Positions 1 to 64,000 of a stretch of 64,000 nucleotides of DNA are shown here, piece by piece. The notes below the pieces were generated by a model. It had not been told where the DNA came from. It made no database searches and saw nothing but the letters and a program-made list of their open reading frames with translations. Source of the stretch: an uncultured candidatus Porisulfidus sp. (GTDB taxonomy: Bacteria > Pseudomonadota > Gammaproteobacteria > Poriferisulfidales > Poriferisulfidaceae); the NCBI GenBank assembly GCA_965242985.1, contig OZ251520.1:142426-206425 (forward strand), read 5' to 3'. The translations under genes were made by a program, and so were the position numbers. How positions within the stretch are numbered: the first letter of the stretch is position 1; the number at the start of each line of letters is the position of its first letter.

Positions 1-982
1 CGGCCTGCTGCTGCTCGCCGTCGCCGCGGCGCTCGGGGTGATCGCGCTCGGCGCCTACGTGCGGCTGACCGACGCCGGCCTCGGCTGCCCCGACTGGCCG
101 GGCTGCTACGGGCACTTCGGCTCGCTGCCGGAAACCGACGCGGAGATCGCCGCCGCCCGCGCCCAGGATCCGCGCGGCGCCTACGACGCGGGCAAGGCGG
201 CGCGCGAGATGCTGCACCGCTACGCGGCCGGCGGGCTCGGCCTGCTGGTCCTGCTGCTGGCCGCGCTCGGCTGGAGCGGGCGCGCGCCGCGGCGGCTGCG
301 CCCGGGCCTGAACGCCCTGCTGCTGCTGGTCGCGGCGCAGGCCCTGCTGGGCATGTGGACCGTCACCTTGCAGCTGCAGCCGCTGGTGGTGGTCGCGCAC
401 CTGCTGGGCGGCTTCGCCACCCTGGCCCTGCTGTGGCTGCTGTGGCTGCCGGCGCCGGCCGCCGAGCACCGGCCCGCGGTGCCCCGCTCGCTGCGGCGTT
501 GGGCCGCCGCGGCGCTGGCGGCGCTGCTCGCGCAGATCGCGCTGGGCGGCTGGACCAGCGCCAACTACGCGGCGCTCGCCTGCCTCGACTTCCCGACCTG
601 CCAGGGCCGGTGGTGGCCGGACGGGATGGATTTCCGGGAAGCGTTCGTGCTCTGGCGCGGCGCCGGGATCGACTACGAATACGGCGTGCTGGACAGTCCC
701 GCGCGCACCGCCGTCCACATGGCGCACCGGGCGGGCGCCGCGGTCGCGGCGGCGCTGCTGCTGGCGCTGGCCGTCGCCGGCTGGCGCAGCGACGACACCC
801 GGCTGCGCCGCGGCGCCTTGGTCCTCGTCCTGCTGCTGGCCGCGCAGCTGGGCCTCGGCGCCGGCAACGTGCTGCTGCGGCTGCCGCTGCCGGTCGCGGT
901 CGCGCACAACCTCACGGCCGCGCTGCTGCTGCTGGCGGCGCTGTCCCTGTGGCGCCGCGCGCGCCCCCCGCCGCGGCTGTGA
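1..982 (+). CDS. ctaA: Heme A synthase (COX15/CtaA family), 5' end outside window
   Basis: Frame is open from the window start and reads as transmembrane helix. Translation has the CtaA motif LGCPDWPGCYG and His-containing TM helices. Stop at 980-982. Confidence 0.8.
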   Translation, partial: GLLLLAVAAALGVIALGAYVRLTDAGLGCPDWPGCYGHFGSLPETDAEIAAARAQDPRGAYDAGKAAREMLHRYAAGGLGLLVLLLAALGWSGRAPRRLRPGLNALLLLVAAQALLGMWTVTLQLQPLVVVAHLLGGFATLALLWLLWLPAPAAEHRPAVPRSLRRWAAAALAALLAQIALGGWTSANYAALACLDFPTCQGRWWPDGMDFREAFVLWRGAGIDYEYGVLDSPARTAVHMAHRAGAAVAAALLLALAVAGWRSDDTRLRRGALVLVLLLAAQLGLGAGNVLLRLPLPVAVAHNLTAALLLLAALSLWRRARPPPRL

Positions 983-1869
983 GCGCGCCCCCCGCCGCCC
1001 GCTGGCGCGACTACCTGGAGCTGACCAAGCCGCGCGTCGTCGCGCTGATGGTGTTCACCGCCCTGATCGGGATGGTGCTGGCCGACCCGTGGATGCAGGC
1101 GCCGGCGCGGATGCTGTGGGGCGCCGCCGGCATCACCCTGATGGCGGCGGCGGCCGCCGCCGTCAACCAGCTGGCGGACCGCGCGCTGGACGCGCGCATG
1201 GAGCGCACCCGCGCCCGCCCGCTGCCGCGCGGCGCGCTGGCGCCGCGCCAGGCGACGCGCTTCGCCGCGGCGCTCGGCGTCCTCGGCTTCGCCGCGCTGG
1301 CGCTGCGGGTCAACATGCTCACCGCCTGGCTGACGCTCGGCTCGCTGCTCGGCTACGCCTTCGTCTACACCCGCTACCTGAAGCACGCCACGCCGCAGAA
1401 CATCGTCATCGGCGGCGCCGCCGGCGCGGCGCCGCCGCTGCTCGGCTGGACCGCCGTCGCCGGCAGCGTCGACCCGGGCGCGATCGCGCTGTTCCTGATC
1501 ATCTTCGCCTGGACCCCGCCGCACTTCTGGGCGCTGGCCCTGCACCGCAAGGAGGACTACGCCGAGACCGGCGTGCCGATGCTGCCGGTCACCCACGGCG
1601 ACGACTACACGCGGCTGCAGATCACGCTGTACACGCTGCTGCTGACCGCGGCCAGCCTGCTGCCGTTCGCCATCGGCCTGTCGGGCCCGCCCTACCTCGC
1701 CGCGGCGGTCGCGCTCGACGCCGTGTTCCTGGGCTACGCGCTGGCGATGCAGCGGGAGCGCGGCAACCGGCTCGCCATGCCGACCTTCGTCTACTCGATC
1801 GTGTACCTGATGGGACTGTTCCTGGCGCTGCTGGTCGACCGCTACCTGGGATTGTTCTGGGGCGGGTAG
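979..1869 (+). CDS. ctaB: Protoheme IX farnesyltransferase (heme O synthase)
   Basis: WRDYLELTKPRVV near the N-terminus, UbiA-family TM protein. GTG start at 979 overlaps the ctaA stop (GTGA). The remainder of ORF 355..1869 upstream is GC-driven read-through. Confidence 0.8.
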   Translation: MSAPPAARWRDYLELTKPRVVALMVFTALIGMVLADPWMQAPARMLWGAAGITLMAAAAAAVNQLADRALDARMERTRARPLPRGALAPRQATRFAAALGVLGFAALALRVNMLTAWLTLGSLLGYAFVYTRYLKHATPQNIVIGGAAGAAPPLLGWTAVAGSVDPGAIALFLIIFAWTPPHFWALALHRKEDYAETGVPMLPVTHGDDYTRLQITLYTLLLTAASLLPFAIGLSGPPYLAAAVALDAVFLGYALAMQRERGNRLAMPTFVYSIVYLMGLFLALLVDRYLGLFWGG

Positions 1870-1937
1870 CGGCGCCCGCGCGCCGGCTCAAGGTCCGCGC
1901 GACCGGTTCCGCCGCCGGGCGCCGGGACCGGCGGTTG

Positions 1938-2225
1938 TCACTTGGGCAAGCCCCGGTCGTCGTAGAGTTCTTCCTGGAGAGCCTGCGACAACGGCGCCGT
2001 CCGGTCGGCGGCCTTGCCTTCCAAGCGGCGGCGAAGCCTGGCTCCATTCGCGAGGTAGCCGTTCAGGGAGGCGCGCATCGCTTCGCGGCCCGGCAAGCCG
2101 GGCTCCGGCCGGTTTTCCGGCGCGTCCTGCAGCCGCGGAGAGACTTTTCGGAGCAAGGCCCGGCCGCCCGCGGCCGCCGCCGCCGCGACTCCGGCGATGC
2201 TTCCGCGCAGCGTTGCGAAACCCAT
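1938..2225 (-). CDS. Hypothetical small protein (95 aa), divergent from def
   Basis: ATG-initiated sub-ORF of the 1938..2807 minus frame, lying in the 500-bp ctaB-def spacer. No recognisable domain. May be spurious in this GC-rich DNA. Confidence 0.2.
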
Positions 2226-2385
2226 GTCTTCTTCTCCCGGCTTCAGGCCCGGAATCTTCGCCTCCGTGGAATCCCGTCGCACCTTAACACGAAAAGCCCG
2301 CCGCCCGGCGAGACGCCGCTGGCCCCGGAGATGCGGCGCCGCGCGCCGCGGCTGGCCTATACTTAACCGTTGGAGACGCGAAGCC

Positions 2386-2934
2386 ATGGCCCTGCTGAAA
2401 GTCCTGCACTTCCCCGACCCGCGGCTGCGGCGCAAGGCGCGGCCGGTGGCGTCGGTCACCGACGAGACCCGCCGCATCGCCGACGACATGCTGGAGACCA
2501 TGTACGCCGAGCACGGCATCGGCCTGGCCGCGGTGCAGGTCAACATCGCGCAGCGCATCGTGGTCATCGACCTGAGCGAGGAGCGCGACCGGCCGCTGGT
2601 GCTGATCAACCCCGAGATCCTGGACGCCGGCGGCGAGGAGGAGATGGACGAGGGCTGCCTCTCGGTGCCGGGCTTCACCGCGCCGGTGCGGCGCCGCGAG
2701 CGGGTGCGCCTGCGCGCCCTCGACCGCGCCGGCGCGCCGTTCGAGCTGGACGCGGACGGCCTGCTGGCGGTGTGCGTCCAGCACGAGATCGACCACCTGA
2801 ACGGCAAGCTGTTCGTCGACTACCTGTCGCCGCTCAAGCGCGAGCGGATCGCGGACCAGCTGCGCAAGCAGGCGCGCCTCGGCACGCTCCCTAAGCGCAC
2901 CGAACGCCCGGCCGCCTACGAACGCCACCTCTGA
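2386..2934 (+). CDS. def: Peptide deformylase
   Basis: [16 protein letters not shown] and EGCLS metal-binding motifs. ATG at 2386 with GGAG 9 nt upstream. Confidence 0.9.
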
Positions 2935-2956
2935 GCGGCGCCCGCCCGCCCCCGCG

Positions 2957-3880
2957 TTGCGCCTGATCTTCGCCGGCAGCGGGCCGTTCGGCGCCGCCGT
3001 GCTGGACGCCCTGCTGCGCGGCCCGCGCGAGGTGGCCGCGGTCCTCTCCCGCCCGGACCGCCCGGCCGGCCGCGGCCGCCGGCTGCGCCCGACCCCGGTC
3101 AGCGAGCGCGCGGCGGCGGCCGGATTGCCGCTGCTGCGCCCCGAGCGCCTGGACGGCGCCGCGCGCGCCGAACTGGCCGCGCTCGGCGCCGACGTCCTGG
3201 CGGTGGCCGACTACGGCCGCCTGCTCCCCGCGGACTGGCTCGGCCTCTGCCCCGGCGGCTGCCTCAACGTGCACGCCTCGCTGCTGCCGCGCTGGCGCGG
3301 CGCGGCGCCGGTCGCGCGCGCCATCGAGGCCGGCGACGCCGAGGGCGGCTGCACCCTGATGCTGATGGACGCGGGGCTCGACACCGGCGACATCCTGCTG
3401 CAGCGGGCGCGGCCGTTCGCCGCCGGCGAGACCGCCGGCGAGGCCGCGGCGGCGCTGGCGCCGCTGGGCGCCGCGCTGCTGCTGCGGTATCTGGAGGACT
3501 TCGACCCCGCGCACCCGGGGCGGCGCCCGCAGGACGGCGCGCGCGCCACCGCCGCGCCGCTGCTGCGCAAGGCCGAGGCCGCCGTCGACTGGCGCCGGCC
3601 GGCGGCCGAAATCGCGCGCCGGATCCGCGCCTTCAACCCGCGCCCGGGCGCCGCCGCCCGCTGCGGGAGCGAGACCCTGCGGCTGTGGCGGGCGGACGCC
3701 GGCGCGGCCGCGCCCGGCGGCCCGCCGGGGACCGTCGTCGGCTGCGGCGCGGACGGCCTGCGCGTGGCGGCGGGCGACGGCCAGGTCCGCGTCACCGAAC
3801 TGCAGCGCCCGGGCCGGCGGCGGCTGCCGGCGGCGGCGTTCTGCCGCGGCGGGGACTGGGTCGGGCGGCGCTTCGCCTGA
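2957..3880 (+). CDS. fmt: Methionyl-tRNA formyltransferase
   Basis: N-terminal LIFAGSGPFG, SLLPRWRGAAP formyltransferase motif, C-terminal Fmt domain. TTG/alternative start at 2957, directly after def. Confidence 0.85.
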   Translation: MRLIFAGSGPFGAAVLDALLRGPREVAAVLSRPDRPAGRGRRLRPTPVSERAAAAGLPLLRPERLDGAARAELAALGADVLAVADYGRLLPADWLGLCPGGCLNVHASLLPRWRGAAPVARAIEAGDAEGGCTLMLMDAGLDTGDILLQRARPFAAGETAGEAAAALAPLGAALLLRYLEDFDPAHPGRRPQDGARATAAPLLRKAEAAVDWRRPAAEIARRIRAFNPRPGAAARCGSETLRLWRADAGAAAPGGPPGTVVGCGADGLRVAAGDGQVRVTELQRPGRRRLPAAAFCRGGDWVGRRFA

Positions 3881-3918
3881 GTAGAATGCACGCGTCTCGA
3901 ACCACCCGGAGCGCGAGC

Positions 3919-4473
3919 ATGCGCGCGGCGGCGCGTCTCGGTCTGGCAATCGGCCTCCTGCTGTGCGCGCCGGCGGCGCCGGCGGCGCTGGAGCTGAGCG
4001 CGGTGCGCGCCGAACGGACCGCGCAGACGGTCGCGCTCAGCCTGGAGCTGGAGCTGCGGGACCCGGGCGGGCGCGTCGCCCGCGCCCTGCTGCGCGGCGA
4101 CGTCTGGCTGACGGTGGACCTCGTCCTGCACCGCACCGGCCGGTGGTGGCAGGAGGCGCGCCCGGTCGGCCGGCTGCGGCTGCTGCGGCGGCTCGCCTAC
4201 GAGCCGCTGCGGCAGGCCTACCGGGTGCACGACGTCAACCGCGGCGAGCGCACCGACTTCGACGACCTCGGCGCCGCGCTGGCGCGCCTGCTCCGCCTGC
4301 GCGCGGTGCCGGCGGCGCGCCTCGACCGGCTGCCCGGCGCGCCGGCGGAGTTCCGCGGCGAGGCGCGCGCGCGCCTGCACGCCAACCCGGCGCCGATGGA
4401 GCTGGCGCTCGACCCGGAACGCGAGGCGCCGCTCGACTGGCGCAGCGGCGCGGTGCGATGGCGGCTGCCCTGA
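3919..4473 (+). CDS. DUF4390-like secreted protein (conserved partner upstream of ntrY)
   Basis: ATG at 3919 followed by a signal peptide (RLGLAIGLLLCAPAAPAALE). About 184 aa. Sits between fmt and the ntrY-like kinase as in many beta/gamma-proteobacteria. Confidence 0.55.
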   Translation: MRAAARLGLAIGLLLCAPAAPAALELSAVRAERTAQTVALSLELELRDPGGRVARALLRGDVWLTVDLVLHRTGRWWQEARPVGRLRLLRRLAYEPLRQAYRVHDVNRGERTDFDDLGAALARLLRLRAVPAARLDRLPGAPAEFRGEARARLHANPAPMELALDPEREAPLDWRSGAVRWRLP

Positions 4474-6623
4474 AGCGCTTCCTCGCCGGCCCGCTGCCGG
4501 TGCTGGGCGTGTTCCTGCTGCTGTGCGCCTCGCTCGGCGCGATGGCCGAGGCGACCCAGAGCTCCGGGCACTTCCACCGCTGGCAGTGGTGGACGATCGG
4601 CCTCAACGGCGCGCTCGGCGGCGTCCTGCTGGTGCTGATCGGCCTCGCCGTGGCCCGCCTGGCGCGCCAGCTGCGCCGCCGCGAGACCGGCTCCCGGCTG
4701 TCGCTGCGCATGGCGGTGATGTTCGCCGGCTTCACCCTGGTGCCGACCTCCATGGTGTTCGGCTTCTCGATCTGGCTGCTGTCCACCGGCGTCGACAGCT
4801 GGTTCGACGTGGGCGTCGACGACGCCCTGGACAAGGCCGGCAAGCTGAGCCGCTCCTCGATCGACGCGCAGCTGCGCCAGCGCCGCGACCAGATCGAGCG
4901 CCTGCTGCAGGCCGCCGGCGACGTCCGCGACTCGGCCGACGCGGTGGCGCTGACCCACGACCTGGTGCACCGCACCGGCGCCCTGGAGGCGGCGCTGTTC
5001 GACGCCGGCAACCAGATCCTCGCCGCGCAGGGCGAGGCGGTCGACATCGCGCTCGACCGCCCGGACGAGGCCCGGCTGCAGCTGCTGCGCGAGCACGGCG
5101 CCTACCTGACGCAGGAGGAGCACCCGGAGCACGGCACGGTCAGCTACGCGCTGCTGGAGGTGCCGTCGCTGAGCCGCGAGCGGCCGCTGGTGCTGCAGGC
5201 GCGCTACCCGACCTCCGAGCACATGGCCGGGCTGGCCGCCAGCATCGCGCAGGCCGCCGGCACCTACCGGCGGCTGCTGGAGCTGCGCATGCCGCTGAAG
5301 TACAACCTGACGCTGGTGCTGGCGCTGGCGCTGCTGCTGGGGCTGCTGTTCGCGGTGTGGGCGGCGCTGTACTCGGCGCAGCGCATCCTGGCGCCGATCC
5401 CGGAGCTGGCGCGCGGCTTCGAGGCGGTGGCCTCCGGCGAGTACGGCCGCCGCCTGCCGGCCGACCGCCGCGACGAGCTCGGCCACCTGGCGCACGCCTT
5501 CAACCGCATGACCGAGCGGCTGGCCGACAGCCGCTACATCGCCGAGACCCGCCGCCTCACCATCGAGCAGCAGCGCTCCTACCTGAACACGCTCCTCGAG
5601 CACCTGTCGTCCGGGGTGATCAGCCTCGACGCCGACGCCGTGCTGATGACCGCCAACCGCGCCGCCGGCGCCATCCTCGGCCTCAACCTGCAGACGCGCT
5701 TCGGCCAGCCGCTGCTGGCCCTGCGCCGGCTGCACCCGGAGCTGGAGCCGCTGTGGGCGCTGCTCGACGCGCAGCACCGCAGCGAGCGCGAGCTCGAGCG
5801 GCAGCTGCAGCTCCGCGGCGAGCGCCAGACCCTGCTGTGCCACGGCGCGCGGCTGCCGCGGGAGGTCGGCTGCGTGGTGGTGTTCGAGGACATCACCGAC
5901 CTGCAGCAGGCGCAGCGCCAGGCCGCCTGGGGCGAGGTGGCGCGGCGGCTGGCGCACGAGATCAAGAACCCGCTGACCCCGATCCGGCTGTCGGCCGAGC
6001 GGCTGCGGCGCAAGCTCGAGCCGGAGCTGTCCGGCGACGCGGCCGAGCTGCTGCGGCGCGCCGCGCGCACCATCGTCGAGCAGGTCGAGTCCATGCGGCT
6101 GATGCTGAACGAATTCGGCCAGTACGCGGCCGCCGGGTTCCGGCCGGAGCCGGTCGAGCTGGACGCGGCGGTGCGCGAGGTGCTGGACCTGTACCTGGAG
6201 ACCGGCGCGGCCGTCGCCATCCGCCCGCGCCTGAACGCCGCCGGCGCGCGGATCGACGCCGACCCGGGCCGGCTGCGGCAGCTGCTGCACAACCTGCTGA
6301 AGAACGCGCTGGAGGCGCAGGCGGAGCGCATCGCGGGCTTCGTCGAGCTGCGCAGCGAGCGGCGCGGCGGGCAAGTGGCGCTGACGGTGCGCGACGGCGG
6401 CCCCGGCTTCGCCGCGGACGTGATCGGCCGCGCGTTCGAGCCGTACGTCACCACCAAGCCCGGCGGCAGCGGCCTGGGCCTGGCGATGGTGCACAAGATC
6501 GTGCAGGACCACGGCGGCGGCCTGCGCGTATACAATGACCCGGACGCCGGCGGCTGCGTGGAGATCCTGTTCCCGGTCCGCGGCGACGAGCCGGCGGCGG
6601 CGCCGGAGGAGCCGGGGGCATGA
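4458..6623 (+). CDS. ntrY: NtrY-like sensor histidine kinase (TM/HAMP/PAS/HisKA/HATPase)
   Basis: N-terminal TM helices. H-box LAHEIKNPLTPIRLSAERL. G-box GGSGLGLAMVHKIVQDHGG. ATG at 4458 overlaps the upstream gene by 16 nt. Confidence 0.8.
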   Translation: MAAALKRFLAGPLPVLGVFLLLCASLGAMAEATQSSGHFHRWQWWTIGLNGALGGVLLVLIGLAVARLARQLRRRETGSRLSLRMAVMFAGFTLVPTSMVFGFSIWLLSTGVDSWFDVGVDDALDKAGKLSRSSIDAQLRQRRDQIERLLQAAGDVRDSADAVALTHDLVHRTGALEAALFDAGNQILAAQGEAVDIALDRPDEARLQLLREHGAYLTQEEHPEHGTVSYALLEVPSLSRERPLVLQARYPTSEHMAGLAASIAQAAGTYRRLLELRMPLKYNLTLVLALALLLGLLFAVWAALYSAQRILAPIPELARGFEAVASGEYGRRLPADRRDELGHLAHAFNRMTERLADSRYIAETRRLTIEQQRSYLNTLLEHLSSGVISLDADAVLMTANRAAGAILGLNLQTRFGQPLLALRRLHPELEPLWALLDAQHRSERELERQLQLRGERQTLLCHGARLPREVGCVVVFEDITDLQQAQRQAAWGEVARRLAHEIKNPLTPIRLSAERLRRKLEPELSGDAAELLRRAARTIVEQVESMRLMLNEFGQYAAAGFRPEPVELDAAVREVLDLYLETGAAVAIRPRLNAAGARIDADPGRLRQLLHNLLKNALEAQAERIAGFVELRSERRGGQVALTVRDGGPGFAADVIGRAFEPYVTTKPGGSGLGLAMVHKIVQDHGGGLRVYNDPDAGGCVEILFPVRGDEPAAAPEEPGA

Positions 6624-7963
6624 GCCGCGAAACCGTCCTGATCGTCGACGACGAGCCCGACAACCGGGCCCAGATCGAGGAGATCCTGGCCGACGAGGGC
6701 TACACCGTGCTGGCCGCCGAATCGGCGCCGCGCGCGCGCCGCCTGGCGCGCGAGCACCCGGTCGACCTGGCGCTGCTCGACATCTGGATGCCGGGCGAGG
6801 ACGGCCTGAGCCTGCTGAAGTCCTGGCGCCTGTCGGGGCGGGCGCCGTTCCCGGTGCTGATGATGTCCGGCCACGGCACCATCGACACCGCGATCGAGGC
6901 GACGCGGCTCGGCGCCTGGCACTACCTGGAGAAGCCGTTCGCGATGGACAAGCTGCTGCTCAGCGTGTCGCGGGCGCTGGAGGCGCACCGGCTGCGGCAG
7001 CGCAACCAGCGGCTGGCGCGCGACGCCGCCCGCCTCGAGCAGCTGATCGGCGGCGACCCCGCGATCCGGGAGCTGCGCGCGCGCATCGAGGCGCTGGCCG
7101 GCGGCGACGCCCCGGCGCTGATCGTCGGCGAGGCGGGCTGCGAGCACCTGGCGGCGGCGGCCGCGCTGCACCGCGCCGGCCCGCGGCATGCGCAGCCGTT
7201 CGTCCGCAGCGCGCGGCCGGACGCCGGGCAGCTGTTCGAGGGCGACGGCGGGCGCCCCTGCCTGCTGCGCGAGGCGCACGGCGGCACGCTGTACCTGGAG
7301 CCGCTTGACCGGCTGCCGGCGGCGGCGCAGGGGCGCCTGCTGTCGGTGCTGCGCAACCGCCGCCTGCTCGGCGCCGACGGCAGCGCGGCGCCGCTGGACG
7401 TGCGCCTGATCGCCGCGCTGCACCGGCCGCCGGAAGAGGCGGCGGCGGCGGGCGCGCTGGACCCCGGCCTGCGCGCGCTGCTGGGCGCGCCGGCGCTGCG
7501 GCTGCCGCCGCTGCGGGAGCGCGCCAAGGACATCCCGGAGCTGGTGCGGCACTTCGCCAACCACTACTGCAACGAGGAGGGCCTGAACTGGCGCGACTTC
7601 CCGACCGCGGTGATGAACGCCCTGATCCACGAGTCCTGGCCGGGCAACGTCCGCGAGCTCCGCCGCTGCGTCTACCGGCTGCTGATCGCCGGCGGCGAGA
7701 CCGAGGTCAGCCCGCTGGAGCTGGAGCAGTTGCTGCGCCCGCCGGCGCCCGCCGGGGCGGCCGCGGACGGCGCGCTGGAGGCGCTGGCGGGGCTGCCGTT
7801 CCGCCAGGCGCGCGCGCGCTTCGAGCGCGCCTACTACCGCCACCACCTGGAGCGGTGCGGCGGCAACATGCGCCAGCTGGCCGAGAACACCGGCATGGAG
7901 CGCACCTACCTGTACCGCAAGCTCAAGGAGCTGGAGCTGCGGCGGCCGCCGGACGACGACTGA
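6620..7963 (+). CDS. ntrX: NtrX-like response regulator: REC domain, degenerate sigma-54-type AAA+ domain, Fis-type HTH
   Basis: REC domain (LIVDDEP ... D in LLDIWMPGEDG). Central domain aligns to NtrC AAA+ but with GEAGCEH in place of the Walker A (no lysine) and EP in place of the Walker B DE. C-terminal HTH (RQLAENTGMERTYLYRKLKEL). Start overlaps the ntrY stop (ATGA). Confidence 0.8.
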   Translation: MSRETVLIVDDEPDNRAQIEEILADEGYTVLAAESAPRARRLAREHPVDLALLDIWMPGEDGLSLLKSWRLSGRAPFPVLMMSGHGTIDTAIEATRLGAWHYLEKPFAMDKLLLSVSRALEAHRLRQRNQRLARDAARLEQLIGGDPAIRELRARIEALAGGDAPALIVGEAGCEHLAAAAALHRAGPRHAQPFVRSARPDAGQLFEGDGGRPCLLREAHGGTLYLEPLDRLPAAAQGRLLSVLRNRRLLGADGSAAPLDVRLIAALHRPPEEAAAAGALDPGLRALLGAPALRLPPLRERAKDIPELVRHFANHYCNEEGLNWRDFPTAVMNALIHESWPGNVRELRRCVYRLLIAGGETEVSPLELEQLLRPPAPAGAAADGALEALAGLPFRQARARFERAYYRHHLERCGGNMRQLAENTGMERTYLYRKLKELELRRPPDDD

Positions 7964-7970
7964 GGCGCGC

Positions 7971-9332
7971 GTGAAGATCATCATCCTCGGCGCCGGCCGC
8001 ATCGGCAGCTCGCTGGCCATCGGGCTGACGCAGGAGAACAACGAGGTCACGCTGGTCGACCTGAACGAGCGGCTGCTGCGCAGCATCAGCAACCGCGTCG
8101 ACCTGCGCACCCTGCGCGGCCACGGCGCGCACCCCAACATCCTCGCCCAGGCCGGCGCCGAGAACGCCGACATGCTGGTCGCGCTGACCGCCAGCGACGA
8201 GGTCAACATGGTCGCCTGCCAGGTCGCCTACAGCCTGTTCAACGTCCCGCTGCGCATCGCCCGGGTGCGCGCCGCGGAGTACGTCCGCCACCCCGAGCTG
8301 TTCCATTCCGACACCCTGCCGGTCGACGTGCTGATCAGCCCGGAGCAGATCGCCTCGCGCAGCATCGAGCGGCTGATCCGCCAGCCCGGCGTGCTGCAGG
8401 TGATCGAATTCGCCGACGGCCTCGCGCAGCTGGCGGCGGTGCGGGTCGCGGCCGGCGCGCCGGCGGCCGGGCGCCGGCTGGCCGAGCTGCACGAGAGCCT
8501 GCCGAAGGTGCAGCTGCACGTGGCCGCGGTGTACCGCGACGGGCGGGCGGTGCGGCCGGACCCCGACCTGCGGCTGAAGGTGCACGACGAGGTGTTCGTG
8601 CTGGCCGCCGGCGACCAGCTGGGCCAGGTGATCGGCCGGCTGCGCGCGGACGTGCACGCCAGCCGCCACGTGCTGCTGGTCGGCGGCGGCAACATCGGCG
8701 GCAGCGTCGCCGCCGCGCTGGAGGGCGAGTTCCGGGTCAAGCTGATCGAGCGCGACGAGCGGCGCGCGCGCTACATGTCGGAGCAGCTGGCCGACACCCT
8801 GGTGCTGCACGGCGACGCCGCCGACGAGAACCTGATGCTGGACGAGAACCTGCGCGACATGGACGTGTTCTGCGCGCTCACCAACAGCGACGAGGCCAAC
8901 ATCCTGTCCGCGATGCAGGCCAAGCGCATGGGCGCCAACACCGTCATCGCGCTGATCAACCGCCCCTCCTACGTCGACTTGGTGGAGCGCTCCATCGACA
9001 TCGCGGTGTCGCCGCAGCAGGCGACCATGAGCGCGCTGCTGACGCACATCCGGCGCGGCGACGTGCTGTCCGTGCACTCCCTGCGCCGCGGCACGGCCGA
9101 GGCGCTCGAGGCGAAAGCGCACAACACCGCCGACGTGGTCGGGCGCCCGCTCGGCGCGCTCAGCCTGCCGGACAGCGTCGACATCGGCGCCCTGGTGCGC
9201 GGCCGCGAGCTGATCATCCCGGACGACGCCACCGTGATCAAGCCGGACGACCGCGTGATCCTGTTCGTCGGCGACAAGCGCCACATCCGCGACGTGGAGC
9301 GGCTGTTCCAGGTCAGCGCCACGTTCTTCTAG
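7971..9332 (+). CDS. trkA: Trk potassium uptake protein TrkA (two RCK/NAD-binding domains)
   Basis: MKIIILGAGRIGSSLA Rossmann motif at the N-terminus and a second copy (VLLVGGGNIGGSVA) mid-protein. GTG start. Confidence 0.9.
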   Translation: MKIIILGAGRIGSSLAIGLTQENNEVTLVDLNERLLRSISNRVDLRTLRGHGAHPNILAQAGAENADMLVALTASDEVNMVACQVAYSLFNVPLRIARVRAAEYVRHPELFHSDTLPVDVLISPEQIASRSIERLIRQPGVLQVIEFADGLAQLAAVRVAAGAPAAGRRLAELHESLPKVQLHVAAVYRDGRAVRPDPDLRLKVHDEVFVLAAGDQLGQVIGRLRADVHASRHVLLVGGGNIGGSVAAALEGEFRVKLIERDERRARYMSEQLADTLVLHGDAADENLMLDENLRDMDVFCALTNSDEANILSAMQAKRMGANTVIALINRPSYVDLVERSIDIAVSPQQATMSALLTHIRRGDVLSVHSLRRGTAEALEAKAHNTADVVGRPLGALSLPDSVDIGALVRGRELIIPDDATVIKPDDRVILFVGDKRHIRDVERLFQVSATFF

Positions 9333-9334
9333 GC

Positions 9335-10801
9335 ATGGCCGTCCAATTCCGGGTCGTCCAGCGCCTGCTCGGCTACCTGCTGACCTTCTTCAGCCTCAGC
9401 ATGCTGCCGCCGCTGGCGGTCAGCCTCGGCTACGGCGACGGCGAGGCGTTCTCGTTCTTCTACGCCTTCGTGCTGCTGTCGCTGCTCGGCACCGCGCTGT
9501 GGGTGCAGGCCGCCCACCGCGCGCCCCGGCGCAGCCCGCTGCGGCTGCGCGACGGCTTCATCGTGGTGGCGCTGTTCTGGGTCGGCCTGGGGCTGGCCGG
9601 CGCCGTGCCGCTGTACCTGTCGCCGGCGCTCGGCCTGGCCGCGGTCGACGCCGTCTTCGAGTCGGTCTCCGGCCTGACCACCACCGGCGCGACCATCCTC
9701 GCCGGCCTCGACGCGCTGCCGCCCTCGCTGCTGTTCTACCGCCAGTTCCTGCAGTGGATCGGCGGCCTCGGCATCATCGTGCTGGCGGTGGCGGTGCTGC
9801 CGCTGCTCGGCATGGGCGGCATGCAGCTGTACCACGCCGAGGCGCCGCACGCGCTGGCCGAGCGGCGCCTGACGCCGCGCATCACCGAGACCGCCAAGGT
9901 GCTGTGGCACCTGTACCTGGGCCTGACGGTGGCCTGCGGCCTCGCCTACTGGGCCGCCGGCATGACCCCGTTCGACGCGGCGTGCCACGCCTTCTCGACC
10001 ATCGCCATCGGCGGCTTCTCCACCCACGACGCCAGCTTCGCGCATTTCGACAGCATCGCCGTGGAGGCGGTGGCGATGCTGTTCATGACGCTGGCCGGGG
10101 TCAACTTCGGCCTGCACTACCTGGCGCTCAGCAAGCGCCGCCCGCGCCTGTACGCCGAGGACGGGGAATTCCGCGCCTACGCCGCGGTGCTGCTTTGCAC
10201 CGCCGCCGTGTGCATCGCCTACCTGGCCGCGGCCGGCTTCTACGCCGACCCGGCCGACACCCTGCGCCACGGCCTGTTCCAGACCGTGTCCATCGCCACC
10301 ACCACCGGCTTCACCACCACCGGCTACGACCACTGGCCGGCGTTCGTCTCGACCCTGCTGCTGCTGACCAGCTTCATCGGCGGCTGCATCGGCTCCACCG
10401 GCGGCGGCATGAAGGTGGTGCGCTTCCTGCTGATGATCAAGCACGGCCGCAAGGAGCTGCAGCGCATCCTGCACCCGGCCGCGCAGATCACGGTGAAGAT
10501 CGGCAACCGCGTGATGACCGACAACGCGCTGCAGGCGGTGTGGGGCTTCCTCGCCGCCTACATCACCACCTTCGTGGTGGTGCTGCTGCTGCTGCTGCTG
10601 ACCGGCCTCGACCACGTCACCGCCTTCTCGGCGGTGGCCGCCACCCTCAACAACCTCGGCCCGGGCCTCGGCGCGGTGAGCGAGAACTACGCCGCGGTCC
10701 CCGCCGCCGGCAAGGCGCTGCTGTGCCTCAGCATGCTGTTCGGGCGGCTCGAGGTGTTCACCCTGCTGGTGGTGCTGACGCCGTCGTTCTGGCGGCGCTG
10801 A
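9335..10801 (+). CDS. trkH: Trk potassium uptake membrane protein TrkH
   Basis: Multi-TM protein with repeated GLTTTGAT / TTTGFTTTG selectivity-filter-like motifs. Begins 3 nt after the trkA stop. Confidence 0.9.
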
Positions 10802-11343
10802 TGGGACTGCGCGCGCGCTGGAACGCGCGCCGCCGGGCGGCGCGCGCCGATGCGCCGCAACCCTGCGCCCTCTTGGCCGAACAGGCCGCGCTGCTGCCCG
10901 CCGCGGGGCATGCGCTGGACCTCGCCTGCGGCCGCGGCGGCAACGCGCTGTGGCTGGCGCGCCGCGGCTGGACGGTCGACGCCTGGGACCTGTCGGACGC
11001 GGCCGTCGAAGAACTGCGGGCGCGCGCCGCGCGCGAAGGCCTGGACCTGCGCGCCGCGGTCCGCGACGTCATCGCCCGCCCGCCGCCGCCGGACTGCTGC
11101 GACCTGGCGGCGGTGAGCCGTTTCCTGCACCGCCCGCTGCTGCCGGCGCTCGCCGCCGCGGTGCGCCCGGGCGGCCTGCTCGCCTACCAGACGTTCCTCG
11201 CCGGACGCCCCGGCCCCGGCCCGCGCAACCCGGACTACCTGCTGCGCCCGGGCGAACTGCGCGCGCGCTTCGCCGGCTGGGAGGCGCTGCACGACGAAGA
11301 GCGCGGCGGCCAGGCCCTGTGGCTGGCGCGCCGCCCGGGCTAG
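10801..11343 (+). CDS. Small class I SAM-dependent methyltransferase (TehB/tellurite-resistance-like), 180 aa
   Basis: LDLACGRGGNALWLARRGWTVDAWDLS (motif I) and VRPGGLL (post-II). ATG overlaps the trkH stop by 1 nt (TGATG). Convergent 4-nt overlap (CTAG) with lpxL. Confidence 0.7.
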   Translation: MGLRARWNARRRAARADAPQPCALLAEQAALLPAAGHALDLACGRGGNALWLARRGWTVDAWDLSDAAVEELRARAAREGLDLRAAVRDVIARPPPPDCCDLAAVSRFLHRPLLPALAAAVRPGGLLAYQTFLAGRPGPGPRNPDYLLRPGELRARFAGWEALHDEERGGQALWLARRPG

Positions 11344-12227
11344 CGGTACAGCGACGGCGGCTCCATCCGGCGCTTGCGGAAGCGCGGGTAGCTCCACCAG
11401 TACTGCTCGACGGCCTCGCCGATGCAGGCTTCCACGGTGGCGTTGAGGCCGGCGGCGGCGGTCGCCGGCTCCGGCGCATAGACGCGCGCGTCGGCGGGCA
11501 GCACCTCCAGCCGGAAGCCGCCCCGGCGGCGCAGGCAGCGCACCGCCAGCACCGTCACGCCCTGCCGGCGGGCGAGGCGGGCCGCCAGCGCGGCGGTGGC
11601 GGCCGGCACGCCGAAGAACGGCGCCAGCACGCCGTCCTCCAGCCGCCGCGGCGTGTGGTCCGGCAGGATGCCGACCGCCTGCCCGGCCCGCAGGGCCTCG
11701 AGCTGCGCGCGCACGCCGCCGCGGTCGGCCGGCACCAGCACGCCGCCGGTGCGCTCCCGGCCCGCGCGCGCGTAGCGGTCGAGCGCCGGCTGCTTGAGCG
11801 GCCGGTACATGCTGTGCATCTTCACCTCCAGCGCCAGGTACAGCCCGGAGAACTCCCAGTTGCCGAGATGCGGGGTGATCAGGACCACGCCGCCGCCCTT
11901 CGCCTTGGCCCGCTCCAGCAGGTCGAAGCCGGCGGTCTCGACCGCGAGGCGCCGGACGCGCGCCGGCGGCAGCCGCCACAGCCGCGGCGTCTCCAGCAGG
12001 CTGCGGGCTTCGTGGATCAGGCTCTTGCGCGCCGTGTTCTGGTGCCAGGCGTCGTCCCGCCGCGGGAAGCAGGCGCGCAGGTTGATGACCGCGGTGCGGA
12101 AGCGGCGGCCCGGGACGTAGCCCAGCAGCAGGCCCAGAACGCCGCCCAGAAACCGCAGCGCCGGCAGGGGAAGCCGGCCCAGCAGGCGCAGCAGCAGGAT
12201 GAATGCGGAGGCGGACATGTGCGGCAT
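11340..12227 (-). CDS. lpxL: Lipid A biosynthesis lauroyl/myristoyl acyltransferase (LpxL/HtrB family)
   Basis: HLGNWE acyltransferase motif (ITPHLGNWEFSG), N-terminal membrane anchor, about 295 aa. Confidence 0.8.
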   Translation of the reverse strand: MPHMSASAFILLLRLLGRLPLPALRFLGGVLGLLLGYVPGRRFRTAVINLRACFPRRDDAWHQNTARKSLIHEARSLLETPRLWRLPPARVRRLAVETAGFDLLERAKAKGGGVVLITPHLGNWEFSGLYLALEVKMHSMYRPLKQPALDRYARAGRERTGGVLVPADRGGVRAQLEALRAGQAVGILPDHTPRRLEDGVLAPFFGVPAATAALAARLARRQGVTVLAVRCLRRRGGFRLEVLPADARVYAPEPATAAAGLNATVEACIGEAVEQYWWSYPRFRKRRMEPPSLYR

Positions 12228-12414
12228 TCAATAGGATAACACAGGAAGAACGTTGTTTCAATACCGAAATAAAGCAAAATATTGATAAACAATATAATTT
12301 TTTATTTCTATTATCGTTTTTCTATATTAAAATCATCATTTGGAATGGATATGCAATAACATTTAGAATTATAGTATGCTAACATTTGCAAGAAGACTTC
12401 CAGTCCATGCATTC

Positions 12415-13662
12415 ATGAAGAAAAACCTCTATCCGCGCCATGCCGAGCAGAATCTGCTGGCGACGCTGGACGAATCCCCCGCCGTCCTGGTCCACGGCCC
12501 CCGCCAGTGCGGAAAAACCACGCTGGCGCGCATGATCGGAGAAACTCGAGGCTGCCAATTCGTTGATTTTAACCTGCGCGCGCCGCGCGAGAACGCGCGC
12601 AACGACCCGGACGGCTTCGCGGCCGGCCTGCCGGAGCGCGCCATCCTCGACGAAGTGCAGCTCGTGCCCGAACTGTTCGCGGCGCTGCGAGTGGAAATCG
12701 ACCGCCGCCGCGCCCCGGGCCGGTTCCTGATGACCGGCTCCAGCAACGTTCTGCTGTCGCCGAAACTTGCCGATTCTTTGGCGGGCCGCATGGAGATCCT
12801 GGACCTGCACCCGCTGTCGCAGTGCGAACTGGAGCGCGCCGAGCCGGCCTTCCTGGATGCGCTCTTCGCGGCGGACTTCCGGATGCGGACCACCGAGCCG
12901 CTGCTCCGGCAACTCGCGGAGCGCGTCGCAACGGGCGGCTATCCGGCGATCTTCGCGCGGCCATCCGCGCGGGGCCGGAGAAACTGGCATCGCAACTATG
13001 TCCGCATGCTCATGCAGCGCGACATCCGGTCTCTGCAGCGCATTTACTCGCCGGACGCCGTGCCGAAACTGCTGGAGCTGGCCGCCGCGCAGAGCGCCCA
13101 ACTGCTGAACGTGGCCGGAATCGCGTCCAACTTCGAATTGAATCGGCTCACGGTCCGCAGCTACCTGACGCTGCTGCGGAATATCTTCGTGCTGGACCAT
13201 CTGCCCGCGTGGCATCACAAGCGGGGCGCGGGCCTTGTGAAAAGGCCCAAGCAGCATTTCGGCGACACCGGCCTTGCGTGCTTCCTGCTGAAAGCCGGCG
13301 CGGAAGAACTTTACGCGCCGCACTTGGACCGCGCGCTGTTCGGGCGCCTGCTGGAGACTTTCGTGCTGCAGGAATTGCGGCGGCAGGCCAGCGCCGGCCG
13401 AGAGCCGGTGGACTTTTTTCATTACCGGGAGAAATCCGGAGCGGAAGTGGACATCGTGCTCAGCCGCGGCAGCCGCTTGGCGGGCATCGAAGTCAAGGCG
13501 GCCGCCACGGCCGGCGCGGAAGACTTTCGCGGGCTGAAGCGCTTTCGGAAGTTGGCGGGCGAGCGCTTCGCCTGCGGGGCGGTGCTGTATGACGGACACC
13601 ATTGCTTGCGGTTCGGAGACCGGCTTCACGCGGTGCCGATCCGCTGCCTCTGGGAGACGTGA
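12415..13662 (+). CDS. AAA+ ATPase with DUF4143-like C-terminal domain (AAA_14/DUF4143 family)
   Basis: Walker A GPRQCGKTT and Walker B ILDEVQ. C-terminal region is typical of the widespread DUF4143 ATP-binding proteins. Preceded by a 190-bp AT-rich spacer. ATG at 12415 (an alternative ATG lies at 12376). Confidence 0.65.
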   Translation: MKKNLYPRHAEQNLLATLDESPAVLVHGPRQCGKTTLARMIGETRGCQFVDFNLRAPRENARNDPDGFAAGLPERAILDEVQLVPELFAALRVEIDRRRAPGRFLMTGSSNVLLSPKLADSLAGRMEILDLHPLSQCELERAEPAFLDALFAADFRMRTTEPLLRQLAERVATGGYPAIFARPSARGRRNWHRNYVRMLMQRDIRSLQRIYSPDAVPKLLELAAAQSAQLLNVAGIASNFELNRLTVRSYLTLLRNIFVLDHLPAWHHKRGAGLVKRPKQHFGDTGLACFLLKAGAEELYAPHLDRALFGRLLETFVLQELRRQASAGREPVDFFHYREKSGAEVDIVLSRGSRLAGIEVKAAATAGAEDFRGLKRFRKLAGERFACGAVLYDGHHCLRFGDRLHAVPIRCLWET

Positions 13663-13782
13663 CCATGCGGAGGGCATGGACACGCGGCGCTTCCCGGCCA
13701 TGCCGGCGGCCGCCGGCGCGGGCGCGCCCCGGACTCCTTGCGGGCCGGGCGCGGACGCAGTAAAATACGCAATTCCTGCGCC

Positions 13783-15552
<1,770 letters not shown>

Positions 15553-15570
15553 GCGCGCGGGCGCGGCGGA

Positions 15571-15647
15571 GGGCCTGTAGCTCAGTCGGTCAGAGCAGGG
15601 GACTCATAATCCTTTGGTCGCAGGTTCGAATCCTGCCGGGCCCACCA
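15571..15647 (+). tRNA. tRNA with CAT anticodon (elongator tRNA-Met or lysidine-modified tRNA-Ile2), CCA-encoded
   Basis: Cloverleaf reads as acceptor stem GGGCCTG/CGGGCCC, D-arm GCTCAGTCGGTCAGAGC, anticodon loop CTCATAA (CAT), T-arm GCAGGTTCGAATCCTGC, then A and CCA. Body resembles tRNA-Ile2(LAU)-type sequences. Confidence 0.8.
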
Positions 15648-15700
15648 TCTGCTAGAATGCGCCCCCCGGTTCCGGCTTTCCGCACCCGCAACGTCTCCTT

Positions 15701-16132
15701 ATGGTCACCATCCGGCTCGCGCGCGGCGGCGCCAAGAAGCGCCCGTTCTACCACCTGGTGGTCACCGATTCGCGCAAGCCGCGCGACAGCGGCCACTTGG
15801 AGCGGCTCGGCTTCTTCAACCCCATCGCCGGCGGCGGCGAGGAGGAGCTGCGCGTCGATCAGGAGCGCGTGCGGTTCTGGCAGGACCGCGGCGCGCAGAC
15901 CTCCGGGCGCGCCGCGCAGCTGATCCGCCGGCACGCCGAGGCCGGGACCGGCGGCGAAGAAACTCCGCCGGCCGCGGCGGAAAAGACCGCCGAAAAGGCT
16001 GCCGCAAAGGCCGCTGAGGAACCCGCGGCCGCAGCCGCCGCGAAGCCGGCCGCCGAGCCGGCCGCCGAGAAAGCGGCGGCCCCCGAGACGGAGGCGGCCG
16101 CGCCGGCCGAGGCGGAGCCGGCCGCCGACTGA
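15701..16132 (+). CDS. rpsP: 30S ribosomal protein S16 with ~60-aa Ala/Glu/Pro-rich C-terminal extension
   Basis: [22 protein letters not shown]16 core (~82 aa), followed by a low-complexity AAEKAA/PAAEPAA tail. Confidence 0.9.
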
Positions 16133-16164
16133 GGCGCCCCGCGCCCGGGCCGCGCGCGGCGCGC

Positions 16165-16683
16165 ATGGCGCACGATCCCGACGAAGAACGCGTCGCCTGC
16201 GGCCGGGTGGCCGGCGCGCACGGGGTGCGCGGCTGGCTGCGCGTCCGCTCCGACACCCGCCCGCCCGACAACCTGCTGCGCTATCCCCGCTGGCAGCTGC
16301 GCGGCGGCGGCCGCCGCCTGGACCTGCCGCTGGAGCGCGGCCGCCGCCAGGGGCGGCGGCTGCTCGCCAAGCTCGCGGGGGTCGGCGACCGCGACGCCGC
16401 GGCCGCGCTCGCCGGGCGCGAGATCTGGATCGAGGCGGCGGCGTTCGCGCCGCTGCCGGCGGGCGAGTACTACCACCACCAGCTGCTGGGCCTGGCCGCG
16501 GTCGACCAGCGCGGCGCGCCGCTCGGCCGGGTGGCGCGCATCCTCGAGACCGGCGCGCACGACGTGCTGCTGATCGCGGGCGGGGAGGAGCGGCTGGTGC
16601 CGTACGTCCCGGGCGAGACGGTGCTGGCGGTGGAGCTCGGCGCCGGCCGCATCCGGGTGCGCTGGGACGGCGTCGCGGGCTGA
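16165..16683 (+). CDS. rimM: Ribosome maturation factor RimM
   Basis: Position in the rpsP-rimM-trmD-rplS operon. RimM N-terminal domain (GRVAGAHGVRGWLRV) and PRC barrel. Confidence 0.85.
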   Translation: MAHDPDEERVACGRVAGAHGVRGWLRVRSDTRPPDNLLRYPRWQLRGGGRRLDLPLERGRRQGRRLLAKLAGVGDRDAAAALAGREIWIEAAAFAPLPAGEYYHHQLLGLAAVDQRGAPLGRVARILETGAHDVLLIAGGEERLVPYVPGETVLAVELGAGRIRVRWDGVAG

Positions 16684-16687
16684 GCCG

Positions 16688-17449
16688 ATGCGCTTCGACG
16701 TGCTGTGCCTGCTGCCGGAGATCGTCGAGGCGGCGACCGGCGCGGGCGTGCTCGGCCGGGCGCGCGCCGCCGGCCTGCTCGAGGTCGCCTGCGTCAACCC
16801 CCGCGACCACGCCGGCGACGCCCGGGGCGCGGTCGACGACCGCCCCTACGGCGGCGGCCCCGGCATGGTGCTGCGCTACGAGCCCCTGGCGCGCGCGCAC
16901 GAGGCGGCGCGCGCCGGCCGCGCCGACGCGCGCACGATCGCGCTGACGCCGGACGGCGCGCCGTTCGACCAGGCGGCGGCGCGCGCCGCCGCCGCGGGGC
17001 CGGACCTGATCTTGGTGGCCGGGCGCTACGCCGGCATCGACGAGCGCTTCCTGGCGCGCCGGGTCGACGCGCAGTGGTCGCTCGGCGACTACGTGCTGTC
17101 CGGGGGCGAGCTGGCGGCGGCGGTGGTGATCGACGCCATCGCGCGCTTCCTGCCGGGCGTGCTGGGCGACGCGGAATCCGCCGGGCGCGACACGTTCGCC
17201 GCCGGCCTGCTGGGCTGGCCGCACTACACCCGGCCGGAGACCGCGGGGGGGCTGCGGGTGCCGGGGGTGCTTTTGTCCGGCGATCATGGCAAAATAGAGC
17301 GCTGGCGCAGGCGGCAGGCGCTCGCGCGGACCCGCCGCCGGCGCCCGGACCTGCTGGCGCGGCGGGGGCTGTCCGCGGCGGACCGCGCCCTGCTGGACGA
17401 AATGCCGGAGAACGCCGGCGAGGAGACCGACCGTGAACGAGACGATTGA
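16688..17449 (+). CDS. trmD: tRNA (guanine37-N1)-methyltransferase TrmD
   Basis: MRFDVL...PYGGGPGMV and [19 protein letters not shown] motifs. Confidence 0.9.
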
Positions 17450-17789
17450 ACAACTGGAGCAGCCGCAGCTGCGCGCCGACCTGGCGGCGGCGGAATTCGC
17501 CCCCGGCGACACGGTGGCGGTGGCGGTGCGGGTGCGCGAGGGCGAGCGCGAGCGCCTGCAGGTGTTCGAGGGCGTGGTCATCGCCCGCCGCAACCGCGGC
17601 CTCAACTCCTCGTTCACGGTGCGCAAGATCTCGCACGGCGAAGGCGTCGAGCGGGTGTTCCAGACGCACAGCCCGCTGATCGATTCGATCCGGGTGCGGC
17701 GGCGCGGCAAGGTGCGCCGCGCCAAGCTCTACTACCTGCGCGGGCGCACCGGCAAGGCCGCCCGCATCAAGGAGCGGCTGTCCGGCTGA
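17433..17789 (+). CDS. rplS: 50S ribosomal protein L19
   Basis: GDTVAV...[31 protein letters not shown] start with AGGAG RBS. Overlaps the trmD end. Confidence 0.9.
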
Positions 17790-17790
17790 C

Positions 17791-18324
17791 ATGCTGCGCA
17801 CGGCCGGCTACCAGGCGGTCGCCGCCCCGTTCGGCGCGCACTTCGAGATCGTCTCCGGCCCCGGCGGCATCGAGGCGGTGCGCCTGTCGCTGCGCCGCCC
17901 GCGGCGGCGCGAGGCCGCCAACTTCCTGACCCGCGCCGCGGCCGAGCAGCTGCAGGAGTACTTCGCCGGCGCGCGCGCCGCGTTCGATCTGCCGCTGGCG
18001 CCGTTCGCCGCCGCGGCCCCGCACAGCGCCTACCGCCGGCGCGTGTGGCGCGCCCTGCTCGACATCCCCTACGGCGAGACCCGCACCTACGCGGAACTGG
18101 CGGCCGCGGCCGGCGGCAGCGCGCGCTCGGTCGGCGGCGCCAACGGCGCCAACCCGCTGTGCGTGCTGGTGCCCTGCCACCGGGTGGTGGCGAGCGGCGG
18201 CGGCTTGGGCGGCTACGGCGGCCCCGGCGCTCCGGCGCCGCGGCGCGCGCGGTATCTGGCGGTCAAGCGCGCCCTGCTCGAGCTGGAGGCGGCGGGCGCG
18301 GTCAGCGCGGCCGCAGCAGGCTGA
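17791..18324 (+). CDS. ogt: Methylated-DNA--protein-cysteine methyltransferase (Ogt/MGMT)
   Basis: Active-site PCHRVV motif and IPYGETRTYAELA DNA-binding region. Confidence 0.85.
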   Translation: MLRTAGYQAVAAPFGAHFEIVSGPGGIEAVRLSLRRPRRREAANFLTRAAAEQLQEYFAGARAAFDLPLAPFAAAAPHSAYRRRVWRALLDIPYGETRTYAELAAAAGGSARSVGGANGANPLCVLVPCHRVVASGGGLGGYGGPGAPAPRRARYLAVKRALLELEAAGAVSAAAAG

Positions 18325-19087
18325 GCAGGAACAGCGCCAAGGCCGCGGCGACGATCGCCGGGCCCGCCGGGACGTCCAGCCACAGCGAGGCGTGCAGGCC
18401 GAGGACGGCCGCCGCGACGCCGATGCCGGCGGCGGCCAGCGCCATCTGCTCCGGGGTGCGCGCCAGGGCGCGGGCGGCCGCGGCCGGGATCAGCATCAGC
18501 GCCACGATCAGCAGCATGCCGACCACCTGCACGCCGAGCGCCACCACGCCGGCCACCAGCGCGGTGTAGACCAGCTGGCTGCGCCAGGGCTTGGCGCCCT
18601 CCGCCGCCGCCAGGTCCGGGTGCAGGATCGACGCCACCAGCGGGCGCCAGACCGCGGCCAGCAGCGCCAGGCCGCAGGCGGCGCCGAGCCAGATCGTCGC
18701 CAGGCCGTCGCGGCCGACCGCCAGCACGTCGCCGAACAGCAGGCCGGCCAGGTCGTAGCGGTGGCGGTCCTCGGCCAGCCAGATCGCCATCAGGCCGAAC
18801 GCCAGGGTCGACGGCGCCAGCACGCCGAGCACGGTGTCGCCGGCCAGGCGCCCGAAGCGCCGGGCGGCGAGCAGCGCCAGCGCCACGGCGAGCGCGGTGC
18901 CGAACACCGCCAGGTTCAGCGGCAGGCCGAGCAGCAGGCCGAGCGCCGCGCCGAGCAGCGCCGAGTGGGCCATGGTCTCGCCGAAGTAGGCGCTGCGCTG
19001 CCACAGCAGCACGCAGCCGGCGGGCGGCGCGATCAGCGCCAAGCCGACCGCCGCGGCGAGCGCGCGTGCGAAGAAGTCGTCGAACAC
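18302..19087 (-). CDS. znuB: Zinc ABC transporter permease ZnuB
   Basis: Multi-TM ABC-3 family permease, GTG start, in operon with znuC and zur. Confidence 0.8.
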   Translation of the reverse strand: MFDDFFARALAAAVGLALIAPPAGCVLLWQRSAYFGETMAHSALLGAALGLLLGLPLNLAVFGTALAVALALLAARRFGRLAGDTVLGVLAPSTLAFGLMAIWLAEDRHRYDLAGLLFGDVLAVGRDGLATIWLGAACGLALLAAVWRPLVASILHPDLAAAEGAKPWRSQLVYTALVAGVVALGVQVVGMLLIVALMLIPAAAARALARTPEQMALAAAGIGVAAAVLGLHASLWLDVPAGPAIVAAALALFLLSLLRPR

Positions 19088-19091
19088 CGGC

Positions 19092-19811
19092 TCAGGCGGC
19101 GGCCGGCCGCGGCGCGCGCGCGCAGCACCGCAGATGCCAGTAGGCTTCGGCGTGGTTGCCGAACAGGCGCGCGAACTCGGCGTGCTCGAGCACCTCGTCC
19201 GGGCGCCCCGCGCAGCGCACCTCGCGGTCCAGGCAGACCAGGCGGTCGGTGCCGTCGAGCACGTGCAGCAGGTCGTGGCTGGCGAGCAGCGCGCCGCAGC
19301 CGCGGCCGCGCACCACGTCGCCGAGCAGCGGGTACAGCTCGCGCTCGCCGTTGACGTCGACGCCGCGCAGCGGCTCGTCGAGCACCAGCAGGTCGGGGCG
19401 GCGCGCCAGCGCGCGGGCCAGCATCACGCGCTGCAGCTCGCCGTAGGACAGCCGGTCGATGCGCGCCTCCAGCAGGTGGCCGACGCCGGTCTCGGCCAGC
19501 GCGGCGCGCTCGTCGGCGGCCGGGCGCGGCGCGGTCAGCGACATCATCCGCCGCACCGTCAGCGGCAGGTCGGCGGCGGGCGCGTCCAGCCCCGGCACGT
19601 AGCCGACGCGCACGCCGGCGGCGCGCAGCACGGCGCCGGCCGTGGGCCGCAGCAGGCCGAGCAGCACGCGCAGCAGGGTGCTCTTGCCGGCGCCGTTGGG
19701 GCCGACCAGCGCCACCACCTCGCCGGCGCGCACCGCCAGGTCGACCCCGCGCAGCAGCCAGCGGCCGTCGCGGCGCACGCCGACCTCGCGCCCCTCGATC
19801 AGGGTGTTCAT
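19092..19811 (-). CDS. znuC: Zinc ABC transporter ATP-binding protein ZnuC
   Basis: Walker [10 protein letters not shown], signature LSYGELQR, Walker B LLVLDEP. Start MNTLIEG, placed from the ORF-track frame. Confidence 0.85.
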
Positions 19812-20314
19812 GCGGCGGCCGCGCAGTCCGGGCAGCGCCCGGAGATCTCGACCGCGCTGGCGCGGAACTCGAAGCGCGCCGCCCGGGCGAGTCCGCGCGC
19901 GGCTTTCTCGAGCGCGCTCCCGGCGCACTCGGCGACGGCGCCGCAGCGCTCGCAGACCAGGAACGCCTGCGCGCACTCGCCGGGCGCGGCGTAGCAGGCG
20001 AGGTAGGCGTTGCGGCTGACGATGCGGTGCGCGAGGCCGAGCGACTCGAGGAAGCGCAGCGCCCGGTAGATCTGCGCCGGCGCCGGGCGGCGGCCGCCCC
20101 AGTCGAAACGCTCGACCAGCTCGTAGGCGCCGAGCGGACGGTGGCTCTGCAGCAGCAGGCGCAGCACCGCGCGGCGGTTGTCGGTCAATTGCGCGCCGCG
20201 CCGCGCGCAGGTCTCGTCGGCGCGCGCCAGCGCGCCGTCGGCGCACGCCCGGTGGTCGTGGCCGGGGGCGGGAAACGGCGCGGGAGCGGGCCGCGGGTCA
20301 GGCTCATTTCTCAT
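19808..20314 (-). CDS. zur: Zinc uptake regulator Zur (Fur family)
   Basis: Fur-family DNA-binding helix ([11 protein letters not shown]), HR..AYL, CxxC pairs (CERCG, CPDC). Stop overlaps the znuC start (ATGA). Confidence 0.8.
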
Positions 20315-20335
20315 GGGAAAGCGCTGGCGGGAGCG

Positions 20336-20360
20336 AAAGCATGTTATAATGTATCATAGC
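20336..20360. promoter_or_regulatory. Candidate Zur box (near-palindrome AAAGCATGTTATAATGTATCATAGC) in the zur/znuA divergent promoter region
   Basis: AT-rich imperfect palindrome ATGTTATAATGTATCAT resembling the Zur-box consensus TGTTATAWTATAACA, lying ~25 nt upstream of the zur start and ~170 nt upstream of znuA. Confidence 0.45.
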
Positions 20361-20526
20361 GGCCGGGATCATGCCTCATTGGACAAGTCCTCGCGCCGCC
20401 CGGGCGGCCTCACTGGGGCTGTCCGAGATGACCGCTGCAGAAATCCAATAAATCATTGTTTTAGTTTATTTATTCTGCATCCCTTGCCGCAGTGAGCAAA
20501 CTGCTACTCAATCTCCCTATAAACTC

Positions 20527-21756
20527 ATGAAAATAAATCATTTATCAATTCTGGCGCGGAAGTTATCTATGCCGGCCCCGGAACAATTCCCCGCGCCGAG
20601 AAGTTCTCGCCGGCGGGCTTGCCGCGGCGCGCTGGCGCTGGCGGCGGGCCTCGCCTGCACGGCCGCGCACGCCGGGCCGCCGCCGGACGTGGTGGCGTCC
20701 ATCCGGCCGGTGCACTCGCTGCTGGCGGGCGTGATGGCCGGAGTCGCCGAACCCGGGCTGCTGCTGCGCTCCGGCGAATCGCCGCACACCTACGCGCTGC
20801 GCCCGTCCGACGCCGAGATGCTGGCGGCGGCCGCGCTGGTGGTGCGGATCGGGCCGAGCATCGAATCGTTCCTCGAGCGCCCGCTGCGCGAGTTGGCGCC
20901 GAACGCGCGGCTGCTGACGCTGGAGGAGGTTTCGGGGCTGACGCACCTGCCGGTCCGCCGCGGCGGACTGTGGGAGGAGCATGTGCATGGGGCGCATCAC
21001 GACGGGCACCACGGCGAGCATCACGATGAGCGCCATGACGCGCACGACGACCATCATGACGAGCACCGCGATGCGCACCATGACGATCATCATGACGAGC
21101 ATCATGACGAGCATCACGATGAGCACCACGGCGAACATCATGACGAGCGCCATGACGAACATGACGAGCATCATGACGAGCACCGCGGCGAGCACCGCGG
21201 CGAGCACCATGGCGCGCACCACGACGAACACGAAGATGCGGCGCTGGATTCGCACATCTGGCTGGATCCGGACAACGCCGCCGTCATGGCCCGCGCCATG
21301 GCCGAGGAACTGGCGCAGCTGGACCCGGAGCGGGCGGAGCGATACCAAGAGAACGCGGCGAAGCTCGAGGAGCGGCTGCGCGCGCTGGACGAGGAGCTGC
21401 GGGAGACGCTCGCGCCGGTGGCGGAGCGGGGGTTCCTGGTGTTCCACGACGCGTGGCAGCATCTGGACACGCGCTACGGGCTGCGCGCGGTCGGCTCGTT
21501 CCGGGTCGCGCCGGAGCGCGCGCCGGGCGCCGCCCGGCTGGAGAAGCTGCAGCGCAAGCTCGCGGAGCAGGACGTGGTCTGCGTGTTCTCCGAGCCGCAG
21601 TTCAACCCGCGCCTGATCGAGGCGATGGTCGCCGACGCCGGCGCGCGGACGGGCGTGCTGGACCCGCTGGGCGCGGGACTGCCGACCGGGCCGGAGCTGT
21701 ACTTCGGGATGATGCGGGCGAATGCGGAGACGCTGCGGGAGTGCCTGCAGGAGTGA
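20527..21756 (+). CDS. znuA: Zinc ABC transporter periplasmic binding protein ZnuA with ~85-aa His/Asp/Glu-rich loop
   Basis: Signal peptide, cluster-9 SBP fold motifs (VVASIRPVHSL, FHDAWQHL). Very long (HHDE)n loop spanning aa 152-236. The start could instead be the ATG at 20569. Confidence 0.85.
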   Translation: MKINHLSILARKLSMPAPEQFPAPRSSRRRACRGALALAAGLACTAAHAGPPPDVVASIRPVHSLLAGVMAGVAEPGLLLRSGESPHTYALRPSDAEMLAAAALVVRIGPSIESFLERPLRELAPNARLLTLEEVSGLTHLPVRRGGLWEEHVHGAHHDGHHGEHHDERHDAHDDHHDEHRDAHHDDHHDEHHDEHHDEHHGEHHDERHDEHDEHHDEHRGEHRGEHHGAHHDEHEDAALDSHIWLDPDNAAVMARAMAEELAQLDPERAERYQENAAKLEERLRALDEELRETLAPVAERGFLVFHDAWQHLDTRYGLRAVGSFRVAPERAPGAARLEKLQRKLAEQDVVCVFSEPQFNPRLIEAMVADAGARTGVLDPLGAGLPTGPELYFGMMRANAETLRECLQE

Positions 21757-22174
21757 GGCCGCGGCGCAGCCGGGCGAACGGCTGAAAGTCCGGCATATCG
21801 GAGAGGACATAGAATACGGGCGGGAAGAATGCGGACCGAAAGGAGCGCCGGCGACCGGGCATCCGGACATGGAGCGGGGACTCGCGGCGGGCGCGCAGGC
21901 CAACGACGCCGGCGCGCGGACGGGCGTGCTGGACCCGCTGGGCGCGGGACTGCCGACCGGGCCGGAGCTGTACTTCGGGATGATGCGGGCGAATGCGGAG
22001 ACGCTGCGGGAGTGCCTGCAGGAGTGAGGCCGCGGCGCAGCCGGGCGAACGGCTGAAAGTCCGGCATATCGGAGAGGACATAGAATACGGGCGGGAAGAA
22101 TGCGGACCGAAAGGAGCGCCGGCGACCGGGCATCCGGACATGGAGCGGGGACTCGCGGCGGGCGCGCAGGCCAA
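21633..22174 (+). repeat. Perfect tandem direct duplication, 2 x 271 bp (21633-21903 and 21904-22174)
   Basis: By eye the two copies are base-for-base identical. Unit = last 124 nt of znuA (including stop) + 147 bp downstream, which includes an ATG (MERGL...) in frame with the methyltransferase. Confidence 0.85.
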
Positions 22175-23072
22175 GAAGACCGTTCGGCCGCCGGGCTTGG
22201 CCGCAGCGGAGCAGGTCCCCGTCTCGGCGATTCCGGCGGTCAACGTCGCCGCCGTCCCGCAGCGCAGCCCGCTGCGGTATCCCGGCGGGAAGACGTGGCT
22301 GATCCCGCATGTCCGGGCATGGCTTGGGCGCATCCGCCCCGCGCCGCGGCTGCTGGTCGAGCCGTTCGCGGGCGGCGGCACCGTTTCGCTGACCGCGGTG
22401 ATGGAGAATCTCGCCGACCGCTGCCTGATGGCGGAACTGGATCATGACGTGGCCGCGTTCTGGCACGCGGCTTTGCGGCACGGGCCCGAGTTGTGCGAAA
22501 AAGTCCGGCGCTTCCAGCCGACGCGGGAGGCGGTCGACCGGCTTTCCCGCCGGCGCCCCGCCGGCGTCTTGGAGCATGGGTTCCGCACGTTGGTCCTCAA
22601 CCGCACGCGCCGCGGCGGGATTCTGGCGCCGGGCGCCGCGTTGAGTCGCGCCGGGGAGAACGGCAGGGGCGTCGCTTCGCGGTGGTATCCGGACACGCTC
22701 GCGAAGCGCCTGCGGGTGGTTGCCGATCATGCGGACCGGATCGATTTCCGCGAAACGGACGGCATGCGGCTCCTGGAAAGGTTGCCGGGGAATTGCGGAC
22801 GGGACACGGCGCTGTTCGTCGACCCGCCGTACACCGCCGGCGGCAAGCGCGCCGGCCGCCGGCTGTACGCGCACGCCGAACTGGATCACGCGCGGCTGTT
22901 CGGGATGCTGGCGGAAAGCGGGCTCAATTTCCTGATGACCTACGACCGCAGCGCCGAGATCCTGTCGCTGATCCGGGAGCACGGCTTCCATGCGGCCCAG
23001 GTCGTCATGAAGAACGCCCACCACGACCTGCTCCCGGAGCTGGTCATCACGCCGCGGCCGGAGTTCGCCTAA
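22140..23072 (+). CDS. DNA N6-adenine methyltransferase, Dam/D12-class (orphan)
   Basis: N-terminal PLRYPGGKTWL aligns to Dam FLKWAGGKY. DPPY motif IV (FVDPPYTAGG). The ATG at 22140 lies inside the duplicated unit. A TTG near 22192 is an alternative start. Confidence 0.7.
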   Translation: MERGLAAGAQAKKTVRPPGLAAAEQVPVSAIPAVNVAAVPQRSPLRYPGGKTWLIPHVRAWLGRIRPAPRLLVEPFAGGGTVSLTAVMENLADRCLMAELDHDVAAFWHAALRHGPELCEKVRRFQPTREAVDRLSRRRPAGVLEHGFRTLVLNRTRRGGILAPGAALSRAGENGRGVASRWYPDTLAKRLRVVADHADRIDFRETDGMRLLERLPGNCGRDTALFVDPPYTAGGKRAGRRLYAHAELDHARLFGMLAESGLNFLMTYDRSAEILSLIREHGFHAAQVVMKNAHHDLLPELVITPRPEFA

Positions 23073-23127
23073 GCGCACCCGCTTGGCGGCGGGCCATGCG
23101 CCGGCGGGCGGCCGCCGGCTCCTCCGT

Positions 23128-24189
23128 TCAGCCGGCCTCTTCCTGGTCCTCCGCCGGAAACGCCACCAGATGCTCCAGGTCGAGGCGCGCGCCGGTGCGC
23201 GCGCCGACCTCCAGGTCGACGTGGCTCGGCGCCGCCGCCAGCACCTCGGCGCCGGATTCGAGCCGCAGCGTGTACAGCGTGCTGGTGCCTTGGAAGGCCT
23301 TGGCGGTCACCGCGGCCCCGACCGGGCCGTCGGCGTCGATCATCACGTCGTCCGGGCGCAGCAGGATGTCCATGCGCGTGCCGAGCGGGTGCGAGTGGGA
23401 GCGCGGGCCGCGGATCTCGCCGAGCTCGGTGTCGAGCGCGTCATGCGCGCGCAGGACGCCGCGCAGGAACGCGCCCCGCCCGACCGACATCGCCACCTGC
23501 CGCGACACCGGCCGGTGGTAGAGGTGGAACGGCGCGTCCCACTGCAGCAGTTTCCCGTCCGCCATCACCCCGACCCGGTCGGACATGGCGAACGCCTCGT
23601 CCAGGCTGTGCGTCACCATCACCATGGTGGCGCCGCAGCCGCGCAGCAGGTCGCGCACCTCCGCGCTCAGGCGCTCGCGCAGGTCGCCGTCGAGCCCGGA
23701 GAACGGCTCGTCGAGCAGCAGCAGCTTCGGGTCCGGCGCCAGCGCCCGGGCGAGCGCCACCCGCTCCTGCTGGCCGCCGGAGAGCTCGTGCGGATAGCGC
23801 GCCCCGCAGCCCGGCAGGCCCACCGTCTCCAGCAGCCGGGCCACGGTGCGGGCGCGCTCGGCGGCCGGGCGGCGGCGGATGCCGAGCTCGATGTTCCCGG
23901 CGGCGGTCAGGTGCGGGAACAGCGCCCGGTCCTGGAACACCATGCCGGTGCGGCGCTTCTCCGGCGCCACGGTGCGCCGCGCGGTCGACACCGCCGCGCC
24001 GTCCATGCGGATCTCGCCGGCGCGCAGCGGCTCGAAGCCCATCACCGCGCGCAGCAGGGTGGTCTTGCCGCAGCCGGACGGCCCGAGCAGCGCGGCGAGC
24101 TGGCCCGGCTCGACCCGGAACGACAGGTCCTCGACGACCGTGTCGCCGCCGTAGCCGCAGCACGCGCGGTCGACTTCAAGCAGCACCAT
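23128..24189 (-). CDS. fbpC: ABC transporter ATP-binding protein, Fe(3+)/spermidine-type (FbpC/PotA-like, with TOBE domain)
   Basis: Walker A GPSGCGKTT, signature LSGGQQERVALARAL, Walker B LLLDEPFSGLD, C-terminal TOBE-like domain. Confidence 0.8.
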   Translation of the reverse strand: MVLLEVDRACCGYGGDTVVEDLSFRVEPGQLAALLGPSGCGKTTLLRAVMGFEPLRAGEIRMDGAAVSTARRTVAPEKRRTGMVFQDRALFPHLTAAGNIELGIRRRPAAERARTVARLLETVGLPGCGARYPHELSGGQQERVALARALAPDPKLLLLDEPFSGLDGDLRERLSAEVRDLLRGCGATMVMVTHSLDEAFAMSDRVGVMADGKLLQWDAPFHLYHRPVSRQVAMSVGRGAFLRGVLRAHDALDTELGEIRGPRSHSHPLGTRMDILLRPDDVMIDADGPVGAAVTAKAFQGTSTLYTLRLESGAEVLAAAPSHVDLEVGARTGARLDLEHLVAFPAEDQEEAG

Positions 24190-25810
24190 GGCGCAGCCCC
24201 CTCCGTTCCGGCCGGCGCGCGTTCAGCAGCAGCACCGGCAGCAGGCCCGCCGCCACCAGCGCCACCGCCGGCAGCGCGGCGCGCTCCCACAGGCCCTCGG
24301 CGGTGAGGCCGTAGACGCGCACCGCCAGCGTGTCCCAGCCGAGCGGGCGCAGCAGCAGGGTGGCGGGCATCTCCTTCATCACGTCGACCAGCACCAAGAG
24401 CGCCGCGGTCAGCAGCCCCGGGCGCAGCAGCGGCAGGTAGATGCGCCGGAACAGCGCGAAGCCCGACAGGCCGAGCGCCTGCGCCGCCTCGCGCGCGCCG
24501 GCGCGCAGCTGCTCGAACGCGGCGTCGACCGGGCCGTAGGCCAGCGCCAGGAAGCGCGCGAAGTACGCCAGCACCAGGCCGGACGCGCCGCCGACCAGGC
24601 CCCAGCGCAGCGTCTCGCCGCTCCACCACAGCCAGCCGGCCGCCAGCTGCCGGTCGACCCAGCTGAGCGACAGCATCACCGCCACCGCCAGCACCGAGCC
24701 GGGGATCGCGTAGCCGAGCGTGCCGACGCGGGCCGCGGCGCGGGACAGGCGGCCCGGGCGGTGGCGCACCGCCGCCGCCAGCAGCACGGCGCCGAGCACG
24801 GTGGCGAGCGCGGCGGCCGCGCCGAGGCCGAGCGTGTTGCCGAGCAGGTCCAGGTAGCGGGCGTCGAGGTCGGCGCGGCTGTCCCAGGCCCAGGCCAGCA
24901 GCTGCGCGAGCGGCAGCAGGAACGCCAGCAGCAGCACCAGGGCGCAGCAGCCGCAAGCGGCGGCGGCGTGGCCGCCGCGCAGCCGCCGGCGGCGGGCGGG
25001 GCGGCCGCCCTCCGCGTAGCGCGCGCGCGCGCGGCTGTAGCGCTCGAGCGTCAGCAGCGCCAGCGCGAACAGCAGCAGCAGCGAGGCCAGCTGGCTGGCG
25101 GCGTGCAGGTCGAACATGCCGAACCAGGCCTTGTAGATGGCGGTGGTGAAAGTGTCGAAGTTGAACACCGCCACCGCGCCGAAGTCGGCCAGCGCCTCCA
25201 GCACCGCAAGGCTGACGCCGGCGGCCACCGCCGGGCGCGCCAGCGGCAGGGCGGCGCGGAAGAACGCGCCGGCGGCGGACATGCCGAGGGTGCGCGCCGC
25301 CTCGAAGGCGGTCTGGCCCTGGCCCAAGAAGGCGACGCGCGCGAGCAGGTAGACGTAGGGGTACAGCACCAGCGTCATCACCGCCAGCACGCCGGCGGGC
25401 CCGCGCGCCTCGACGCCGAAGCCGGGCGGCAGCCCGAGCCAGCGCCGCGCCAGCTCCTGCGCCGGGCCCTGGAAGTCGAGCAGGCCGAGGAACACGAACG
25501 CCATCACGTACGTGGGCAGCGCGAACGGCAGCATCAGCGCCCAGTTGAAGACGCTCCGCCCGGGGAAGTCGTAGGCGCTGACCAGCCAGGCGAGGGCGAC
25601 GCCGAGCAGCGCGGTGCCGGCGGCGACGCCGAGCATCAGCAGCAGGGTGTTGGCGAGCAGCCGGCCGAGCACGGTGCCGGCCAGGTGGCTCCAGACCTCC
25701 CCGGCCGGGGCGGCCCAGCCGGAGAAGATCACCAGTAGCGGCAGCAGCACGCCGCCGGCCAGCAACAGGCTGCCGGCGCGCAGGGCCCGGCCCGGGAGAG
25801 TCGCGGTCAC
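24176..25810 (-). CDS. fbpB: Iron(III) ABC transporter permease, fused two-domain (FbpB-like)
   Basis: ~544 aa multi-TM protein. GTG start at 25810 chosen so that the Arg-rich non-membrane upstream read-through is excluded. Sits 41 nt downstream of the fbpA stop. Confidence 0.7.
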   Translation of the reverse strand: MTATLPGRALRAGSLLLAGGVLLPLLVIFSGWAAPAGEVWSHLAGTVLGRLLANTLLLMLGVAAGTALLGVALAWLVSAYDFPGRSVFNWALMLPFALPTYVMAFVFLGLLDFQGPAQELARRWLGLPPGFGVEARGPAGVLAVMTLVLYPYVYLLARVAFLGQGQTAFEAARTLGMSAAGAFFRAALPLARPAVAAGVSLAVLEALADFGAVAVFNFDTFTTAIYKAWFGMFDLHAASQLASLLLLFALALLTLERYSRARARYAEGGRPARRRRLRGGHAAAACGCCALVLLLAFLLPLAQLLAWAWDSRADLDARYLDLLGNTLGLGAAAALATVLGAVLLAAAVRHRPGRLSRAAARVGTLGYAIPGSVLAVAVMLSLSWVDRQLAAGWLWWSGETLRWGLVGGASGLVLAYFARFLALAYGPVDAAFEQLRAGAREAAQALGLSGFALFRRIYLPLLRPGLLTAALLVLVDVMKEMPATLLLRPLGWDTLAVRVYGLTAEGLWERAALPAVALVAAGLLPVLLLNARRPERRGLRHGAA

Positions 25811-25851
25811 CGCGCCGAGTATACGCCGGGCGCCGCGCGGCGGCGGCCGCG

Positions 25852-26871
25852 CTAGCGGTAGCCGGCGCGGTCCATGAGGCGGACCGCGGCGGCCTGCAGC
25901 CGGCCCGCCTCGCTCAGGTTGACGGCGTCGCCGCGGAATTCGCCCCAGGCCGCGACGGCCGGGGCGGGGGGGAGGTCCTCCCGGACCGGGTACTCCAGGT
26001 TCAGGGACGCGAACAGGCCCTGGGCCGCGGGCGCGACCAGCCACTCCAGGAATTTCCGCGCCGCCGCCGGATGGCGCGCGCGGGTCGTCACCCCGGCGCC
26101 GGACACGTTCACGTGCACGCCCTGCGCGTCCTGGTTCGGCCAGAACAGCGCCAAGTCGAGGCCGGGCTCCTTGCGCATCAGCCGGCCGTAGTAGTAAGTG
26201 TTCACGATCGCCGCGTCGCAGCGCCCGGCGGCCACCGCCTGCAGCGTCTTGGTGTCGTTGCCGAACGGGTCGGCGGCGAGGTTGGCGACCCAGCCCGCGA
26301 CGATCTTCTCGGCTGCTTCTTCGCCGTGGTGCGCGATCAGGACGGCGACCAGCGACTGGTTGTAGACTTTCTTCGAGGTGCGCAGGCACAGCCGGCCTCG
26401 CCACTTCGGGTCGGCCAGGTCCTCGTAGGCGGACAGCTCGCCGGGGCCGGTGCGCGTCGGGTTGTAGGCGATGGTGCGGGCGCGCTTGGACAGGCCGAAC
26501 CAGCGGTTGCCGGGGTCGCGCAGCGCGGCCGGGACGGCGCGGGTCAGGACCTCCGACTCGAGCGGCGCCAGCAGGCCGCGCTCGGCGGCGTGCCAGAGAT
26601 TGCCGGCGTCGACGGTCAGCAGCAGGTCGACGGAACTGTTGCCGTTGCCCGCGGCCAGGCGCTCGAGCAGCGGGCCGGGCTTGCCGGTGAGCAGCTCGAA
26701 CCGCACCCCGGTTTCCCGGGTGTAGGCCTCCAGAATGGGCTCGATCAGGTGGGCCTTGCGGGCGGAGTAGATGGTCAGCGTGACTGGCTCGTCCGCATGG
26801 CCGTCGGCGGGCGCGGCGGCGGGGAAAACAGCCGACAGGGCAAGGAAAACAGCGGGAAGCCGGCGGTGCAT
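25852..26871 (-). CDS. fbpA: Fe(3+) ABC transporter periplasmic substrate-binding protein (FbpA/AfuA-like)
   Basis: Signal peptide MHRRLPAVFLALSAVFPAAAPA. SBP_bac_1-type sequence with the Tyr-Tyr pair (NTYYYG). Confidence 0.8.
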   Translation of the reverse strand: MHRRLPAVFLALSAVFPAAAPADGHADEPVTLTIYSARKAHLIEPILEAYTRETGVRFELLTGKPGPLLERLAAGNGNSSVDLLLTVDAGNLWHAAERGLLAPLESEVLTRAVPAALRDPGNRWFGLSKRARTIAYNPTRTGPGELSAYEDLADPKWRGRLCLRTSKKVYNQSLVAVLIAHHGEEAAEKIVAGWVANLAADPFGNDTKTLQAVAAGRCDAAIVNTYYYGRLMRKEPGLDLALFWPNQDAQGVHVNVSGAGVTTRARHPAAARKFLEWLVAPAAQGLFASLNLEYPVREDLPPAPAVAAWGEFRGDAVNLSEAGRLQAAAVRLMDRAGYR

Positions 26872-26884
26872 GGGCGCAACTGGT

Positions 26885-26908
26885 AATGAGAATGGCTATT
26901 ATTCACAT
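26885..26908. promoter_or_regulatory. Candidate Fur box upstream of fbpA (AATGAGAATGGCTATTATTCACAT)
   Basis: AT-rich hexamer repeats (AATGAG AATGGC TATTAT TCACAT) resembling GATAATGATAATCATTATC, located 15-40 nt upstream of the fbpA start codon. Confidence 0.4.
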
Positions 26909-27680
26909 AAGCAGATGGGTGTCAAGGACTATGTTCCTGATAAAAAAGTGGGCTGGGCGGGCGCGTTTTGTGCCCAAAAGATTCCAGACAAGAATCGGCG
27001 GGTGGCTATGGGAATAACCGGACTTGGGACATGGAGCGGATTGAAACATGAACCCTTTGGTGCTGGAGAAGTATAGCGAGGTCATGGCGCACATTCACCC
27101 TGAGGATATCAAGCGGGAAAAGCAGCTGCGACCCGCGCTGTACTGTGTTGGGTGTCTGGTTCCGGCTGCTCCGTCGCTCATTGCCAAGGGGAGGGGCGGC
27201 CTCGTGTTTCCGGCCAGTGGAAAGAGGTCTTCGTGCACAGTTGCTTCTGGCGCCCGTGTCGCTGCAAACACGGCTCTTGGCGGTCGCAGCCAAATCGGGA
27301 TTGCCCCCTCCCCCGAAGTTGGCGGCTAAAAAGCGAGATACGCGGGGCTAGCGCAAGCTCATCGTGCTCGGCTGGTAGTCGCTGGTGGTCTGGAAGCGCG
27401 AGATGCGCAAAGAGTAAGGTCTTGGCTAAGGCGGTGCGGCCTCTCCGAGATGGCGAGGAGTGTCTCGCGGCAGGCGATCTCTCAGGTAAATTTACAAGAG
27501 CCTGCGAACGGATAGTTCTGGAACTGGAAAATTTTGGAGTAGCGAATTATAGATTCAGGGTATAGCTCAAGTTTTGTCCAATGCGTTGCCGCTCGTGTTG
27601 GACCATCGGCAATCTCCGAACCCGCTAAGCTATTAGTTTGCCGAGAGAAATTGGGGAAGCCTTGTACTCATCCGATTGGC

Positions 27681-28904
27681 TTATCGTTTTACTAGCAGCG
27701 CAATATCCCGTCCAAGACGTTCGGCTGTATCGAGGTTTAGCGTGAATCCTTGGTAACCCCATAGTGAAAATAAAACTAGTGTGATTTGAGGAGATTCTTG
27801 TTTTTTTTCGGGGCGGACTACGTTAAGTTTCCAGTGGTTGACAGGCGAAAAGTTAACGGAAAGAGTAGCATTTTCTCCAAAAAGGAGATTATCGACTCGT
27901 TGTTTTACCTCTCTATCGGAAATTACATTCGCATCGGTTCCAATACAGGGCTGTAACGTTTTAAGTGAATCAGTAATTTCGGCAGCCACGAAGAATTCTC
28001 GAGAACAACGCGCGATTGCTTCGCGCAAATTATAGGGCAAGATACGTGGTTTTTGTAGAGCACCGACAAGAACATTACTAGAATTAAGTGGAAGATAGAT
28101 CGCAGTTAAATCATCATTGGGAGTGAGGTGATTTTTGTAGCAAGGTTGTCCAGCAACACGGAAGAGGACGATAGAATCTCCTAAAACCATAGGTAGATCT
28201 GCTGTAGGCAGAACTGCGTACGATAGATTCGCATATTTTTCTGCCCCTTCTTTTTGTGCGGTAGGATTGTCTAGCGATTGTAGGTGCCGAAGTTTAATTT
28301 CCTCACGGATAAATTCATCAAGCCATGATTTCCAATCGGCGAAAGTTTTTGTAGTTGCTCTCTGGTCGATAGCACCAGAACCAAAACGATGTATTAACAT
28401 ACGCATAGGCTCTTCCGATTCACTGGGCCACCTAGATGTTTGTAGTTCCGCTGCAATCATATTTCGGAGGGCTGCCGAATTACTACGCCCAAACTGCTTT
28501 ATCCACGCCTTGCGATTGCTCTCATTTGATAGGTATTCCATACATTTGTTGACAAGGATTCCCGTCGTATGCAGCAAAGTTTCTCTCAGGCATCTTGTCC
28601 GCATTTCGAAGTGAAAAAGCATCCTAGGTAAGAGATGGTTCGACAAAGCCGATTGCTTTCCGCGTTTAATTTGATCAAGTAACTTAGCAAAGTCAGCCTC
28701 CATTCGGGTTATGTTGGCGTCAACGTCAGAGATATTGCTATGTGAGTAAAAATGGTGTTGGACTCCAACATTTATTATATTGGTTTTGTACGGTTCTCCG
28801 TCATTCCGGAATACTTTGCAAGTAAAGCTATCTCTGCCATCCGACGGGATGGCAAATCCCCTTAAGACAAACTGAGGAATCGTGTGTTGTCGTTTTCCGC
28901 TCAT
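27681..28904 (-). CDS. DUF4238-like protein, paralog 1 (407 aa), low-GC island
   Basis: N-terminus MSGKRQHTIPQFVLRGF matches the DUF4238 hallmark (K.HH.PQFYL..F). Internal IINVG..FYSH and LPRM..HFE.R motifs and C-terminal WGYQGF are shared with paralog 2. ATG overlaps the stop of paralog 2 (ATGA). Local GC ~42-45%. Confidence 0.75.
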   Translation of the reverse strand: MSGKRQHTIPQFVLRGFAIPSDGRDSFTCKVFRNDGEPYKTNIINVGVQHHFYSHSNISDVDANITRMEADFAKLLDQIKRGKQSALSNHLLPRMLFHFEMRTRCLRETLLHTTGILVNKCMEYLSNESNRKAWIKQFGRSNSAALRNMIAAELQTSRWPSESEEPMRMLIHRFGSGAIDQRATTKTFADWKSWLDEFIREEIKLRHLQSLDNPTAQKEGAEKYANLSYAVLPTADLPMVLGDSIVLFRVAGQPCYKNHLTPNDDLTAIYLPLNSSNVLVGALQKPRILPYNLREAIARCSREFFVAAEITDSLKTLQPCIGTDANVISDREVKQRVDNLLFGENATLSVNFSPVNHWKLNVVRPEKKQESPQITLVLFSLWGYQGFTLNLDTAERLGRDIALLVKR

Positions 28905-30133
28905 GTTATTTTGTGCTTTTGGCGGATTTCTTGGCTCAGGCCCAGAAGTGTTTGCGAAAGATTTTCTGCCATCTTTCTGTCCAAAATAAATCCTTGATAA
29001 CCCCACATTGTTTCCAGTGCTAGCAATATGGCAGGAATTCCATTTTTTTCTTTAATTTCTCCTATATAGGAATAAACAGGAGTAGGGGTTATTTCACGAT
29101 AGAGCCTCTTCTCGAATAGGGGTTCATCAATAAACTTCTTTTTTTCTTCTTTCGTAAATAAGTTGGAGTTGGCGCCAATTTTTCCTTGTAGTTTTTGATT
29201 TGTCTCAGTATTTTCGGAAGCAATAAAGTATTCGAGGGAACATTGAGCAACAATTTTAAGAAAATCGTCGGGTATCACCCTTTCCCGTTGGTGGGCTCCA
29301 ACTAGCACAGATTCGCTGTCAATTGGGAGGTAAACGGCGATTAGTTCATCGTCTGTGTCAAGAATAGTCTTGTATTGTTCTTCCGAGTTTACATGAAAGA
29401 GGAGAGGAAAATCCCCCAAAATCATACCATCATGTTTTTTTACTATGCTGTAGATTAGATGTTCATACTTTCTTGCTCGTGTTTTGGATGCAGGTGAGGA
29501 CTGTATTGACTTGATGTGACTAGACTGCGTAGTTTCTTCTCTCGCCGTTGTATGCTCGTGGATAAAGTTGCGGATGCTTTCGGGAAAACCCTCTGGGAGA
29601 TGTTGTCGCTGGTCGATTAGATTTGGACCCAACATTAGAAATGGCGTAAGCATTTCTTGGGGCAAGTTGTTTCCTTTCAAAGTTGCTTGAATGCCCTCTT
29701 GGACAAGGGGGGAATTGCGGCAAACCAAATCTTTCAGTTTGTTGGCAAGGCTTTCACCGTCGCCTATAAAATCGAGTATATTTGACATGAAAATTTCGTA
29801 TCCTTGTGAAAGATGATCTCTAAGATGTTTTGACCGAATTTCAAAGTGGGCAATCATTCTGGGAAGGCTGGGGCTTGATAAGGCTGTTTCTTGTCTAGCC
29901 CTGATTCCGTCAAGAAGATCTGCAAATATTGGTTCAATTTCAGTTATAGCATTATCGGCATCTAAATCATCATGCGTGTAGAAGTTACTTTCGGCACCAA
30001 CATTAATAATGTCGGCGTGAAATGGCTCTTTGTCACGTTGAAATACCCACGTGTGCTTCCTATTTTTGTGGGACGAAGAAACAAACCCTTCCAATAAGAA
30101 TCGGGGATTTATGTGGTGTCGTTTGCCAGACAT
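28901..30133 (-). CDS. DUF4238-like protein, paralog 2 (410 aa), low-GC island
   Basis: MSGKRHHINPRFLLEGF N-terminus. IINVGAESNFYTH, LPRMIAHFEIRSKHLRD and WGYQGF motifs are collinear with paralog 1 (roughly 30% identity by eye). Confidence 0.75.
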   Translation of the reverse strand: MSGKRHHINPRFLLEGFVSSSHKNRKHTWVFQRDKEPFHADIINVGAESNFYTHDDLDADNAITEIEPIFADLLDGIRARQETALSSPSLPRMIAHFEIRSKHLRDHLSQGYEIFMSNILDFIGDGESLANKLKDLVCRNSPLVQEGIQATLKGNNLPQEMLTPFLMLGPNLIDQRQHLPEGFPESIRNFIHEHTTAREETTQSSHIKSIQSSPASKTRARKYEHLIYSIVKKHDGMILGDFPLLFHVNSEEQYKTILDTDDELIAVYLPIDSESVLVGAHQRERVIPDDFLKIVAQCSLEYFIASENTETNQKLQGKIGANSNLFTKEEKKKFIDEPLFEKRLYREITPTPVYSYIGEIKEKNGIPAILLALETMWGYQGFILDRKMAENLSQTLLGLSQEIRQKHKIT

Positions 30134-30186
30134 ATGGGGGATTATAGCGGTTAGCTGGCAAAGATGGAACCGCTTATTCCACTTTT

Positions 30187-30403
30187 GGAGAATTATCCAG
30201 CAGATTTGACAAAGCCATGTGCGCCGAACCTATCTCGCTGTTAACCCACGGAAAGTCCGTCTAGGGCGCGGCGACCCTGAGCGGTATCAGCCGATTTCGC
30301 CGCTGACCGCCGTAAGCCGTGCTGCACCAGCATCGCCTGTTGCTAAATTGGCAGACGTGAATTGGTTGCGGTGCTTTCTGTCAACTTTGCTGGATAATTC
30401 CCT
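30187..30403. repeat. 13-15 bp inverted repeat pair (GGAGAATTATCCAGCAG ... TGCTGGATAATTCC) ~185 bp apart at the right edge of the low-GC island
   Basis: The two copies are exact reverse complements over TGCTGGATAATTC. They flank an AT-rich non-coding stretch just upstream of DUF4238 paralog 2. Confidence 0.5.
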
Positions 30404-30794
30404 TATTTTACGAAACTGGAGAATCTTTCAGGATTTCACCATATATATTTTATATCATATGCTTATTCGTCTCATGTCAACACTGGAATTGCGCTTTGAC
30501 ACTCACCCGGCTACAATTTCGCGCCGCAGATATGCCCAGTAGGAGGAATGCGATGTCCAATCGGTCCCTGCGCGAAGCTTAGGGGAATCGGAAAGCAGTG
30601 CTTCGCTAGTGTCGAGGAGCATCGCCGAAACGGTCCGGCTGAGATTCTTCAAGTTGGCCCTGAGAGCCGGCCGGTGGCGGAGATGCGCCGGCCGGCCGCC
30701 GGCCCGGGCCGGAACGCCGCCGCCGGAATGCCGGCACCGGGTACCATAAGCCGGAACGGCCCCGCACACCGCAAACGACATCCGCACTGCAAGC

Positions 30795-31433
30795 ATGGAA
30801 CTGGCCGCGGCCCGGCGCAACATGATCGAGCGGCAGCTGCGCCCGGCGCCGGTCGCCAGCGAGCGCGTGCTGGCCGCGTTCGAGGCCGTGCCGCGGGAAG
30901 CGTTCGCGCCGGCGGAACTGCGCGCGCGCGCCTACGCCGACCTGGAGCTGCCGCTGCCCGGCGGCGAGCGCATGATGACGCCGCGCACGGAGGCGCTGCT
31001 GCTGCAGGCGCTGGACCCGCGCCCGGGCGAGCGCGTGCTGGAGGTCGGCGCGGGCTCCGGCTTCCTCGCCGCGTGCATGGCCGCGCTCGGCGCTCGGGTC
31101 GACTCCCTGGAGCGGCGCGCCGAGCTCGCGGCGGCGGCGCGCGCCGCCCTGGCCGCGCAGGGCGCGGCCGCGGCCGCCGTGCATCATGCGGACGCCTGGG
31201 ACTGGCGCCCGGAGGCGCCCTACGACGCGGTGGCGCTCACCGGCTCGCTGCCGGAGTACGACCCGCGCTTCGAGGACTGGCTGCGGCCGTCCGGCCGGCT
31301 GTTCGCCATCGTCGGCGCGCCGCCGGTGGCGGAGGCGCGGCTGGTGCGCTGCTACGCGCCCGGCCAGCGCGCCGTGCAGAGCCTGTTCGAGCTCGCGGCG
31401 CGCCCGCTGGCGCGGCCCGGCGGCGGCGGCTGA
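30795..31433 (+). CDS. pcm: Protein-L-isoaspartate O-methyltransferase-like SAM methyltransferase
   Basis: VLEVGAGSGFLAACMAALGARV motif I. PCMT-like layout, ~212 aa. Confidence 0.7.
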   Translation: MELAAARRNMIERQLRPAPVASERVLAAFEAVPREAFAPAELRARAYADLELPLPGGERMMTPRTEALLLQALDPRPGERVLEVGAGSGFLAACMAALGARVDSLERRAELAAAARAALAAQGAAAAAVHHADAWDWRPEAPYDAVALTGSLPEYDPRFEDWLRPSGRLFAIVGAPPVAEARLVRCYAPGQRAVQSLFELAARPLARPGGGG

Positions 31434-31444
31434 CCGTGCGCGAG

Positions 31445-31759
31445 ATGTCCGCGGAGGAACTGCGCCGGCGGCTGGACGAGCCCGGCGCGCCGCCGCTGCT
31501 GCTCGACGTGCGCGAGCCCTGGGAGGTCGAGCGCGCCGCGCTGCCCGCGGCGCTGTGCATCCCGATGCGCGAGCTGCCGGCGCGGGCGGAAGAGCTGGAT
31601 CCCGCGCGGGAAACCGTGGTGCTGTGCCACCACGGCGTCCGCTCGCGCGCCGCCTGCCGCTACCTGGAGGAGCGCCGCCGCTTCGCCGACCTGCGCAACC
31701 TCACCGGCGGCATCGACGCCTGGGCGCGGCGGGTCGACCCGGCCGTGCCGACCTACTGA
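31445..31759 (+). CDS. Rhodanese-domain protein (single-domain sulfurtransferase)
   Basis: LLLDVREPWE...VVLCHHGVRSRAACRYL, active-site Cys loop CHHGVRS. 104 aa. Confidence 0.75.
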   Translation: MSAEELRRRLDEPGAPPLLLDVREPWEVERAALPAALCIPMRELPARAEELDPARETVVLCHHGVRSRAACRYLEERRRFADLRNLTGGIDAWARRVDPAVPTY

Positions 31760-31787
31760 GGCCCGCCCGCATGCGCGCGCGACCCTG

Positions 31788-33101
31788 GTGCGCCGCGGCC
31801 GCGGCCGCGCCGCCCTCGCCGGGCCGGCGGCGGGCGCCGAATCCCTGCTCGAGATCTACCGGCTGGCGCAGCGGCACGACGCCGCGCTGCAGGCCGCGGA
31901 GGCGCGCTACCAGGCGGACCTGCAGGCCGAGCCCATCGCCCGCGCCGCGCTGCTGCCGCAGCTGTCCTACGAACTGGACGTCTCCGAGGCGCGCGAGGTC
32001 CTGCGCGGCAGCCGCTTCGGCCAGCAGAGCGACGTCCTCAGCGAGCGCGGCACCACCCGCCGCGACGGCCTGAGCCTGTCGCAGACCCTCTACCACCACG
32101 ACCTGTACGTGAGCCTGCGGCGCGCCCGCTCGGTCGCGGCGCGCGCCCGCGCCCGGCGCGACGCGGCGCGGCAGGAGCTGATCGTGCGCGCGGCCGAGGC
32201 CTACTTCGACGTGCTGGCGGCGCGCGACGGCGCGCGCTTCGCCCGCCAGGAGCAGGCGTCCATCGGCCGCCGGCGGGAGCAGGCCGAGGCCCGCTTCCGG
32301 GTCGGCCTGGCCTCGCTGGTCGAGGTCAAGGAGACCCAGGCCGCCGCCGACCTGGCGGCGGCGCGCGCGGTCGACGCCGAGCACCTGCTGGCGAACCGCC
32401 GCGAGGCGCTGGCGGTGATCACCGGGCGGCGGCACCCGGCGCTGGCGGCGCTGTCGGCGCGCATGGAACTGACCCCGCCGGAGCCGCCCGCGCCCGAGCG
32501 CTGGGTCGCGGCGGCGCTCGAGCGCAACCTCGACTACCTGATCCGCCAGCACGACCTGGCGGTGGCCGCGCGCGACCTGGAGTTCGAGCGGGCGCAGCAC
32601 TACCCGACCCTGGACGCCTACGCCTCGACCGGCAAGAACGACCGCACCGGCGGCGTGTTCGGCGGCAGCCGGCTGCATACCGACCGCGTCGGCGTGCGCC
32701 TGCAGGTGCCGCTGCTGGCCGGCGGCGGAGTCGTCCACCGCGCGCTGCAGGCGGCGCACCGGCACGAGGCGGCCAAGGCCGAGCTGCAGGGCGAGCGGCG
32801 GCGCACCGAGCAGCGGGCGCGCTCCGCCTACCTGGACGTGCAGGCCGGCATCGCCCGCGTGCGCGCCTACCGGCGCGCGCTGGAATCGGCGCGGGTGGAG
32901 CTGGAGGCCAACCAGGTCGGCCTGGCGGCCGGCCGCCGCGACCTGGTCGACGTGGTGAGCGCCACCAGCCGGCTGTACGCCGCCGAGCGCGACCTGGCGC
33001 AGGCGCGCTACCGCCACCTGCTCGACACCCTCCGCCTGCGCCGGGCGGCCGGCAGCCTCGGCGACGCCGACCTCGCGCGCATCGACCGCTGGCTGGACTG
33101 A
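31788..33101 (+). CDS. tolC: TolC-family outer membrane efflux protein
   Basis: Two repeats of the TolC-type helical/beta-barrel architecture (LSQTLYHHDLY; TGKNDRTGGVFGGSRLHTDRVGVRLQVPLLAGGG). N-terminal signal is weak (RAALAGPAAGA). Confidence 0.7.
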   Translation: MRRGRGRAALAGPAAGAESLLEIYRLAQRHDAALQAAEARYQADLQAEPIARAALLPQLSYELDVSEAREVLRGSRFGQQSDVLSERGTTRRDGLSLSQTLYHHDLYVSLRRARSVAARARARRDAARQELIVRAAEAYFDVLAARDGARFARQEQASIGRRREQAEARFRVGLASLVEVKETQAAADLAAARAVDAEHLLANRREALAVITGRRHPALAALSARMELTPPEPPAPERWVAAALERNLDYLIRQHDLAVAARDLEFERAQHYPTLDAYASTGKNDRTGGVFGGSRLHTDRVGVRLQVPLLAGGGVVHRALQAAHRHEAAKAELQGERRRTEQRARSAYLDVQAGIARVRAYRRALESARVELEANQVGLAAGRRDLVDVVSATSRLYAAERDLAQARYRHLLDTLRLRRAAGSLGDADLARIDRWLD

Positions 33102-33109
33102 GCCCGCCC

Positions 33110-34354
33110 GTGGCCGCCGGCCCGCCGCTCGCCTACCGGGCGCTGACGCTGCTCGCCGCGCCGGCGGCGCTGGCCTACACCCTGGCGCGCGCGCTGCGCG
33201 ACGGCGGCGCGCTCTACCTGCGCCAGCGCTACGCGCTGGGCCTGCCGGCGGAGCTGGCCGGGCGCGTCTGCCTGCACTGCAGCTCGGTCGGCGAGGTGCG
33301 CGCCGCGCTGCCGCTGGCGCAGCGCCTGGAGCGCGACGGCCTGCGCCTGCTGCTGAGCGTCGCCACCCCGACCGGGCGGCGCGTGGCCCGCGCCCTGCTG
33401 CCCGAGGTGCCGCGGGCGTACTTCCCGCTCGACCACCGGACGGTGGCGCGGCGCTGGCTGGCGCGGCTCGCGCCGCGCGCGGTGCTGGTGTTCGAGACCG
33501 AGCTGTGGCCGCACTTCTACGCCGCCGCCGAGGCCCGCGGCGCGCCGCCGGCGCTGGTCAACGCCCGGCTGTCGGCGCGCACCGCCCGCCCGCCCCGCCT
33601 GCTGCGCGGCGCCTTCCGCCAGGCGGCGCGCCGGGCGCGCTGCATCCTCGCCCGCAGCGCGGCGGACGCGGCGCGCTTCCGCGAACTGGGCGCCGACCCC
33701 GAACGCGTCGCGGCGCTCGGCAACCTCAAGTACGCGGCGCCGGCCGCCGGGCCCGACGCCGGCCCGCCGCTGCCCGGGCCGTACGCGCTGGCCGCCTCCA
33801 CCCATGCGGACGAAGAGCGGCAGCTGGCCGAACTCTGGCGCGGCCTCCCCGACCGCCGCGGCCACCTGCTGGCGATCATGCCGCGCCATCCGGAGCGCGC
33901 CGCGCGCCTGGAGGCGGCGCTGCGCCGCGCCGGGTTCCGGGTGCGGCGCCACTCGCGGGACGGCCGCCCCGCGCCCGACACCGAGCTCTACCTGGCGGAC
34001 ACCCTGGGCGAGCTGCCGCGCTGGCTCCGGCACGCGTCGTTCGCGTTCCTCGGCGGCTCGCTGACGCCGCGCGGCGGCCACAACGTGCTGGAGCCCGCCC
34101 TCGAGGGCTGCGCCTGCGCGGTCGGCCCGCACACCTTCAACTTCGCCGACGAGGTCGCGGCCCTGCGCGCCTGCGGCGGCCTGGAGCAGGCGGCCGACGC
34201 GGCGGAGCTCGCCGGCGTGTTCGCGCGCTGGCTGGCGGATCCGGCGGCGGCGGCGGCCGCGGCCGCGCGGGCGCGGGAACACGTGCGCGCCCGCGCCGAC
34301 ATCGCCGAGCGCTATCTGGCGGAACTGCGCCGCTACGGCGCGCTGCCCGCGTAG
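33110..34354 (+). CDS. waaA: 3-deoxy-D-manno-octulosonic acid transferase (Kdo transferase)
   Basis: N-terminal PLLWRGLY-like region and C-terminal glycosyltransferase domain (MPRHPERA...TLGELPRW...GGHNVLEPA). Confidence 0.8.
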   Translation: MAAGPPLAYRALTLLAAPAALAYTLARALRDGGALYLRQRYALGLPAELAGRVCLHCSSVGEVRAALPLAQRLERDGLRLLLSVATPTGRRVARALLPEVPRAYFPLDHRTVARRWLARLAPRAVLVFETELWPHFYAAAEARGAPPALVNARLSARTARPPRLLRGAFRQAARRARCILARSAADAARFRELGADPERVAALGNLKYAAPAAGPDAGPPLPGPYALAASTHADEERQLAELWRGLPDRRGHLLAIMPRHPERAARLEAALRRAGFRVRRHSRDGRPAPDTELYLADTLGELPRWLRHASFAFLGGSLTPRGGHNVLEPALEGCACAVGPHTFNFADEVAALRACGGLEQAADAAELAGVFARWLADPAAAAAAAARAREHVRARADIAERYLAELRRYGALPA

Positions 34355-35055
34355 CCGTCGAGCAGCGCGGCGAAATCCTCGCCGCGGAAGCGGAACGCCG
34401 GGTCGCTCCGGCGCGCCTTGTCGCAGGAGCGGCGCAGGCGCGCCAGGTTGCGGCGCTTCCAGGCCTGGCCCGCGCGCAGGCGCGCGCGGTCGAGGTCGAT
34501 CAGGTGGAACACCGGGCCCGGCGCGATCAGGATGTTGCCGAGGCTCAGGTCGGCGTGCCACAGCTGGCAGTCGTGGAAGCGGCGCAGCGCGGCGCCCAGC
34601 GCCCGCCAGCCGGGCGCGCCCAGCGCCCGCTCCCGCAGGTGCGCGCCGAGCGGCGCCGCCGGCACCCGCGTCGTGATCAGGTCGGCGCGGTAGCACGCGC
34701 CGGCGTACGTCACCTGCCAGGCGGCCGGCGCCGGCACCGGCAGGCCGCGCGCCCGCAGCCGCGCCAGCAGCGCCGCCTCGCGCCCCGGGCGGGTCAGCGC
34801 GGGCGGCAGCCACGGGTAGCGGTCGCCCAGCAGCCGCGCCGCCCAGCCGCCGCGGCGGTAGTGGCGCAGCGCGTAGTCGTCGCCGCCGTGGCGGAACAGC
34901 CACGCCGCGCCGCGGCCGGCGGCGCGCCCCCGCAGCAGCCCGCTCGCGCGCAGCGAATCCGGGTCGAACAGCGCCAGCGGCGCGGCGTCGAAGCGCGCCG
35001 CGTCGTATACGATGTGCCGGCGGCCGGCGATTTCGGTGCGCGCGCGCACGGGCAT
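34333..35055 (-). CDS. kdkA: 3-deoxy-D-manno-octulosonic acid kinase
   Basis: Kdo-kinase motifs HADLSLGNILI and HLIDLDRARL. 240 aa. Start MPVRART, placed from the track frame. Confidence 0.8.
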   Translation of the reverse strand: MPVRARTEIAGRRHIVYDAARFDAAPLALFDPDSLRASGLLRGRAAGRGAAWLFRHGGDDYALRHYRRGGWAARLLGDRYPWLPPALTRPGREAALLARLRARGLPVPAPAAWQVTYAGACYRADLITTRVPAAPLGAHLRERALGAPGWRALGAALRRFHDCQLWHADLSLGNILIAPGPVFHLIDLDRARLRAGQAWKRRNLARLRRSCDKARRSDPAFRFRGEDFAALLDGYAGSAP

Positions 35056-36124
35056 GCCTCCGACCCCATCATATCCCCCGCGCACGCTGTGCCTGCTGCG
35101 GCTGTCCGCGCTCGGCGACGTGACCCACATGCTGCCCGCCGTGCACACCCTGCGCCGGGCGTGGCCGGACACCCGCCTGACCTGGGTCGTCGGCGCCGCC
35201 GAGGCGCCGCTCGTGGCGGGGCTCGCGGGGGTGGAGCTGGTGCGCTTCGACAAGCGCGGCGGCCCCGCCGCCTGGCTGGCGCTGGCGCGCGCGCTGCGCG
35301 GCCGGCGCTTCGACGGCCTGTTCCTGATGCAGTCGGCGCTGCGCGCCGGGCTGGCCAGCCTGTGCGCGCGCGCGCCGATGCGCTTCGGCTTCGATGCGGC
35401 GCGCGCCCGCGAGGGCCACGGCCTGTTCGTCAACCGCCGCATCGCGCCGGCGGCGCGCCCGCACGTGGTCGACGGCTTCTTGGGCTTCCTCGCCGCCGCC
35501 GGCATCGACCCGGCCGAGTTCCAGTACCGCTTCGACCTGCCGGAGGACCCGGCGGTGGCCGCTTGGGCCGCGGCCGAGCTGCCGGCCCCCGGGCGGGCGG
35601 TGGTGCTGAGTCCCTGCGCCGGCCATCCGGAGCGCAGCTGGCGCATCGAGCGCTACGCCGCGGTCGCCGACCACCTGGCGGCGCGCGGCCTGGAGGTGGC
35701 GGTGACCTGCGCGCCCGCGCGCGGGCAGGTGCGCTTCGCCGAGCGGGTCTGCGCGGCGATGCGCCGCGCCCCGCGCAACTTCGCCGGCCGCACCAGCCTG
35801 CCGCAACTGCTGGCGCTGATGCGCCGCGCGCGCTTCGTGCTCGGCCCGGACTCCGGGCCGATCCATCTCGCCACCGTCGCCGGCGCGCCGGCGCTCGGCC
35901 TGTACGCGGTGTCGCGCGTCGGCCGCACCGGCCCGTACCGCAGCCGCGAATGGTGCGTGGACCGCTACGACGAGGCCGCCCGCCGCCGCCTGGGCCGCCC
36001 GGCGGCGGAGTTGCCGTGGCGGCGGAAAGTGCACGGCCGCGGCGTGATGGACCTGATCGAAGTCGACGAGGTGATCGCCATGGCCGACCGCCTGCTGGAC
36101 GCGACCGCGGCGAGGGCGGGATGA
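35054..36124 (+). CDS. waaC: Glycosyltransferase family 9 (LPS heptosyltransferase I-like)
   Basis: LLRLSALGDVTHMLPAV N-terminus, GT9 fold, SPCAGHPERSW and GPDSGPIHLA motifs. Its ATG shares the palindrome GCATGC with the divergent kdkA start. Confidence 0.7.
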   Translation: MPPTPSYPPRTLCLLRLSALGDVTHMLPAVHTLRRAWPDTRLTWVVGAAEAPLVAGLAGVELVRFDKRGGPAAWLALARALRGRRFDGLFLMQSALRAGLASLCARAPMRFGFDAARAREGHGLFVNRRIAPAARPHVVDGFLGFLAAAGIDPAEFQYRFDLPEDPAVAAWAAAELPAPGRAVVLSPCAGHPERSWRIERYAAVADHLAARGLEVAVTCAPARGQVRFAERVCAAMRRAPRNFAGRTSLPQLLALMRRARFVLGPDSGPIHLATVAGAPALGLYAVSRVGRTGPYRSREWCVDRYDEAARRRLGRPAAELPWRRKVHGRGVMDLIEVDEVIAMADRLLDATAARAG

Positions 36125-36225
36125 AATCAAACACGTCCGGCACGCAGTGAAACCCGTGCGCGAATTGGCGGAATCTGCTGAAAACTGCTACGGTTTTCCA
36201 TCCCTGCGTCACTGCGGACACAAAC

Positions 36226-36471
36226 GTGAACGACCTGCTCAGGAAGAATCTGGCCGCCTACGAAACCGTCAGAAAGCAACTGGAAGCGAAGCATCTGGGC
36301 CGCACCGCCCTGCTGCACCAAGGCGAAGTGGTGGACATTTACAACGACAGCGGCGATGCCTACAAGGTCGGATGCGACAACTACGGCCTTGGGAATTTCG
36401 CCATTCAAGTCATCGGGCAAGCTCCCATTTCCTTGGGCTTCCAGACTCTTTTCGTTCCACTTTCCGCGTAA
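36226..36471 (+). CDS. Hypothetical small protein (81 aa), lower-GC spacer
   Basis: GTG-initiated ORF with protein-like composition (KNLAAYETVRKQLEAKHLGRTALLHQGEVVDIYNDSGDAYKVGCDNYGLGNFAIQVIG). No domain recognised. Confidence 0.3.
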   Translation: MNDLLRKNLAAYETVRKQLEAKHLGRTALLHQGEVVDIYNDSGDAYKVGCDNYGLGNFAIQVIGQAPISLGFQTLFVPLSA

Positions 36472-36618
36472 AGAATGGGCGGCGCAAACGTGCCGGCGGC
36501 CGCGGACGTTCTAATTATGAGCAACTAGCCGCCCAGCCGGCCAACGCCCGAATTCACGGCGGCATGCACGCGCGTCCGCGTGTAGAATGAGCGCCCGCCG
36601 ACCCGCGCTCCGAAGCCC

Positions 36619-38526
36619 ATGCCCGCCCGCGAAGAACTGAAGGAACAGGCCGCCGCCTGCGGCACGGCGGTCGAGTTCGCCGCGCTCGCGCTGCGGGCGC
36701 TGGAAGAGCCGGCCGACCGCGAATACGCGGAGGAGCTGGCGGAGCAGATCGACGGCCTGTGCGTCGAGGTCGAGGACGCGGTGGCGCTGGCCGGGGTGCT
36801 GCGCGCCCTGGGCCGCGGCGAGGCCGAGGTGCGCGCGAAGCTCGACGAGGCCGAGGTCGACTGCCAGTTCACCAAGCAGTTCGTGTGCCTGGCGCGCGGC
36901 TACCGCGACTGCTGCGGCGACGAGGCCAAGATGCGCGAGCTGATGGAGCAGGCCGAGGAGTTCTGCATGACCGACGAGGAGCGGATCGACCTCGGCGACG
37001 GCCTGCAGGAGCTGCTCGGCGAAGCGGAGCGCGCCGCCGAGTGCTACCGCCAGGGCCTGGGCGCGGTGCAGGACAAGAACCGGCTGCTGGAGCTGGCCGA
37101 GCGCTTCGCCGCCGCGGACCCGGAGCTGGCGGGCGAGGTCTACGCCCGCGCCGAAGAGAAGATGAGTTCCGGCGCCGAGCTCAGCCGCCTCGCGGCGTCG
37201 GTGCGCGAGCGCCTCGGCGACGCGGAGCGGGCCGCCGCCATCTACGCCCGCGCGGCCGAGCAGGCGTCCGCCGCGCACGAATTGATGGCGCTCGCCGAAG
37301 ACTGCCGGGCGGCGGGCTTGGACGAGCTGGCCGGGCGATGCTGCGACCGCGCCATCGACGGCGCCGCCGACGCCCGCAAATTGATCGAGCTGCTGGCGCC
37401 GCTGCGCGAACTGCCGGACGGCGGCGCCCGGGTCGCGCGCGCCCTGGAGCGCGCCCGCGAACTCGCCCGCGAGACCGCCGAGCTGCTGGACCTGGCGCGG
37501 CAGGCGGCCGCGGCCGGCGCGGCCGCGGAACTGGTGCGCGCCGTGCTGGAGGCCGCCGAGGAGCAGGTGGCGAGCCTGGGCGAGATGAAGGCCGTGGTCG
37601 CGGCGGCGGCGGAACTGGCCGGGGGCGACGACGCCTGGCGGGCGCGGCTGGACGAGAAGCTGGCCAAGCGCGAGGCCAACCAGGAGCGCTACGCCGAATT
37701 CCAGGAGCGCGAGCAGCGCGCCGCCGCGCCGCTGCAGTTCATCCAGCTGGCCGCGGCCGTGGCCGCGGAGATCGAGGACGCCTTCTACGCCCGCAAGCTG
37801 CTGGCCCAGGCGCAGGCGCTGCTGGCCGAGGCGGCGCCGGACCGCAACCTGACCTGCGCGCTGGCGCGCGCGGCCGACCGCCTCCTGGGCGACGGCGAAT
37901 GGGCCGCGCGGCTGCTGCGGGAGGCGGCGGACGCGGCCGGGGGGGACTTCGCCGCCGTGCGGCAGCTGGCGCGGACCGCCTGCGCGGAACTGTCCGACCG
38001 CGAAGCCGGCCGCGCGCTGGCGCGGGACTGGTACGAGCGCTTCGAGCGCGGCCATGCGGACGACGGCTGGAGCCGGCTGCGGCTCGGCCGCGCCGTGCTG
38101 GAGGACCTGGCGGACCGCGGCTGGGCGCTGCGGCTGGCCGAGGCGGCGGCCGGCGCCGACGGCGCCGGGCCGCTGCTGCGCGCGCAGGCCGGGCTGCTGG
38201 CCCGCGACTGCGGCGGCGCGGACCGGGCGGGCGCCCTGTTCCGGGCCGCGTTCGACGGCGCCGGGCCGGACGCGGCGGTGGCCGCGGCGAAGCTGCTGCG
38301 CCGGGCGCGGGTGGACGAGGCGGAGCTGCGCGCGCTGTACCGCGACGCGGCGCCGGCCGCGGCCGCGGCGCGGCTGCCCTGGGCGGAGGGCATCCTGGAG
38401 GTGTTCGGCGACCCGGACTGGGGGGCCGAGGCCTACGACGCGCTGGCGGCGGAGGCCGACGCGGCGCTGGCGGCGCGCGTCCGCGCCAGCCGCGAGTCGC
38501 GGCTAGGACGCTTCCTGGTCCGCTGA
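36619..38526 (+). CDS. Ala/Glu/Arg-rich repeat protein with TPR-like helical repeats (hypothetical)
   Basis: 635-aa ORF with recurring ~34-aa units (AERAAECYRQGLGA... / AERAAAIYARAAEQA...). Native GC. Confidence 0.55.
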   Translation: MPAREELKEQAAACGTAVEFAALALRALEEPADREYAEELAEQIDGLCVEVEDAVALAGVLRALGRGEAEVRAKLDEAEVDCQFTKQFVCLARGYRDCCGDEAKMRELMEQAEEFCMTDEERIDLGDGLQELLGEAERAAECYRQGLGAVQDKNRLLELAERFAAADPELAGEVYARAEEKMSSGAELSRLAASVRERLGDAERAAAIYARAAEQASAAHELMALAEDCRAAGLDELAGRCCDRAIDGAADARKLIELLAPLRELPDGGARVARALERARELARETAELLDLARQAAAAGAAAELVRAVLEAAEEQVASLGEMKAVVAAAAELAGGDDAWRARLDEKLAKREANQERYAEFQEREQRAAAPLQFIQLAAAVAAEIEDAFYARKLLAQAQALLAEAAPDRNLTCALARAADRLLGDGEWAARLLREAADAAGGDFAAVRQLARTACAELSDREAGRALARDWYERFERGHADDGWSRLRLGRAVLEDLADRGWALRLAEAAAGADGAGPLLRAQAGLLARDCGGADRAGALFRAAFDGAGPDAAVAAAKLLRRARVDEAELRALYRDAAPAAAAARLPWAEGILEVFGDPDWGAEAYDALAAEADAALAARVRASRESRLGRFLVR

Positions 38527-40389
38527 GCCGGCCAGCAGCGCATTCAGCCGGCCGACGAACGCGCCGGGGTTCTTCAGCACGCCGCCGTCGGCCAGCACCG
38601 CCTGCTCGTACAGCCACCAGGCCCAGTCGTCGAAGCGCGCCGCGTCGGCCTGCATGCGCGCCAGCAGCGGGTGCGCGAGATTCAGCTCCAGCGTCAGCTG
38701 CGGCGCCGCCGCCGCCTGGCCCTGGCGGCGCATGATCTCCTGCAGCAGCGGCGACAGGTCGTGCTCGCCGCGCACCAGGCAGGACGGCGAGTCGGTCAGC
38801 CGCGCCGAGGCGCGCACCGCCGCCACCTCGTCGCCGAGCGCCGCCTGCACGCGCGCGCACAGCTCCTCGCCCCCGGCCGCGGCGCCGGCGTCCGCGTCGT
38901 CCGCGTCCGCCGCCGCCGGCAGCTCGAGCTCGCCCTTGGCCACCGACTGGAACGGCCGCCCCTCGTGCTCCCGCACCCAGCTGGTCAGCCACTCGTCGAC
39001 CGGGTCGGTCAGCAGCAGCACCTCGATGCCGCGGCGGCGGAAGATCTCCAAGTGCGGGCTCTGCCGCGCCGCCTCCAGGCTGTCGGCGGTCAGGTAGTAG
39101 ATCTTCTGCTGCCCCTCGCCCATGCGCTCCAGGTAGCCGGCGAGGGTGGCTTCGGGCGCCGCGGCCGCGTCGTCCGCGGTGGAGTGGAAGCGCGCCAGGC
39201 GCAGCACGCGGTCGCGGCGCTCGGCGTCCTCGACCGCGCCCTCCTTGAACACGCGCCCGAACTCGGCCCAGAACTTCGCGTAGTCCTCCGGGCGCTCGGC
39301 GGCGAGCTCGTCGAGCAGGTCCAGCACGCGCTTGACGCAGGCGGCGCGGATGACGTCCAGGGTGCGGTGGCTCTGCAGCAGCTCGCGCGAGACGTTCAGC
39401 GGCAGGTCGCTGGAATCGACCACGCCGCGCACGAAGCGCAGGTAGCGCGGCAGCAGCCGCTCCGGCTCCTCCATCACGAACACCCGCTGCACGTACAGCT
39501 TGACCCCGTGCTGCGGATCCGGGTCGGCCAGGTCGAACGGCGCGGCCGCCGGCAGGTACAGCAGCAGGCTGTACTCGGCGCGGCCCTCGACCCGGTGGTG
39601 GGTCCAGGCCAGCGGCGGGTTCGGGTCGTGCGCGACGTGCGGGTAGAACTCCCGGTAGTCCGCGTCCGCGAGCTCCTTCGGCGGGCGCGCCCACAGCGCC
39701 TGCGCCTGGTTGACGGTCTCCCACTCCTCGGTCGGCCGGCCCCGGTCGTCGCGGCTGCGCAGCCGGATCGGGAACGGGATGTGGTCGGAGTAGCGCTTGA
39801 CGATCTCGCGCAGCCGCTGGTCCTCGAGGAATTCCCGCTCGTCCTTCTTCAGGTGCAAAGTGACGGCGGTGCCGCGCGGCGCCGCCTCCAGCTGCTCCAG
39901 GTCGTAGCCGCCGCGGCCGTCGGACTCCCAGGCGGTGCCGCCGTCGGCGCCGGCGCGGCAAGTGCGCAGCGCCACCCGGTCGGCGACGATGAAGGCGGAA
40001 TAGAAGCCGACCCCGAACTGGCCGATCGGGCGCGGGCCGCCCTCCTTGCCGTCGCCGTGCCGGCGCAGGAACTCGCGCGTGCCGGAGCGGGCGATGGTGC
40101 CGATGTTGCGCACCACCTCCTCTTCGCTCATGCCGACGCCGTTGTCGGCGACGGTCAGGGTGCCGGCTTGGGCGTCCGCCTCGAGGCGGATGGCGAACTC
40201 GGCGTCGCCCGCGGCCAGGCCCTCGTCCGACAGCGCCTCGAAGCGCAGGCGGTCCAAGGCGTCGGCGGCGTTGGAGATCAGCTCGCGCAGGAAGATCTCC
40301 TTGTGCGAATACAGGGAGTGCGCGACCAGCTGCAGCAGCTGGTCGACCTCGGCCTCGAAGGCGCGGTGCTCGGTCTTGCGCTTGGCCAC
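38503..40389 (-). CDS. htpG: Molecular chaperone HtpG (Hsp90)
   Basis: N-terminal FEAEVDQLLQLVAHSLYSHKEIFLRELISNAADALDRLRF and GQFGVGFYSAF GHKL-ATPase motifs. 628 aa. Confidence 0.9.
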   Translation of the reverse strand: MAKRKTEHRAFEAEVDQLLQLVAHSLYSHKEIFLRELISNAADALDRLRFEALSDEGLAAGDAEFAIRLEADAQAGTLTVADNGVGMSEEEVVRNIGTIARSGTREFLRRHGDGKEGGPRPIGQFGVGFYSAFIVADRVALRTCRAGADGGTAWESDGRGGYDLEQLEAAPRGTAVTLHLKKDEREFLEDQRLREIVKRYSDHIPFPIRLRSRDDRGRPTEEWETVNQAQALWARPPKELADADYREFYPHVAHDPNPPLAWTHHRVEGRAEYSLLLYLPAAAPFDLADPDPQHGVKLYVQRVFVMEEPERLLPRYLRFVRGVVDSSDLPLNVSRELLQSHRTLDVIRAACVKRVLDLLDELAAERPEDYAKFWAEFGRVFKEGAVEDAERRDRVLRLARFHSTADDAAAAPEATLAGYLERMGEGQQKIYYLTADSLEAARQSPHLEIFRRRGIEVLLLTDPVDEWLTSWVREHEGRPFQSVAKGELELPAAADADDADAGAAAGGEELCARVQAALGDEVAAVRASARLTDSPSCLVRGEHDLSPLLQEIMRRQGQAAAAPQLTLELNLAHPLLARMQADAARFDDWAWWLYEQAVLADGGVLKNPGAFVGRLNALLAGSADQEAS

Positions 40390-40523
40390 GGGTGCGGTCG
40401 GTGGAGGGAACGGCTTCCCGCGGATGATTTAAGTCCGCCGGGGCGGAAAATCAAGGCGGCGCGGGCGATATCAGCGCACTATAATATGACAATGGCGCAT
40501 CCGGCACCTCCAGGCCCCCCCGC

Positions 40524-41567
40524 ATGACCGGCGCGACCGCGCAGGCGGCCCCGTTCGCCTATCCCGCCACCCGCGCCGTCGAGGCCGGGCGGGCCGAGCA
40601 CACCGCCGCCGAGCGGGCGGCGCTGCGGGCGCGGGCGCGCGCGCTGCTGGCGCGCGAGGACGCGGCGCTGGTGGCGCACTACTACACCCACCCGGACCTG
40701 CAGGAGCTGGCCGACGAGACCGGCGGCGCGGTCGCCGATTCGCTGGAGATGGCGCGCTTCGGCGCGGCGCACCCGGCCTCCACCCTGCTGGTCGCCGGGG
40801 TGCGCTTCATGGGCGAGACGGCGAAGATCCTGAGCCCCGAGAAGCGCGTGCTGATGCCGTCGCTGGAAGCCGAGTGCTCGCTCGACCTCGGCTGCCCGAG
40901 CACGGCCTTCGACGCGTTCTGCGACGCCCACCCGGAGCGCACCGCGGTGGTCTACGCCAACACCAGCGCGGCGGTCAAGGCGCGCGCCGACTGGGTGGTC
41001 ACCTCGAGCTGCGCGGCGCGCATCCTCGCGCACCTGACGGACCGCGGCGAGAAGATCCTGTGGGCGCCCGACCGCCACCTGGGCCACTACCTGCAGCGGG
41101 TCACCGGCGCCGACATGGAGCTGTGGCCGGGCCACTGCGTGGTGCACGACGAGTTCAAGTCGCGCGCGCTCGGCGCGCTGGTGGCGGAACATCCGGACGC
41201 GGCCGTGCTGGTGCACCCGGAATCGCCCGAGGAGGTGATCGAGCTGGCCGACGTGGTCGGCTCCACCTCGCAGCTGATCGCCGCCTGCCGGGAGCTGCCG
41301 AACGAAGAGTTCATCGTCGCCACCGACCGGCGCATCTTCCACAAGATGCGGCAGGCCGCCCCGGGGCGGCGCTTCCTCGAGGCGCCGACCGCCGGCGAAG
41401 GCGCCACCTGCAAGAGCTGCGCGCACTGCCCGTGGATGGCGATGAACGACTTGGACCGGCTGATCGCGGCGCTGGAGACCGGCGCCGGCGAGATCGAGGT
41501 CGACGAGGAGGTGCGCGTGAAGGCGCTGCGCTCGACTCAGCGCATGATGGAGTTCACCGCGCACTGA
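40524..41567 (+). CDS. nadA: Quinolinate synthase A
   Basis: NadA type motifs ([24 protein letters not shown], Cys ligands CSLDLGCP...[10 protein letters not shown]). Confidence 0.85.
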
Positions 41568-41584
41568 GCGGAAACTATCGGAGC

Positions 41585-42262
41585 ATGAATTTGTTTGCCG
41601 CTCAAACAGGGCATCTGGTGCCCAGCACGCTTGCCCTGCTGATGACTCTCCTGCCCGGCTTTATCGCCGGGTCGGCTTTCTATTCGTTGACCGCCCATCC
41701 GAAACCCAGCGCATTTGAACGAATCGTGCAGGCCCTCATCTTCGCAGTCATTGTGCAGTTCTTGGTCGGTCCGTTAGGACTCGTCGCCAGAACCTCTGAA
41801 ACAGGCCTGTGGCCGAACATGGACGGGCAAGTGATCGTATCCGGCTTGTTTGCTATCGACGCGACCCTGTGGGCTTCGCCGATGCCGGACCTCGCCCGCA
41901 TTGCAACTGGTTTTCTGCTCGGTGTCCTCTTGGCGTGGACCATCAACCATGATTTTTTCCATCGCCTTATGCGGGAAATTGGGATAACAAAAGAAAATTC
42001 ATTCCCGTCGGAAATGTATTCTGCATTTTCCCGAATTCCGGCGTATGTCACCCTGCATCTCGGCGGAGAACGCCGCCTGATGGGGTTTCCTGAAGAATGG
42101 CCAAGCGACCCTCGCGCCGGACATTTTCTGCTTCAGGATCCCGCATGGATTGATGACGAAAACGAGCCCGTGCCGATAGAAGAAGTGGACAGCATAATGA
42201 TCTCCGTATCGGAGGTCAGCATGGTAGAATTCTCCCGTCCTCCCACAACCAGCAAGGAATAG
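41585..42262 (+). CDS. Hypothetical integral membrane protein (225 aa), lower-GC islet
   Basis: Four or five predicted TM helices (LVPSTLALLMTLLPGFIAGSAFY; IVQALIFAVIVQFLVGPLGLV; ...). GC ~55%. Followed 5 nt later by small ORF A. Confidence 0.6.
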   Translation: MNLFAAQTGHLVPSTLALLMTLLPGFIAGSAFYSLTAHPKPSAFERIVQALIFAVIVQFLVGPLGLVARTSETGLWPNMDGQVIVSGLFAIDATLWASPMPDLARIATGFLLGVLLAWTINHDFFHRLMREIGITKENSFPSEMYSAFSRIPAYVTLHLGGERRLMGFPEEWPSDPRAGHFLLQDPAWIDDENEPVPIEEVDSIMISVSEVSMVEFSRPPTTSKE

Positions 42263-42266
42263 ATCC

Positions 42267-42389
42267 ATGGCTAGAGAACCGCAATTGTTGCCCGGCGTGC
42301 CGCGGCAAAGAGGAATGTCCGAGCCCGGCGTTCGTCCGAAAAACTACGTTCGGCCAAAACCGCCGACAGCGCCTCCCCCCAAGAAATAA
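42267..42389 (+). CDS. Small basic Pro-rich peptide A (40 aa) ending in APPPKK
   Basis: ATG with AAGGA 8 nt upstream. MAREPQLLPGVPRQRGMSEPGVRPKNYVRPKPPTAPPPKK. Paralogous to peptide B. Confidence 0.4.
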   Translation: MAREPQLLPGVPRQRGMSEPGVRPKNYVRPKPPTAPPPKK

Positions 42390-42390
42390 A

Positions 42391-42543
42391 ATGACCGCAC
42401 GATCGAAATCGCCGGCAGGCGGGCGAGGGAAAGATGTTGCCCCGCATCGGCCGCCAGTGTCTGAGGTACAGGGCGGTGTAACACGAAAGCCGGAGGGCCT
42501 CCGACGCGGCAAGCCGTCACCGGCGCCGCCCCCAAAAAAATAA
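42391..42543 (+). CDS. Small basic Pro-rich peptide B (50 aa) ending in APPPKK
   Basis: ATG 1 nt after the stop of peptide A. MTARSKSPAGGRGKDVAPHRPPVSEVQGGVTRKPEGLRRGKPSPAPPPKK. The last 12 codons match A, with differences mostly at third positions. Confidence 0.4.
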   Translation: MTARSKSPAGGRGKDVAPHRPPVSEVQGGVTRKPEGLRRGKPSPAPPPKK

Positions 42544-42970
42544 ACTGGAAAGTTTCCGTTGCCGCACGTAATGCTGGAAGCGGGCCAAGGCCAGCACCAC
42601 CGGATAACCTGCTTGCCTACCACGCTAAGAGGCAATGCGAGCAGGTTGCAGCGACCAATGCCCGCACCAGTAAACTCTGCCCGCGCTTTAATCTGAACCG
42701 GCTCTCCAATTTCCTATAACTCCTCACGCAAATCTGCCAGTTGACTTGCTAGTGCAGTGCGCTCGACTTGGGCCAGCGATGTGTTGCTAGTTCTGGCATC
42801 GGACATAAAGTTCGTAGTTTCCTTTCAGCAACAACCCTGAGACGGAGACGGTATCCATCCGCGCACAGTTCGCGCAAACGCAGAACGACATCGACCAACT
42901 GCGTGAACAGCTCGCGGCCGCGAATGCACGCATCGATGAACTCCAGAAACGACTCGCCCCGCGCTGACGC

Positions 42971-45139
42971 TCAGGCGATATCCAGCGGATCCACCTCCAG
43001 GCTCCACTGCACCCCCCGGCGCCCCCCCGGCTCCCCCTTCGAAAGCCAGCCGTCCAGGCAGCGCTCCAGCGCCTTTCTCGATCGCGCCTTCAGCAACAGC
43101 TGCGCGCGCCACAGCCCGGCGCGCTTCGCCATCAGCGCCGGCGCCGGCCCCAGCACCGCGGCCTCGCCGCCGCGCAATTGCGCCCGCGCCCGCAGCAGGA
43201 ATTCCTCGGCGCGGCGGTAGTCCTCGTGCTGCGCCCGCACCAGCGCCCAGTAGCCGAACGGCGGCAGCGCCAGCTTCCGCCGCTCCCCGAGCAGCCGCTC
43301 CAGCCAGTCCTCGTAGCTGTCCGCCAGCAGCCGGCCGAGCAGCGGGTGCTCCGGCAGCGCGGTCTGCAGCAGCACCCGCCCGGGTTTGACGCCGCGCCCG
43401 GCCCGGCCCGACACCTGCACCAGCACCTGCGCCAGCTCCTCCGGCGCGCGCAGGCGCGGACTGAACAGCTGCCCGTCGATGTGCACGATGCCGACCAAGG
43501 TGACGTCGGGGAAGTCGTGGCCCTTGCACAGCATCTGCGTGCCCACCACCAGCTGGTAGTCGCCGCGGCGCAGCCGCTCCAGGCTGCGCTCGAGCTCGCC
43601 GCGGCGGCGGATGCGGTCGCGGTCCAAGCGCAGCACCGCGCAGTCCGGGAACTCCGCCCGCAGCCGGTCCTCGACCCGCTGCGTGCCCTGCCCCAGCAGC
43701 ACCGCGCCGTCCTCCAGCGCCGCGGCGGCCGGCTGCCGGAAGCCGCAGTGGTGGCACAGCGCCTGCTCGAGCGGGCGGTGGTAGACCAGGCAGGTCAGGC
43801 AGTGCGGACAATTCAGCGGCGCCTCCTCGCCCGGCAGGTACAGCGCCGGCGCGTAGCCGCGGCGGTTGAGGAACAGCATCGCCTGCTCGCCGCGGTCCAG
43901 CGTCTGCCGCAGCGCCGCCAGCAGCGGCGCCGACAGGCCGTCCTCCGCCGGATGGAGCCCGGTGTCGATCACTTCCAGCGCCGGCGCCGCGGCCGCGCCG
44001 GCGCGGTCCGGCAGGCTCAGGCGCCGGTACTTGCCGCTCTGGACGTTGCGCCAGGTCTCGATCGACGGCGTGGCCGTGCCCAGGATCACCGGCAGCCCGC
44101 CCTTCCAGGCGCGGTACACCGCCACGTCGCGGGCGTGGTAGCGGAAGCCCTCCTGCTGCTTGAGCGAGCCGTCGTGCTCCTCGTCGACGATGATCAGCCG
44201 CAGGTCGGCGAACGGCAGGAACACCGCCGAGCGGGTGCCGACCACCAGGTCCGCCGCGCCGCTCTGCGCCTGCAGCCAGGCCAGGTGCTGCTCGCGCGCG
44301 GTGCACTCCGAGTGGTAGACCGCGATGCGCACGCCCGCGTCCGCCGCCAGCCGGTCGCGCAGCTGCGGCACCAGGCCGATCTCCGGCGCCAGCACCAGCG
44401 CCTGCCCGCCGCGGGTCCGCAGTTCGGCCAGCGCCGCGCGGTAGACCTCGGTCTTGCCGCTGCCGGTGACGCCATGCAGCAGGGTGCAGCGGTATGCGCC
44501 GAGCCCGGCGCGCAGCTCGTCGACGGCGGCGCGCTGCGCCGGGTTGTGCGCGACGTCGGGCGGCGTCTTCGCCGGCGGCGGCGGCGGCAGGACCTGCACC
44601 GCCTCGGCCAGCCCCAGGGCGCGCAGCCGGCGCAGCTGCGCGCCCGGGTCCGGATGCACCGCGCACAGCTCCGCGAGGTCCAGCCCCGCGGGCGCGTCCG
44701 CCAGCGCCTCCAGCAGGCGCCGGCGCACCGGCGCGCGCCGGTGCGCCGCCGGCTCCTCGGCCCGGCCGGCCGCCGTCAGCCGCCAGCGGGCGGTCCCCGC
44801 CAGCGCCGCGCTCTCGCCGTGGCGCAGCCGCGCCGGCAGCGCCGCCTCCGCCACCAGGCCGACCGGGTGGCGGTAGTAGCCGGCCGCCCAGCGCACCAGG
44901 TCCAGCACGTCCTCGCCCACCGCCGGCGCCTCGTCCAGCGCGCGGCGGACGCGCTTCAGCGCGGGGCCGCCGGGCGGCGGCTCCCGGTGCTCCAGCACCA
45001 GGCCGATGCGGCTCTGGCGCCCGAACGGCACCAGCACCCGGCAGCCGGGCGGCGGCATCCCGCCGCGCTCCGGCGGCAGGTAGTCGTAGGCGTGGCGGAC
45101 CGGAACCCCGACGGCGACGCGCAGGCAGAGTTCCGGCAC
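42971..45139 (-). CDS. priA: Primosomal protein N' (replication restart helicase PriA)
   Basis: 3'BD N-terminus, Walker A GVTGSGKTEVY, DEEHD, Cys-rich zinc ribbon (CPHCLTCLVYH...CHHCG). 722 aa. Confidence 0.9.
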   Translation of the reverse strand: MPELCLRVAVGVPVRHAYDYLPPERGGMPPPGCRVLVPFGRQSRIGLVLEHREPPPGGPALKRVRRALDEAPAVGEDVLDLVRWAAGYYRHPVGLVAEAALPARLRHGESAALAGTARWRLTAAGRAEEPAAHRRAPVRRRLLEALADAPAGLDLAELCAVHPDPGAQLRRLRALGLAEAVQVLPPPPPAKTPPDVAHNPAQRAAVDELRAGLGAYRCTLLHGVTGSGKTEVYRAALAELRTRGGQALVLAPEIGLVPQLRDRLAADAGVRIAVYHSECTAREQHLAWLQAQSGAADLVVGTRSAVFLPFADLRLIIVDEEHDGSLKQQEGFRYHARDVAVYRAWKGGLPVILGTATPSIETWRNVQSGKYRRLSLPDRAGAAAAPALEVIDTGLHPAEDGLSAPLLAALRQTLDRGEQAMLFLNRRGYAPALYLPGEEAPLNCPHCLTCLVYHRPLEQALCHHCGFRQPAAAALEDGAVLLGQGTQRVEDRLRAEFPDCAVLRLDRDRIRRRGELERSLERLRRGDYQLVVGTQMLCKGHDFPDVTLVGIVHIDGQLFSPRLRAPEELAQVLVQVSGRAGRGVKPGRVLLQTALPEHPLLGRLLADSYEDWLERLLGERRKLALPPFGYWALVRAQHEDYRRAEEFLLRARAQLRGGEAAVLGPAPALMAKRAGLWRAQLLLKARSRKALERCLDGWLSKGEPGGRRGVQWSLEVDPLDIA

Positions 45140-45408
45140 CGTCAGGCCCGCGGCGCGCCCGGCAACGGAGAATCCGGTGGAAAACCGGGGGAAAACGCGG
45201 GCATAAGCGGGGGATTTCCGGGCGAACGGACGCCCCGGGACGGGGCGGGAAGAGCCTGGATGCGCGACTGCATGAGCGGGGAATCCGGCGCCGGAGCGCG
45301 GCCGGGCGGGCCGCGGGCGGGCCGGAACGCGCCGGGCCGGCCGCCGCCGTCATTGTAATGTGACGCGAAACGGGGTAAAGTTGCCCGGCCCGAAAACCCC
45401 CCGCCGCC

Positions 45409-46014
45409 ATGTTCGTTCCCCTGTCCCAGCAGATCCTGCGCACCGACATCTCCGGCATGCCGCTGGAGTGGATCGACTTCCAGGAGGCGGTGCGGCTGCA
45501 CTACACCGACAAGATCGCCTACACCAGCGGCAGCGACTGCCTGCGCGTGCGCGGCGGCTACAACTCGGCCACCGGCCGGCGCACCGTGCTGGTGCTGAAC
45601 TCGATCATCTCGACCCGCGGCCACAACCGCCGGCTGCACGAGACCTACGCGCCGCCGCTGAACAACCAGACGCTGTTCAAGCGCGACGGCTGGCTGTGCC
45701 TGTACTGCGGCGAGGAGTTCGCGCGCGCGGCGCTGTCGCGCGACCACGTCCGCCCGCTCAGCCAGGGCGGCGCCGACGAGTGGAACAACGTGGTCACCGC
45801 CTGCAAGCGCTGCAACAACCAGAAAGCCGGGCGCACCCCGGAGGCGGCCGGCATGTGCCTGCTGGCGATCCCGTTCGCGCCGACCCACGCCGAGTACGTC
45901 TATCTGCAGGGCCGCCGCGTGCTGGCGGACCAGATGGAATTCCTGCGCGCCCACTTCCCGCGCACCAGCCCGCTGCACGAGCACCAGCACGGGCGCCTCG
46001 GACCGCGGCCGTGA
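45409..46014 (+). CDS. HNH endonuclease family protein (201 aa)
   Basis: HNH motif CLYCGEEF...DHVRPLSQGG...NNVVTACKRCNNQK. Stop overlaps the hemH GTG (GTGA). Confidence 0.7.
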   Translation: MFVPLSQQILRTDISGMPLEWIDFQEAVRLHYTDKIAYTSGSDCLRVRGGYNSATGRRTVLVLNSIISTRGHNRRLHETYAPPLNNQTLFKRDGWLCLYCGEEFARAALSRDHVRPLSQGGADEWNNVVTACKRCNNQKAGRTPEAAGMCLLAIPFAPTHAEYVYLQGRRVLADQMEFLRAHFPRTSPLHEHQHGRLGPRP

Positions 46015-46976
46015 CCGCCGGCGCGGGATCCCCGCTCGGGGTCCTGGTCGCCAACCTGGGCACCCCGGACGCGCCCGACGCGGCCGCGGTGCGGCGCTAC
46101 CTGGCGGAGTTCCTGTCCGACCGGCGCGTGGTGGCGCTGCCGCCGCTGCTGTGGCGGCCGCTGCTGCACGGCCTGGTGCTGCGCCTGCGCCCGGCGCGCA
46201 GCGCGCGCGGCTACCGCCGCGTGTGGCTGGCGGAGGGCGCGCCGCTGCGGGTCCACAGCGAGCGCATCCGCGCCGCGCTCGAGCGCGAGCTGCGCGCCCG
46301 CGGCCGCGACGCGCGGGTGCGCCTCGGCATGCGCTACGGGCGGCCGTCGCTGGCCGAGGCGCTGGACGGGCTCGGCGGCCTGCCCGCGGTGGCGGTGCTG
46401 CCGCTGTACCCGCAGTGCGCCGCCGCCACCACCGCCTCGGTGCTCGACGCCCTGGACCGCCCCGGCGGGCCGCGGCTGCGCTTCCTGGCCTCCTACGCCG
46501 CCGACCCGGGCTACCTCGACGCCTGCGCCGCGCGCGTGCGCGAGTTCCGCGCCCGCCACGGCGCGGGCGACCGGCTGCTGCTGTCGTTCCACGGCCTGCC
46601 GCGGGCGGCCGAGCGCCGCGGCGACCCCTACGCCGCGCAGTGCCGCGCCACCGCCCGCGCCATCGCCGCGCGCCTCGGCCTGCGCTGGGACCAGTGGACG
46701 CTCGCGTTCCAGTCGCGCTTCGGCCCGCGGCGCTGGCTCGCGCCGTACGCCGCCGACGTCCTGCGCGCCCTGCCCGCGCTCGGCGCGCGCGCGGTGGACG
46801 TGTTCTGCCCGGGCTTCGCCGCCGACTGCCTGGAGACCCTGGACGAGATCGACCGCGAGGGCCGCGCCGCGTTCGCCGCCGCCGGCGGCGCGTCGTTCCG
46901 CTACATCCCCGCGCTCAACGACCACCCCGCGCACGTCCGCGCGCTGGCCGAGCGGGCGCTGCATGCCGCCGCCTGA
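46011..46976 (+). CDS. hemH: Ferrochelatase
   Basis: GVLVANLGTPDAPD N-terminus, LPLYPQ, SFHGLP and C-terminal ferrochelatase motifs. GTG start. Confidence 0.85.
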   Translation: MTAGAGSPLGVLVANLGTPDAPDAAAVRRYLAEFLSDRRVVALPPLLWRPLLHGLVLRLRPARSARGYRRVWLAEGAPLRVHSERIRAALERELRARGRDARVRLGMRYGRPSLAEALDGLGGLPAVAVLPLYPQCAAATTASVLDALDRPGGPRLRFLASYAADPGYLDACAARVREFRARHGAGDRLLLSFHGLPRAAERRGDPYAAQCRATARAIAARLGLRWDQWTLAFQSRFGPRRWLAPYAADVLRALPALGARAVDVFCPGFAADCLETLDEIDREGRAAFAAAGGASFRYIPALNDHPAHVRALAERALHAAA

Positions 46977-46987
46977 GGGAAGCCGCC

Positions 46988-47443
46988 GTGCTGCCGCTGC
47001 TGGTGTTCCTGCCGCTGTTCCTGATGCTGGAGCTGTTCCTGCTGGTGATGGTCGCGGTCGCCGGCGACTGGGGCTGGGGCGTGCTGTGGTTCGCGGTCGG
47101 CACCGCCGCGGCCGGGACGCTGCTGGTGCGCTGGCGCGCCGCCGGCGTGCTGGCGCGGCTGCTGTCCGGCGGCGCCGGGCCGGACGGCCCGGAGCGGCGG
47201 CTGGTCGCCGGCGCCTGGAGCACCGCCTGCGGGCTGCTGCTGATCCTGCCGGGCTTCCTCACCGACGCGCTGGGCGCGCTGCTGCTGCTGCCGCCGCTGC
47301 GCCGGCTGCTGCTCGACGCGATCCTGCTGGCGGCGGCGGCGCCGCCGCGCGAGCCGCCGCGGGAACCGCCGCCGCCGGCGGGCGGGCGCGGCCGGGTGGT
47401 CGAGGGCCGCGCCGAGCGGCTGGACGAGCCGCGCGGCCGCTGA
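46988..47443 (+). CDS. fxsA: FxsA-family membrane protein (phage-exclusion-associated, UPF0716)
   Basis: Two N-terminal TM helices and the conserved ILPGFLTDALGALLLLPP motif. Pro/Glu-rich C-terminal tail. Confidence 0.7.
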   Translation: MLPLLVFLPLFLMLELFLLVMVAVAGDWGWGVLWFAVGTAAAGTLLVRWRAAGVLARLLSGGAGPDGPERRLVAGAWSTACGLLLILPGFLTDALGALLLLPPLRRLLLDAILLAAAAPPREPPREPPPPAGGRGRVVEGRAERLDEPRGR

Positions 47444-47449
47444 GGCGGC

Positions 47450-48460
47450 TCAGGCGGGCGCGGCCGCGTCCGGCGCGAGCCGCTCCATCAGGTAGCACAG
47501 GCAGTCCTGCTCGACGATCTTCTCCTGCAGGGTCAGCATCGACAGCACCACCGGCCGGCGCGCCAGCAGGCGGCCGCCGCGGTTGACGAAGTAGGCGTCG
47601 AAGGCGTCGGCGCCGCGCTCGTCCGCCACCGCCAGCCGCGCGGCGCGCCCGGCGCGCCAGCGCCCGAACTCGAAGCCCGCCGGCACCTCGCGGAAGTTGT
47701 ACTCCGCCAGCCCCGGGTCCAGGCGCAGGTCCGCGCCGCCGCCGCCGAAGCCGAACGACAGCGCCGCCGGCACGCGCACCTGGGCGACGGTGTGGTACAG
47801 CTCCAGCCCGGCCGCCGCCGGCGCCGCCGGCAATTCCTCCTCGAACAGCCGCTGCTCCAGGTAGGCGCGGGCGTGCGCGACGCCCTCCGGGTGCGCCGGC
47901 AGGCCGCACTCGATGGTCAGCGCCGGGCACAGCCGGCTGAAGCGCAGCGAGTGCATGCCCGGCGGCACCCGCGAGTAGACCGCGGTGCGCGCGAAGCGCC
48001 CGGCCAGGTACAGCGTGCGCGGCTCCAGGGTGTTGACGCAGGCGTAGTGCGGGTTGGGGCCGGTGGTGTTGTGCACGTCGATGCTGGCGCAGGGCCGCCG
48101 CTCCCGCACGGCCGCGAACACCCGCTCCGCCATGCGGTGCTCCGGGGCGTCGCCGCCGGCCCACAGGCGGTTGTAGTCCGGCTGGCCGTCGAGCCGGCGC
48201 AGGCCGCGGCGGGCGGCCGCCACGTTGCCGATGAACACCGACAGCGGCCGCGGCAGCTCGGCGTCCGCGAAGTCGCGCAGGATGCCGCGCATCGCCTCCC
48301 AGCCGGTGGTCTCGTTGCCGTGCTGCAGCACGGTCAGGAACAGCGGCCGCCCGCGCCGCCCCGGCAGGTGCAGCAGGGTCGGCCCGCCGAGCAGCGCCTC
48401 CAGGCCCGGCGCGGGGCAGTCCGCGAGCCCCGCCGGCAGCCGCTCGAGCTCCCTCAGCAC
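47450..48460 (-). CDS. Succinylglutamate desuccinylase/aspartoacylase-family zinc hydrolase
   Basis: LQHGNETTG and IDVHNTTG zinc-binding-like motifs characteristic of the AstE/AspA family. Confidence 0.65.
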   Translation of the reverse strand: MLRELERLPAGLADCPAPGLEALLGGPTLLHLPGRRGRPLFLTVLQHGNETTGWEAMRGILRDFADAELPRPLSVFIGNVAAARRGLRRLDGQPDYNRLWAGGDAPEHRMAERVFAAVRERRPCASIDVHNTTGPNPHYACVNTLEPRTLYLAGRFARTAVYSRVPPGMHSLRFSRLCPALTIECGLPAHPEGVAHARAYLEQRLFEEELPAAPAAAGLELYHTVAQVRVPAALSFGFGGGGADLRLDPGLAEYNFREVPAGFEFGRWRAGRAARLAVADERGADAFDAYFVNRGGRLLARRPVVLSMLTLQEKIVEQDCLCYLMERLAPDAAAPA

Positions 48461-48467
48461 CGGCGCC

Positions 48468-49898
48468 TCACAGCGGCCAGAGGTGCACCGGCCGGCCCTG
48501 CTGCTGGTTGCGCAGGTAGGTGCCGACCAGCGCCCGCAGGTCGCCCTGGCAGGCGCGCCGGCGGCTGCGCATCCAGCTGCTGCCGGTGCCCTTGCATTCC
48601 ACCCGGTCGGCGACCACGCCGAGGTAGCGGTCGATCTCGGCCGCCCCCGCCCCGGCCGCGGCGAGGCCGCGGCGGGCCTGCGGCAGCAGCGTCCCGAGCA
48701 GCAGCTGGTCGATCGGCCGCTCCTGGCCGCCGCTCCAGCGCACGCGCGCGTCCAGCCCCTCGCGGGCGCAGTTGTAGAAGTTCTCCTGCGCCGCCGCGAA
48801 CGGCAGCTCGGCCGGCAGCGCGCCGCCCGCCTCCAGCTCCGCCATCATGCAGCCGACGAAGAAGGCGAGGTTGGCGATCATGTCGATCTCGGTCGGCCCG
48901 GCGGACATCACCCGGTGCTCGATGCGCAGCGAGCGCGCGTCCGGCTCGCCGCCGATCAGCGGCCGGGTCCAGCGCCAGATGGTGCCGTTGTGCAGCTTCA
49001 GGTGGCGCAGCTCCTCGCGGTCGGCGTCGAACGGCTGCGGCAGGATCACCGGGAAGGCGCGCAGGTTCTCCCGGAAGAACTCGAACAGCGATTCGCGCGC
49101 GTAGCCGCTGCCGCAGCTGACCCGCCCGATGCGCTCGCCGCCGCGCGCCGCCATGCCGTCCAGGCACACCGCCTGCTCGAACAGCGGCACCCGGGTCTCG
49201 TCCCACAGGTCCATGCCGAACAGGAACGGCGCGTTGCCGGAGATCGCCGCGGTCGCCGCCTGCAGCGCCAGCGAGGCGTTGTAGGCGCGCACCGCCTTCG
49301 ACTGCGGCACCTGCAGGTGGATCTGGAACGAGGTGCAGGCCGACTCCAGCATCACGTCCTCGTGCAGGCCGTACAGGCGGTCGCGGCCGCGGATGTCGAT
49401 CTGCAGCGGGCGGCGCTTGCGCAGCTCCATGACCCGCTCGTTGAGCGCCTGGTAGCGGTTCATGCGGCTCATGCTGTCGACCGTCAGGTCGCGCTCCTGG
49501 ATGGTCGGCAGGATGCCGATCATGCCGAGCTTGAGGTCCATGGTCTCGCCCACCTCGGTGGCGTGCTGCCACAGCGAGCCGAGCTGCGCGTGCAGGGTCG
49601 GGAGCATGCCGGCGCCGACCGTCACCGGGTCGGTGTTGAACTCGACGTTGAAGCGCGACAGCTCCGGCAGGCAGTACGGCGTGTCGATGCGCTCGAGGTA
49701 GGCCTCGTTGTGCGGCAGCGGGTAGCAGTCGAGGTCGATCAGCCAGGCCTCCAGCTCGAAGCCGACCCGGTACGCGTCGTCGCCGAAGCCGCCCGCGGCG
49801 AAGCAGCGCCCGAGGCGGGCGGTCTCGTCCTCGAGCGCGGCGCGGAAGCGCCGCGCGTCGGCCTCGCTGAACGTCGGGGCGCGGACCTCATCCCCCAT
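48468..49898 (-). CDS. Glutamate--cysteine ligase family 2 / carboxylate-amine ligase (YbdK-like)
   Basis: GCS2-type sequence (GFELEAWLID..., HLQVP, long helical C-terminus). 476 aa. Confidence 0.65.
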   Translation of the reverse strand: MGDEVRAPTFSEADARRFRAALEDETARLGRCFAAGGFGDDAYRVGFELEAWLIDLDCYPLPHNEAYLERIDTPYCLPELSRFNVEFNTDPVTVGAGMLPTLHAQLGSLWQHATEVGETMDLKLGMIGILPTIQERDLTVDSMSRMNRYQALNERVMELRKRRPLQIDIRGRDRLYGLHEDVMLESACTSFQIHLQVPQSKAVRAYNASLALQAATAAISGNAPFLFGMDLWDETRVPLFEQAVCLDGMAARGGERIGRVSCGSGYARESLFEFFRENLRAFPVILPQPFDADREELRHLKLHNGTIWRWTRPLIGGEPDARSLRIEHRVMSAGPTEIDMIANLAFFVGCMMAELEAGGALPAELPFAAAQENFYNCAREGLDARVRWSGGQERPIDQLLLGTLLPQARRGLAAAGAGAAEIDRYLGVVADRVECKGTGSSWMRSRRRACQGDLRALVGTYLRNQQQGRPVHLWPL

Positions 49899-51177
49899 CG
49901 GCGGGCTCCAGCGGCTTGACCAGCACGCGCGCGTTGCGCGGCCCCCGGGGGAAGTTCTTCCGCGCCGCCGCCGGGCGGAAGCCGCGCTCGCGGAACCAGT
50001 GCATGGCGCGCGTGGTGCGCACGTACAGCTCGCGCGCGCCGGCCGCGGCGGCGGCGCGCTCGAGGCCGGCGAGCAGGGCCGCGCCGTGGCCCTGGCCGCG
50101 GTGCTCCGGGTGCACCGCCAGCGCCGCCAGCTCCGCGCGCGCCGCGCCCAGCGGCCGCAGGCAGGCGCAGGCCGCGATCAGGCCGTCGATCTCGATCACC
50201 CGGAAGTCGCGCACGCGCAGCTCCAGTTCGGCGCGGGGCCACTCCGCCAAGACGCCCTGCTCGACCAGCGGGCCGAGCAGCTCGAGCACGCCGCCCAGGT
50301 CGGCGACCGCGGCGCGGCGCGGCGCGTGCGCGTCGCCGCGCGTGATCATCACGCCGTCGCCGGCGTGCGTGAACAGCTCCCGCAGCAGGGCGCCGTCGCG
50401 GCGGCCGTCGAGCAGGTGGACGCGCTCGACCCCGGCGAGGCCGGCGTCGACCGCGGCGCGCAGCAGGCGCGCGTAGCCCGGGCGCAGCCGGCGGCGCTTC
50501 TGCAGCGCCGCCGCCTCGGCGGCGGTCAGCCGGCGCAGCAGCCGGCCGCGGGCGCGCAGCGGCGGCTCGGCGTGCAGGTAGATCAGCTTGTCGGCCTGCA
50601 GCGACTGCGCCGCCGCGCGCGCCAGCTCGACCGCCTGCAGCAGGAACGCCTCGCCGGTGGCGGAGTAGCCGAGCGGCGGCAGCAGCACCACGGCGCCGCG
50701 CTCGAGCAGCGGCGCGATCTCCTCGGCCGCCACCCGCCGCACCTCGCCGCTGTGCTCGAAGTCGACCCCCTCGTGCACGCCGCGCGGGCGCGCCGCGACC
50801 AGGTTGCCGGTGAGCACGCGCAGGCGCAGGCCCGCCAGCGCGGTGTTGGCGAGGCCCCGCGACAGGCGCGCCTGCAGGTCCGACTGCAGGGCGCCGACCG
50901 CCGCCAGCACGGCCGGCAGGTCGGCGCCGCGGACGACGCGGACGCCGTCGTGGAACGGCGCGTCCGGCAGCAGCGCGTCGAGCCGGCGGCGCGCGCCGAA
51001 GACCAGCACCAGCCGCGCGCCGAGCACCTGCAGCTGGGCCAAGTCCTGCAGCAGGGCGTCGGCGACGGCGGCGGATTCCAGCAGCGCGCCGTCCAGGCAC
51101 AGCACGAAAGTCCGGCCGCGGTGGGCGCGGATGTACGGCGCGGTGTTGCGGAATCCCCTGAGGTCGAACGGCTCCAT
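49888..51177 (-). CDS. argA: Amino-acid N-acetyltransferase (N-acetylglutamate synthase)
   Basis: N-terminal amino-acid-kinase-like domain (FVLCLDGALL...VLVFGARRRLD) plus C-terminal GNAT domain (RGQGHGAALL). Confidence 0.8.
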   Translation of the reverse strand: MEPFDLRGFRNTAPYIRAHRGRTFVLCLDGALLESAAVADALLQDLAQLQVLGARLVLVFGARRRLDALLPDAPFHDGVRVVRGADLPAVLAAVGALQSDLQARLSRGLANTALAGLRLRVLTGNLVAARPRGVHEGVDFEHSGEVRRVAAEEIAPLLERGAVVLLPPLGYSATGEAFLLQAVELARAAAQSLQADKLIYLHAEPPLRARGRLLRRLTAAEAAALQKRRRLRPGYARLLRAAVDAGLAGVERVHLLDGRRDGALLRELFTHAGDGVMITRGDAHAPRRAAVADLGGVLELLGPLVEQGVLAEWPRAELELRVRDFRVIEIDGLIAACACLRPLGAARAELAALAVHPEHRGQGHGAALLAGLERAAAAAGARELYVRTTRAMHWFRERGFRPAAARKNFPRGPRNARVLVKPLEPADGG

Positions 51178-51257
51178 GGCGGCCCCGGCGGGCGGCGCGG
51201 AATGGGCGGCTATTGTACGGGACGGGTGCCGCGCGATTGTTTCGGCACTTCGGAATT

Positions 51258-51698
51258 TCAGGTTCCGCGCACTGGATTCAGATCAATCCATTGCAGCCCG
51301 GAGAATTTGGAGAAATCCCGGTCAAACGATGCGACCGCCGCACGGTGCGACATCGCCAGTGCCGCCAAGTGTGCATCCATGACCAAGTTGCCGCCTTGGC
51401 CCGTATCCGCCAACAGCTGACGCAGGCGCGGCCAATGATCTTCCGGCTCCGGCACCAGCCGGGCGCTTGGCAGCTCCAGCCACTTGTCCACTTGCTTACT
51501 GGCCTGCTGTAGCGTAAGAGGGTGTTCAAAGACCGAATCGCGAGTGCTTAGCCGCAGAAATCCAGTTACCACCATCCAAGAAAAACCGATCACCTCCCTT
51601 CGGTCGAATGACTCCGCCAGCCATTCCCGCGCTGCCCCATGGTGGAAATTCCCTTTGTTCGCCGCCGACACGACGACGTTGACATCGACCAATATCAC
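51258..51698 (-). CDS. vapC: PIN-domain toxin, VapC family
   Basis: ILVDVNVVVSA N-terminus (first PIN acidic residue), conserved D (GGNLVMDAHLAALA), C-terminal SFDRDF. GTG start. Lower-GC islet. Confidence 0.75.
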   Translation of the reverse strand: MILVDVNVVVSAANKGNFHHGAAREWLAESFDRREVIGFSWMVVTGFLRLSTRDSVFEHPLTLQQASKQVDKWLELPSARLVPEPEDHWPRLRQLLADTGQGGNLVMDAHLAALAMSHRAAVASFDRDFSKFSGLQWIDLNPVRGT

Positions 51699-51818
51699 TC
51701 GCTCTTTGCCGCTTTCGCGGCACTCTCCAATTTCAGCTCGGAGCTCTCCGCGCCTTCCCTAGTGCCAGCCCAGTTTCACTTGCCGCCAAAACTCCGAGCA
51801 TAAAACTCGCAAGCGCCA

Positions 51819-52085
51819 TCATTTGCGCCGCGCCATCTTGAGGATGATCTCCTGATCTTCCAGCTCTGCCGCGGCAGACAGCGCTTTGTCCAAATTCACC
51901 TTGGGGCTGCCCATATCGTGCACGGTCTGCCGAAACGGCTTGAACGCACGCCGCATCGCTTCATCCTTCTCCAAACCAAGCCGCACCATGTCATTGGTGA
52001 GATTGTTCAGAGAGATGCCGCGTTCATCCGCTAATTTCTGCAATTTGTTCCGCACATCATCAGCAAGGTCGAGAGAGATATGCAT
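51819..52085 (-). CDS. vapB: Ribbon-helix-helix (CopG/Arc-type) antitoxin, VapB-like
   Basis: MHISLDLADDVRNKLQKLADERGISLNNLTNDMV RHH motif. 88 aa. Lies 120 nt upstream of vapC, same strand. Confidence 0.65.
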   Translation of the reverse strand: MHISLDLADDVRNKLQKLADERGISLNNLTNDMVRLGLEKDEAMRRAFKPFRQTVHDMGSPKVNLDKALSAAAELEDQEIILKMARRK

Positions 52086-52493
52086 GGTGCCGCACCAAGC
52101 CAATAACAGGAACGCTATTCTAGCACCCTCGCCCCCGCCCGGCATGCCCAGATCCGCTGCCGACATACGGTTTCTGCTCCGAGACAGCCCTTTGCCGCGG
52201 GCAGGATTAGGTTCTGCGCGGCATCACGATTTGGCTGGAAAACTTAACCACACGCGCAATTAGCACCTAAAAGACCAAAAAACGGACGGGATTGCAATCA
52301 ACTTGAGCGAGGGCATACCGCCCTCGCGGAAGCAAGTTTTTAGAAATAAGAAAAAGGGCGTCAGGCTGGGCGAACCATATCGAGCTCATCAAGAGCACCC
52401 GACAGTTGCGTATGATACTAGATCTCTATGCGGGCCGCGAACTGTAACCCGCCGTTCCTTGTTACGCTTCCCAACAGTCCTCCGCATTTCGGC

Positions 52494-53330
52494 ATGAACA
52501 ACACCCTCACCCGCCTGTACCCGCCGGACGGCGCCGAGCGGGGCCTCGACGAACTGCCGCTCGCCGAGCGCCTGGTGGAGCTCGGCAGCGCCGCGGATCC
52601 GTTCCTGTACAGCAGCTTCATCATGAGCCTGAACGGCGCCATCGCGGTCGCCGGCGGCGACGGCGAGTGGACCCACCCGCCGACCCTGTTCGACCCGCGC
52701 GACCTGCGGCTGCTGTGCGGGCTGATGGCTCAGGCGGACTGCCTGATCACCAACTCCGGCTACCTGCGCGACTTGGACCGCGGCCGCCTCGGCAACCTGC
52801 TGCAGCTGCCCGGGCATCCGGACTACCGCGCCCTGCGCGACTACCGCGCGCGCCACCATCCGGAGCCCGCGCCGGCGGTGCTGGCGGTCAGCCGCAGCCT
52901 CGACTTCCCGTTGCCGGAGCCGCTCGGCGACGGCCAGCGCCTGCGGGTGTTGACCGGACAGGCGGCGCCCGCGGCCCGCCTGCGCGAACTGCGCGCGCGC
53001 GGCGTCGAGGTGCGGGTGTGCGGCGACCCGGACTGGATCGGCGCGGCGTCCGTGCGCGCCGCGCTCGCCGAACTCGGCGCGCGCACCGCCTACCTGTTCT
53101 GCGGCCCGCGCCTCAACGGCGTCCTGCTGCGCGCCGGGCTGCTGCGGCGGGTCTACCTGAGCTGGCGCCACCTGCTGCACGGCGGCGACCCGGCGCTGAC
53201 CGCGGGCGCCGGCCTGCCGGCGGACTTCGCCGCGGAGCTCAAGCTCGAGGAACTGCACCAGGCGCCGCCCGGCGGCGGCCTGCCGGGGCTGTGGTTCGCG
53301 CGCTTCGCGCCGGCGGCGCGGCCTAGCTGA
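52494..53330 (+). CDS. RibD C-terminal domain / dihydrofolate-reductase-like reductase family protein
   Basis: Layout typical of standalone RibD_C reductases (SLNGAIAVAGGDGEW...LLCGLMAQADCLITNSGYL...AYLFCGPRLNGVLL). Confidence 0.55.
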   Translation: MNNTLTRLYPPDGAERGLDELPLAERLVELGSAADPFLYSSFIMSLNGAIAVAGGDGEWTHPPTLFDPRDLRLLCGLMAQADCLITNSGYLRDLDRGRLGNLLQLPGHPDYRALRDYRARHHPEPAPAVLAVSRSLDFPLPEPLGDGQRLRVLTGQAAPAARLRELRARGVEVRVCGDPDWIGAASVRAALAELGARTAYLFCGPRLNGVLLRAGLLRRVYLSWRHLLHGGDPALTAGAGLPADFAAELKLEELHQAPPGGGLPGLWFARFAPAARPS

Positions 53331-54495
53331 ACTCGGGGTTGTCGCGGTAGTAGCGGCGGATGCCGTCGCGCAGGGCCAGCGCGACGCGGCCCTGGTGCTT
53401 GTCCGTGCGCAGCAGCTTCTCCTCGGCGGGGTTGGAGATGAAGCCGGTCTCCACCAGCAGCGACGCCATCGGCGCCTTGAGCACCGCGAAGCCGGCGCGC
53501 TCCACCCGGGCGCTGTGCATGCGCCCGACGCGCTGCTTCAGCGACCGCACCATGCCCTGCCCGGCGAGCAGGCTGTACTCGGTCACCGCGCCCTGGCCCA
53601 TGGCGATCATGGTGCTCTTCAGCTTCGGGTCCTTCACGTCGATCAGCTCCTCGCCGCCCAGCAGGTCGGCGGAGTTCTCCTTGTCCGCCAGCCAGCGCGC
53701 CTGCGCGCTGCTCGCGCCGCGGGTCGACAGCATGTACACCGAGGCGCCGCGGGCGCTGCGCCGGCGCGCCGCGTCGGCGTGCACCGACACGAACAGGTCG
53801 CCCTTGCGCCGCCCGGCGATGCGGGTGCGGGCGCCGAGGCGCAGGTACTTGTCGGTGCGGCGCGTCAGGTGCGGCGTGATGCCGGGATCCGCTTTCAGCA
53901 GCCGGTGCAGCTTCTTCGAGATCGACAGCACCACGTTCTTCTCGTAGGTCTTGCGCTTGCCGACCGCGCCGGGGTCCTTGCCGCCGTGCCCGGGGTCGAT
54001 CACCACCACCATCCGCTTCTTCCGGGGGCGGCGCGCGCCGCGCGGCGCGGACGGCGGGCGCACCGCCTGCGGCTGCTGCAGCGGCGCCGCGTTCCAGGCG
54101 CGGAACACGTCCACCACCAGGCGGCTGCCGGAGCCTTTCGCCGCCGGCCACTGCCGGATCTGGTGCCGGCGCGCCCCCGCCAGGTCCAGCACCACGCGCA
54201 GATATCCGTCCGGGCGGTCGTACCAGCGCACGCCGCGCACGGGGCTGCCGGCGAGGCCCGGCAAGCCTTTGCTCTGCCGCGCCATCGCGGCGTCGCGGAC
54301 GTCCAGCACCAGCCGGTCCGGCTTTTTCAGCACGAACTCCTTGCCGATCTCGACCCGGCGGTCGAACACCAGCACCAGCCGGTAGTGCTTGTCGTTCAGG
54401 CCCTGGCGCAACTGCACCACCCGCCGCCGCGCGGCGGCGGCCGCCAGCGCCGGCAGGAACGCCAGCATCCCCAGGAACAGTCGGCGCGTGATCAT
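53323..54495 (-). CDS. amiC: N-acetylmuramoyl-L-alanine amidase (AmiC-like, AMIN + Amidase_3 domains)
   Basis: Signal peptide, AMIN domain, catalytic VVIDPGHGGKDPGA and FVSVHADA motifs. Confidence 0.85.
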   Translation of the reverse strand: MITRRLFLGMLAFLPALAAAAARRRVVQLRQGLNDKHYRLVLVFDRRVEIGKEFVLKKPDRLVLDVRDAAMARQSKGLPGLAGSPVRGVRWYDRPDGYLRVVLDLAGARRHQIRQWPAAKGSGSRLVVDVFRAWNAAPLQQPQAVRPPSAPRGARRPRKKRMVVVIDPGHGGKDPGAVGKRKTYEKNVVLSISKKLHRLLKADPGITPHLTRRTDKYLRLGARTRIAGRRKGDLFVSVHADAARRRSARGASVYMLSTRGASSAQARWLADKENSADLLGGEELIDVKDPKLKSTMIAMGQGAVTEYSLLAGQGMVRSLKQRVGRMHSARVERAGFAVLKAPMASLLVETGFISNPAEEKLLRTDKHQGRVALALRDGIRRYYRDNPEFS

Positions 54496-54525
54496 CTGCA
54501 GGAGCGTCCGGGCGCTGCGCGCATT

Positions 54526-54996
54526 CTACGCAACTCCGGCGAAGTCCGCCCGCGCCAGCCACGCCCGCCCGCCTTCGCTGAGCGCCTCCAGCCGCAGCTC
54601 GCGCCGCTGTTCTTCTTCGCCCGCGGCGAGCCGCACCCGCAGGTCGGCGCGCGCCGCCGCCTCCGGCCAGCGCTCCGGCCATTCGAGCAGCACCGTGGCG
54701 CGGCCGTCCAGCAGCTCGCGCAGGCCCAGCTCCTCGAGCTCGGCCGGATCCTGCAGCCGGTACAGGTCGACGTGGTACACCGTCCGCCCGCCCGCCGCGT
54801 AGGGCTCGACCAGGGTGTAGGTCGGGCTCGGCACCGTCCCCGCGTGCCCGAGCGCGGCGAGGAAGGCGCGCGCCCAGGCGGTCTTGCCGGCGCCGAGCGC
54901 CCCCTGCAGCAGCACCAGGCCGGGCGCCTCCTGCGCCCGGGCGAGGGCCGCCGCCGCCCGCCGGGTGTCCGCCTCGGAGCGCAGCGCGAACTTCAC
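54526..54996 (-). CDS. tsaE: tRNA threonylcarbamoyladenosine biosynthesis protein TsaE
   Basis: P-loop GALGAGKTAWARAF and SPTYTLVEPY motif. GTG start overlaps the nnr stop (GTGA). Confidence 0.8.
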   Translation of the reverse strand: MKFALRSEADTRRAAAALARAQEAPGLVLLQGALGAGKTAWARAFLAALGHAGTVPSPTYTLVEPYAAGGRTVYHVDLYRLQDPAELEELGLRELLDGRATVLLEWPERWPEAAARADLRVRLAAGEEEQRRELRLEALSEGGRAWLARADFAGVA

Positions 54997-56459
54997 GCCG
55001 GCGGACGGTTGAGGGCGCGGAGCTCGGGCAGCAGGTCGGAGGCTACGAGCCCGGCCTCGCCCGCGGCCGCGGCGCGGTCGCCGGCGGCGCCGTGCAGGCA
55101 GACTCCCAGGCGCGCCGCGTCGGCCGCGGCGAGGCCTTGCGCCCGCAGCCCCGCGACCGCGCCGCACAGCACGTCGCCCGCGCCGGCGGTGGCGAGGCCG
55201 GGATTGCCGTGGGCGCACACGCCCATGCGGCCGGAGTCGGCGACCAGGGTGCCGCAGCCCTTGAGCGCGGCGACTCCGCCGTAGCGCTCGGCCAGCCCGC
55301 GCGCGGCGGCGAAGCGGTCCCGCTGCACATCCGCGGCGGCGCATCCCAGGAGCGCGCCCGCCTCGCCCGGGTGCGGGGTCAGGATCCAGTCCGCCCGCGC
55401 CTGCGGCTCGGCCGCCAGCAGGCGCAGGGCGTCGGCGTCGACCACCAGCGGCGCGCCGCGCTCGAGCGCGGCGGCGAGCATCTCCCGCGCCCAGGCGCCG
55501 CGCCCCAGGCCCGGGCCGATCGCGACCACGTCGGCGGCCTCGAGCAGCTTCCGCAGCTCGGCGCGGTTCGCGACCGCGTGGTGCATCAGTTCCGGGAACG
55601 CCGGCGCGCCGCCGGCCGCGTCCGGCGGCTGCGCGACGCTGACCAGCCCGCAGCCCGCGCGCAGGGCGGCCGCGCCGCACAAGGCGGCCGCGCCCTGGAA
55701 GCCGGCCGCGCCGCCGACCACCAGCACGTGTCCGCAGTCGCCCTTGTGGGCGTTGCGGGAGCGGCGCGGCAGCCGCGCCCGCAGCCGCTCCCAGTCCAGC
55801 AGCTCCGCGTCCGCCGCGACGCCGGCCGCGTCCACGCCGAGGCCGCGGAACACCACCCGCCCGGCGAACTCCGGCCCGTCGGCGGTGTACAGCCCGCGCT
55901 TGCGGCCGATGAACGTGACGGTCTCGCGGACGCGCGCGCAGGGCCCGAGCGCCCGGCCGGTGTCCGCGCACAGCCCGGACGGCAGGTCCGCCGCCACCGC
56001 CGCGGGCGCGGCGTTGATCCGCTCGACGGCGCGCGCCCAGTCGCCCTCCGGCGCGTGCGACAGGCCGGTGCCGAGCAGGGCGTCGACCGCGAGATCCGCG
56101 GCCGGGTCGTCGGCGGGATCGAACGCCCGCATGGCGACCCCCGCGTCCCGGGCCCGTTCCCAGGCGGCGCGGGCGTCGCCGGACAGCTTCTCCCCCGGGC
56201 GCAGCTGCGCCACGCGCACGGCGCGGCCGGCTTCATGCAGCCGCAGCGCGGCGAGGTAGCCGTCGCCGGCGTTGTTGCCGGCGCCGGCGTACACCGCGAT
56301 CCGTTCCGCGCCGGCGTGCTCGGCCTGCAGCCATTCCCACACCGCCTCCGCGGCGCGGCGCATCAGTTCGGCGCCGGACAGGCCCTGCTCCGCCTGCGCC
56401 AGGCGGTCGAGTTCGCGCGACTGCGCGGCGGTGTAGAGGGGAGCGGCGGCGTCCGGCAT
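54993..56459 (-). CDS. nnr: Bifunctional NAD(P)H-hydrate repair enzyme Nnr (epimerase + ADP-dependent dehydratase)
   Basis: N-terminal YjeF_N (GAGNNAGDGY) and C-terminal carbohydrate-kinase-like domain (HKGDCGHVLVVGGAAGFQGAAAL ... GDVLCG). Confidence 0.85.
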   Translation of the reverse strand: MPDAAAPLYTAAQSRELDRLAQAEQGLSGAELMRRAAEAVWEWLQAEHAGAERIAVYAGAGNNAGDGYLAALRLHEAGRAVRVAQLRPGEKLSGDARAAWERARDAGVAMRAFDPADDPAADLAVDALLGTGLSHAPEGDWARAVERINAAPAAVAADLPSGLCADTGRALGPCARVRETVTFIGRKRGLYTADGPEFAGRVVFRGLGVDAAGVAADAELLDWERLRARLPRRSRNAHKGDCGHVLVVGGAAGFQGAAALCGAAALRAGCGLVSVAQPPDAAGGAPAFPELMHHAVANRAELRKLLEAADVVAIGPGLGRGAWAREMLAAALERGAPLVVDADALRLLAAEPQARADWILTPHPGEAGALLGCAAADVQRDRFAAARGLAERYGGVAALKGCGTLVADSGRMGVCAHGNPGLATAGAGDVLCGAVAGLRAQGLAAADAARLGVCLHGAAGDRAAAAGEAGLVASDLLPELRALNRPPA

Positions 56460-56726
56460 CGCCGGGGAATTGTATAGAAGTTGCCGTATTTGCGGGCAAC
56501 ACCCTTTCCCAGCGGGCTGTGCCCTGAAAGCATCTCATTCCGGGAAATAGCCGTTACCCGCCACGGCCCAAGCTAGCCGGGTATGTATTCGTGTATAGTT
56601 GCCGCATGGCGAGTTTCCTGCTGCGCCCGCCAAACGCATGCCTCATCAGCAATTAAACTGCTTTCGTCCGCTGGTGCTGGCGAAATGGGCCGCGCGGGTC
56701 ATTCCCCCCGCAGGCACGACGCTAAA

Positions 56727-57506
56727 ATGAGGCAGCACTACAAAAATCCCCCCATTGAGGAGGCACTTTGCGAGTTCCGTTTCATACCAAGCCGGAAGTG
56801 GGATCTGACGATTCCGGGCATACTGCGCACCAAAGTCGACGAGAAATATGGGGGGGAACCGCGAGAGCAGCGGGTATTTTCGGCAACTTTGAACACCTCG
56901 AACGAAAATTCCCCAGAATTGCAGGCCCACGAAGGATTGGGGAAAGTCATGCTGGTCAACGATAACGCCACTAGAATGATCGGCGTCGGACGCGATGTGA
57001 TCAGCGTGCATATGTTGCGACCGTACCAAAACCCGGACTCGCCTGAAACAAGCGGGTGGGGAGAGTTTCTTCCGCGTATTGAAGAAGCGCTGGGCTCATA
57101 CTGGGACGTGGCGGCCCCCGTCGGAACCGCGAGAATCGGAGTTCGCTACATCAATAAAGTTGCAGTCCCGGAAAATATCGCTAGCATTAAAGCCTTTCTG
57201 CAGGAACGGGTGCGGTGTGCCCTCCCGGACATCGAAAATTTCCCCGGCAGGATGAGCGACCTTACGAGTCGCATCGAATACGACTGCGGAAACAATATCA
57301 AACTGACGCTGTCCCAGTATCTGCTGGCCCCGGGGACTGGGCATCTGGATTTTTTCCTCGATATCGACGTCGTCTGGAGCGCCGATACGGAACCACTCGA
57401 CCTCGCCGCGACACTGGAAAAAGCCGGCGCGTTAAAACAACAGGAAAATGGTGTTTTTGAGGCTTTGATAACGGACAAAGCCCGGGAGCAATTTCATGCA
57501 GGCTAA
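56727..57506 (+). CDS. TIGR04255-family protein (conserved hypothetical, 259 aa), low-GC cassette gene 1
   Basis: N-terminus MRQHYKNPPIEEALCEFRF matches the TIGR04255 hallmark (Y.N.PI.E..CE.RF). GC ~52%. Confidence 0.65.
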   Translation: MRQHYKNPPIEEALCEFRFIPSRKWDLTIPGILRTKVDEKYGGEPREQRVFSATLNTSNENSPELQAHEGLGKVMLVNDNATRMIGVGRDVISVHMLRPYQNPDSPETSGWGEFLPRIEEALGSYWDVAAPVGTARIGVRYINKVAVPENIASIKAFLQERVRCALPDIENFPGRMSDLTSRIEYDCGNNIKLTLSQYLLAPGTGHLDFFLDIDVVWSADTEPLDLAATLEKAGALKQQENGVFEALITDKAREQFHAG

Positions 57507-58113
57507 CACGCAATTCGCAAGCGGCGGCGAAAATTCCGCCGACCGCGGCTTAGTCTCTTGTGTGGCGCTCGGCAAGAGCTCGCTAGCCGTGTCTCCAGCC
57601 ACCATTTCTCTGGAGAAACGGGGAACGGAGCTGATACAGCTCTTTGTCGAGTTTTTGGAGAGGGCTTTACCGCAAGCACCGAGGAGATCTGCCGCGGCGA
57701 ATCACCGGGAGACGCTACTTGATATCAAATTGTGCGCTGCTTTTGATGCCACACCCTTGGAGGACGGCATCGGTCATCCCGCCGAAAGCGTTATCCAAGA
57801 AGCGTTGCTTTCGACCGCAGACAGTCTGCTGGCCGCCGGGATCTTGCGGGAGTTTTGCCTGAACCCAACACGGCCTGTCTTCGGGGCATCGATTCTGCGG
57901 TGCTTGGGGCGCCTGCCAGAGGCGGGCACATCCGAATGGCGCGAACAGCTCGTTCGGGATGCCCTGAAAGCCGATAATCCGGAAGTCAGGGATGCAGCCA
58001 TACAAGCCGCAGAATCGTGGGGCGGCAATGGAATGGCGGCCGTCTTGCGAAAGCACGATGAGCCGGACGCTTTTCTTCGGCACTATCAGTACAAGGTGGT
58101 CGCCAACTTGTGA
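57496..58113 (+). CDS. Hypothetical protein with HEAT/PBS-lyase-like repeats (205 aa), cassette gene 2
   Basis: Overlaps gene 1 by 11 nt. C-terminal units LGRLPEAGTSEWREQLVRDALKADNPEVRDAAIQAAESWG resemble HEAT_2 repeats. Confidence 0.5.
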   Translation: MQANTQFASGGENSADRGLVSCVALGKSSLAVSPATISLEKRGTELIQLFVEFLERALPQAPRRSAAANHRETLLDIKLCAAFDATPLEDGIGHPAESVIQEALLSTADSLLAAGILREFCLNPTRPVFGASILRCLGRLPEAGTSEWREQLVRDALKADNPEVRDAAIQAAESWGGNGMAAVLRKHDEPDAFLRHYQYKVVANL

Positions 58114-58122
58114 TGCAAGTCT

Positions 58123-58632
58123 GTGATCCTCGTGCGCAAAATTTCTCATGCGAAGTGGAAACTGTCTCCAGATTTTCCACCGGAAGAGATTCGCGCGGAT
58201 GCCATCACCGCGGACTTGCGGACCACGGAAAATGCGCTGTCTTTCTGGAAATGCAAAACAGAATCCGATCTCGACGGGCCAGCCTTGGCAATCGCGGCAA
58301 CTATGGATCGAGTCGATAAAATGGACTTGGCGTGGTTGCCGCCGGAAATATTGGCCGAACTCGACTTGGCCCATGCGAATACTGCTGGGAAGACGCCTGT
58401 GGCGAACTGGGTGAACCGCCACATCTCCATCAGCAAACTGGATTATGTCCGTCTCGGAACAGTCGCCCGTCAAATTTCCGCTGCGGTTAAACAGCAACAA
58501 TTCCGGAGGTTTGTCAAGCAAGAGATCGCCGATCTCCTGCTCGCAGCAGTACGCGACGGTCTTGTGAAAGTCCCGGACCTCGACAAAAAATTGCAAAAAG
58601 AGCTCTTTCCCACCCTCTTGAATACAGCCTGA
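58123..58632 (+). CDS. Hypothetical protein (169 aa), cassette gene 3
   Basis: GTG start 10 nt after the gene 2 stop. Protein-like composition, no recognisable domain. Confidence 0.45.
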   Translation: MILVRKISHAKWKLSPDFPPEEIRADAITADLRTTENALSFWKCKTESDLDGPALAIAATMDRVDKMDLAWLPPEILAELDLAHANTAGKTPVANWVNRHISISKLDYVRLGTVARQISAAVKQQQFRRFVKQEIADLLLAAVRDGLVKVPDLDKKLQKELFPTLLNTA

Positions 58633-58778
58633 TCCAAAAGGCTTCCACTGCCGACCTAGGCCACGAGGCGTAGGTCTGAACATAAGTTGTGCTGCGTACT
58701 GGAAGTTGAAAGTTAAAACGGCACGGCGCTCTTGCGGCGTTTTGCTACAATCGAGCCTCTTTCCGCTGGAGATTCCCC

Positions 58779-59363
58779 ATGCAAAATCCCCTGAAATCCG
58801 TCGCCGGCACCCTGATTTCCGGCCTGGTCCTGGCCTTGATCCTGGGCGCCGCGCACCAGGGCTTCACGATCAACCTGCCCTCGCTGATCGTCTGGGCGCA
58901 CGTGTTCGTGGGCATCATCTGGATCGGCCTGCTGTACTACTTCAACTTCGTGCAGATCCCCGCGGTCGGCGAAGCGGCGGCCGACAGCGACGGCCCCGGG
59001 CCCGCCGCCATCAACAAGTACGTCGCCCCCCGGGCGCTGCTGTGGTTCCGCTGGGCGGCGCTGCTGACCTGGCTGACCGGCGCGGCCGCGCTCGAGACCA
59101 TGGGCATCGGCTTCGCCAACGCGTTCCTGCTGCACACCCCCGCCATCGGCATCGGCGTGTGGCTCGGCACCATCATGCTGTTCAACGTGTGGGTGCTGAT
59201 CTGGCCGAACCAGAAGAAGGTGCTCGGCATGGTCGAGGCCAGCGACGAGGAGAAGGCCAAGGCGAAGAACACGGCGATGCTCGCCTCCCGCACCAACACC
59301 CTGCTGTCGATCCCGATGCTGATGTCCATGGTGTCGTTCGGGCACGGCGGCTTGGCGTTCTGA
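58779..59363 (+). CDS. Conserved integral membrane protein (HemJ/PuuD/CopD-like 4-5 TM fold), function uncertain
   Basis: Signal-like N-terminus and multiple TM helices ([22 protein letters not shown]...). Native GC. Sits upstream of argD. Confidence 0.5.
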
Positions 59364-59430
59364 GCGGCGCCCGCTCCTTCCCCGACCCGGCAAGGCGGCA
59401 GCTTCGCGCTGCCGCTTTGCATTTGGCCCG

Positions 59431-60615
<1,185 letters not shown>

Positions 60616-60620
60616 GCGCC

Positions 60621-61526
<906 letters not shown>

Positions 61527-61550
61527 GCGCCGCCGCGCCCGGGCCGCGCC

Positions 61551-62276
61551 TCAGGCGGGCTCGGCCTCGCCCAGCTCCTGCTCGATCTGCTCCACCGAGA
61601 GGTGGCGCAGGTCCTTGCCGAGCACCTGGTACAGCACGTGCTCGCACAGGTTGGCGGCGTGGTCGCCGATGCGCTCCAGCGCCTTGGCGCACCACAGCAC
61701 CTCCAGCACCGGCTGGATGTCGCGCGGGTCCTCCATCATGAACGTGATCATCTGGCGCAGGCTCTGCTCGTACTCCTGGTCGATCTCGGCGTCGCCCTTG
61801 ATCACCGCCAGCGCCGCGTCGGTGTCGAGGCGGGCGAAGGCGTCGCTGGCCCGGCGCAGCGTCTCCAGCACGTTCGCGCTCAGGTGCTTGATGGCGCGCA
61901 TGTGCCGCTTGCGGATGCGGTCGTAGTCGAGCGCCAGCGCCAGGCGGGCGATCTTCTCCGCCTCGTCGCCGACCCGCTCCAGGTCGGCGGTGGCCTTGAT
62001 CACCGCGGTCACCGTGCGCAGGTCGATCGCCACCGGGTGGTGCAGGGCCATGAACTGGTTGCACTCCTCGTCGATGCGGACCTCCAGGGCGTTGATCTTG
62101 AAGTCGGCGCGGGCGATCTTCTTGGCCAGCTTCAGGTCGCCGTCGATGAAGGCCCGCACCGCGCTCCGGACGTGCTCCTCGGCCAGCCCCGCCATCTCCA
62201 TGGTGTGGTCGCGCACGCTCTTCAGGAACTCGGCGAACTGCGTGGAGGAGTGCTGGACGACGTGCTGGGGTTCCAT
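61551..62276 (-). CDS. phoU: Phosphate signalling complex protein PhoU
   Basis: Two PhoU repeats with ERIGDHAANL and conserved D/E clusters. Start MEPQHVV, placed from the track frame. Confidence 0.85.
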   Translation of the reverse strand: MEPQHVVQHSSTQFAEFLKSVRDHTMEMAGLAEEHVRSAVRAFIDGDLKLAKKIARADFKINALEVRIDEECNQFMALHHPVAIDLRTVTAVIKATADLERVGDEAEKIARLALALDYDRIRKRHMRAIKHLSANVLETLRRASDAFARLDTDAALAVIKGDAEIDQEYEQSLRQMITFMMEDPRDIQPVLEVLWCAKALERIGDHAANLCEHVLYQVLGKDLRHLSVEQIEQELGEAEPA

Positions 62277-62424
62277 GGCGGCGGTTCCGGGGAGGTTGGC
62301 GGGGCATTGTACCTGTTGCGGCGCGGAATCGCGCCGCGAACTCCGCGCCTCGGGCGTTGGCCTACAATAGGCGAACGGGCGGGCATCCGCTGCTCGCCGA
62401 CCGCCGGCCACCCGAGAGAAACCG

Positions 62425-63798
62425 ATGCTTACCCGAATGCGTTTGAAAGGCTTCAAATCCTGGCGCGACACCGGGGAGGTCGAGTTGCGTCCGATCACCG
62501 GCATTTTCGGTGCCAACAGTTCCGGGAAGACCAGCCTGCTGCAGGCGCTGTTGCTGCTGAAGCAGACGGCGGACTCGCCAGATCGGTCACTGACACTCCA
62601 TTTCGGCAGTCTCGGAACTCTCGTGAATCTCGAGAGTTTTCTCGACGTGGCACACGGTCACAAATCTAGGGGAACCCTTGACATCGCTCTCGACTGGGAA
62701 ACCGACTCTTCCATGGAAATTACTGACCCAAGCAACGACAATCAAGTCGTTGTTGAAAGCAATAGTCTAGGATTTCAAACTCAGGTTGGCTACAAGAACA
62801 GAACAAAAGGCGCATCCACCTACGTAAAAGAGATGACGTATCGGGTTGGGAATATCTCATTTGGCATGCACCAGAAGTCTCGCAACAGATCTGAGTACGA
62901 GCTCCGCTCTAAAAAAGGAAGTTTCCAGTTCAAACGCGTGCGAGGGTGGCCCGGGGTCCTGCATGGGCCGGACAAGTGCTACGGATTCCCCGATCAGGTT
63001 CGGGCGTATTACCAGAATGCAGGATTCGTGGCGGATCTCGAGTTGGAGCTGGAAAATTGCCTGAGCCGCTTATACTACTTGGGCCCTTTGCGCGAATCCC
63101 CGCTACGCGTGTATTCGTGGAGTGGAGCACAACCCACCGATGTTGGGTCTAGGGGAAAATCTTTCGTCAATGCCATTCTGGCATCGGGCGCACAAGGCAA
63201 CACGATAAAACGAGGTCAAGGTGTGAAGAGCCTTTCTCTCGCGGAATATGTTGCTTGGTGGCTGAAAAAACTCAAACTTGTCCATGAGTTCCGCGTAAAA
63301 CCTGTTGCAAAAGGCAGCCGGCTGTACGAGGTCCGCGTCCGACGTTTCCCAACCTCGCCCGAAGCACTCATTACCGACATCGGCTTCGGCGTGTCGCAGA
63401 TCCTGCCTGTCTTGGTGTTGTGCTTTTACGCCCCGGAAGGATCCACCATTATTCTGGAACAACCGGAAATTCACCTGCATCCCGCCGTACAGTCGGGACT
63501 CGCCGACGTTCTGATCGATGCCCACAAGAAGCGCGGAGTGCAGATCCTTTTGGAAAGCCACAGCGAGCACCTGCTGTACCGGCTGCAGAGGCGCGTCGCG
63601 GAAGAAAAAATCACGGACCGGGAACTCGGCCTGTATTTCTGCAAGGCCTACGGCGGCCATTCCAACTTGACACCGCTTAACATTGATCCGTTTGGTGTCA
63701 TTCATAACTGGCCGGAAGATTTCTTCGGCGACACTTTCGGGGAAATTGCTGCTACACGCAAAGCCGGACTGAAACGTTCTCAGGAAGCAGAAACATGA
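62425..63798 (+). CDS. ABC-type AAA_21-family ATPase (AAA_21 N-terminal / DUF3696-type C-terminal architecture), low-GC
   Basis: N-terminus MRLKGFKSW...ITGIFGANSSGKTSLLQALLLL (Walker A). C-terminus ILEQPEIHLHPAVQ (Walker B / D-loop) ... ESHSEHLL (H-loop). GC ~50%. Confidence 0.75.
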   Translation: MLTRMRLKGFKSWRDTGEVELRPITGIFGANSSGKTSLLQALLLLKQTADSPDRSLTLHFGSLGTLVNLESFLDVAHGHKSRGTLDIALDWETDSSMEITDPSNDNQVVVESNSLGFQTQVGYKNRTKGASTYVKEMTYRVGNISFGMHQKSRNRSEYELRSKKGSFQFKRVRGWPGVLHGPDKCYGFPDQVRAYYQNAGFVADLELELENCLSRLYYLGPLRESPLRVYSWSGAQPTDVGSRGKSFVNAILASGAQGNTIKRGQGVKSLSLAEYVAWWLKKLKLVHEFRVKPVAKGSRLYEVRVRRFPTSPEALITDIGFGVSQILPVLVLCFYAPEGSTIILEQPEIHLHPAVQSGLADVLIDAHKKRGVQILLESHSEHLLYRLQRRVAEEKITDRELGLYFCKAYGGHSNLTPLNIDPFGVIHNWPEDFFGDTFGEIAATRKAGLKRSQEAET

Positions 63799-64000
63799 CC
63801 AAGGATGTGGTTGTTGACACGAATGTCGCCAAAGTCGCTAACGGGGAAACCGAACAAGCGGGCTCCAGTTGCGTTACGTGCTGCATCGATAGACTGTTAG
63901 ATATCCGCCGACATTTCCGCGTCGTACTCGATCACGGCGGAGAAATACTCGAAGAATACGAGAGGAATCTGGAGTTTGCGGGCCCAAATCCCGGGGATGA
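63795..64000 (+). CDS. Partner protein of the AAA_21 ATPase, possibly PIN-like nuclease; 3' end outside window
   Basis: ATG overlaps the ATPase stop (ATGA). N-terminus MTKDVVVDTNVAKVANGETE resembles the first strand and acidic residue of PIN-fold nucleases. Only 68 codons are visible. Confidence 0.4.
   Translation, partial: MTKDVVVDTNVAKVANGETEQAGSSCVTCCIDRLLDIRRHFRVVLDHGGEILEEYERNLEFAGPNPGD

Follow-up and report, generated by a model that had tools for sequence, protein, structure and literature searches.

A tandem pair of diverged DUF4238 paralogs in a low-GC cassette of an uncultured candidatus Porisulfidus sp.: a candidate two-subunit variant of a known anti-phage protein

A low-GC block inserted between an fbpA-like and a pcm-like gene of an uncultured candidatus Porisulfidus sp. 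carries two tandem genes of the DUF4238 family, dufA and dufB (products A and B), joined by a stop/start overlap. The explanation that we favour, with rather more confidence than doubt, is that this block is a cassette in a variable defence hotspot and encodes a two-subunit (heterodimeric) variant of the known DUF4238 anti-phage protein. The window, i.e., the whole stretch of DNA analysed, is 64,000 nucleotides long, and positions are counted from its first letter.

The block was acquired horizontally, as a cassette. The nearest relative (locus L069) has an empty site there, pcm-[297 bp]-fbpA, and window positions 24972-26929 and 30633-33160 match L069rc 1-1965 and 2042-4572, respectively, both at 97.3% nucleotide identity (blastn); the inserted block occupies 26930-30632 (3703 bp, no strand assigned) and takes the place of 76 bp present at the empty site. 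Its GC content is 0.460 vs. 0.733 and 0.784 in the flanks; along the window, GC falls from 0.73-0.80 to 0.39-0.45 over ~26.9-30.6 kb, and the GC3 of the dufA/dufB pair is 0.38 vs. 0.94-0.97 in the neighbouring genes. Presence/absence polymorphism with respect to a close relative thus coincides with deviant composition, as in genomic islands. The GC drop and the insertion between fbpA and pcm had both been anticipated in the original prediction and are confirmed, while the extent given there, 26872-30545, needs correction, as both edges lie ~60-90 bp further right. Site-specific integration was considered and rejected because there is no integrase ORF within the block, no tRNA target at it (the single tRNA of the window is at 15571-15647), and no direct repeats at its junctions. 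Exchange of the cassette probably proceeds by homologous recombination through the conserved flanks.

Both flanking genes belong to the host. The left one (25852-26871, minus strand, GC3 0.94) encodes an fbpA-like Fe(3+) ABC transporter substrate-binding protein, its homologs being named iron(III)/Fe(3+) substrate-binding proteins. The conserved region upstream of it (26872-26929, minus strand) is also the host's and not the island's, being 89-95% identical to the fbpA upstream regions in two relatives, L005 and L006; a promoter scan located within it a promoter-like site, TTGACA-16-AATAAT (26925-26898, minus strand). The right flank (30795-31433, plus strand) is a pcm-like gene assigned by profile matches to protein-L-isoaspartate O-methyltransferases; its top NCBIfam match, NF001453, scores 127.5 bits, under the cut-off of 188, and its ortholog in L069 matches Pfam PCMT.

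The two 407/410-aa minus-strand genes joined by ATGA that had been described from the sequence are borne out. The upstream gene, dufA (28901-30133), encodes 410 aa, and the downstream one, dufB (27681-28904), encodes 407 aa from the ATG at 28904; both products bear a C-terminal extension of ~60 aa (β-β-β-α, residues ~350-410 in A). A mechanical ORF list extends dufB to a GTG, giving 441 aa. The stop codon of dufA and the start codon of dufB overlap in ATGA (28901-28904, minus strand), a translational coupling signal; the junction ATGAGCGGAAA is identical in L001, L003, L005, and L006, and the tandem pair with the 4-bp overlap is found in L001 and L003-L006. A and B align over the full length with 35% identity (E 7e-77). 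A perfect TATAAT hexamer (30141-30146, minus strand) precedes the dufA ATG by 7 nt, and the interval lacks a Shine-Dalgarno sequence; the closest ortholog locus, L001, has the same arrangement (TATAAT, 8 nt, ATG). The hexamer might serve as promoter for a leaderless, or almost leaderless, dufA transcript.

Both proteins exceed the gathering score (27 bits) of Pfam PF14022, DUF4238, with 39.6 bits (E 5.5e-10) for A and 37.1 bits (E 3e-09) for B, in agreement with the family assignment made earlier. The same model matches 52 of the 53 sequences of alignment A2 (the window proteins and their homologs), and a Pfam search with all 53 family members at E up to 10 retrieved no family besides DUF4238. 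There was no match in NCBIfam, none in PHROGs, and none by tblastn against 50,697 phage genomes. The motifs IINVG..FY.H, LPRM..HFE.R, and WGYQGF quoted in the original prediction are present in both proteins, as are the family motifs: the N-terminal K-R-x-H-x-x-P-x-F-L, H-x-E-x-R, G-D, K, and C-S-x-E-x-F. E67, H96, E98, R100, G240, D241, and P270 are invariant in alignments A1 and A2, while K4, R5, H7, P10, H206, K255, C298, and S299 are conserved in at least 90% of the sequences, A and B included. Against this background, each paralog shows substitutions of its own. In dufB, W29C, E48Q, H103C, and G205R are fixed at otherwise invariant or near-invariant positions, position 48 being otherwise E throughout, in the A clade as well as in the 37 remaining family members; in A, the invariant K203 is replaced (K203Q). 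Q203 is found in solitary short A-like paralogs as well, which means that K203Q alone cannot force dependence on B.

The family had been said to have no assigned function; this no longer holds, since a DUF4238 system consisting of one protein, found in a hotspot of P2 prophages, confers strong T7 resistance on E. coli (PMC9122126), and the family is listed by both PADLOC and DefenseFinder. That single-gene system (Rousset et al. 2022) appears as "DUF4238" in DefenseFinder, as Rst_DUF4238 in a DefenseFinder-based survey, and as DUF4238-Pers in PADLOC. Comparison with defence profiles showed that the PADLOC model PDLC03000 (DUF4238-Pers), which derives from the validated defence protein, barely matches A (E 0.038, 11.5 bits, N-terminal 110 residues only) and misses B, and the relatives, including the one from E. 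coli, fail as well.

The tree places the A and B clades as sisters with congruent internal branching. The dN/dS values (0.16-0.22 for A and 0.18-0.34 for B) indicate purifying selection on both genes, and a dS of 1-1.5 between pair alleles vs. 0.18 for neighbouring host genes shows that the alleles are far older than the genes adjacent to them. The sister clades, the purifying selection, and the conserved pairing and ATGA overlap in five independent loci support the earlier proposal of an old duplication maintained as a pair, and the expected recurrence of the tandem arrangement in other genomes is found in L001 and L003-L006. No tandem pair occurs among 57 GTDB-species loci (0/57, all solitary), and no lone long form of the A or B type was seen. 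No conserved partner gene was found among 150 neighbouring ORFs of the solitary GTDB relatives, these neighbours being heterogeneous. A third paralog, P0007, exists and was studied through its orthologs. In two loci, L064 and L072, a short A-like paralog adjoins a gene with the antitoxin domain SocA_Panacea, both genes being low in GC; this proximity hints at toxicity.

In the AF2 monomer model of A, the tail (pLDDT 77-88) has a COMM-like fold, while the model of B (pLDDT 78.5) falls below 50 at the C-terminus. The modelled tail of A has the architecture expected of a COMM domain (~70 aa at the C-terminus, three β-strands followed by one α-helix), a domain that dimerises obligately in an intertwined manner. 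In Pfam, none of 14 tail sequences matched the COMM_domain profile at E up to 10, and a profile search of the tails against PDB chain sequences gave no COMMD chain and no other match. A helical N-terminal (HN) domain before the tail is absent, the preceding 345 residues being the DUF4238 core of mixed α/β structure. Among 1.84 billion representative proteins, the C-terminal module retrieved the A and B clusters themselves and nothing else; a scan of JGI metagenomes with WG[YH]QGF[TVI]L gave two short matches, of which the one inspected (L070) is an unrelated phage-like helicase. As for the core fold, the profile search of PDB chain sequences returned noise only, and Foldseek against PDB matched no solved structure (best E 0.08).

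The defence role, offered originally as a hypothesis, is strengthened by the company in which the pair is found. In relatives, the slot upstream of fbpA holds GmrSD_N (L066), a 339-aa protein with a DNA methylase (L067), the pair (L005), or the pair with REase/Dcm/Vsr and a transposase (L006); such alternative cargo (GmrSD, R-M, or the pair) makes the slot a variable defence hotspot. It is also a synteny breakpoint, its far side being pcm, gpgS, or nuo depending on the relative. Across loci, the pair neighbours Dcm/Vsr/REase, SLFN_AlbA_2-ATPase, and HNH genes, and the relative from E. coli (29% identity) has an AAA_15/21+HNH module on either side. Around the solitary relatives in 55 species, housekeeping genes prevail and defence genes are sparse.

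The non-coding parts of the block retain a further trace of such cargo. The left ~800 bp, described as containing only decayed ORF fragments, indeed has no intact gene, but the decayed part proves to be a pseudogene of vsr (very-short-patch repair endonuclease; 27048-27487, plus strand) with at least two frameshifts, its tblastn match being divided between frames +3 and +2; the translated fragment singled out earlier, MNPLVLEKYSEVMAHIHPEDIKREKQL, is the N-terminus of this frameshifted vsr. The pseudogene shares 72% nucleotide identity with L006 13597-14120, which comprises most of an intact vsr (13568-14023) plus ~100 nt past the gene start; the intact protein matches TIGR00632 vsr with 159 bits. 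The vsr pseudogene is what remains of a Dcm-type R-M module, which is still intact beside the pair in L006. Upstream of dufA, also inside the block, there is a 211-bp element (30190-30400, no strand assigned) with 22-nt terminal inverted repeats that are 91% complementary (0 matches expected by chance) and with RNA folding z-scores of -4.5 and -5.9. It is absent from every other locus compared, and the non-coding parts of the block gave no Rfam match at E up to 1. The element could be MITE-like or a structured RNA.

How a two-subunit DUF4238 system might operate can be outlined as follows. dufA and dufB would be co-transcribed, possibly from the TATAAT before the dufA start, and coupled translation through the ATGA overlap would yield roughly equal amounts of A and B. 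The two proteins may then assemble through their predicted COMM-like β-β-β-α modules into a heterodimer or a larger ring; the COMM fold builds the eukaryotic Commander ring. The polar constellation in the cores (H7, E48, D60, E67, H96-x-E98-x-R100, K203, H206, D241, and K255) would most likely form a catalytic or ligand-binding site. Invariant residues appear to have been lost after duplication, E48Q (with W29C and H103C) in B and K203Q in A, and as a different one is lost in each paralog, the complex would be asymmetric, with one subunit probably the effector and the other its sensor or regulator. The infected cell would probably stop growing or die. A more specific version, which we put forward only tentatively and regard as rather unlikely in full, treats the pair as an immune enzyme that works only as a heterodimer (or ring) assembled by the COMM-like module, and supposes that the complementary losses (B E48Q, A K203Q) have made one paralog a regulatory pseudo-enzyme that silences the toxic one until infection.

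Some of the same evidence may be read without a complex. The genes could be two independent single-protein DUF4238 systems in tandem, perhaps homodimers formed via their own tails, with duplication widening the phage range, as multiple ThsB paralogs in Thoeris loci broaden the range of phages recognised. This agrees with the validated system being a single protein, with the solitary state of all 57 GTDB-species relatives, with the existence of a solitary long form having the same tail (L007), and with the retention of H7, E67, H96, E98, R100, H206, D241, and K255 in both A and B. However, independent genes would hardly be expected to keep the ATGA coupling and gene order so strictly, to give congruent A and B trees over loci whose alleles differ by a dS of at least 1, or never to be seen as a lone long form of either type; moreover, the invariant residue missing from A is not the one missing from B, as expected of mutually dependent subunits. 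On balance, independence of the two genes is unlikely.

The cassette might instead be a selfish toxin-antitoxin (addiction) module, where A is a toxic enzyme and B an altered, neutralising paralog, the module stabilising the cassette without a dedicated anti-phage role. The B-specific E48Q, the short A-like paralog that adjoins SocA_Panacea without a B partner in two loci, and the mobility of a cassette whose alleles are much older than the adjacent host genes would fit such a module, which nevertheless seems improbable to us, given that B matches A in size and in constraint (dN/dS 0.18-0.34), retains the rest of the constellation, and, like A, has no homology to a known toxin or antitoxin in Pfam or PADLOC. 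Besides, a system may combine toxin-antitoxin activity with abortive-infection defence, and this reading therefore overlaps the favoured one. Still less probable is accessory cargo unrelated to defence, e.g., a regulatory or metabolic enzyme pair, co-located only because all foreign DNA enters a permissive hotspot. A core fold without a solved relative, the mostly housekeeping neighbours of solitary relatives, the negligible PADLOC match, and the lack of matches in phage genomes or PHROGs are compatible with it; against it stand the experimental anti-T7 activity of a DUF4238 protein (PMC9122126), the presence of a DUF4238 domain in an active TIR defence system, the recurrence of the pair with R-M/Vsr, SLFN_AlbA_2-ATPase, and HNH genes, the filling of the same slot by GmrSD or R-M in relatives, and an allele turnover that is fast relative to the flanks, as is typical of defence genes. 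The two-subunit variant of the DUF4238 anti-phage protein is therefore preferred.

DUF4238 is catalogued for defence on one plaque assay, and the two-subunit form marks candidate functional residues in it: B alone lacks E48 and A alone lacks K203, the others staying invariant. The COMM-like module predicts an oligomeric working state with a testable interface. If the immune-enzyme version were true, a COMM-like fold would for the first time have a functional setting within prokaryotic immunity, and the locus would amount to a natural experiment pointing to the residues that make up the active site of the uncharacterised DUF4238 fold. The slot, for its part, offers a natural presence/absence series (empty, GmrSD, R-M, and the pair with or without R-M) that documents the exchange of defence cassettes within a small gammaproteobacterial lineage of extremely high GC content. 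With a GC3 of ~0.4 in hosts of ~0.95 despite purifying selection and a dS of at least 1 between alleles, the cassette has escaped amelioration to an unusually clear degree, which raises the question of whether rare codons help to hold a potentially toxic system at a low dose.

Among known systems, COMM/COMMD-like proteins (PF07258; PMC13392464) show no sequence similarity to the tails in the Pfam and PDB profile searches and have the HN domain N-terminally, where dufA and dufB have the DUF4238 core. Pur-alpha/Whirly and Cpn0803 C-terminal domains are alternative likenesses of the tail module, which could accordingly bind nucleic acid instead. A solitary long-form DUF4238 protein, L007 (Alphaproteobacteria MAG OZ251449.1), resembles the pair proteins in length (411 aa), in having the same C-terminal module (W-G-R-Q-G-F), and in being low in GC (0.40 in a host of 0.68); it is 40% identical to A, yet stands outside the A+B clade and retains W29, E48, and K203, which are lost in A or B. 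The single-gene DUF4238 system has in common with the pair PF14022, the N-terminal K-R-x-H-x-x-P-x-F motif, and the H-x-E-x-R, G-D, and K positions, but it is one gene in a prophage hotspot, whereas here there is a coupled pair of paralogs diverged to 35% identity, without prophage context, in a very GC-rich uncultured gammaproteobacterium; ordinary family members (333-350 aa) also lack the ~60-aa C-terminal module of A and B. Unlike site-specific integration hotspots, the present site shows no integrase, tRNA, or flanking direct repeats. Nevertheless, the single-gene system and the pair both reside in a variable hotspot with other defence genes, and the site resembles defence islands with interchangeable cargo, where one slot holds a different system in each close relative and is empty in one.

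The GC content of the window drops from 0.73–0.80 to 0.39–0.45 at ~26.9–30.6 kb, and most of this trough in the composition profile is filled by two minus-strand ORFs, dufA (28901–30133, 410 aa) and dufB (27681–28904, 407 aa counted from ATG), with the dufA stop and the dufB start sharing the ATGA sequence. Both proteins, A and B, score above the gathering cut-off of the Pfam family DUF4238 (39.6 and 37.1 bits, respectively, vs 27), and the motifs quoted in the original prediction are found in each of them. Thus, the predicted low-GC block with two DUF4238-like genes is borne out by the GC profile, the ORFs, their overlap, and the Pfam scores. A search for relatives with the fbpA-like protein revealed a locus (L069) whose fbpA is 97% identical to that of the window and which bears an empty site: TolC, rhodanese, and pcm are followed by 297 bp and then fbpA, with no genes between pcm and fbpA. 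The blastn alignment of this contig covers positions 24972–26929 and 30633–33160 of the window at 97.3% identity, while 26930–30632 (3703 bp) stands in place of 76 bp of the empty site. Since the empty site aligns on both flanks, the block is an insertion between fbpA and pcm, as had been supposed, and its exact boundaries are 26930 and 30632. The region 26872–26929, initially included in the block, is conserved host sequence with a promoter-like site for fbpA and lies outside the insertion. No tRNA is present within 11 kb of the block in the window, no integrase was found in the block, and there are no junction repeats at its edges. The host, an uncultured gammaproteobacterium, has a ~1.9-Mb genome. 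With high confidence, the block can be considered a mobile defence-type cassette.

dufA and dufB form a unit. Their products are 35% identical across the full length (E 7e-77), and the pairing anticipated in other genomes has been found in five loci (L001 and L003–L006), all of which keep the 4-bp overlap; direct reading of L001, L003, L005, and L006 shows an identical junction, ATGAGCGGAAA. In L006, the A ortholog (8757–10004) was called short by the gene caller (P0006, 354 aa), hence the absence of a Pfam match, but its ORF is open from the ATG at 8757, encodes the full 415 aa, and begins with MAGKRHHINPRF. A neighbour-joining tree places the A and B clades as sisters and shows the same internal branching in both (the window with L001, then L005, and L003 with L006). 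Among 57 loci of GTDB species representatives, no paired relative was found, all DUF4238 genes being solitary. The dN/dS ratios are 0.16–0.22 for A and 0.18–0.34 for B, the least saturated comparison being that of L003 with L006 (dS 0.26 and 0.36). Among the window, L005, and L006, the pair shows dS of ~1.0–1.5 and amino-acid identity of 55–60%, whereas the adjoining fbpA shows dS of 0.18 and 88–90% identity. Because the dS of the pair is far above that of fbpA, the alleles of the pair are much older than the split of their hosts: the cassette is exchanged among hosts rather than co-inherited. In every host, GC3 of the pair is 0.38–0.46 vs 0.94–0.97 in the neighbouring genes.

In the AF2 models of A (pLDDT 80) and B (pLDDT 78.5), the shared DUF4238 core comprises a small beta unit at the N-terminus, a long helical insert that is poorly conserved, and a conserved beta-rich part. 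The family alignment reveals a dense group of conserved polar positions (H7, E48, D60, E67, H96-x-E98-x-R100, K203, H206, D241, and K255), suggesting an enzymatic or ligand-binding site. A, B, and the solitary DUF4238 protein of an alphaproteobacterial genome (L007) are ~60 residues longer than ordinary members (333–350 aa), and this C-terminal tail contains an invariant W-G-x-Q-G-F. Among the matches of the A model are ten further COMMD chains together with a COMMD-like protein from bacteria, followed by Cpn0803 and Pur-alpha repeats. They come from the tail, as the B model, in which the tail is unfolded (pLDDT below 50), yields none of them. No sequence similarity of the tail to COMM was detected, and a search of the tail profile against 1.84 billion representative proteins returned only A and B clusters; the tail is therefore referred to as a COMM-like fold and not as a member of the COMM family. 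The chances that A and B form a complex via these COMM-like tails are about even.

The two paralogs differ at sites where 37 other family members show little or no variation. All B proteins bear W29C, E48Q, H103C, and G205R, and all A proteins, along with the short A-like clade, bear K203Q; the solitary long form from L007 retains W29, E48, and K203. In the simplest history, a long form homodimerising via its tail would have been duplicated, and the copies would then have lost different residues. Such complementary losses fit mutually dependent A and B subunits.

The left part of the block, described earlier as decayed ORF fragments, is indeed broken but can now be identified as a vsr pseudogene, with the previously quoted fragment aligning to the Vsr N-terminus. 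At the DNA level, it is 72% identical to L006 13597–14120, which covers most of an intact vsr gene whose product matches TIGR00632, while tblastn shows the window copy to be split between frames. Thus, the window keeps the pair together with a relic of the restriction–modification module once beside it. A second vsr relic, at L003 8190–8508 and L004 5273–5591, lies between a DNA methylase gene and fur, shares 71% DNA identity with the window pseudogene, and has no gene called there; hence, vsr decay beside these cassettes is independent or repeated.

The slot upstream of fbpA was compared in relatives with fbpA 88–92% identical. It harbours a GmrSD_N protein and an HTH gene in L066 (7598–9436), a 339-aa protein and a DNA cytosine methylase in L067 (7612–9598), only a small HTH gene in L068 (9324–9584), and the DUF4238 pair in L005, while in L006 the pair is accompanied by a SLFN_AlbA_2/HATPase_c_4 gene, a REase-like gene, Dcm, Vsr, and an rve transposase. 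On two shorter contigs, the pair adjoins other genes of defence type: EcoRII, Vsr, Dcm, and an HNH gene (L001) or a SLFN_AlbA_2-ATPase, a methylase, and a 343-aa gene (L003). This slot is a defence hotspot and, since its far side is pcm, gpgS, or nuo depending on the relative, a synteny breakpoint as well. In L067, a NotI-type restriction–modification system with two D12-class methylases (13730–16540) lie just downstream of the fbpABC operon, so that two variable spots flank one iron-uptake operon.

As to expression signals, a perfect TATAAT is located 7 nt before the dufA ATG, and no Shine–Dalgarno sequence can be read there; the same TATAAT–ATG arrangement occurs in the closest ortholog locus, L001, suggesting a leaderless or nearly leaderless dufA transcript. 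Upstream of dufA, the island bears a 211-bp element (30190–30400, GC 0.55) with 22-nt inverted-repeat ends that are 91% complementary and 167 nt apart. RNA folding of the element gives z-scores of −4.5 and −5.9; Rfam yields no match, and neither the rest of the window nor any of the compared loci contains another copy. The element could be a structured RNA or, alternatively, a MITE-like remnant.

Besides A and B, the genome from which the window comes encodes elsewhere a short A-like protein, P0007, as a third paralog. In L064 and L072, its orthologs (333–334 aa) occur singly, each positioned 140 bp downstream of a gene for a 152-aa SocA_Panacea protein (L064 3823–5423; L072 1692–3295). Both genes are low in GC (0.46–0.53) against a host value of ~0.75 and are located between a DUF433 gene and ispA. 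Panacea is an antitoxin domain. The two genes may represent a Panacea-antitoxin/DUF4238-toxin pair, and their arrangement hints that an A-type protein might be toxic and need a keeper.

Several other lower-GC patches are found in the window. A 457-aa ATPase of the AAA_15/AAA_21/AAA_23 type, common in defence systems, with a C-terminal DUF3696 is encoded near the window end (62425–63798, plus strand; GC 0.54). The patch at 51.25–52.5 kb contains a PIN-domain (VapC-like toxin) ORF (51258–51698, minus strand, 146 aa); the small ORFs beside it have no Pfam match, and an antitoxin could be among them. An AAA_14 and DUF4143 ATPase (12376–13662, plus strand, 428 aa) is encoded at the edge of the 12.0–12.75 kb patch; the window's single tRNA (tRNA-Met, 15571–15647) follows ~2 kb downstream. 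Finally, the 2.5-kb patch at 56500–59000 (GC ~0.53–0.59) carries several ORFs of 170–320 aa, in both orientations, that lack a significant Pfam match (only HEAT_2 below the threshold), and this patch may be a further acquired island.

Across the DUF4238 family at large, the gene has a lower GC than its flanks in 43 of 46 loci (mean difference 0.09), and this persistent AT-richness may reflect more than recent transfer. In unrelated GC-rich hosts, several DUF4238 genes lie 24–35 GC points under their flanks (L007 8001–9236, 0.40 vs 0.68; L040, 0.30 vs 0.65; also L038 and L028). Housekeeping genes make up most of the neighbours of solitary relatives. In E. coli, a relative sharing 29% identity with A is situated between two AAA_15/21+HNH modules. 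No match to the window proteins was found in PHROGs and phage genomes.

The observation and interpretation of the original prediction both stand, apart from two corrections: one concerns the vsr pseudogene, and the other the statement that DUF4238 has no assigned function, since a single experiment had already tied the family to defence. In that work, by Rousset et al., one DUF4238 protein taken from a P2 hotspot was cloned and gave strong resistance to T7, its molecular function being not known (PMC9122126). A DUF4238 domain has also been reported in an active TIR system (PMC11350192), and surveys list DUF4238 among defence systems. The PADLOC check proposed for the pair gave little, as the profile of the validated protein barely detects A (E 0.038) and misses B. 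A defence function of the pair is, on balance, moderately probable. In comparison with the single anti-T7 protein, A and B would most likely constitute a heterodimeric variant of a DUF4238 defence protein, carried on a mobile cassette that moves between strains at the hotspot upstream of fbpA.

Follow-up and report, generated by a model that had tools for sequence, protein, structure and literature searches.

A DUF6338 membrane protein gene and its polyproline-tailed microprotein genes form a compact cassette recurring across many bacterial phyla

What do two tandem small open reading frames (sORFs) with the same APPPKK end encode, and do they belong with the membrane protein gene that they directly follow in a lower-GC islet? 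The locus lies in an uncultured candidatus Porisulfidus sp., within a stretch of 64,000 nucleotides that is referred to here as the window. Our comparisons reveal that the APPPKK motif, which an earlier note on this DNA had left unrecognised, is the mark of a widespread microprotein family without a family model, and that a DUF6338 membrane protein together with one or more of these polyproline microproteins is a compact cassette that recurs across many phyla and is almost never annotated.

The islet and its small genes

The cassette stands between nadA and priA, and the features of this part of the window are as follows.

40524..41567, plus strand: nadA (quinolinate synthase), left flank; Pfam NadA, E 2e-99
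41570..42970, no strand: lower-GC islet between the convergent nadA and priA, with the whole cassette inside; GC 0.566
41585..42262, plus strand: DUF6338 gene, 225 aa plus stop; PF19865 match
42254..42259, plus strand: Shine-Dalgarno AAGGAA of sORF1, read from the sequence
42267..42389, plus strand: sORF1, a 40-aa basic polyproline-tailed microprotein, MAREPQLLPGVPRQRGMSEPGVRPKNYVRPKPPTAPPPKK
42391..42543, plus strand: sORF2, a 50-aa tandem paralogue, MTARSKSPAGGRGKDVAPHRPPVSEVQGGVTRKPEGLRRGKPSPAPPPKK
42544..42830, no strand: stretch shared with the relative L001 and missing in L004 (alignment, ORF lists, Rfam)
42842..42967, plus strand: pseudogene remnant, the coiled-coil C-terminal part of a further paralogue; 32/39 identity to L004
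42971..45139, minus strand: priA (primosomal helicase), right flank; Pfam PriA domains; convergent with the cassette

The GC content computed from the sequence is 56.6% for the islet against 73.6% for nadA and 76.9% for priA, which bears out the lower-GC islet described earlier. Since nadA ends 17 nt before the DUF6338 start, co-transcription is likely, and the order nadA-DUF6338-...-priA is also found in the relatives L002 and L004. Within the cassette, sORF1 begins 4 nt past the TAG stop of DUF6338, with its ATG starting from the 5th nt, and sORF2 starts 1 nt past the TAA of sORF1. The AAGGAA of sORF1 overlaps the last two sense codons of DUF6338 and lies 7 nt before the ATG, an arrangement that fits translational coupling, and equivalents of it (GAGGAA or GGGAG) stand in the relative L004 and in the Vibrio locus L088.

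Downstream of the two sORFs, comparison of the window with its relatives revealed no plus-strand ORF consistently kept in 42544-42830, and a minus-strand ORF of 30 codons (42714-42806) has its first ~26 codons kept in L001. No Rfam family matched the islet above threshold, the only match, to sX2, being sub-threshold (20.5 bits against a gathering score of 40) and taken as chance; a promoter and terminator scan of the islet gave nothing convincing, and a search of it for inverted repeats found none. The start-less coiled-coil ORF that had been noted before priA is a remnant indeed, with stop codons upstream in its frame and 82% identity (32/39) to the C-terminal 39 aa of a paralogue that is intact in L004 (98 aa, L004 positions 5245-5538) and whose N-terminus, MAKEPQLLPGVPRE..., is like that of sORF1. 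A 139-aa antisense ORF (42216-42635) was rejected as a gene, as it is broken in L004 and overlaps the 3' end of DUF6338.

Both small ORFs of the window are real genes under purifying selection. They are tandem, basic and Pro-rich and share an APPPKK end, just as the earlier note had described them, and they have 40 and 50 codons, pI values of 11.5 (sORF1) and 11.7 (sORF2), Pro contents of 27.5% and 20%, C-terminal ends of ...RPKPPTAPPPKK and ...RGKPSPAPPPKK, and a longest proline run of only PPP. The accompanying statement that their last 13 codons differ mainly at third positions is roughly right, since five codons there differ synonymously at the third position and three differ non-synonymously. 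Compared with four related metagenome loci (L001-L004), sORF1 has a dN/dS of 0.035-0.13 against L001, L002 and L004, with 8/9, 16/21 and 14/18 of its substitutions at third positions, respectively; sORF2 has a dN/dS of 0.25-0.49, with its frame intact in L001, L002/L003 and L004 and a core (GVTRKPE...KPP.KPP.KK) that is conserved among the relatives; and DUF6338 itself has a dN/dS of 0.15-0.26 among the same relatives. The dN/dS comparison across relatives that had been proposed thus agrees with a coding repeat under purifying selection, and relatives carrying the repeat without maintained reading frames were also looked for, with the outcome that the frames are maintained in all four. The Shine-Dalgarno sequence and these dN/dS values lend indirect support to translation of the window peptides. 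Because sORF1 is absent from a collection of 15 billion proteins, it has never been annotated, and neither window copy stands in any protein collection.

The microprotein family and its genomic setting

Microprotein genes adjoin the DUF6338 stop codon in most phyla sampled. Among 61 distant DUF6338 loci from many phyla, an ORF that is 31-55 aa long, basic and starts no more than about 30 nt from the DUF6338 stop is present at 50-55 (50 in the controlled count, 55 when five loci with a corrected DUF6338 stop are counted), and the 50 of 61 compare with a chance expectation of 0.0034 per equivalent site. A wider tally found the sORF in 57 of 66 located DUF6338 loci. The earlier note had proposed searching other genomes for such Pro/Lys ORFs next to the membrane protein, and the pairing found, being conserved across phyla, upholds its idea that the peptides belong functionally with that protein. 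In the reverse test, each of the five sORF matches that were looked up proved to follow a DUF6338 gene; at some loci this gene is intact, at others decayed or not called. At L092 and L094, DUF6338 is decayed and the sORF intact, which is unexpected if the peptide serves DUF6338 only.

Members of the family have medians of 45 aa, 35% Pro and a net charge of +6.6, keep a mid-peptide motif G-[VI]-x-x-[KN]-P across phyla, and carry tails with a run of 2-13 prolines followed by K/R; the longest proline run is 8 in E. coli and 4 in B. subtilis, and family members reach 9-13. An example sequence of the microprotein tail peptide is RKPPPPPAPPPKKK. Start offsets cluster at +4/+5 (the mode), -7 and -19 nt relative to the DUF6338 stop, and the 4 nt of the window sORF1 match the mode. 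The window peptides, GVRPKN...RPKPPTAPPPKK in sORF1 and GVTRKPE...GKPSPAPPPKK in sORF2, fit the mid-motif followed by a [KR]-P-x-P-rich tract ending in K/R; both are within 30-60 aa, basic and Pro-rich, without a hydrophobic segment, and both align column for column with 38 other family members (sORF1 with 39), their PPP run being at the low end of the family range; sORF1 is the orthologue of the microproteins that follow DUF6338 genes elsewhere. At 50 of 55 loci the proline tail draws on three to four different Pro codons and is therefore no DNA triplet repeat, and each alternative reading frame is open in just 5-22 of the 55. Where the sORF occurs in multi-copy arrays (L037 and L007), the copies share an invariant C-terminal tail and have different N-terminal halves.

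Typical family microproteins had no matches in Pfam. Only 45 called members came out of an exhaustive profile search through 1.84 billion representative proteins, as against at least 1914 clusters of DUF6338 homologues at E<=1e-10, all with PF19865, and this is what makes the microproteins a hidden gene family. A fusion-profile search gave no natural DUF6338-sORF fusion among its top 120 matches, and where DUF6338 has a long tail, this runs over the sORF start out of frame. The exhaustive search yielded a single in-frame fusion (P0244), whose DUF6338 copy is truncated at the N-terminus and lies on a contig of 1.2 kb. This fusion may simply be decay, and we treat it as weak evidence for the partnership proposed below because of that truncation. 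The AF2 model of the fusion, built on an alignment free of sORF sequences, gives the terminal polyproline tail a pLDDT of 83-89 and the 30 residues before it one of 60-69.

A counterpart of the cassette has been detected as protein in Pseudomonas stutzeri ATCC 14405, whose 'operon 9' includes the novel small proteins SEP1, SEP5 and SEP2 (PMC10433244, Anal Chem 2023). These directly follow the DUF6338 gene Pstu14405_RS12030, such that the layout is the same as in the window, a DUF6338 gene and then tandem basic proline-rich ORFs of 36-47 aa, and their ends (...APPPPKK, ...PPPPPKRDSK and ...PPPPPKKGG) align with the window sORF1 and sORF2. The SEPs are included in the alignment of sORF1 with family members, and the window copies differ from them in that the proline runs are shorter and the N-terminal proline motif is degenerate. 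Digest-free MS identified SEP1, SEP5 and SEP2 with 44-114 PSMs and 98-100% coverage in a study that did not analyse membrane fractions (PMC10433244). These homologous peptides are thus translated and accumulate; they alone provide experimental evidence for the production of peptides of this kind, and our literature search for work following them up found none. The study, the only publication on these peptides, reported SEP1/2/5 as new, species-specific genes (PMC10433244). That view needs correction, since the pairing, present at 50-55 of the 61 loci from many phyla, is an old one that has been widely transferred.

The ORFs that flank 80 DUF6338 loci have no third gene in common, with ~135 Pfam families among 140 flanking ORFs. 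In Vibrio, the DUF6338-sORF pair is one ~1-kb superintegron cassette between ~123-nt attC-like repeats, which begin TAACAAA, end GCGTTA and number at least 10 copies along the locus. The conserved unit lies at 5253-6249 in Vibrio L088 and L089, its neighbours differ between genomes, and the distance from attC to the start codon is about 17 nt, which is hardly space for a promoter of its own. The microproteins thus travel with DUF6338 as a single unit, with the Vibrio integron cassette as one example, and it is only in the Vibrio relatives that the pair is an integron gene cassette. As a gene of phages or plasmids the cassette was ruled out, because tblastn with DUF6338 matched 0 of 50,697 phage records and 1 of 72,556 plasmids.

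About 13% of 279 flanking ORFs match PADLOC models at E<=1e-8 (a rough tally of unique proteins from per-family counts, without a matched control), and the matches include type IIG RM, TIR, AriA, mad2/3/8, DrmMI, PglX, AbiLi, SoFic and ApeA. One DUF6338 locus adjoins an ApeA-HEPN plus PIN TA pair, one a TIR plus caspase in an integrase island, one a type ISP RM enzyme and another an AAA_21 gene; the majority of genes neighbouring DUF6338 loci are housekeeping or metabolic. A published study has reportedly tested V. cholerae integron cassettes for phage defence. Occurring as it does in defence islands and in the Vibrio superintegron, the DUF6338-sORF cassette is a suitable candidate for phage-defence or toxin screens.

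The membrane protein and a candidate docking site

The 225-aa multi-TM protein of about 55% GC that the earlier note had reported is encoded at 41585-42262, with 54.7% GC and a hydropathy profile of three strong hydrophobic segments. Its match to Pfam PF19865 (DUF6338) scores 48 bits against a gathering cut-off of 26.5 (E 1.5e-12), and residues 14-221 cover HMM positions 7-204 of 205. The AF2 model (pLDDT 79, with 84-96 in the C-terminal domain) predicts three TM helices, N-out/C-in, and an acidic cytoplasmic Sm-like beta-barrel at residues ~143-217, in which an N-terminal helix precedes five strands that form a strongly bent barrel superposable on Sm proteins. The top 50 Foldseek matches of this model in the PDB are all Sm/LSm proteins (best match 1th7_A, E 4.6e-4, target TM 0.76, rmsd 2.9 A), and a BFVD viral fold search returned only Sm-like matches and one weak full-length match. 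At the sequence level, the PDB held no homologue for the DUF6338 and microprotein profiles, and PHROGs, PADLOC and NCBIfam had no matches for any of the three cassette proteins. DUF6338 hence gains a predicted architecture of three TM helices plus Sm-like barrel, and a candidate ligand.

MscS likewise combines three TM helices (N-out) with a subsequent Sm-like beta domain in the cytoplasm and assembles into rings, so that by analogy the topology predicted for DUF6338 suggests ring oligomers. The two differ in that no MscS protein is among the top 50 Foldseek PDB matches and in that DUF6338 is without the alpha/beta C-terminal domain.

Within the C-terminal domain, the most conserved residues are located in the beta2-beta3 loop, which is acidic and aromatic-rich (G-W-P-x-E-W-P-S-x-P-x-x-G-H-F), and across 20 pairs the mean net charge is -6 for the domain versus +5.7 for the peptides. 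Those opposite charges, together with the tail that is invariant in multi-copy arrays, point to a common docking site. Replacement of W168 by F goes with shorter proline runs, in two independent lineages only. We infer that DUF6338 has in the microprotein a protein partner dedicated to it. The conserved C-terminal segment of the microprotein (K/R-P, proline run, K/K) would form a cationic polyproline-II rod that may dock on the acidic, aromatic-rich loop of the modelled cytoplasmic Sm/SH3-like barrel, with the more variable N-terminal half staying free, and tandem paralogues, in the window two copies and a decayed one, would be alternative partners with the same docking tail.

SH3 domains bind PxxP ligands with basic residues, and SH3 and Sm folds are counted together among the small barrels. 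The putative recognition here would resemble theirs in combining an aromatic-rich loop on a five-stranded small barrel with a K/R-flanked proline-rich motif. It would differ in that the DUF6338 barrel best matches not SH3 domains but Sm/LSm proteins, normally ring-forming and RNA-binding, and in that the ligand is a separate microprotein with far longer proline runs.

The explanation that we prefer is accordingly a composite, in which a self-contained and presumably horizontally acquired cassette would consist of a DUF6338 membrane protein and at least one translationally coupled, basic, polyproline-tailed microprotein, the tail would dock on the barrel, and the pair might have a role in conflict; taken jointly, we regard these parts as evenly poised between holding and failing. 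Such a cassette would be a two-part membrane module, often located in defence islands. More speculatively, runs of 8-13 prolines could make synthesis unusually reliant on EF-P and elongation capacity, and the level of microprotein could then gate the membrane protein in inter-genome conflict, a setting to which EF-P-dependent synthesis and the apparent enrichment of the cassette beside defence genes would both point. As the window peptides carry PPP only, the argument from EF-P is weaker here than in the wider family. A more far-reaching version seems to us unlikely: in a pan-bacterial two-component membrane system, the peptide would plug or hold an Sm-like ring on a membrane effector, its supply would read out EF-P and elongation capacity, and a disturbance of translation, such as phage takeover, would free the effector. 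If true, this would amount to an abortive-infection or conflict module gated by translation, new as a class and borne by defence islands and integron cassettes. With up to 13 prolines, among the longest bacterial runs, the peptides are natural probes of EF-P biology.

Alternative readings and known systems

Dedicated partnership with DUF6338 has to be weighed against the possibility that the microproteins act on some other target, such as nucleic acid, DnaK or the ribosome, and share no more than their expression with a membrane protein whose Sm-like domain binds, for example, RNA. Peptides this basic (pI 11.5-11.7), the classically RNA-binding nature of Sm folds and the persistence of the sORF where DUF6338 has decayed would all suit such a target. 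The near-obligate adjacency and start/stop overlap across phyla, as well as the mobilisation of both genes as one cassette, are hard to explain by co-regulation alone, and the opposite charges of domain and peptide and the invariant tail in multi-copy arrays speak for the partner as well, such that we consider another target rather unlikely. The export or immunity pair raised by the earlier note found no support: toxic or antimicrobial effectors (PrAMP- or bacteriocin-like) with DUF6338 as exporter or immunity protein would match cationic proline-rich peptides in tandem, diversifying copies next to a membrane protein, in a cassette hosted by variable or defence regions, but the peptides lack a signal peptide, a double-glycine leader and any hydrophobic segment, the cassette has no ABC transporter or peptidase, and the P. 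stutzeri peptides were found intact in a study without membrane-fraction analysis. Ribosome-targeting PrAMPs carry PRP/PxP repeats, unlike the uninterrupted P8-13 runs here, and three TM helices with an Sm-like barrel resemble no known exporter, leaving effectors distinctly improbable. Of the options listed at the outset by the earlier note, small membrane-associated regulators come closest to the reading that we favour.

Consecutive-proline tracts should stall ribosomes and depend on EF-P, which raises the question of whether it is translation of the polyproline-KK-stop ORF that matters and not the peptide, the ORF being a cis-acting EF-P-sensitive stalling element that tunes the expression of the operon or the stability of its mRNA. 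Long proline runs are strong stall sites (9-13 in the family versus 8 in E. coli), the C-terminal tract is the most conserved part while N-terminal halves are sometimes unrelated, and with tracts of up to 13 the family shares consecutive prolines with CadC, AmiB and ApdA/ApdP. Arrest peptides of the RAPP class are encoded upstream of the gene they regulate, whereas the microprotein ORFs stand downstream of the gene to be regulated and are usually last in the operon. They are moreover conserved as peptides, with strong purifying selection along the whole length of sORF1 and a mid-motif kept across phyla, and they accumulate (44-114 PSMs); the window tracts are only PPP, and its tails read APPP and not RAPP, outside what defines an arrest leader. 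We therefore give a stalling element little credence, about as little as the effectors. Short tandem paralogous ORFs would also be expected of RiPP precursors in a biosynthetic cluster, as the earlier note had suggested, but the islet encodes no modifying enzyme, protease or transporter and none recurs at the 80 loci, conservation is inverted (C-terminus conserved, N-terminus variable), patterns of Cys, Ser or Thr as they typify the main RiPP classes are missing, and the P. stutzeri homologues, taken as a proxy, are unmodified and full-length at 98-100% coverage; this suggestion is thus not supported, and we think it very unlikely. Least probable by far are chance frames in a non-coding C-rich repeat (rut-like or structural). 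The plus strand is C-rich and the antisense ORF 42216-42635 is open in the window, but that ORF is broken in L004, alternative frames are open in only 5-22 of 55 loci, substitution patterns are frame-specific, Pro codons are mixed, homologues are detected by MS and Rfam gives no match, so that the non-coding repeat is effectively refuted.

Toxin-antitoxin (TA) cassettes resemble the pair in being compact two-gene units with overlapping or abutting frames, and the DUF6338 pair is integron-mobilised in Vibrio and often lies near TA or defence genes. It differs from them in matching no TA or defence model (Pfam, NCBIfam, PADLOC) and having no DNA-binding antitoxin domain, and the Vibrio cassette, unlike classical TA cassettes, has almost no promoter space (~17 nt); type II systems have toxins or antitoxins of known families, a DNA-binding antitoxin and an autoregulated promoter of their own. 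Small regulators such as AcrZ, MgtS, KdpF, CydX and CcoM are likewise proteins of at most 50 aa whose genes neighbour that of a membrane protein, their presumed target. Each of these regulators is one hydrophobic TM helix, whereas the microproteins are hydrophilic, highly basic and ~35% proline, with no TM segment; the genes of both kinds are alike routinely overlooked by annotation.

Coding status of the small ORFs

The arrangement that the earlier note had read from the sequence, a 225-aa ORF followed by ORFs of 40 and 50 codons, is present in the window exactly as described, and the lower-GC islet that it had noted stands at 56.6% GC versus 73.6% for nadA and 76.9% for the convergent priA on its flanks.

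Features of the islet (window coordinates; dN/dS against the close metagenome relatives L001, L002 and L004)
41570-42970: islet, 56.6% GC
41585-42262, plus strand: DUF6338 gene, 225 aa, stop TAG; dN/dS 0.15-0.26
42254-42259: ribosome-binding site AAGGAA for sORF1, well spaced, within the DUF6338 gene's final codons
42267-42389, plus strand: sORF1, 40 codons, begins four nt past the DUF6338 TAG, stop TAA; dN/dS 0.035-0.13, third-position substitutions 8/9, 16/21 and 14/18
42391-42543, plus strand: sORF2, 50 codons, begins one nt past the sORF1 TAA; dN/dS 0.25-0.49
42714-42806, minus strand (within 42544-42830): 30-codon ORF MSDARTSNTSLAQVERTALASQLADLREEL, first ~26 residues conserved in L001

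The peptides end in RPKPPTAPPPKK (sORF1) and RGKPSPAPPPKK (sORF2), and their final 13 codons differ by 5 synonymous third-position and 3 non-synonymous changes, which broadly bears out the pattern noted for the shared tail. DUF6338 proteins sharing 77-89% identity with that of the window are encoded at four metagenome loci, with nadA upstream in three (L001, L002, L004) and priA also seen downstream in L004, and both small ORFs are in frame in all four, in line with the proposed coding repeat. Judged from these comparisons, the small ORFs are genes. The opposing view, that they are a non-coding repeat, is refuted by the frame-specific substitutions, by proline tails that mix 3-4 Pro codons in 50/55 loci while the other frames are each open in merely 5-22 of the 55, and by detection of homologues in mass spectrometry. 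That detection comes from digest-free mass spectrometry of P. stutzeri, which found three novel proline-rich small proteins encoded directly 3' of the DUF6338 gene Pstu14405_RS12030 (SEP1, MVSSPGSGVQTNGANPPAPANVRPAMAPTAPPPPKK, with SEP5 and SEP2 resembling it) with 44-114 PSMs and 98-100% coverage (PMC10433244; Anal Chem 2023); in that species the small member of the pair is a stable translated peptide.

The start-less coiled-coil remnant that had been noted (42842-42967) is 82% identical to the tail of an intact 98-aa protein in L004, one of four sORF paralogues there, which joins an sORF1-like N-terminus (MAKEPQLLPGVPRE) to a coiled-coil tail; given this similarity and the lost start, the remnant is a decayed further paralogue copy. 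Within sORF1, a 20-nt direct repeat (42290-42309 and 42323-42342, 75% identity; encoding PGVPRQ and PGVRPK) suggests that the peptide grew by internal duplication.

Several minor features accompany the locus. The islet of L001 is larger, with a third sORF (MAKEPQLLPGMPKKREY...) and a 436-aa AAA_21 (AbiEii/OLD-like) ATPase downstream of the sORFs (2608-3918, minus strand), and its contig ends before any priA position. The minus-strand ORF at 42714-42806 has its L001 counterpart at 2243-2482, also on the minus strand; the ~290 bp around it are likewise conserved in L001 and absent from L004, and the ORF may represent a small gene or else a remnant. A long antisense ORF in the window was rejected, as its open frame is broken in L004, and in L004 an HNH endonuclease gene (7980-8579) lies just past priA. 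An Rfam match to the Xanthomonas sRNA sX2 (41547-41614, minus strand; 20.5 bits versus a gathering score of 40, E 0.14) covers the nadA stop and DUF6338 start and is probably chance.

A DUF6338-microprotein pair across bacteria

We sampled 80 DUF6338 loci 36-45% identical to the window protein, including Chloroflexota, Planctomycetota, Binatia, Nitrospirota, Rhodothermales, Latescibacterota, Spirochaetes and Alpha-, Beta- and Gammaproteobacteria, among others. In 57 of the 66 loci whose DUF6338 stop could be placed, an ORF of 31-55 aa starts on the same strand -28 to +30 nt from that stop (commonest offsets +4/+5, -7 and -19); the four close relatives and the window itself are part of this tally. 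Restricted to distant loci, in a search of the kind that the earlier note had proposed for other genomes, the count was 50/61 against 0.0034 expected from the remainder of those loci, and five further loci carry the sORF behind a DUF6338 stop that the count had placed wrongly. In reverse, 5/5 microprotein matches checked sit directly behind a DUF6338 gene, be it intact, frameshifted, truncated or uncalled, and a Salmonella locus and a Paludisphaera plasmid locus also carry the sORF. DUF6338 and the microprotein are a conserved, co-inherited, translationally coupled pair, and the original observation is both real and more general than could be seen from one sequence.

The microproteins follow the consensus M-[SA]-K-[KE]-x-[SP]-N-P-P-P-P ... 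G-[VI]-N-x-G-A-N-V-N-P-P-P-P-x-N-V-[KR]-P-P-P-P-P-P-P-P-P-K-K, with medians of 45 aa, 35% Pro and net charge +6.6 and proline runs of up to 13. The two peptides of the window fit the alignment of this family, the first proline motif being degenerate and the final tract short in each. The window's version of this widespread cassette, DUF6338 plus polyproline microprotein, is multi-copy and slightly degenerate. Tandem arrays occur in Planctomycetaceae (L037, 4825-5620, five sORFs) and Phycisphaerae (L007, 4726-5233, three), with unrelated N-terminal halves and an identical C-terminal tail within each array (SPPPPPKK in all five L037 copies, or QQPMSSPAPPPKK). Two Rhodothermales loci (L021, 3673-3879; L049, 3644-3877) carry, besides the usual sORF behind the DUF6338 gene, another family-like one (...NANTTKPPPPPPPPAKK) upstream of it.

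The microprotein family is almost invisible in databases: Pfam and NCBIfam hold no model matching it, a profile search run exhaustively over 1.84 billion representative proteins returned 45 members (nearly all 41-54 aa, aligned end to end), and the two window peptides were not found in any protein collection searched; DUF6338 itself forms at least 1914 clusters. Our literature search found no mention of DUF6338 beyond PMC10433244, a single descriptive report of a barely characterised kind of cassette, whose authors regarded the peptides as P. stutzeri-only and perhaps newly evolved genes, a claim contradicted by microproteins in many phyla. The family-level picture, with its cross-phylum distribution, integron mobility, predicted Sm-like domain and conserved putative docking tail, is apparently new and directly testable.

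The DUF6338 protein and a putative docking tail

The window protein is a member of Pfam DUF6338 (48 bits versus a cut-off of 26.5), with no match in PHROGs, PADLOC or NCBIfam and no related entry in a PDB sequence search. Hydropathy predicts three TM helices in an N-out/C-in topology, and an AlphaFold2 model (34 homologues in the alignment, mean pLDDT 79) places after them a linker helix and a five- to six-stranded barrel (residues ~143-217, pLDDT 84-96). The barrel's best PDB matches are all Sm/LSm proteins, led by 1th7_A (E 4.6e-4, target TM 0.76, rmsd 2.9 A), and conservation of the soluble domain peaks in the beta2-beta3 loop, G-W-P-x-E-W-P-S-x-P-x-x-G-H-F.

We infer that the microprotein is a dedicated partner of DUF6338, whose acidic Sm/SH3-like barrel its cationic polyproline tail would dock on. 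Supporting such docking are the opposite charges (mean -6 for the domain and +5.7 for the peptide over 20 pairs; the window protein has pI 4.9) and the sites of conservation, namely the aromatic loop in DUF6338 and, in the microprotein, the tail, which is invariant across tandem copies. The single natural in-frame fusion (P0244), which sits in a truncated DUF6338 copy, is consistent with it in an AlphaFold2 model built from an alignment without sORF sequences and read from confidence scores only (terminal tract pLDDT 83-89, preceding 30 residues 60-69), and two W168->F lineages, both with short proline runs, hint the same way.

It is possible instead that the microprotein acts on another target, perhaps RNA or the ribosome, and is merely co-expressed with DUF6338. 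RNA is a ligand of Sm folds, and the sORF outlasts DUF6338 in two decayed loci (L092, 5430-5907; L094, 486-995), where one frameshift and one N-terminal truncation with in-frame fusion to the sORF have left the microprotein frame intact; such a role would, however, poorly explain the near-obligate adjacency. The earlier note's suggestion of peptide export or immunity, in which DUF6338 would serve a secreted or antimicrobial peptide as exporter or immunity protein, is countered by the lack of a leader, transporter and peptidase, and by detection of the P. stutzeri peptides in a study without membrane-fraction analysis (PMC10433244). Its RiPP-like precursors fare no better, as enzymes are lacking, conservation is inverted and detection was of unmodified peptides. 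A cis-acting stalling ORF would not be expected downstream, nor with selection on the peptide along its entire length.

Neighbours and mobility

Two ORFs on each side of the 80 loci revealed no recurrent third gene (~135 Pfam families among 140 flanking ORFs), and the pair is an autonomous, mobile unit. Defence genes are common among the neighbours: in a rough tally without matched control, ~13% of 279 flanking ORFs match PADLOC models at E<=1e-8, including type IIG RM, TIR, AriA, mad2/3/8, DrmMI, PglX, AbiLi, SoFic and ApeA; individual loci adjoin ApeA-HEPN together with a PIN TA pair, or TIR and caspase (in an integrase island), and others a type ISP enzyme, AAA_21 or ParE. Proline runs of 8-13 occur in the family, versus 8 for the longest in E. 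coli, so that, speculatively, peptide supply would track EF-P and elongation capacity; taken with the setting in defence islands, this points to a possible conflict module whose microprotein might gate the membrane protein, a reading that is weaker for the window, where tracts are only PPP.

In Vibrio (L088, L089 and L091, 5253-6249), DUF6338 and a 41-aa sORF form one ~1-kb cassette bounded by ~123-nt attC-like repeats (TAACAAA start, GCGTTA end) whose recurrence along the locus marks a superintegron array. The upstream repeat lies only ~17 nt before the DUF6338 start, the sORF stop codon falls within the downstream repeat, and the cassette's neighbours differ from genome to genome. By tblastn, DUF6338 was found in 0/50,697 phage records and 1/72,556 plasmids. 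This sole plasmid-borne copy, on Paludisphaera plasmid PALBO2 (L093, 442-3929), directly follows an ATP-binding protein and S8 peptidase pair; locus tag RS29610, which is not in the gene table, lies between DUF6338 and an integrase, with a ParDE TA system also nearby.

Follow-up and report, generated by a model that had tools for sequence, protein, structure and literature searches.

A horizontally acquired three-gene operon led by a TIGR04255 protein recurs intact in more than 10 phyla and may be an anti-phage or anti-plasmid system

The window analysed here is a stretch of 64,000 nucleotides from an uncultured candidatus Porisulfidus sp., in which three plus-strand open reading frames (ORFs), g1, g2 and g3 (products A, B and C), are flanked by nnr on one side and a Urate_ox_N-family gene on the other. 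The features of the locus, numbered from the first letter of the window, are as follows.

54993..56459, minus strand: nnr (bifunctional NAD(P)H-hydrate repair enzyme), upstream host flank; GC 80%, GC3 0.96
56471..56486, plus strand: motif copy 1, TGTATAG(AA)GTTGCCG, in the nnr/g1 divergent intergenic region
56480..56500, no strand: inverted repeat GTTGCC-N9-GGCAAC (arms 56480-85 and 56495-500)
56592..56604, plus strand: motif copy 2, TGTATAGTTGCCG, 123 nt before the g1 start
56727..57506, plus strand: g1 (A), TIGR04255 family protein, 259 aa
57496..58113, plus strand: g2 (B), 205 aa, variable N-terminus and HEAT-like C-terminal half
58123..58632, plus strand: g3 (C), alpha/beta protein of 169 aa, GTG start
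58779..59363, plus strand: Urate_ox_N-family membrane protein, 194 aa, downstream host flank; GC3 0.97
59431-60615: argD, next after the Urate_ox_N-family gene and followed by argF

An earlier note on this DNA described three co-directional genes joined by an 11-nt overlap and a 10-nt spacer. The genes are indeed all on the plus strand and the g1/g2 overlap is exactly 11 nt, but the g2/g3 spacer is 9 nt (58114–58122). The insertion was placed between nnr and the argD region, which is correct for nnr, whereas on the other side the Urate_ox_N-type gene intervenes before argD; the neighbours of this copy of the triad are housekeeping genes. The cassette has a GC content of 55.3% versus 71.9% in the remainder of the window. 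In 300-nt windows, GC is 0.52–0.59 over positions 56500 to 58750, against 0.74–0.82 upstream and 0.66–0.80 downstream, and GC3 is 0.60–0.64 in the cassette genes versus 0.96–0.98 in nnr, the Urate_ox_N-family gene and argD. This analysis of GC and GC3 agrees with the low GC relative to the host that had been claimed, and the contrast exceeds the claim.

The first protein, A, is of the TIGR04255 type, as proposed from its N-terminus: it matches the profile over positions 2–251 of 252 with 93.9 bits (E = 1.3e-26), about three times the curated NCBIfam cut-off of 30 bits, and carries the N-terminal signature Y-x-N-P-P-I-E-E-A-x-C-E-F-R-F. Nine residues are invariant in the family (E12, E16, R83, S93, R140, D212, D214, E245 and R253) and H95 is nearly so. 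The structure model of g1 (pLDDT 78.7) consists of two beta-alpha-beta(3-4)-alpha repeats, the best fold matches of which are weak and not significant (AdoMetDC, probability 0.9 and TM 0.29; PYR/PYL Bet v1-like), and fold and profile searches found no relative of g1 in the PDB. A match to Pct1 and an E-x-x-x-E-x-R strand had raised the idea of a triphosphate-tunnel enzyme, which was dropped because a weak-match Pfam scan (E ≤ 10) of 26 g1 homologues returned nothing recurrent, neither CYTH/TTM nor any other family. A longer g1 starting at ATG 56583 was likewise discarded, since homologues are 256–259 aa long and the extension is not conserved (in L004, one of the related triad loci, it cannot even be aligned).

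The claim that gene 2 ends in HEAT-like repeats holds for the location, with a C-terminal match to HEAT_2 (PF13646) over residues 131–195 (E = 1.7e-5), but the score of 25.5 bits is just under the gathering threshold of 27.7. A HEAT_2 match is found in 40 of 59 g2 homologues (E ≤ 0.1; best 2.9e-6). Among B proteins, the N-terminal ~80 aa are hypervariable and the C-terminal HEAT-like half is conserved. As for gene 3, said to have no recognisable domain, Pfam, NCBIfam and PADLOC indeed give no match; it is nevertheless not an orphan, since it matches PHROG 10743 (function unknown) with E = 4.7e-28 (residues 2–162 on profile positions 3–169 of 178) and belongs to a very large family of 2,460 clusters at 50% identity that bears no family name. 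K11, W12, D26, D31, T34, S40 and H100 are invariant in C. No fold relative of g3 was found in the PDB or BFVD, and no PDB sequence matched the profile of any of the three families.

Upstream of g1, the hairpin and the repeated TATAG motif pointed out in the earlier note are both present, but the hairpin has neither significance nor conservation, whereas the TGTATAG blocks are kept in the triad loci L001 and L004, in which the nnr orthologue has YjeF_N and Carb_kinase domains. In these two loci, TTGTATAGAA of motif copy 1 and TTCGTGTATAGTTG of motif copy 2 are invariant. The TGTATAG blocks are lineage-specific, none of the 56 other triad loci having them upstream. Motif copy 1 may be a promoter or operator element specific to the lineage, and TATAGT within motif copy 2 may be a −10 element; a scan of the cassette region gave no full sigma-70 promoter. 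The 6-bp GTTGCC/GGCAAC hairpin is one among 18 comparable inverted pairs in a stretch of 301 nt and its arms are unconserved in L001 and L004, so that it is probably a chance match; with a frequency not above chance and no conservation in these loci, it was ruled out as a regulatory element. An 8-nt complementarity of positions 56639–46 to the g1 start codon, also unconserved in L001 and L004, was attributed to chance.

The three genes form a recurrent unit. Whether the three families occur together elsewhere could be checked on 80 genomic loci for which g1 was the only query, and in 75 of them homologues of g2 and g3 lie directly downstream with the gene order unchanged; in a set of 87 loci, 82 have the full triad. 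Triad hosts belong to more than 10 phyla, and the 11-nt g1/g2 (-11 ATG) overlap is kept in most loci, across phyla. Pairwise distances of A, B and C are correlated (r = 0.77–0.85, Mantel p = 0.001), dN/dS amounts to 0.14–0.23 with all three ORFs intact in the window, L001 and L004, and intact homologues with conserved operon geometry number hundreds to thousands. Co-occurrence, conservation of the overlap, correlated distances and foreign GC and GC3 together support the earlier suggestion that the cassette is a functional unit gained by horizontal transfer. The low-GC insert is real: an operon of three genes, acquired horizontally and found intact again in other genomes.

The arrival of the cassette was not recent, since it sits at the same site in two related lineages. 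All three close relatives have the triad, and none of them offers an empty site. Relative to the flanks at this site, synonymous divergence of the cassette is 2–5-fold for L001 and about 9-fold or higher for L004. In this genome, the cassette occupies a fixed site between nnr and the membrane-protein gene, is maintained by purifying selection, and diverges or is exchanged far faster than its flanks. As a horizontally acquired islet, it is distinguished by composition and codon usage (GC 55% versus 72–80%) and not by a mobility hallmark at its borders or by an empty site. Flanking direct repeats are missing at the cassette borders, no recombinase ORF is present in the islet and the sole tRNA lies at 15571. 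A search for the empty site through the downstream gene in metagenomes yielded 38 informative loci, all without the triad and without nnr synteny, which makes them too distant to serve as such. IMG/VR viral contigs contain hardly any close relatives of the triad.

Elsewhere, the triad often lies near defence genes or on mobile elements. It is located between the Mod (N6_N4_Mtase) and Res (ResIII + RE_endonuc) genes of type III restriction–modification (R-M) systems in five loci (L013, L015, L051, L059 and L070). The res reading frame in L015 and L070 has its first start codon in an overlap with the end of g3. An SNF2 gene precedes the Mod–triad–Res array in L051, L059 and L070, accompanied by DUF4391 in the last two, and L020 has SNF2–DUF4391–Mod upstream of the triad and no res. 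Among neighbour families, type III methyltransferases are the most frequent (such models are matched by 10 of the 138 nearest neighbours, others matching MADS and AriA), and a recognisable R-M neighbour lies within two genes in only ~15–25% of loci; neighbouring genes were called by a crude longest-ORF heuristic, and the many defence-neighbour cases are qualitative. Further contexts include a position next to BREX, an island with SIR2, DUF87 (SIR2/HerA), type I R-M and a Schlafen-like gene, a locus with an Eco57I-type enzyme and Fic, a copy inside an F-type T4SS (transfer) cluster beside HipBA, and VapBC-type modules.

More distant triads containing B and C make up the entire cargo of non-mobilizable 4.4-kb ColRNAI plasmids, which were seen in hundreds of Klebsiella contigs; the Klebsiella plasmid triad consists of WP_004187669, WP_102003594 and WP_004187661. 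In Acinetobacter, such distant triads are carried by a small plasmid and by prophages, in which they occupy the lysis-distal end. In addition, partners are exchanged. B–C pairs are also associated with a different, non-homologous first gene, A′, and the Klebsiella and Acinetobacter A′ proteins have no homology to TIGR04255 by NCBIfam scan, family HMM or hhalign. Conversely, TIGR04255 is associated with another pair, B′–C′, common to a cyanobacterium (Scytonema) and a Ralstonia P2-like phage, and the downstream genes in these two cases, for which no homology to g2 or g3 was detected, form a separate pair.

This intact recurrence, often within R-M operons, defence islands, conjugative elements, prophages and tiny plasmids, is the reason for reading the triad as a defence or addiction system. 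Genes embedded in defence operons are frequently defences themselves (preprint 10.1101/2024.01.29.577857). With moderate confidence, we consider the cassette to be a widespread and undescribed three-gene module that moves as a unit and acts as a stand-alone anti-phage or anti-plasmid system of the abortive-infection or toxin–antitoxin-like type. A description of the triad is absent from the literature searched on TIGR04255, DUF4391, Ab105-1phi and HEAT-repeat defence systems, none of its three proteins matches a PADLOC-DB v2.0.0 model at E ≤ 1, and no nuclease, NADase, pore, ATPase or DNA-binding domain is recognisable in them. In such a system, A, B and C would be made in fixed proportion by translational coupling (11-nt overlap, 3–9-nt gap) and form a complex. 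B would be the scaffold: a cue derived from the invader would be sensed by, or would target, its fast-evolving N-terminal third, and C would be held by the conserved HEAT half; C, bearing the invariant residues, would be the effector; and A, an exchangeable third partner with a two-lobed alpha/beta fold, would couple sensing to activation. These roles are guesses, since fold searches gave no significant match. Against the conflict reading stand the housekeeping neighbours of the window copy, the small share of loci with a recognisable R-M neighbour and the scarcity of close relatives in IMG/VR viral contigs.

Pure addiction, by post-segregational killing or through a tripartite toxin–antitoxin (toxin, neutraliser and regulator) without any role against phages, would explain the persistence of the module by the death of cells that lose it. 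The three small and tightly coupled genes suit this explanation, as do their presence as sole cargo of the non-mobilizable Klebsiella plasmids and the proximity of HipBA, Fic and VapBC-type modules. It is nevertheless unlikely, because Pfam, NCBIfam and PADLOC reveal neither a known toxin or antitoxin domain nor an autoregulator of the HTH or RHH kind, the proteins exceed the usual size of type II toxin–antitoxins, and repeated mod/res embedding is better suited to a defence add-on. Addiction and defence roles of the triad are not mutually exclusive. The same embedding, with the triad exactly between mod and res in at least five loci from several phyla, the res start codon overlapping the end of g3 in two of them and type III methyltransferases as commonest neighbours, could also designate an R-M accessory or regulatory module, tuning for instance the activity or specificity of type III Mod/Res, in which case the window would carry an orphan copy. 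We regard this as quite improbable, given that most loci (among them that of the window, the copies on ICEs and the versions from plasmids and prophages) have no adjacent R-M genes and that R-M partners, where present, vary from type I and type IIG to type III and BREX.

Two further explanations dispense with genetic conflict. That the triad is a mobile stress, regulatory or small-molecule-binding complex is improbable, if a little less so than a role in R-M: the model of A weakly resembles ligand-binding or self-processing alpha/beta sandwiches and the window locus lies amid housekeeping genes, but the fold matches are not significant, defence genes and mobile elements seem to dominate the contexts, the distribution is sporadic and the rapid modular divergence is typical of conflict genes. 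Lastly, foreign composition and the lack of annotations might denote decaying foreign DNA, functionless ORFs merely not yet lost; this is hardly credible in view of the ORFs intact in three lineages, of the dN/dS values of 0.14–0.23 and of the hundreds to thousands of intact homologues sharing the operon geometry.

Should the triad prove to be a defence or addiction system, the prokaryotic immune repertoire would gain a widespread family, and TIGR04255, which is curated but has no function assigned to it, would gain a first functional handle. The cargo of the tiny 4.4-kb 'cryptic' Klebsiella plasmids would then be explained, as would the role of the common three-gene block ending the Acinetobacter baumannii prophages found here, with relevance to phage therapy and plasmid ecology. 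A broader and more tentative proposal is that TIGR04255-led and B–C triads constitute one large combinatorial family of three-component immune systems, with folds lacking a solved relative and a mechanism unseen in bacterial immunity; A, or the unrelated A′, would there be wired to exchangeable B–C effector/inhibitor units. Such a family would already be present in clinically important hosts (Klebsiella pneumoniae plasmids and Acinetobacter baumannii prophages). The combinations of A or A′ with B–C and of TIGR04255 with B′–C′ are a natural experiment on which part senses and which acts.

Among known entities, TIGR04255 (NCBIfam 'sporadTIGR04255') is the closest to A, since g1 matches the model end to end with its N-terminal signature; in the literature searched, this family has no assigned function, Pfam model, solved structure or paper, and its description, as far as found, mentions no fixed partnership with two downstream genes. 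Tripartite toxin–antitoxin systems (toxin–antitoxin–chaperone) resemble the triad in their three small co-translated genes on plasmids, in prophages and in islands. However, the triad has no homology to HigBA, SecB-like or other toxin–antitoxin families, its proteins (170–260 aa) are larger than usual and, judging from sequence, it appears to have neither the recognisable toxin fold nor the DNA-binding antitoxin of type II and tripartite systems. Rst_3HP and the other 'three hypothetical proteins' candidates of PADLOC-DB are also three-gene cassettes of unknown proteins, in phage and satellite hotspots, and the triad is not a member of this group because none of its proteins matches PADLOC at E ≤ 1.

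HEAT arrays are protein-recognition surfaces. DSR2 is reported to be a defence protein that uses HEAT repeats as a sensing surface (PMC11263360), and B has a HEAT-like repeat region. The HEAT-like protein of the triad is a separate polypeptide of 205–277 aa without SIR2 or other enzymatic domain, and its variable part is the non-HEAT N-terminus. Nesting within R-M or other immune operons, which for the triad is between the methylase and the restriction subunit, is shared with PrrC in EcoprrI, RloC and Hma-embedded HEC systems, from which the triad differs by the absence of ABC-ATPase, anticodon-nuclease, GmrSD, HEPN, RelE and NYN domains and by the fact that most of its copies are not embedded. 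Embedding in R-M and immune operons is the signature that Payne et al. used to discover validated defences (10.1101/2024.01.29.577857), and the recurrence of Mod–[triad]–Res would be a further case of immune systems nested in each other.

The low-GC cassette of three genes (g1, g2 and g3, with families A, B and C) is one instance of a conserved operon that moves horizontally and has a sporadic distribution. Its three ORFs lie on the + strand and span 56727-58632:

56727-57506, + strand, g1 (A), 259-aa ORF
57496-58113, + strand, g2 (B), 205-aa ORF
58123-58632, + strand, g3 (C), 169-aa ORF with a GTG start

These coordinates confirm the three co-directional genes and the overlap of exactly 11 nt between g1 and g2 that an earlier note had described, while the short g2/g3 gap, put there at 10 nt, measures 9 nt. 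An alternative g1 start at ATG 56583 is possible but was rejected, homologues being 256-259 aa long and the extra part being unalignable in L004, a syntenic relative. The cassette had been placed between nnr and the argD region; its 5′ neighbour is indeed the minus-strand gene nnr (YjeF_N + Carb_kinase), but directly 3′ comes a membrane-protein gene (194-aa Urate_ox_N family), followed by argD and argF. The compositional contrast exceeds the figure first read: in sliding windows, GC is 0.52-0.59 inside the cassette versus 0.74-0.82 on the nnr side, and GC3 is 0.60-0.64 in all three genes versus 0.96-0.98 in nnr, the downstream membrane-protein gene and argD.

Co-occurrence of the three families had been named beforehand as the test of a functional unit. 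A word-indexed protein search returned 355 relatives for g1 and about 10 each for g2 and g3. Since so few relatives could mean variable partners, 80 genomic loci were chosen on g1 conservation alone and their six-frame ORFs then searched with g2 and g3. Homologues of both lie directly downstream, in the same strand and order, in 75 of these 80 loci, and the full triad is present in 82/87 when earlier-fetched loci are included. As in the window, most loci have the g2 ATG 11 nt before the g1 end; the gap from g2 to g3 is usually 3 or 9 nt; and the distance matrices of the three families are correlated (r = 0.77-0.85, Mantel p = 0.001, 58 non-redundant loci). The hosts are MAGs of many phyla, including Latescibacterota, Binatia, Chloroflexota, Acidobacteriota, Gemmatimonadota, Spirochaetia, Nitrospirales, Thermodesulfobacteriota, Myxococcota, Alpha- and Gammaproteobacteria. 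This breadth of hosts, the co-occurrence and the foreign GC and GC3 bear out horizontal acquisition of a functional unit, as the earlier note had proposed. An exhaustive HMM search extends the g3 family to 2,460 clusters at 50% identity; among the best 150 matches, nearly all are stand-alone proteins of ~165-175 aa. The public names of triad proteins are all ‘hypothetical protein’, and a literature search found no description mentioning TIGR04255 or the protein accessions. Sponge-symbiont-type names (e.g. Ca. Entotheonella, Ca. Spongiisociaceae, Ca. Palauibacter rhopaloidicola, Latescibacterota, Binatia) are common among the 80 best loci (L008-L087), nearly all MAGs; sponge microbiomes may truly be enriched in such loci, or the pattern may come from how the collection is composed.

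The assignment of g1 to TIGR04255 holds over its full length, at 93.9 bits for a cut-off of 30. The HEAT-like end ascribed to g2 is borderline in the window protein (25.5 bits for HEAT_2, slightly under the Pfam threshold of 27.7), but a HEAT-like C-terminal half is credible at the family level, because 40/59 g2 homologues also match HEAT_2. Column identity in g2 is 0.17-0.33 over residues 1-80 and 0.34-0.61 over the remainder. For g3, said to have no recognisable domain, Pfam, NCBIfam and PADLOC indeed gave no match; however, it matches PHROG 10743 (function unknown; E = 4.7e-28). The triad belongs to no PADLOC system. Structure models were compared with PDB and BFVD through Foldseek. The g1 model (pLDDT 78.7, from a shallow 26-sequence MSA) comprises two beta-alpha-beta(3-4)-alpha repeats, and its best PDB matches (Pct1, AdoMetDC, Ntn-type acylases and PYR/PYL) are not significant (E >= 1e-3, TM <= 0.30); the g3 model (pLDDT 82.7, shallow 11-sequence MSA) alternates beta and alpha elements and matched nothing in either PDB or BFVD. 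Polar residues conserved in g1 (E12, E16, R83, S93, H95, R140, D212, D214, E245 and R253) and in g3 (K11, D26, D31, T34, S40 and H100) are compatible with enzymes, without being proof.

Distant versions of the unit point to its modularity. Three further settings hold g3 relatives with 28-30% identity: Acinetobacter prophages, in which they follow the genes for tail and lysis; a 7.5-kb plasmid of Acinetobacter; and ColRNAI plasmids of Klebsiella, 4.4 kb in size, whose sole cargo is a block of three genes (229, 199 and 173 aa; L091, 220-2031 of a 4,375-bp plasmid of a very common small ‘cryptic’ type). The Klebsiella triad proteins, all named hypothetical, occur on 260-596 contigs. In these three settings and one IMG/VR contig, the last gene matches the g3 HMM (E = 1e-24 to 1e-40). 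As for the middle gene, the g2 HMM picks it up in three of the four cases (E = 8e-14 to 3e-3), the exception being the prophage (E = 0.36). The first gene, A′, has no similarity to TIGR04255 by NCBIfam scan, family HMM or hhalign. Divergent TIGR04255 genes without g2/g3 still lead tightly coupled small genes, with an 11-nt overlap in 3/4, and two small ORFs follow the copies of a Ralstonia P2-like phage and of Thermus. A second type of TIGR04255 triad is seen (L079, 5995-7843; L089, 194-2061), whose B′ (~165-204 aa) and C′ (~146-161 aa) are homologous between Scytonema and the Ralstonia phage (37% identity; E = 4e-34 and 3e-15) and have no homology to g2 and g3. The Scytonema copy retains the 11-nt overlap; C′ has conserved motifs YR, S-x-AF, PSV-R and NPAHA and no relative in PDB. 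With A′ ahead of B-C and B′/C′ behind TIGR04255, B and C behave as an inseparable pair and A as an exchangeable partner, and the B-C pairs joined to TIGR04255 are of at least two kinds.

At the window site itself, four metagenomic contigs (L001-L004) hold the triad between nnr and the Urate_ox_N gene.

Divergence of two syntenic relatives from the window (cassette 56727-58632, compared with 3024-4943 in L004)
Measure; L001; L004
Flank protein identity (nnr, Urate_ox_N gene; argD for L004 only); 86-96%; 88-92%
A / B / C protein identity; 84 / 71 / 72%; 63 / 47 / 52%
Cassette-gene dS; 0.47-0.79; above 1.8
Flank dS; 0.15-0.23; 0.13-0.21

In L004, cassette dS is about nine-fold or more above flank dS at the same chromosomal site, flank dS being lowered by strong codon bias; this gap suggests that cassette alleles have been swapped at a fixed site or hotspot instead of descending in a simple vertical line, or else that evolution is much faster in the cassette than in its flanks. 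The cassette borders have no flanking direct repeats, nearby tRNA or recombinase gene, and no empty site was found among relatives, because more distant ones lose nnr synteny.

Both upstream elements of the earlier note are present, namely a GTTGCC-N9-GGCAAC pair (56480-56500) and a repeated motif, TGTATAG...GTTGCCG (56471-86 and 56592-604). The 6-bp hairpin, one among 18 comparable pairs within 301 nt and not conserved in syntenic relatives, was dismissed as chance. Both TGTATAG blocks are unchanged in L001 and L004 amid an intergenic region that is elsewhere 74% identical, and so are probably a promoter or operator of the window lineage; they were found at no other triad locus and therefore lie outside the mobile unit. 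Many other triads share a leader, ...ACAATCAATTCGGAGGAAAGAACCC-ATG; within the 30 nt upstream of g1, the form ...ACAA..AATTC(G/A)GAGGAAAGAACCC before ATG is kept across phyla (L005, L007-L010, L015, L024, L030, L035 and others) and is missing from the window copy. A ribosome-binding leader of its own seems to travel with the mobile unit.

Neighbours elsewhere were called by a simple longest-ORF heuristic, clustered and scanned. N6_N4 DNA methylase is the commonest family (11/217 nearest neighbours), followed by ResIII/RE_endonuc, SNF2 helicases, DUF4391, AAA_14/DUF4143, AAA_15/21 and transposases; by PADLOC models, 10/138 neighbours are type III methyltransferases, with MADS components and AriA also found. 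The triad sits between type III mod and res in L013, L015, L051, L059 and L070; in two of these, L015 and L070, the g3 end is overlapped by the earliest start codon of the res frame. An SNF2 helicase lies upstream of mod in L051, L059 and L070, with DUF4391 too in the latter two; in L020, SNF2-DUF4391-Mod precedes the triad and no downstream res was called. A recurrent SNF2-Mod-Res operon with the triad after mod is complete in L051, L059 and L070 (19-10959). A literature search gave no paper explaining DUF4391. Precomputed Pfam annotation shows further settings of the triad. In different loci it neighbours BREX genes and transposases; it comes directly 3′ of type I hsdR, where the island also holds SIR2, DUF87 and a Schlafen-like gene; it belongs to a type III-like R-M cluster that continues with a UvrD helicase; and it is flanked by a DUF5131 gene on one side and, on the other, by an Eco57I-type enzyme with Fic nearby. 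Identical triads on three different contigs (L177-L179, 10001-12065) lie inside an F-type T4SS cluster (TraL...TraC, triad, HipBA + Calx-beta proteins, TraU, TraN) and thus ride on a conjugative element. On Thermus plasmid pTB1, a distant TIGR04255 gene lies among Argonaute, VapBC, methylase and Cas6. Such contexts, in which enrichment is qualitative, look characteristic of conflict genes, whether for defence or for addiction.

Other low-GC islets occur in the window. The lowest in GC (27681-30133, - strand; 41-43% GC, GC3 0.37-0.38) holds two adjacent paralogous genes (441 and 410 aa) with a related motif at or near the N-terminus, MSGKRQHTIPQFVLRGF in one and MSGKRHHINPRFLLEGF in the other; the pair may resemble DUF4238-type proteins of defence islands. 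A pair at 51258-52166 (- strand; 146 and 115 aa) suggests by eye a PIN/VapC toxin (VILVDVNVVV...) preceded by an antitoxin-like gene. A GC dip at 12376-13662 (+ strand) holds a 428-aa ATPase-like ORF (GPRQCGKTTLARM); AAA_14/DUF4143 ATPases adjoin triads at five other loci. At 62425-63798 (+ strand) lies a gene of 54% GC for a 457-aa P-loop protein (GANSSGKTSLL), and L001/L002 have a 466-aa AAA_15/AAA_21/DUF3696 ATPase a few genes 3′ of the triad, past argF and phoU. This gene and the other islets show a 75%-GC host genome peppered with small foreign cassettes.

Taken together, the triad is somewhat more probably than otherwise a conflict system serving defence and/or addiction. Translational coupling argues that A, B and C would form a stoichiometric complex. 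The fixed B-C pairing with an exchangeable A suggests a division of labour, held with low confidence as a whole, in which B-C would be an effector with a HEAT-repeat keeper, B would meet the invader through its hypervariable N-terminus, and A would be a coupling or sensing partner. That the unit is purely an addiction module, with no part in defence, is unlikely. A function outside conflict is improbable, and a role as R-M accessory more so. Junk is scarcely credible; a dN/dS of 0.14-0.23 in the cassette genes indicates purifying selection.

Like PrrC/EcoprrI and the HEC systems of Payne et al. (10.1101/2024.01.29.577857), the triad behaves as defence genes nested in immune operons, but it has none of their domains. 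Given its TIGR04255 match, borderline HEAT_2 score, lack of a PADLOC system and this likeness without shared domains, it is filed as a new, undescribed family among mobile defence/addiction cassettes, and its mechanism has a substantial chance of being new as well.

Follow-up and report, generated by a model that had tools for sequence, protein, structure and literature searches.

The two low-GC genes that lie directly after phoU, at the edge of the window (the whole 64,000-nucleotide stretch of DNA analysed here), very probably constitute a horizontally acquired and apparently intact copy of HEC-03, that is, an SMC/Rad50-like ABC ATPase and a translationally coupled VapC-like PIN protein. HEC-03 (Hma-embedded candidate 3) was described as a combination of an ABC ATPase with a VapC-like PIN, and a representative cloned in E. 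coli brought the plaquing of at least two phages down by orders of magnitude, with both genes needed for protection; IPTG induction was left out owing to apparent toxicity (Payne et al., bioRxiv 2024, 10.1101/2024.01.29.577857). PADLOC-DB v2 holds two models for this system, PDLC04147 for the PIN protein and PDLC04148 for the ATPase, with the letters swapped relative to the paper, in which A denotes the ATPase, whereas in PADLOC-DB the ATPase is B. The ATPase of the window matches HEC-03B (PDLC04148) with an E value of 3.3e-156 and 518.9 bits, residues 1-453 aligning with profile positions 1-453 of 458, and a full-length match at E 3e-156 is far beyond chance. The second gene runs off the window, and its visible 68 residues match HEC-03A (PDLC04147) with an E value of 1.6e-12. 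Two syntenic loci from related genomes, L001 and L002, together with the full-length 160-aa partner protein P0125, stand in for the sequence past position 64000, so that the last 92 residues of the partner are those of P0125; this protein matches PDLC04147, and no other PADLOC model, with an E value of 1.1e-28 (its residues 5-155 align with positions 3-153 of the 159 in the model). The HEC-03 definition calls for adjacent genes on the same strand, which is the arrangement found here: both genes are on the forward strand, and the TGA stop codon of the ATPase gene (63796-63798) overlaps the ATG of the partner (63795-63797) in an ATGA quartet (63795-63798), as had been noticed in the initial, sequence-only reading of this locus.

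That reading also held that a combination of an ATPase with a PIN effector fits no described system. Given that both genes match the HEC-03 models over their full length, this claim fails: the combination is not new but has already been catalogued and tested, by Payne et al. Thus, the observation itself is real and confirmed, and the interpretation is partly supported. The anti-phage function of this particular pair is predicted from its membership in HEC-03, and the locus would represent one more stand-alone copy of a widespread defence family. In NCBIfam, neither the ATPase nor the partner has a family-level name. The features of the locus are collected in the table.

Features of the probable HEC-03 locus at the edge of the window (positions are those of the window)
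Feature	Position	Strand	Basis or remark
phoU	starts at 62276	-	divergent from the ATPase gene
Intergenic region with putative promoters of phoU and the ATPase gene	62277..62424	.	high GC, between divergent genes
ABC-type ATPase, 457 aa, of the probable HEC-03 pair	62425..63798	+	PADLOC HEC-03B, Pfam
Walker A / P-loop G29-A-N-S-S-G-K35-T36	62509..62532	+	G29, N31, S32, S33, G34 and K35 invariant (47 homologues)
Variable beta-rich insert, residues about 81-180, candidate sensor/specificity region	62665..62964	+	column conservation
Signature-like G320-F-G-V-S-Q325 through Walker B I343-L-E345-Q-P-E348	63382..63468	+	conserved columns
H-loop histidine H379	63559..63561	+	E377, S378 and H379 invariant
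DUF3696 tail, residues 397-441, predicted PIN docking site	63613..63747	+	Pfam PF12476, E 8.6e-8
PIN partner of the probable HEC-03 pair, first 68 of 160 codons	63795..64000	+	runs off the window; expected end near 64277
Partner acidic residues D8 / D46 / E54	63816-63818 / 63930-63932 / 63954-63956	+	invariant in 69 homologues

The GC content drops after phoU. Windows of 400 nt have a GC of 0.50-0.56 between about position 62400 and 64000 and of 0.68-0.82 over 58800-62400; taken as a whole, the cassette has a GC of 0.537 and the flank one of 0.745, and the corresponding GC3 values are 0.61 and 0.98. The module had been delineated as 62290-64000; the low-GC stretch proper starts at the start codon of the ATPase gene (62425), whereas positions 62290-62424 are high-GC intergenic DNA common to syntenic relatives, and much of the region 62277..62424, including TTGGCCTACAATAGGCG, is common to L001 and L002. 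In these two loci, the pair is located between phoU and a convergent MFS gene, and in other relatives the same slot is empty or filled by a different gene. The difference in GC (54% vs 74%) and this variable occupancy support the conclusion that the pair is foreign, accessory DNA. Protein identity at the slot is 74-81% for the cassette versus 86-99% for the flanks. Searches at the locus revealed no sigma-70 consensus promoter, no tRNA gene and no noteworthy direct or inverted repeats on either side, and no recognised defence system lies around or beside the pair in the source genome. HEC-03 appears here as a bare two-ORF cargo in a variable slot of a very high-GC uncultured gammaproteobacterium (an affiliation given by the relatives of its PhoU), and the syntenic relatives offer filled, differently filled and empty states of that slot for comparison.

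Several lines of evidence support the assignment of the first gene product to the defence-type ABC ATPases of the AAA_15/AAA_21 kind, with a DUF3696 tail. Pfam searches detect AAA_15 (E 4.7e-22), AAA_21 (1e-20), AAA_23 and DUF3696 (8.6e-8), in agreement with the AAA_21 defence-type assignment proposed beforehand. The split layout of this 457-aa protein, with Walker A far ahead of Walker B and the H-loop, was likewise correctly recognised: the motifs are present and invariant in the family, and all the invariant catalytic motifs are intact in the window's ATPase. Beyond the P-loop and the H-loop, the columns invariant among 47 homologues include G320, F321, G322, V323, Q325, I343, L344, E345 and P347; at least 90% of the homologues also have E348, and L351-H352, downstream of Walker B, also belong to the family-invariant motif layout. 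Column conservation falls from 0.8-0.96 in the core to 0.45-0.58 in the insert, and the identity to syntenic orthologues is lowest (0.3-0.5) over residues 141-180; in the AF2 model of the ATPase (pLDDT 88.1), the insert contains the strands E84-163. The best PDB folds, with E values of about 1e-10, are those of retron/Septu PtuA, Gabija GajA, the SMC and Rad50 heads, and OLD, and the sole match of the ATPase sequence to PDB is an N-terminal P-loop match to an OLD nuclease. In the phage collection, partial matches to the ATPase were detected, and no full-length homologue.

The partner, for its part, is supported as a stand-alone, VapC-like PIN protein by its fold and the conservation of its residues. 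It adopts a Rossmann-like, VapC-like PIN fold, and five acidic residues that are invariant in 69 homologues, D8, D46, E54, D111 and D132, are all present in the window's protein (past residue 68 via P0125). D8 follows strand 1, E54 is in the helix behind strand 2, D111 opens the helix that comes after strand 3, and D132 follows strand 4, which are the canonical PIN positions in the secondary structure; the proposal that the partner is a PIN-type nuclease rather than an HNH or TOPRIM protein, made from the beginning of the protein, agrees with the fold and with the invariant aspartate of the first strand. In the Pfam check that had been suggested, the window's partner itself has no PIN match, and only 32 of its 69 relatives match PIN_3, weakly (best E value 4.6e-4). 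Foldseek matches of the partner to PDB have E values of 6e-3 or weaker, and an hhalign comparison of the partner profile with one Pfam-PIN protein from L001 gave no match. Because the sequence searches with the partner lack a PIN match, the PIN assignment rests on fold and residue conservation. Matches of the partner profile to SH3 proteins among PDB sequences, with E values of 0.1 or worse, were dismissed as chance. The metal-dependent RNase activity of the HEC-03 PIN is a prediction. The family comprises 1,576 clusters at 50% identity, from many phyla, and the mean identity of the partner columns is 61%.

The linkage of the two genes is obligate. In 81 of 82 loci, the ATPase gene immediately precedes the partner gene and shares its strand, the sole exception being a partner at a contig edge; the intergenic distance does not exceed 15 nt in any of the 56 loci that could be scored, and 31 of these have the 4-nt overlap. 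In other genomes (80 GTDB-representative loci, the source genome not being among them), the genes that recur beside the pair encode a DUF1156 methylase, an SNF2 helicase and a DUF499/HEPN ATPase, which together make up Hma and flank the pair in roughly 8-15 of these loci, along with HsdR and DNA methylases; some pairs lie within Hma or adjoin type I RM systems. As to the suggested check for defence islands, the neighbourhoods in other genomes are of the defence type. A copy from an Aeromonas plasmid adjoins AbiEii and Hok/Gef modules. In plasmid variants of HEC-03, the pair is directly followed by an RNA ligase gene, which suggests that the substrate of the PIN is RNA; this three-gene variant occurs in Aeromonas and Azotobacter.

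The least attractive alternative is that the ATPase serves a housekeeping ABC transporter or RecF/SMC-like repair and that the small protein is unrelated to it. The N-terminal P-loop region of the ATPase does show weak matches to ABC_tran (E 0.049), RecF, SMC and Rad50, but these cover only about 45 residues and fall far under the curated cut-offs (14.7 bits against a cut-off of 25 for ABC_tran). Moreover, no permease gene adjoins the pair, the next gene in the relatives being the convergent MFS gene, and the pair is foreign in composition and missing from related genomes. Profile matches, neighbours and patchy presence effectively refute this explanation, and the pair does not belong to a transporter operon, an outcome that would have spoken against the initial reading. 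Conceivably, the pair might instead be selfish, a toxin-antitoxin or addiction module in which the PIN protein is the toxin and the ATPase a protein antitoxin, and which is kept by post-segregational killing and has no role in defence. Such a module would fit the VapC-like fold of the partner, the apparent toxicity on account of which the HEC-03 homologue was left uninduced, the bare two-gene insert found among housekeeping genes in the same slot of three related genomes, and the surroundings of the Aeromonas plasmid copy. A purely selfish element seems quite unlikely, however, considering that the HEC-03 representative depends on both genes for its strong effect on plaquing and that relatives recur inside Hma and beside RM systems, whereas toxin-antitoxin-like behaviour is compatible with defence by abortive infection.

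A different concern is whether the local copy is decaying or functionally altered. D108 and D134 of the PIN protein are aspartates in at least 90% of the 69 relatives and are replaced in the window's protein (via P0125) by histidine and glycine, respectively, so the PIN activity could be altered, that is, weakened or retargeted. Given that the five invariant acidic residues and all the invariant residues of the ATPase are intact, that both ORFs have their full length with P0125 taken as the partner, and that P0127, a second, diverged sequence of 77% identity, likewise has H108 and G134, so that the change is not a private lesion, we consider such a loss unlikely. The possibility that the pair is a remnant of three-gene Menshen (NsnABC) that has lost its sensor, NsnA, and half of NsnC, the effector part, has some appeal, because the NsnB HMM detects the ATPase with an E value of 1.3e-58, because the DUF3696 tail of the ATPase is characteristic of NsnB, and because NsnC starts with a PIN-like domain (PMC12065111). 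However, the ATPase scores much higher against HEC-03B than against NsnB (519 vs 197 bits), and a DUF262/ParB gene is absent beside the pair, in L001 and L002, and among the recurrent neighbours in the 80 loci. Furthermore, the partner belongs to a conserved family of single-domain proteins about 160 aa long, has no PADLOC match to NsnC, and keeps the acidic residues that the PIN-like domains of NsnC have lost. A Menshen remnant is accordingly very unlikely, and the pair is best interpreted as HEC-03.

In the most probable scenario for the action of HEC-03, the ATPase would restrain the PIN protein through its DUF3696 tail and release or activate it upon infection. Dimers or tetramers of the ATPase could keep the PIN inactive via these tails, the variable insert might read a phage-derived cue, and ATP binding or hydrolysis would then release or activate the PIN, which may cut RNA, most likely tRNA or rRNA, in the manner of the VapC enzymes; the resulting halt of translation would abort the infection, an outcome that, similarly, we infer. 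The suggested docking of the PIN on the ATPase, the trigger and the RNA target are drawn from Menshen, PARIS and Septu; for Menshen, an AlphaFold 3 prediction has the homologous tail of NsnB clamping NsnC at its PIN-like domain (PMC12065111). A more far-reaching and rather doubtful possibility is that HEC-03 is a minimal, catalytically active sibling of Menshen, with a live PIN RNase gripped directly by the DUF3696 tails of an NsnB-like ATPase, and that the inactive PIN domains of Menshen descend from such an effector; under this hypothesis, the variants with an RNA ligase would suggest that the damage is reversible (e.g., tRNA nicking), and the divergence of the cassette, faster than that of its flanks, would be a sign that phages drive a turnover of alleles. 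Neither Payne et al. nor the Menshen paper (PMC12065111) draws this link. The locus thereby exposes a testable structural connection between HEC-03 and Menshen, namely, the putative contact between the PIN and the DUF3696 tail, the RNA-ligase-bearing variant provides a hint at the substrate, and well-behaved HEC-03 homologues are candidates for biochemistry.

Compared with known systems, the pair has the same gene content, order and strand as HEC-03, i.e., an ABC ATPase with a DUF3696 tail followed by a PIN protein of about 160 aa. HEC-03 was discovered embedded in Hma, although this is not required for membership, whereas the copy in the window has phoU upstream and, in L001 and L002, the MFS gene downstream; its PIN also differs from those of its relatives by D108H and D134G. 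The ATPase resembles NsnB of Menshen in its DUF3696 tail, in R223, an arginine that occupies the Q-loop position, and in a GxG signature; in both systems a PIN-fold protein comes after the ATPase. By contrast, Menshen has NsnA (ParB-DUF262 and ParBDB) upstream, where the pair described here has divergent phoU, with no DUF262 gene in L001 or L002, and NsnC is a hypervariable protein that combines an inactive PIN with a C-terminal toxin, whereas the HEC-03 partner is a well-conserved single-domain PIN with its acidic residues in place. PARIS (AriA/AriB) and Septu (PtuA/PtuB, including the retron-linked forms) likewise consist of two genes, with an ABC ATPase holding and regulating a small nuclease; however, their effectors are TOPRIM (AriB) and HNH (PtuB) proteins rather than PIN, and the similarity of their ATPases to that of the window is limited to the core motifs (matches to the AriA HMM are partial, with E 4e-23), with different inserts and C-terminal tails. 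The match to GajA of Gabija is similarly partial and confined to the core motifs, and neither a GajB helicase nor the TOPRIM fusion of GajA is present here. Unlike VapBC, the pair does not include a VapB-type DNA-binding antitoxin, the gene in its place encoding the 457-aa ATPase, and the window's PIN is marginal with respect to the Pfam PIN models and contains an extra segment at residues about 86-108. In PrrC and RloC, as predicted for HEC-03, phage defence combines an ABC-type ATPase with an effector that cleaves RNA, but their nuclease, which is not a PIN, forms one protein with the ATPase, whereas HEC-03 consists of two separate proteins. The RNA-repair theme of PrrC and RloC is echoed by the RNA ligase gene of the plasmid HEC-03 variants.

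The low-GC gene pair at the edge of the window can, with high confidence, be identified as HEC-03, one of the nine 'Hma-embedded candidates' (Hma, Helicase-Methylase-ATPase) of Payne et al. (bioRxiv 10.1101/2024.01.29.577857), who describe it as an ABC ATPase with a PIN protein resembling VapC ribonucleases. Among the PADLOC-DB profiles, PDLC04148 ('HEC-03B') matches the ATPase along its entire length (E 3.3e-156, 519 bits), with Menshen NsnB (1.3e-58) and PDC-M55A (5.3e-58) as the runners-up, and the AriA, GajA, AbiL and HEC-01 models match it only in part. For the partner fragment of 68 residues, the match is to PDLC04147 ('HEC-03A', profile length 159; E 1.6e-12). Protein searches returned an identical ATPase (P0001) on an NCBI/ENA contig of 1,877,398 bp and, from a contig of equal length, a 160-aa protein, P0125, residues 1-68 of which equal the fragment. 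P0125 is taken as the complete partner; its residues 5-155 match PDLC04147 at 1.1e-28. The A and B labels are reversed between the sources, the ATPase being A in Payne et al. and B in PADLOC-DB. In every respect that could be tested, the locus agrees with HEC-03. The sequence-only reading, according to which an ATPase plus PIN fits no described system, was therefore mistaken on this point in light of the description by Payne et al., and right in the remainder of its interpretation: the gene combination is already known, and the locus is a further HEC-03 member. In the same work, one HEC-03 representative in E. coli made two or more phages plaque less well by orders of magnitude, protection required both genes, and IPTG was left out for the HEC-03 strain owing to apparent toxicity. 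Our literature search found no mechanistic study of HEC-03.

The ORF and GC data bear out the reported GC drop after phoU, the 457-aa ATPase and the overlapping second gene, the ATPase stop TGA and the partner ATG sharing ATGA. In 400-nt windows, GC falls from 0.68-0.82 across 58800-62400 to 0.50-0.56 from about 62400 on; overall, it is 0.537 in the cassette versus 0.745 in the flank, and at third codon positions the ATPase gene has 0.61, argD 0.98. The low-GC tract begins at the ATPase start codon, and the 148-nt phoU-ATPase spacer is high-GC, much of it being common to the syntenic relatives. Around the cassette, searches turned up neither a tRNA gene nor an integrase, and no flanking repeats.

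Coordinates of the features in the window and in related loci (L numbers), with ATPase residues conserved across 47 homologues
Feature	Position	Strand	Remarks
phoU	start at 62276	-	
ATPase ORF	62425-63798	+	457 aa
Partner ORF	ATG at 63795	+	68 codons, then continues past the window edge
Second low-GC island, three ORFs	56450-58700; ORFs 56727-57506, 57496-58113, 58123-58632	+	TIGR04255-family protein (E 1.3e-26), HEAT-repeat-like protein, 169-aa protein without family; overlapping or near-abutting
Walker A	G29, N31, S32, S33, G34, K35		invariant
Q-loop position	R223		invariant
Signature-like motif	G320, F321, G322, V323, Q325		invariant
Walker B	I343, L344, E345, P347; E348		invariant; E348 in at least 90%
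Residues L351, H352	L351, H352		invariant
H-loop	E377, S378, H379		invariant
Compared cassette segment	window 62425-64000; L001, L002 10001-11862		
M48-peptidase/PDZ gene, L083-L086	4745-5860	-	371 aa, GC 69%
MFS-phoU gap, L087-L089	5982-6000		19 nt
ATPase region, L074, L080	~6800-7980		
ATPase and PIN, L061	4774-6096; PIN at 8001		
VapC-type PIN and FitA-like RHH genes	L001 16550-17755; L002 16488-18879		outside the window
Three-gene HEC-03 variant (ATPase, PIN, RNA ligase), Aeromonas veronii NZ_AP022291.1 (L090)	7001-9629		plasmid
Three-gene HEC-03 variant (ATPase, PIN, RNA ligase), Azotobacter chroococcum pAcX50e (L091)	9001-11619		plasmid

The family proposed for the ATPase from the sequence alone stands, with Pfam matches to AAA_15 (4.7e-22), AAA_21 (1e-20), AAA_23 and, at the C-terminus, DUF3696 (8.6e-8); matches to ABC_tran, SMC_N and RecF-type families are sub-threshold and confined to the P-loop region. 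The nucleotide-binding motifs are conserved throughout the homologues (see the table). The closest PDB folds to the AlphaFold2 model (pLDDT 88.1) are retron/Septu PtuA, Gabija GajA, the SMC and Rad50 heads and OLD nuclease (E ~1e-10), and no HEC-03 or Menshen entry is found among the best 50. Variability is focused on a beta-rich insert, residues ~81-180, where column conservation is 0.45-0.58 versus 0.8-0.96 in the core and where the window ATPase also diverges most from its syntenic orthologues.

The PIN-type nature proposed for the partner is borne out by the fold and the acidic residues and not by Pfam, in which the window's partner has no PIN match. At the sequence level, a PIN is weakly suggested: PIN_3 is touched by only 32 of 69 partner relatives (best E 4.6e-4), the partner profile returned only chance SH3 matches among PDB sequences, and an hhalign comparison with a single Pfam-PIN protein found no match. 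The predicted fold, by contrast, argues strongly for a PIN: the AlphaFold2 model, built from 69 homologues, reaches a mean pLDDT of 93.6, and PINs also rank first in Foldseek, although the E-values there are weak (6e-3 or worse). Invariant in the 69-sequence alignment are D8, D46, E54, D111 and D132, along with T9 and N10. D8 follows strand 1, E54 is within the helix after strand 2, D111 opens the helix that comes after strand 3, and D132 follows strand 4; these four are the canonical D-E-D-D positions of PINs. All five acidic residues are kept in the window's partner, which has H108 and G134 at positions occupied by Asp in at least 90% of the relatives; this is not a private lesion, because P0127, 77% identical, has the same residues.

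A partner-profile scan of GTDB species representatives detected at least 543 encoding loci in many phyla, including Chloroflexota, Latescibacterota, Acidobacteriota, Planctomycetota and Pseudomonadota. Of the 82 loci examined, 81 have an ATPase homologue immediately upstream of the partner on its strand; in the remaining one, the partner sits at the edge of its contig. In 31 of 56 scorable loci, the ATPase gene and the PIN gene share a 4-nt stop/start overlap, and none of the 56 has a gap above 15 nt. Clustering of ~1,000 ORFs near HEC-03 loci yielded as recurrent neighbours a DUF1156 protein (15 loci), an SNF2-type helicase (9) and a DUF499 ATPase with an N-terminal HEPN_Swt1 domain (8), which together are equated with the Hma system, as well as type I HsdR (5), an N6/N4 methylase and a Schlafen/AlbA_2 protein; the order at one locus (L081) is helicase, DUF1156, HEC-03 ATPase, PIN, DUF499. 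The clustering independently reproduces the Hma embedding through which HEC-03 was discovered, and the recurring Hma, HsdR and methylase genes give a number of pairs in other genomes a defence-type neighbourhood. Some HEC-03 loci show signs of damage or rearrangement: L074 and L080 give only partial ATPase alignments without a long ATPase ORF adjoining the PIN, and in L061 some 1.9 kb separates the two genes. The partner family comprises 1,576 clusters at 50% identity (E 1e-3 or better), nearly all stand-alone proteins of 155-180 aa. A few members, such as P0367 (479 aa, PIN at 318-478) and P0435 (352 aa, PIN at 191-350), are far longer than 160 aa, which may reflect fusion with the ATPase C-terminus or read-through into it during gene calling.

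An orthologous pair occupies the same site on two metagenomic contigs (ATPase identity 77% in L001 and 74% in L002), in the order Urate_ox_N, argD, argF, phoU (minus), ATPase, 160-aa partner and a convergent MFS gene only ~9 nt beyond the partner stop. Within this gammaproteobacterial lineage, the slot at the MFS/phoU junction varies in content: in L083-L086 (PhoU 89% identical), it holds a single M48-peptidase/PDZ gene with no PADLOC match, and in L087-L089 (PhoU 72% identical), it is empty, since MFS and phoU nearly abut. Being filled, differently filled or empty among relatives, the slot marks the pair as accessory cargo. A transporter operon running on downstream, the outcome that would have undone the defence reading, is thus effectively ruled out, with a convergent MFS gene following the pair in the relatives. 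Across the three carriers, the flanking housekeeping proteins are 86-99% identical, the ATPase 74-77% and the PIN N-terminus 78-81%, and cassette GC is 54, 57 and 62% (GC3 0.61, 0.69 and 0.80); divergence above that of the flanks, together with differing GC, is compatible both with fast evolution and with replacement of alleles at a single locus. A few kb past the slot, L001 and L002 carry VapC-type PIN genes with FitA-like RHH antitoxin genes, the L001 cluster also including an IS605 OrfB/Cas12f-like TnpB gene. A second low-GC island (~55% GC) lies in the window between a YjeF-type gene and Urate_ox_N; its three-gene module, without PADLOC matches, recurs in the same slot of L083-L086 (63, 43 and 51% identity), is absent from L001 and L002, and could be an uncharacterised, possibly defence-related, accessory.

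Menshen NsnB is reported to have Arg for Gln at the Q-loop and a GxG signature (PMC12065111), as does the HEC-03 ATPase. The locus has no NsnA, and its partner is a single-domain PIN that retains the acidic residues, so it does not belong to Menshen. PARIS, Septu and Gabija fail on their effectors, which differ from the PIN here, and the locus does not qualify as an ABC transporter. The HEC-03/Menshen relationship is drawn in neither Payne et al. nor PMC12065111 and, together with the biology of the variable slot and an RNA-ligase variant, is what remains of interest. In an AlphaFold 3 prediction for Menshen, two DUF3696 tails of the NsnB tetramer grip the PIN-like N-domain of NsnC between them, an arrangement likened to the solved Septu and PARIS complexes, in which an ABC ATPase holds a nuclease (PMC12065111). 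Because the ATPase of HEC-03 is homologous to NsnB and has the same DUF3696 tail, we propose by analogy a plausible mechanism that goes beyond the observed existence and linkage of the two proteins: the ATPase oligomer would sequester the PIN via DUF3696, the variable insert would sense a phage cue, and the ATP cycle would free or activate the PIN, which would cleave RNA and arrest translation. The apparent toxicity that made Payne et al. omit induction is consistent with a toxic effector under restraint.

HEC-03 pairs are also found on plasmids of Aeromonas veronii and Azotobacter chroococcum. The Aeromonas copy, which sits among AbiEii, Hok/Gef and GASH genes, is 43% (ATPase) and 36% (PIN) identical to the window's, and both proteins match the HEC-03 models. 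An RNA ligase gene (PF09414, 2.2e-33) follows both plasmid pairs after 4-6 nt, a hint of RNA as the target; neither the 80 GTDB loci nor the relatives of the window carry this gene.
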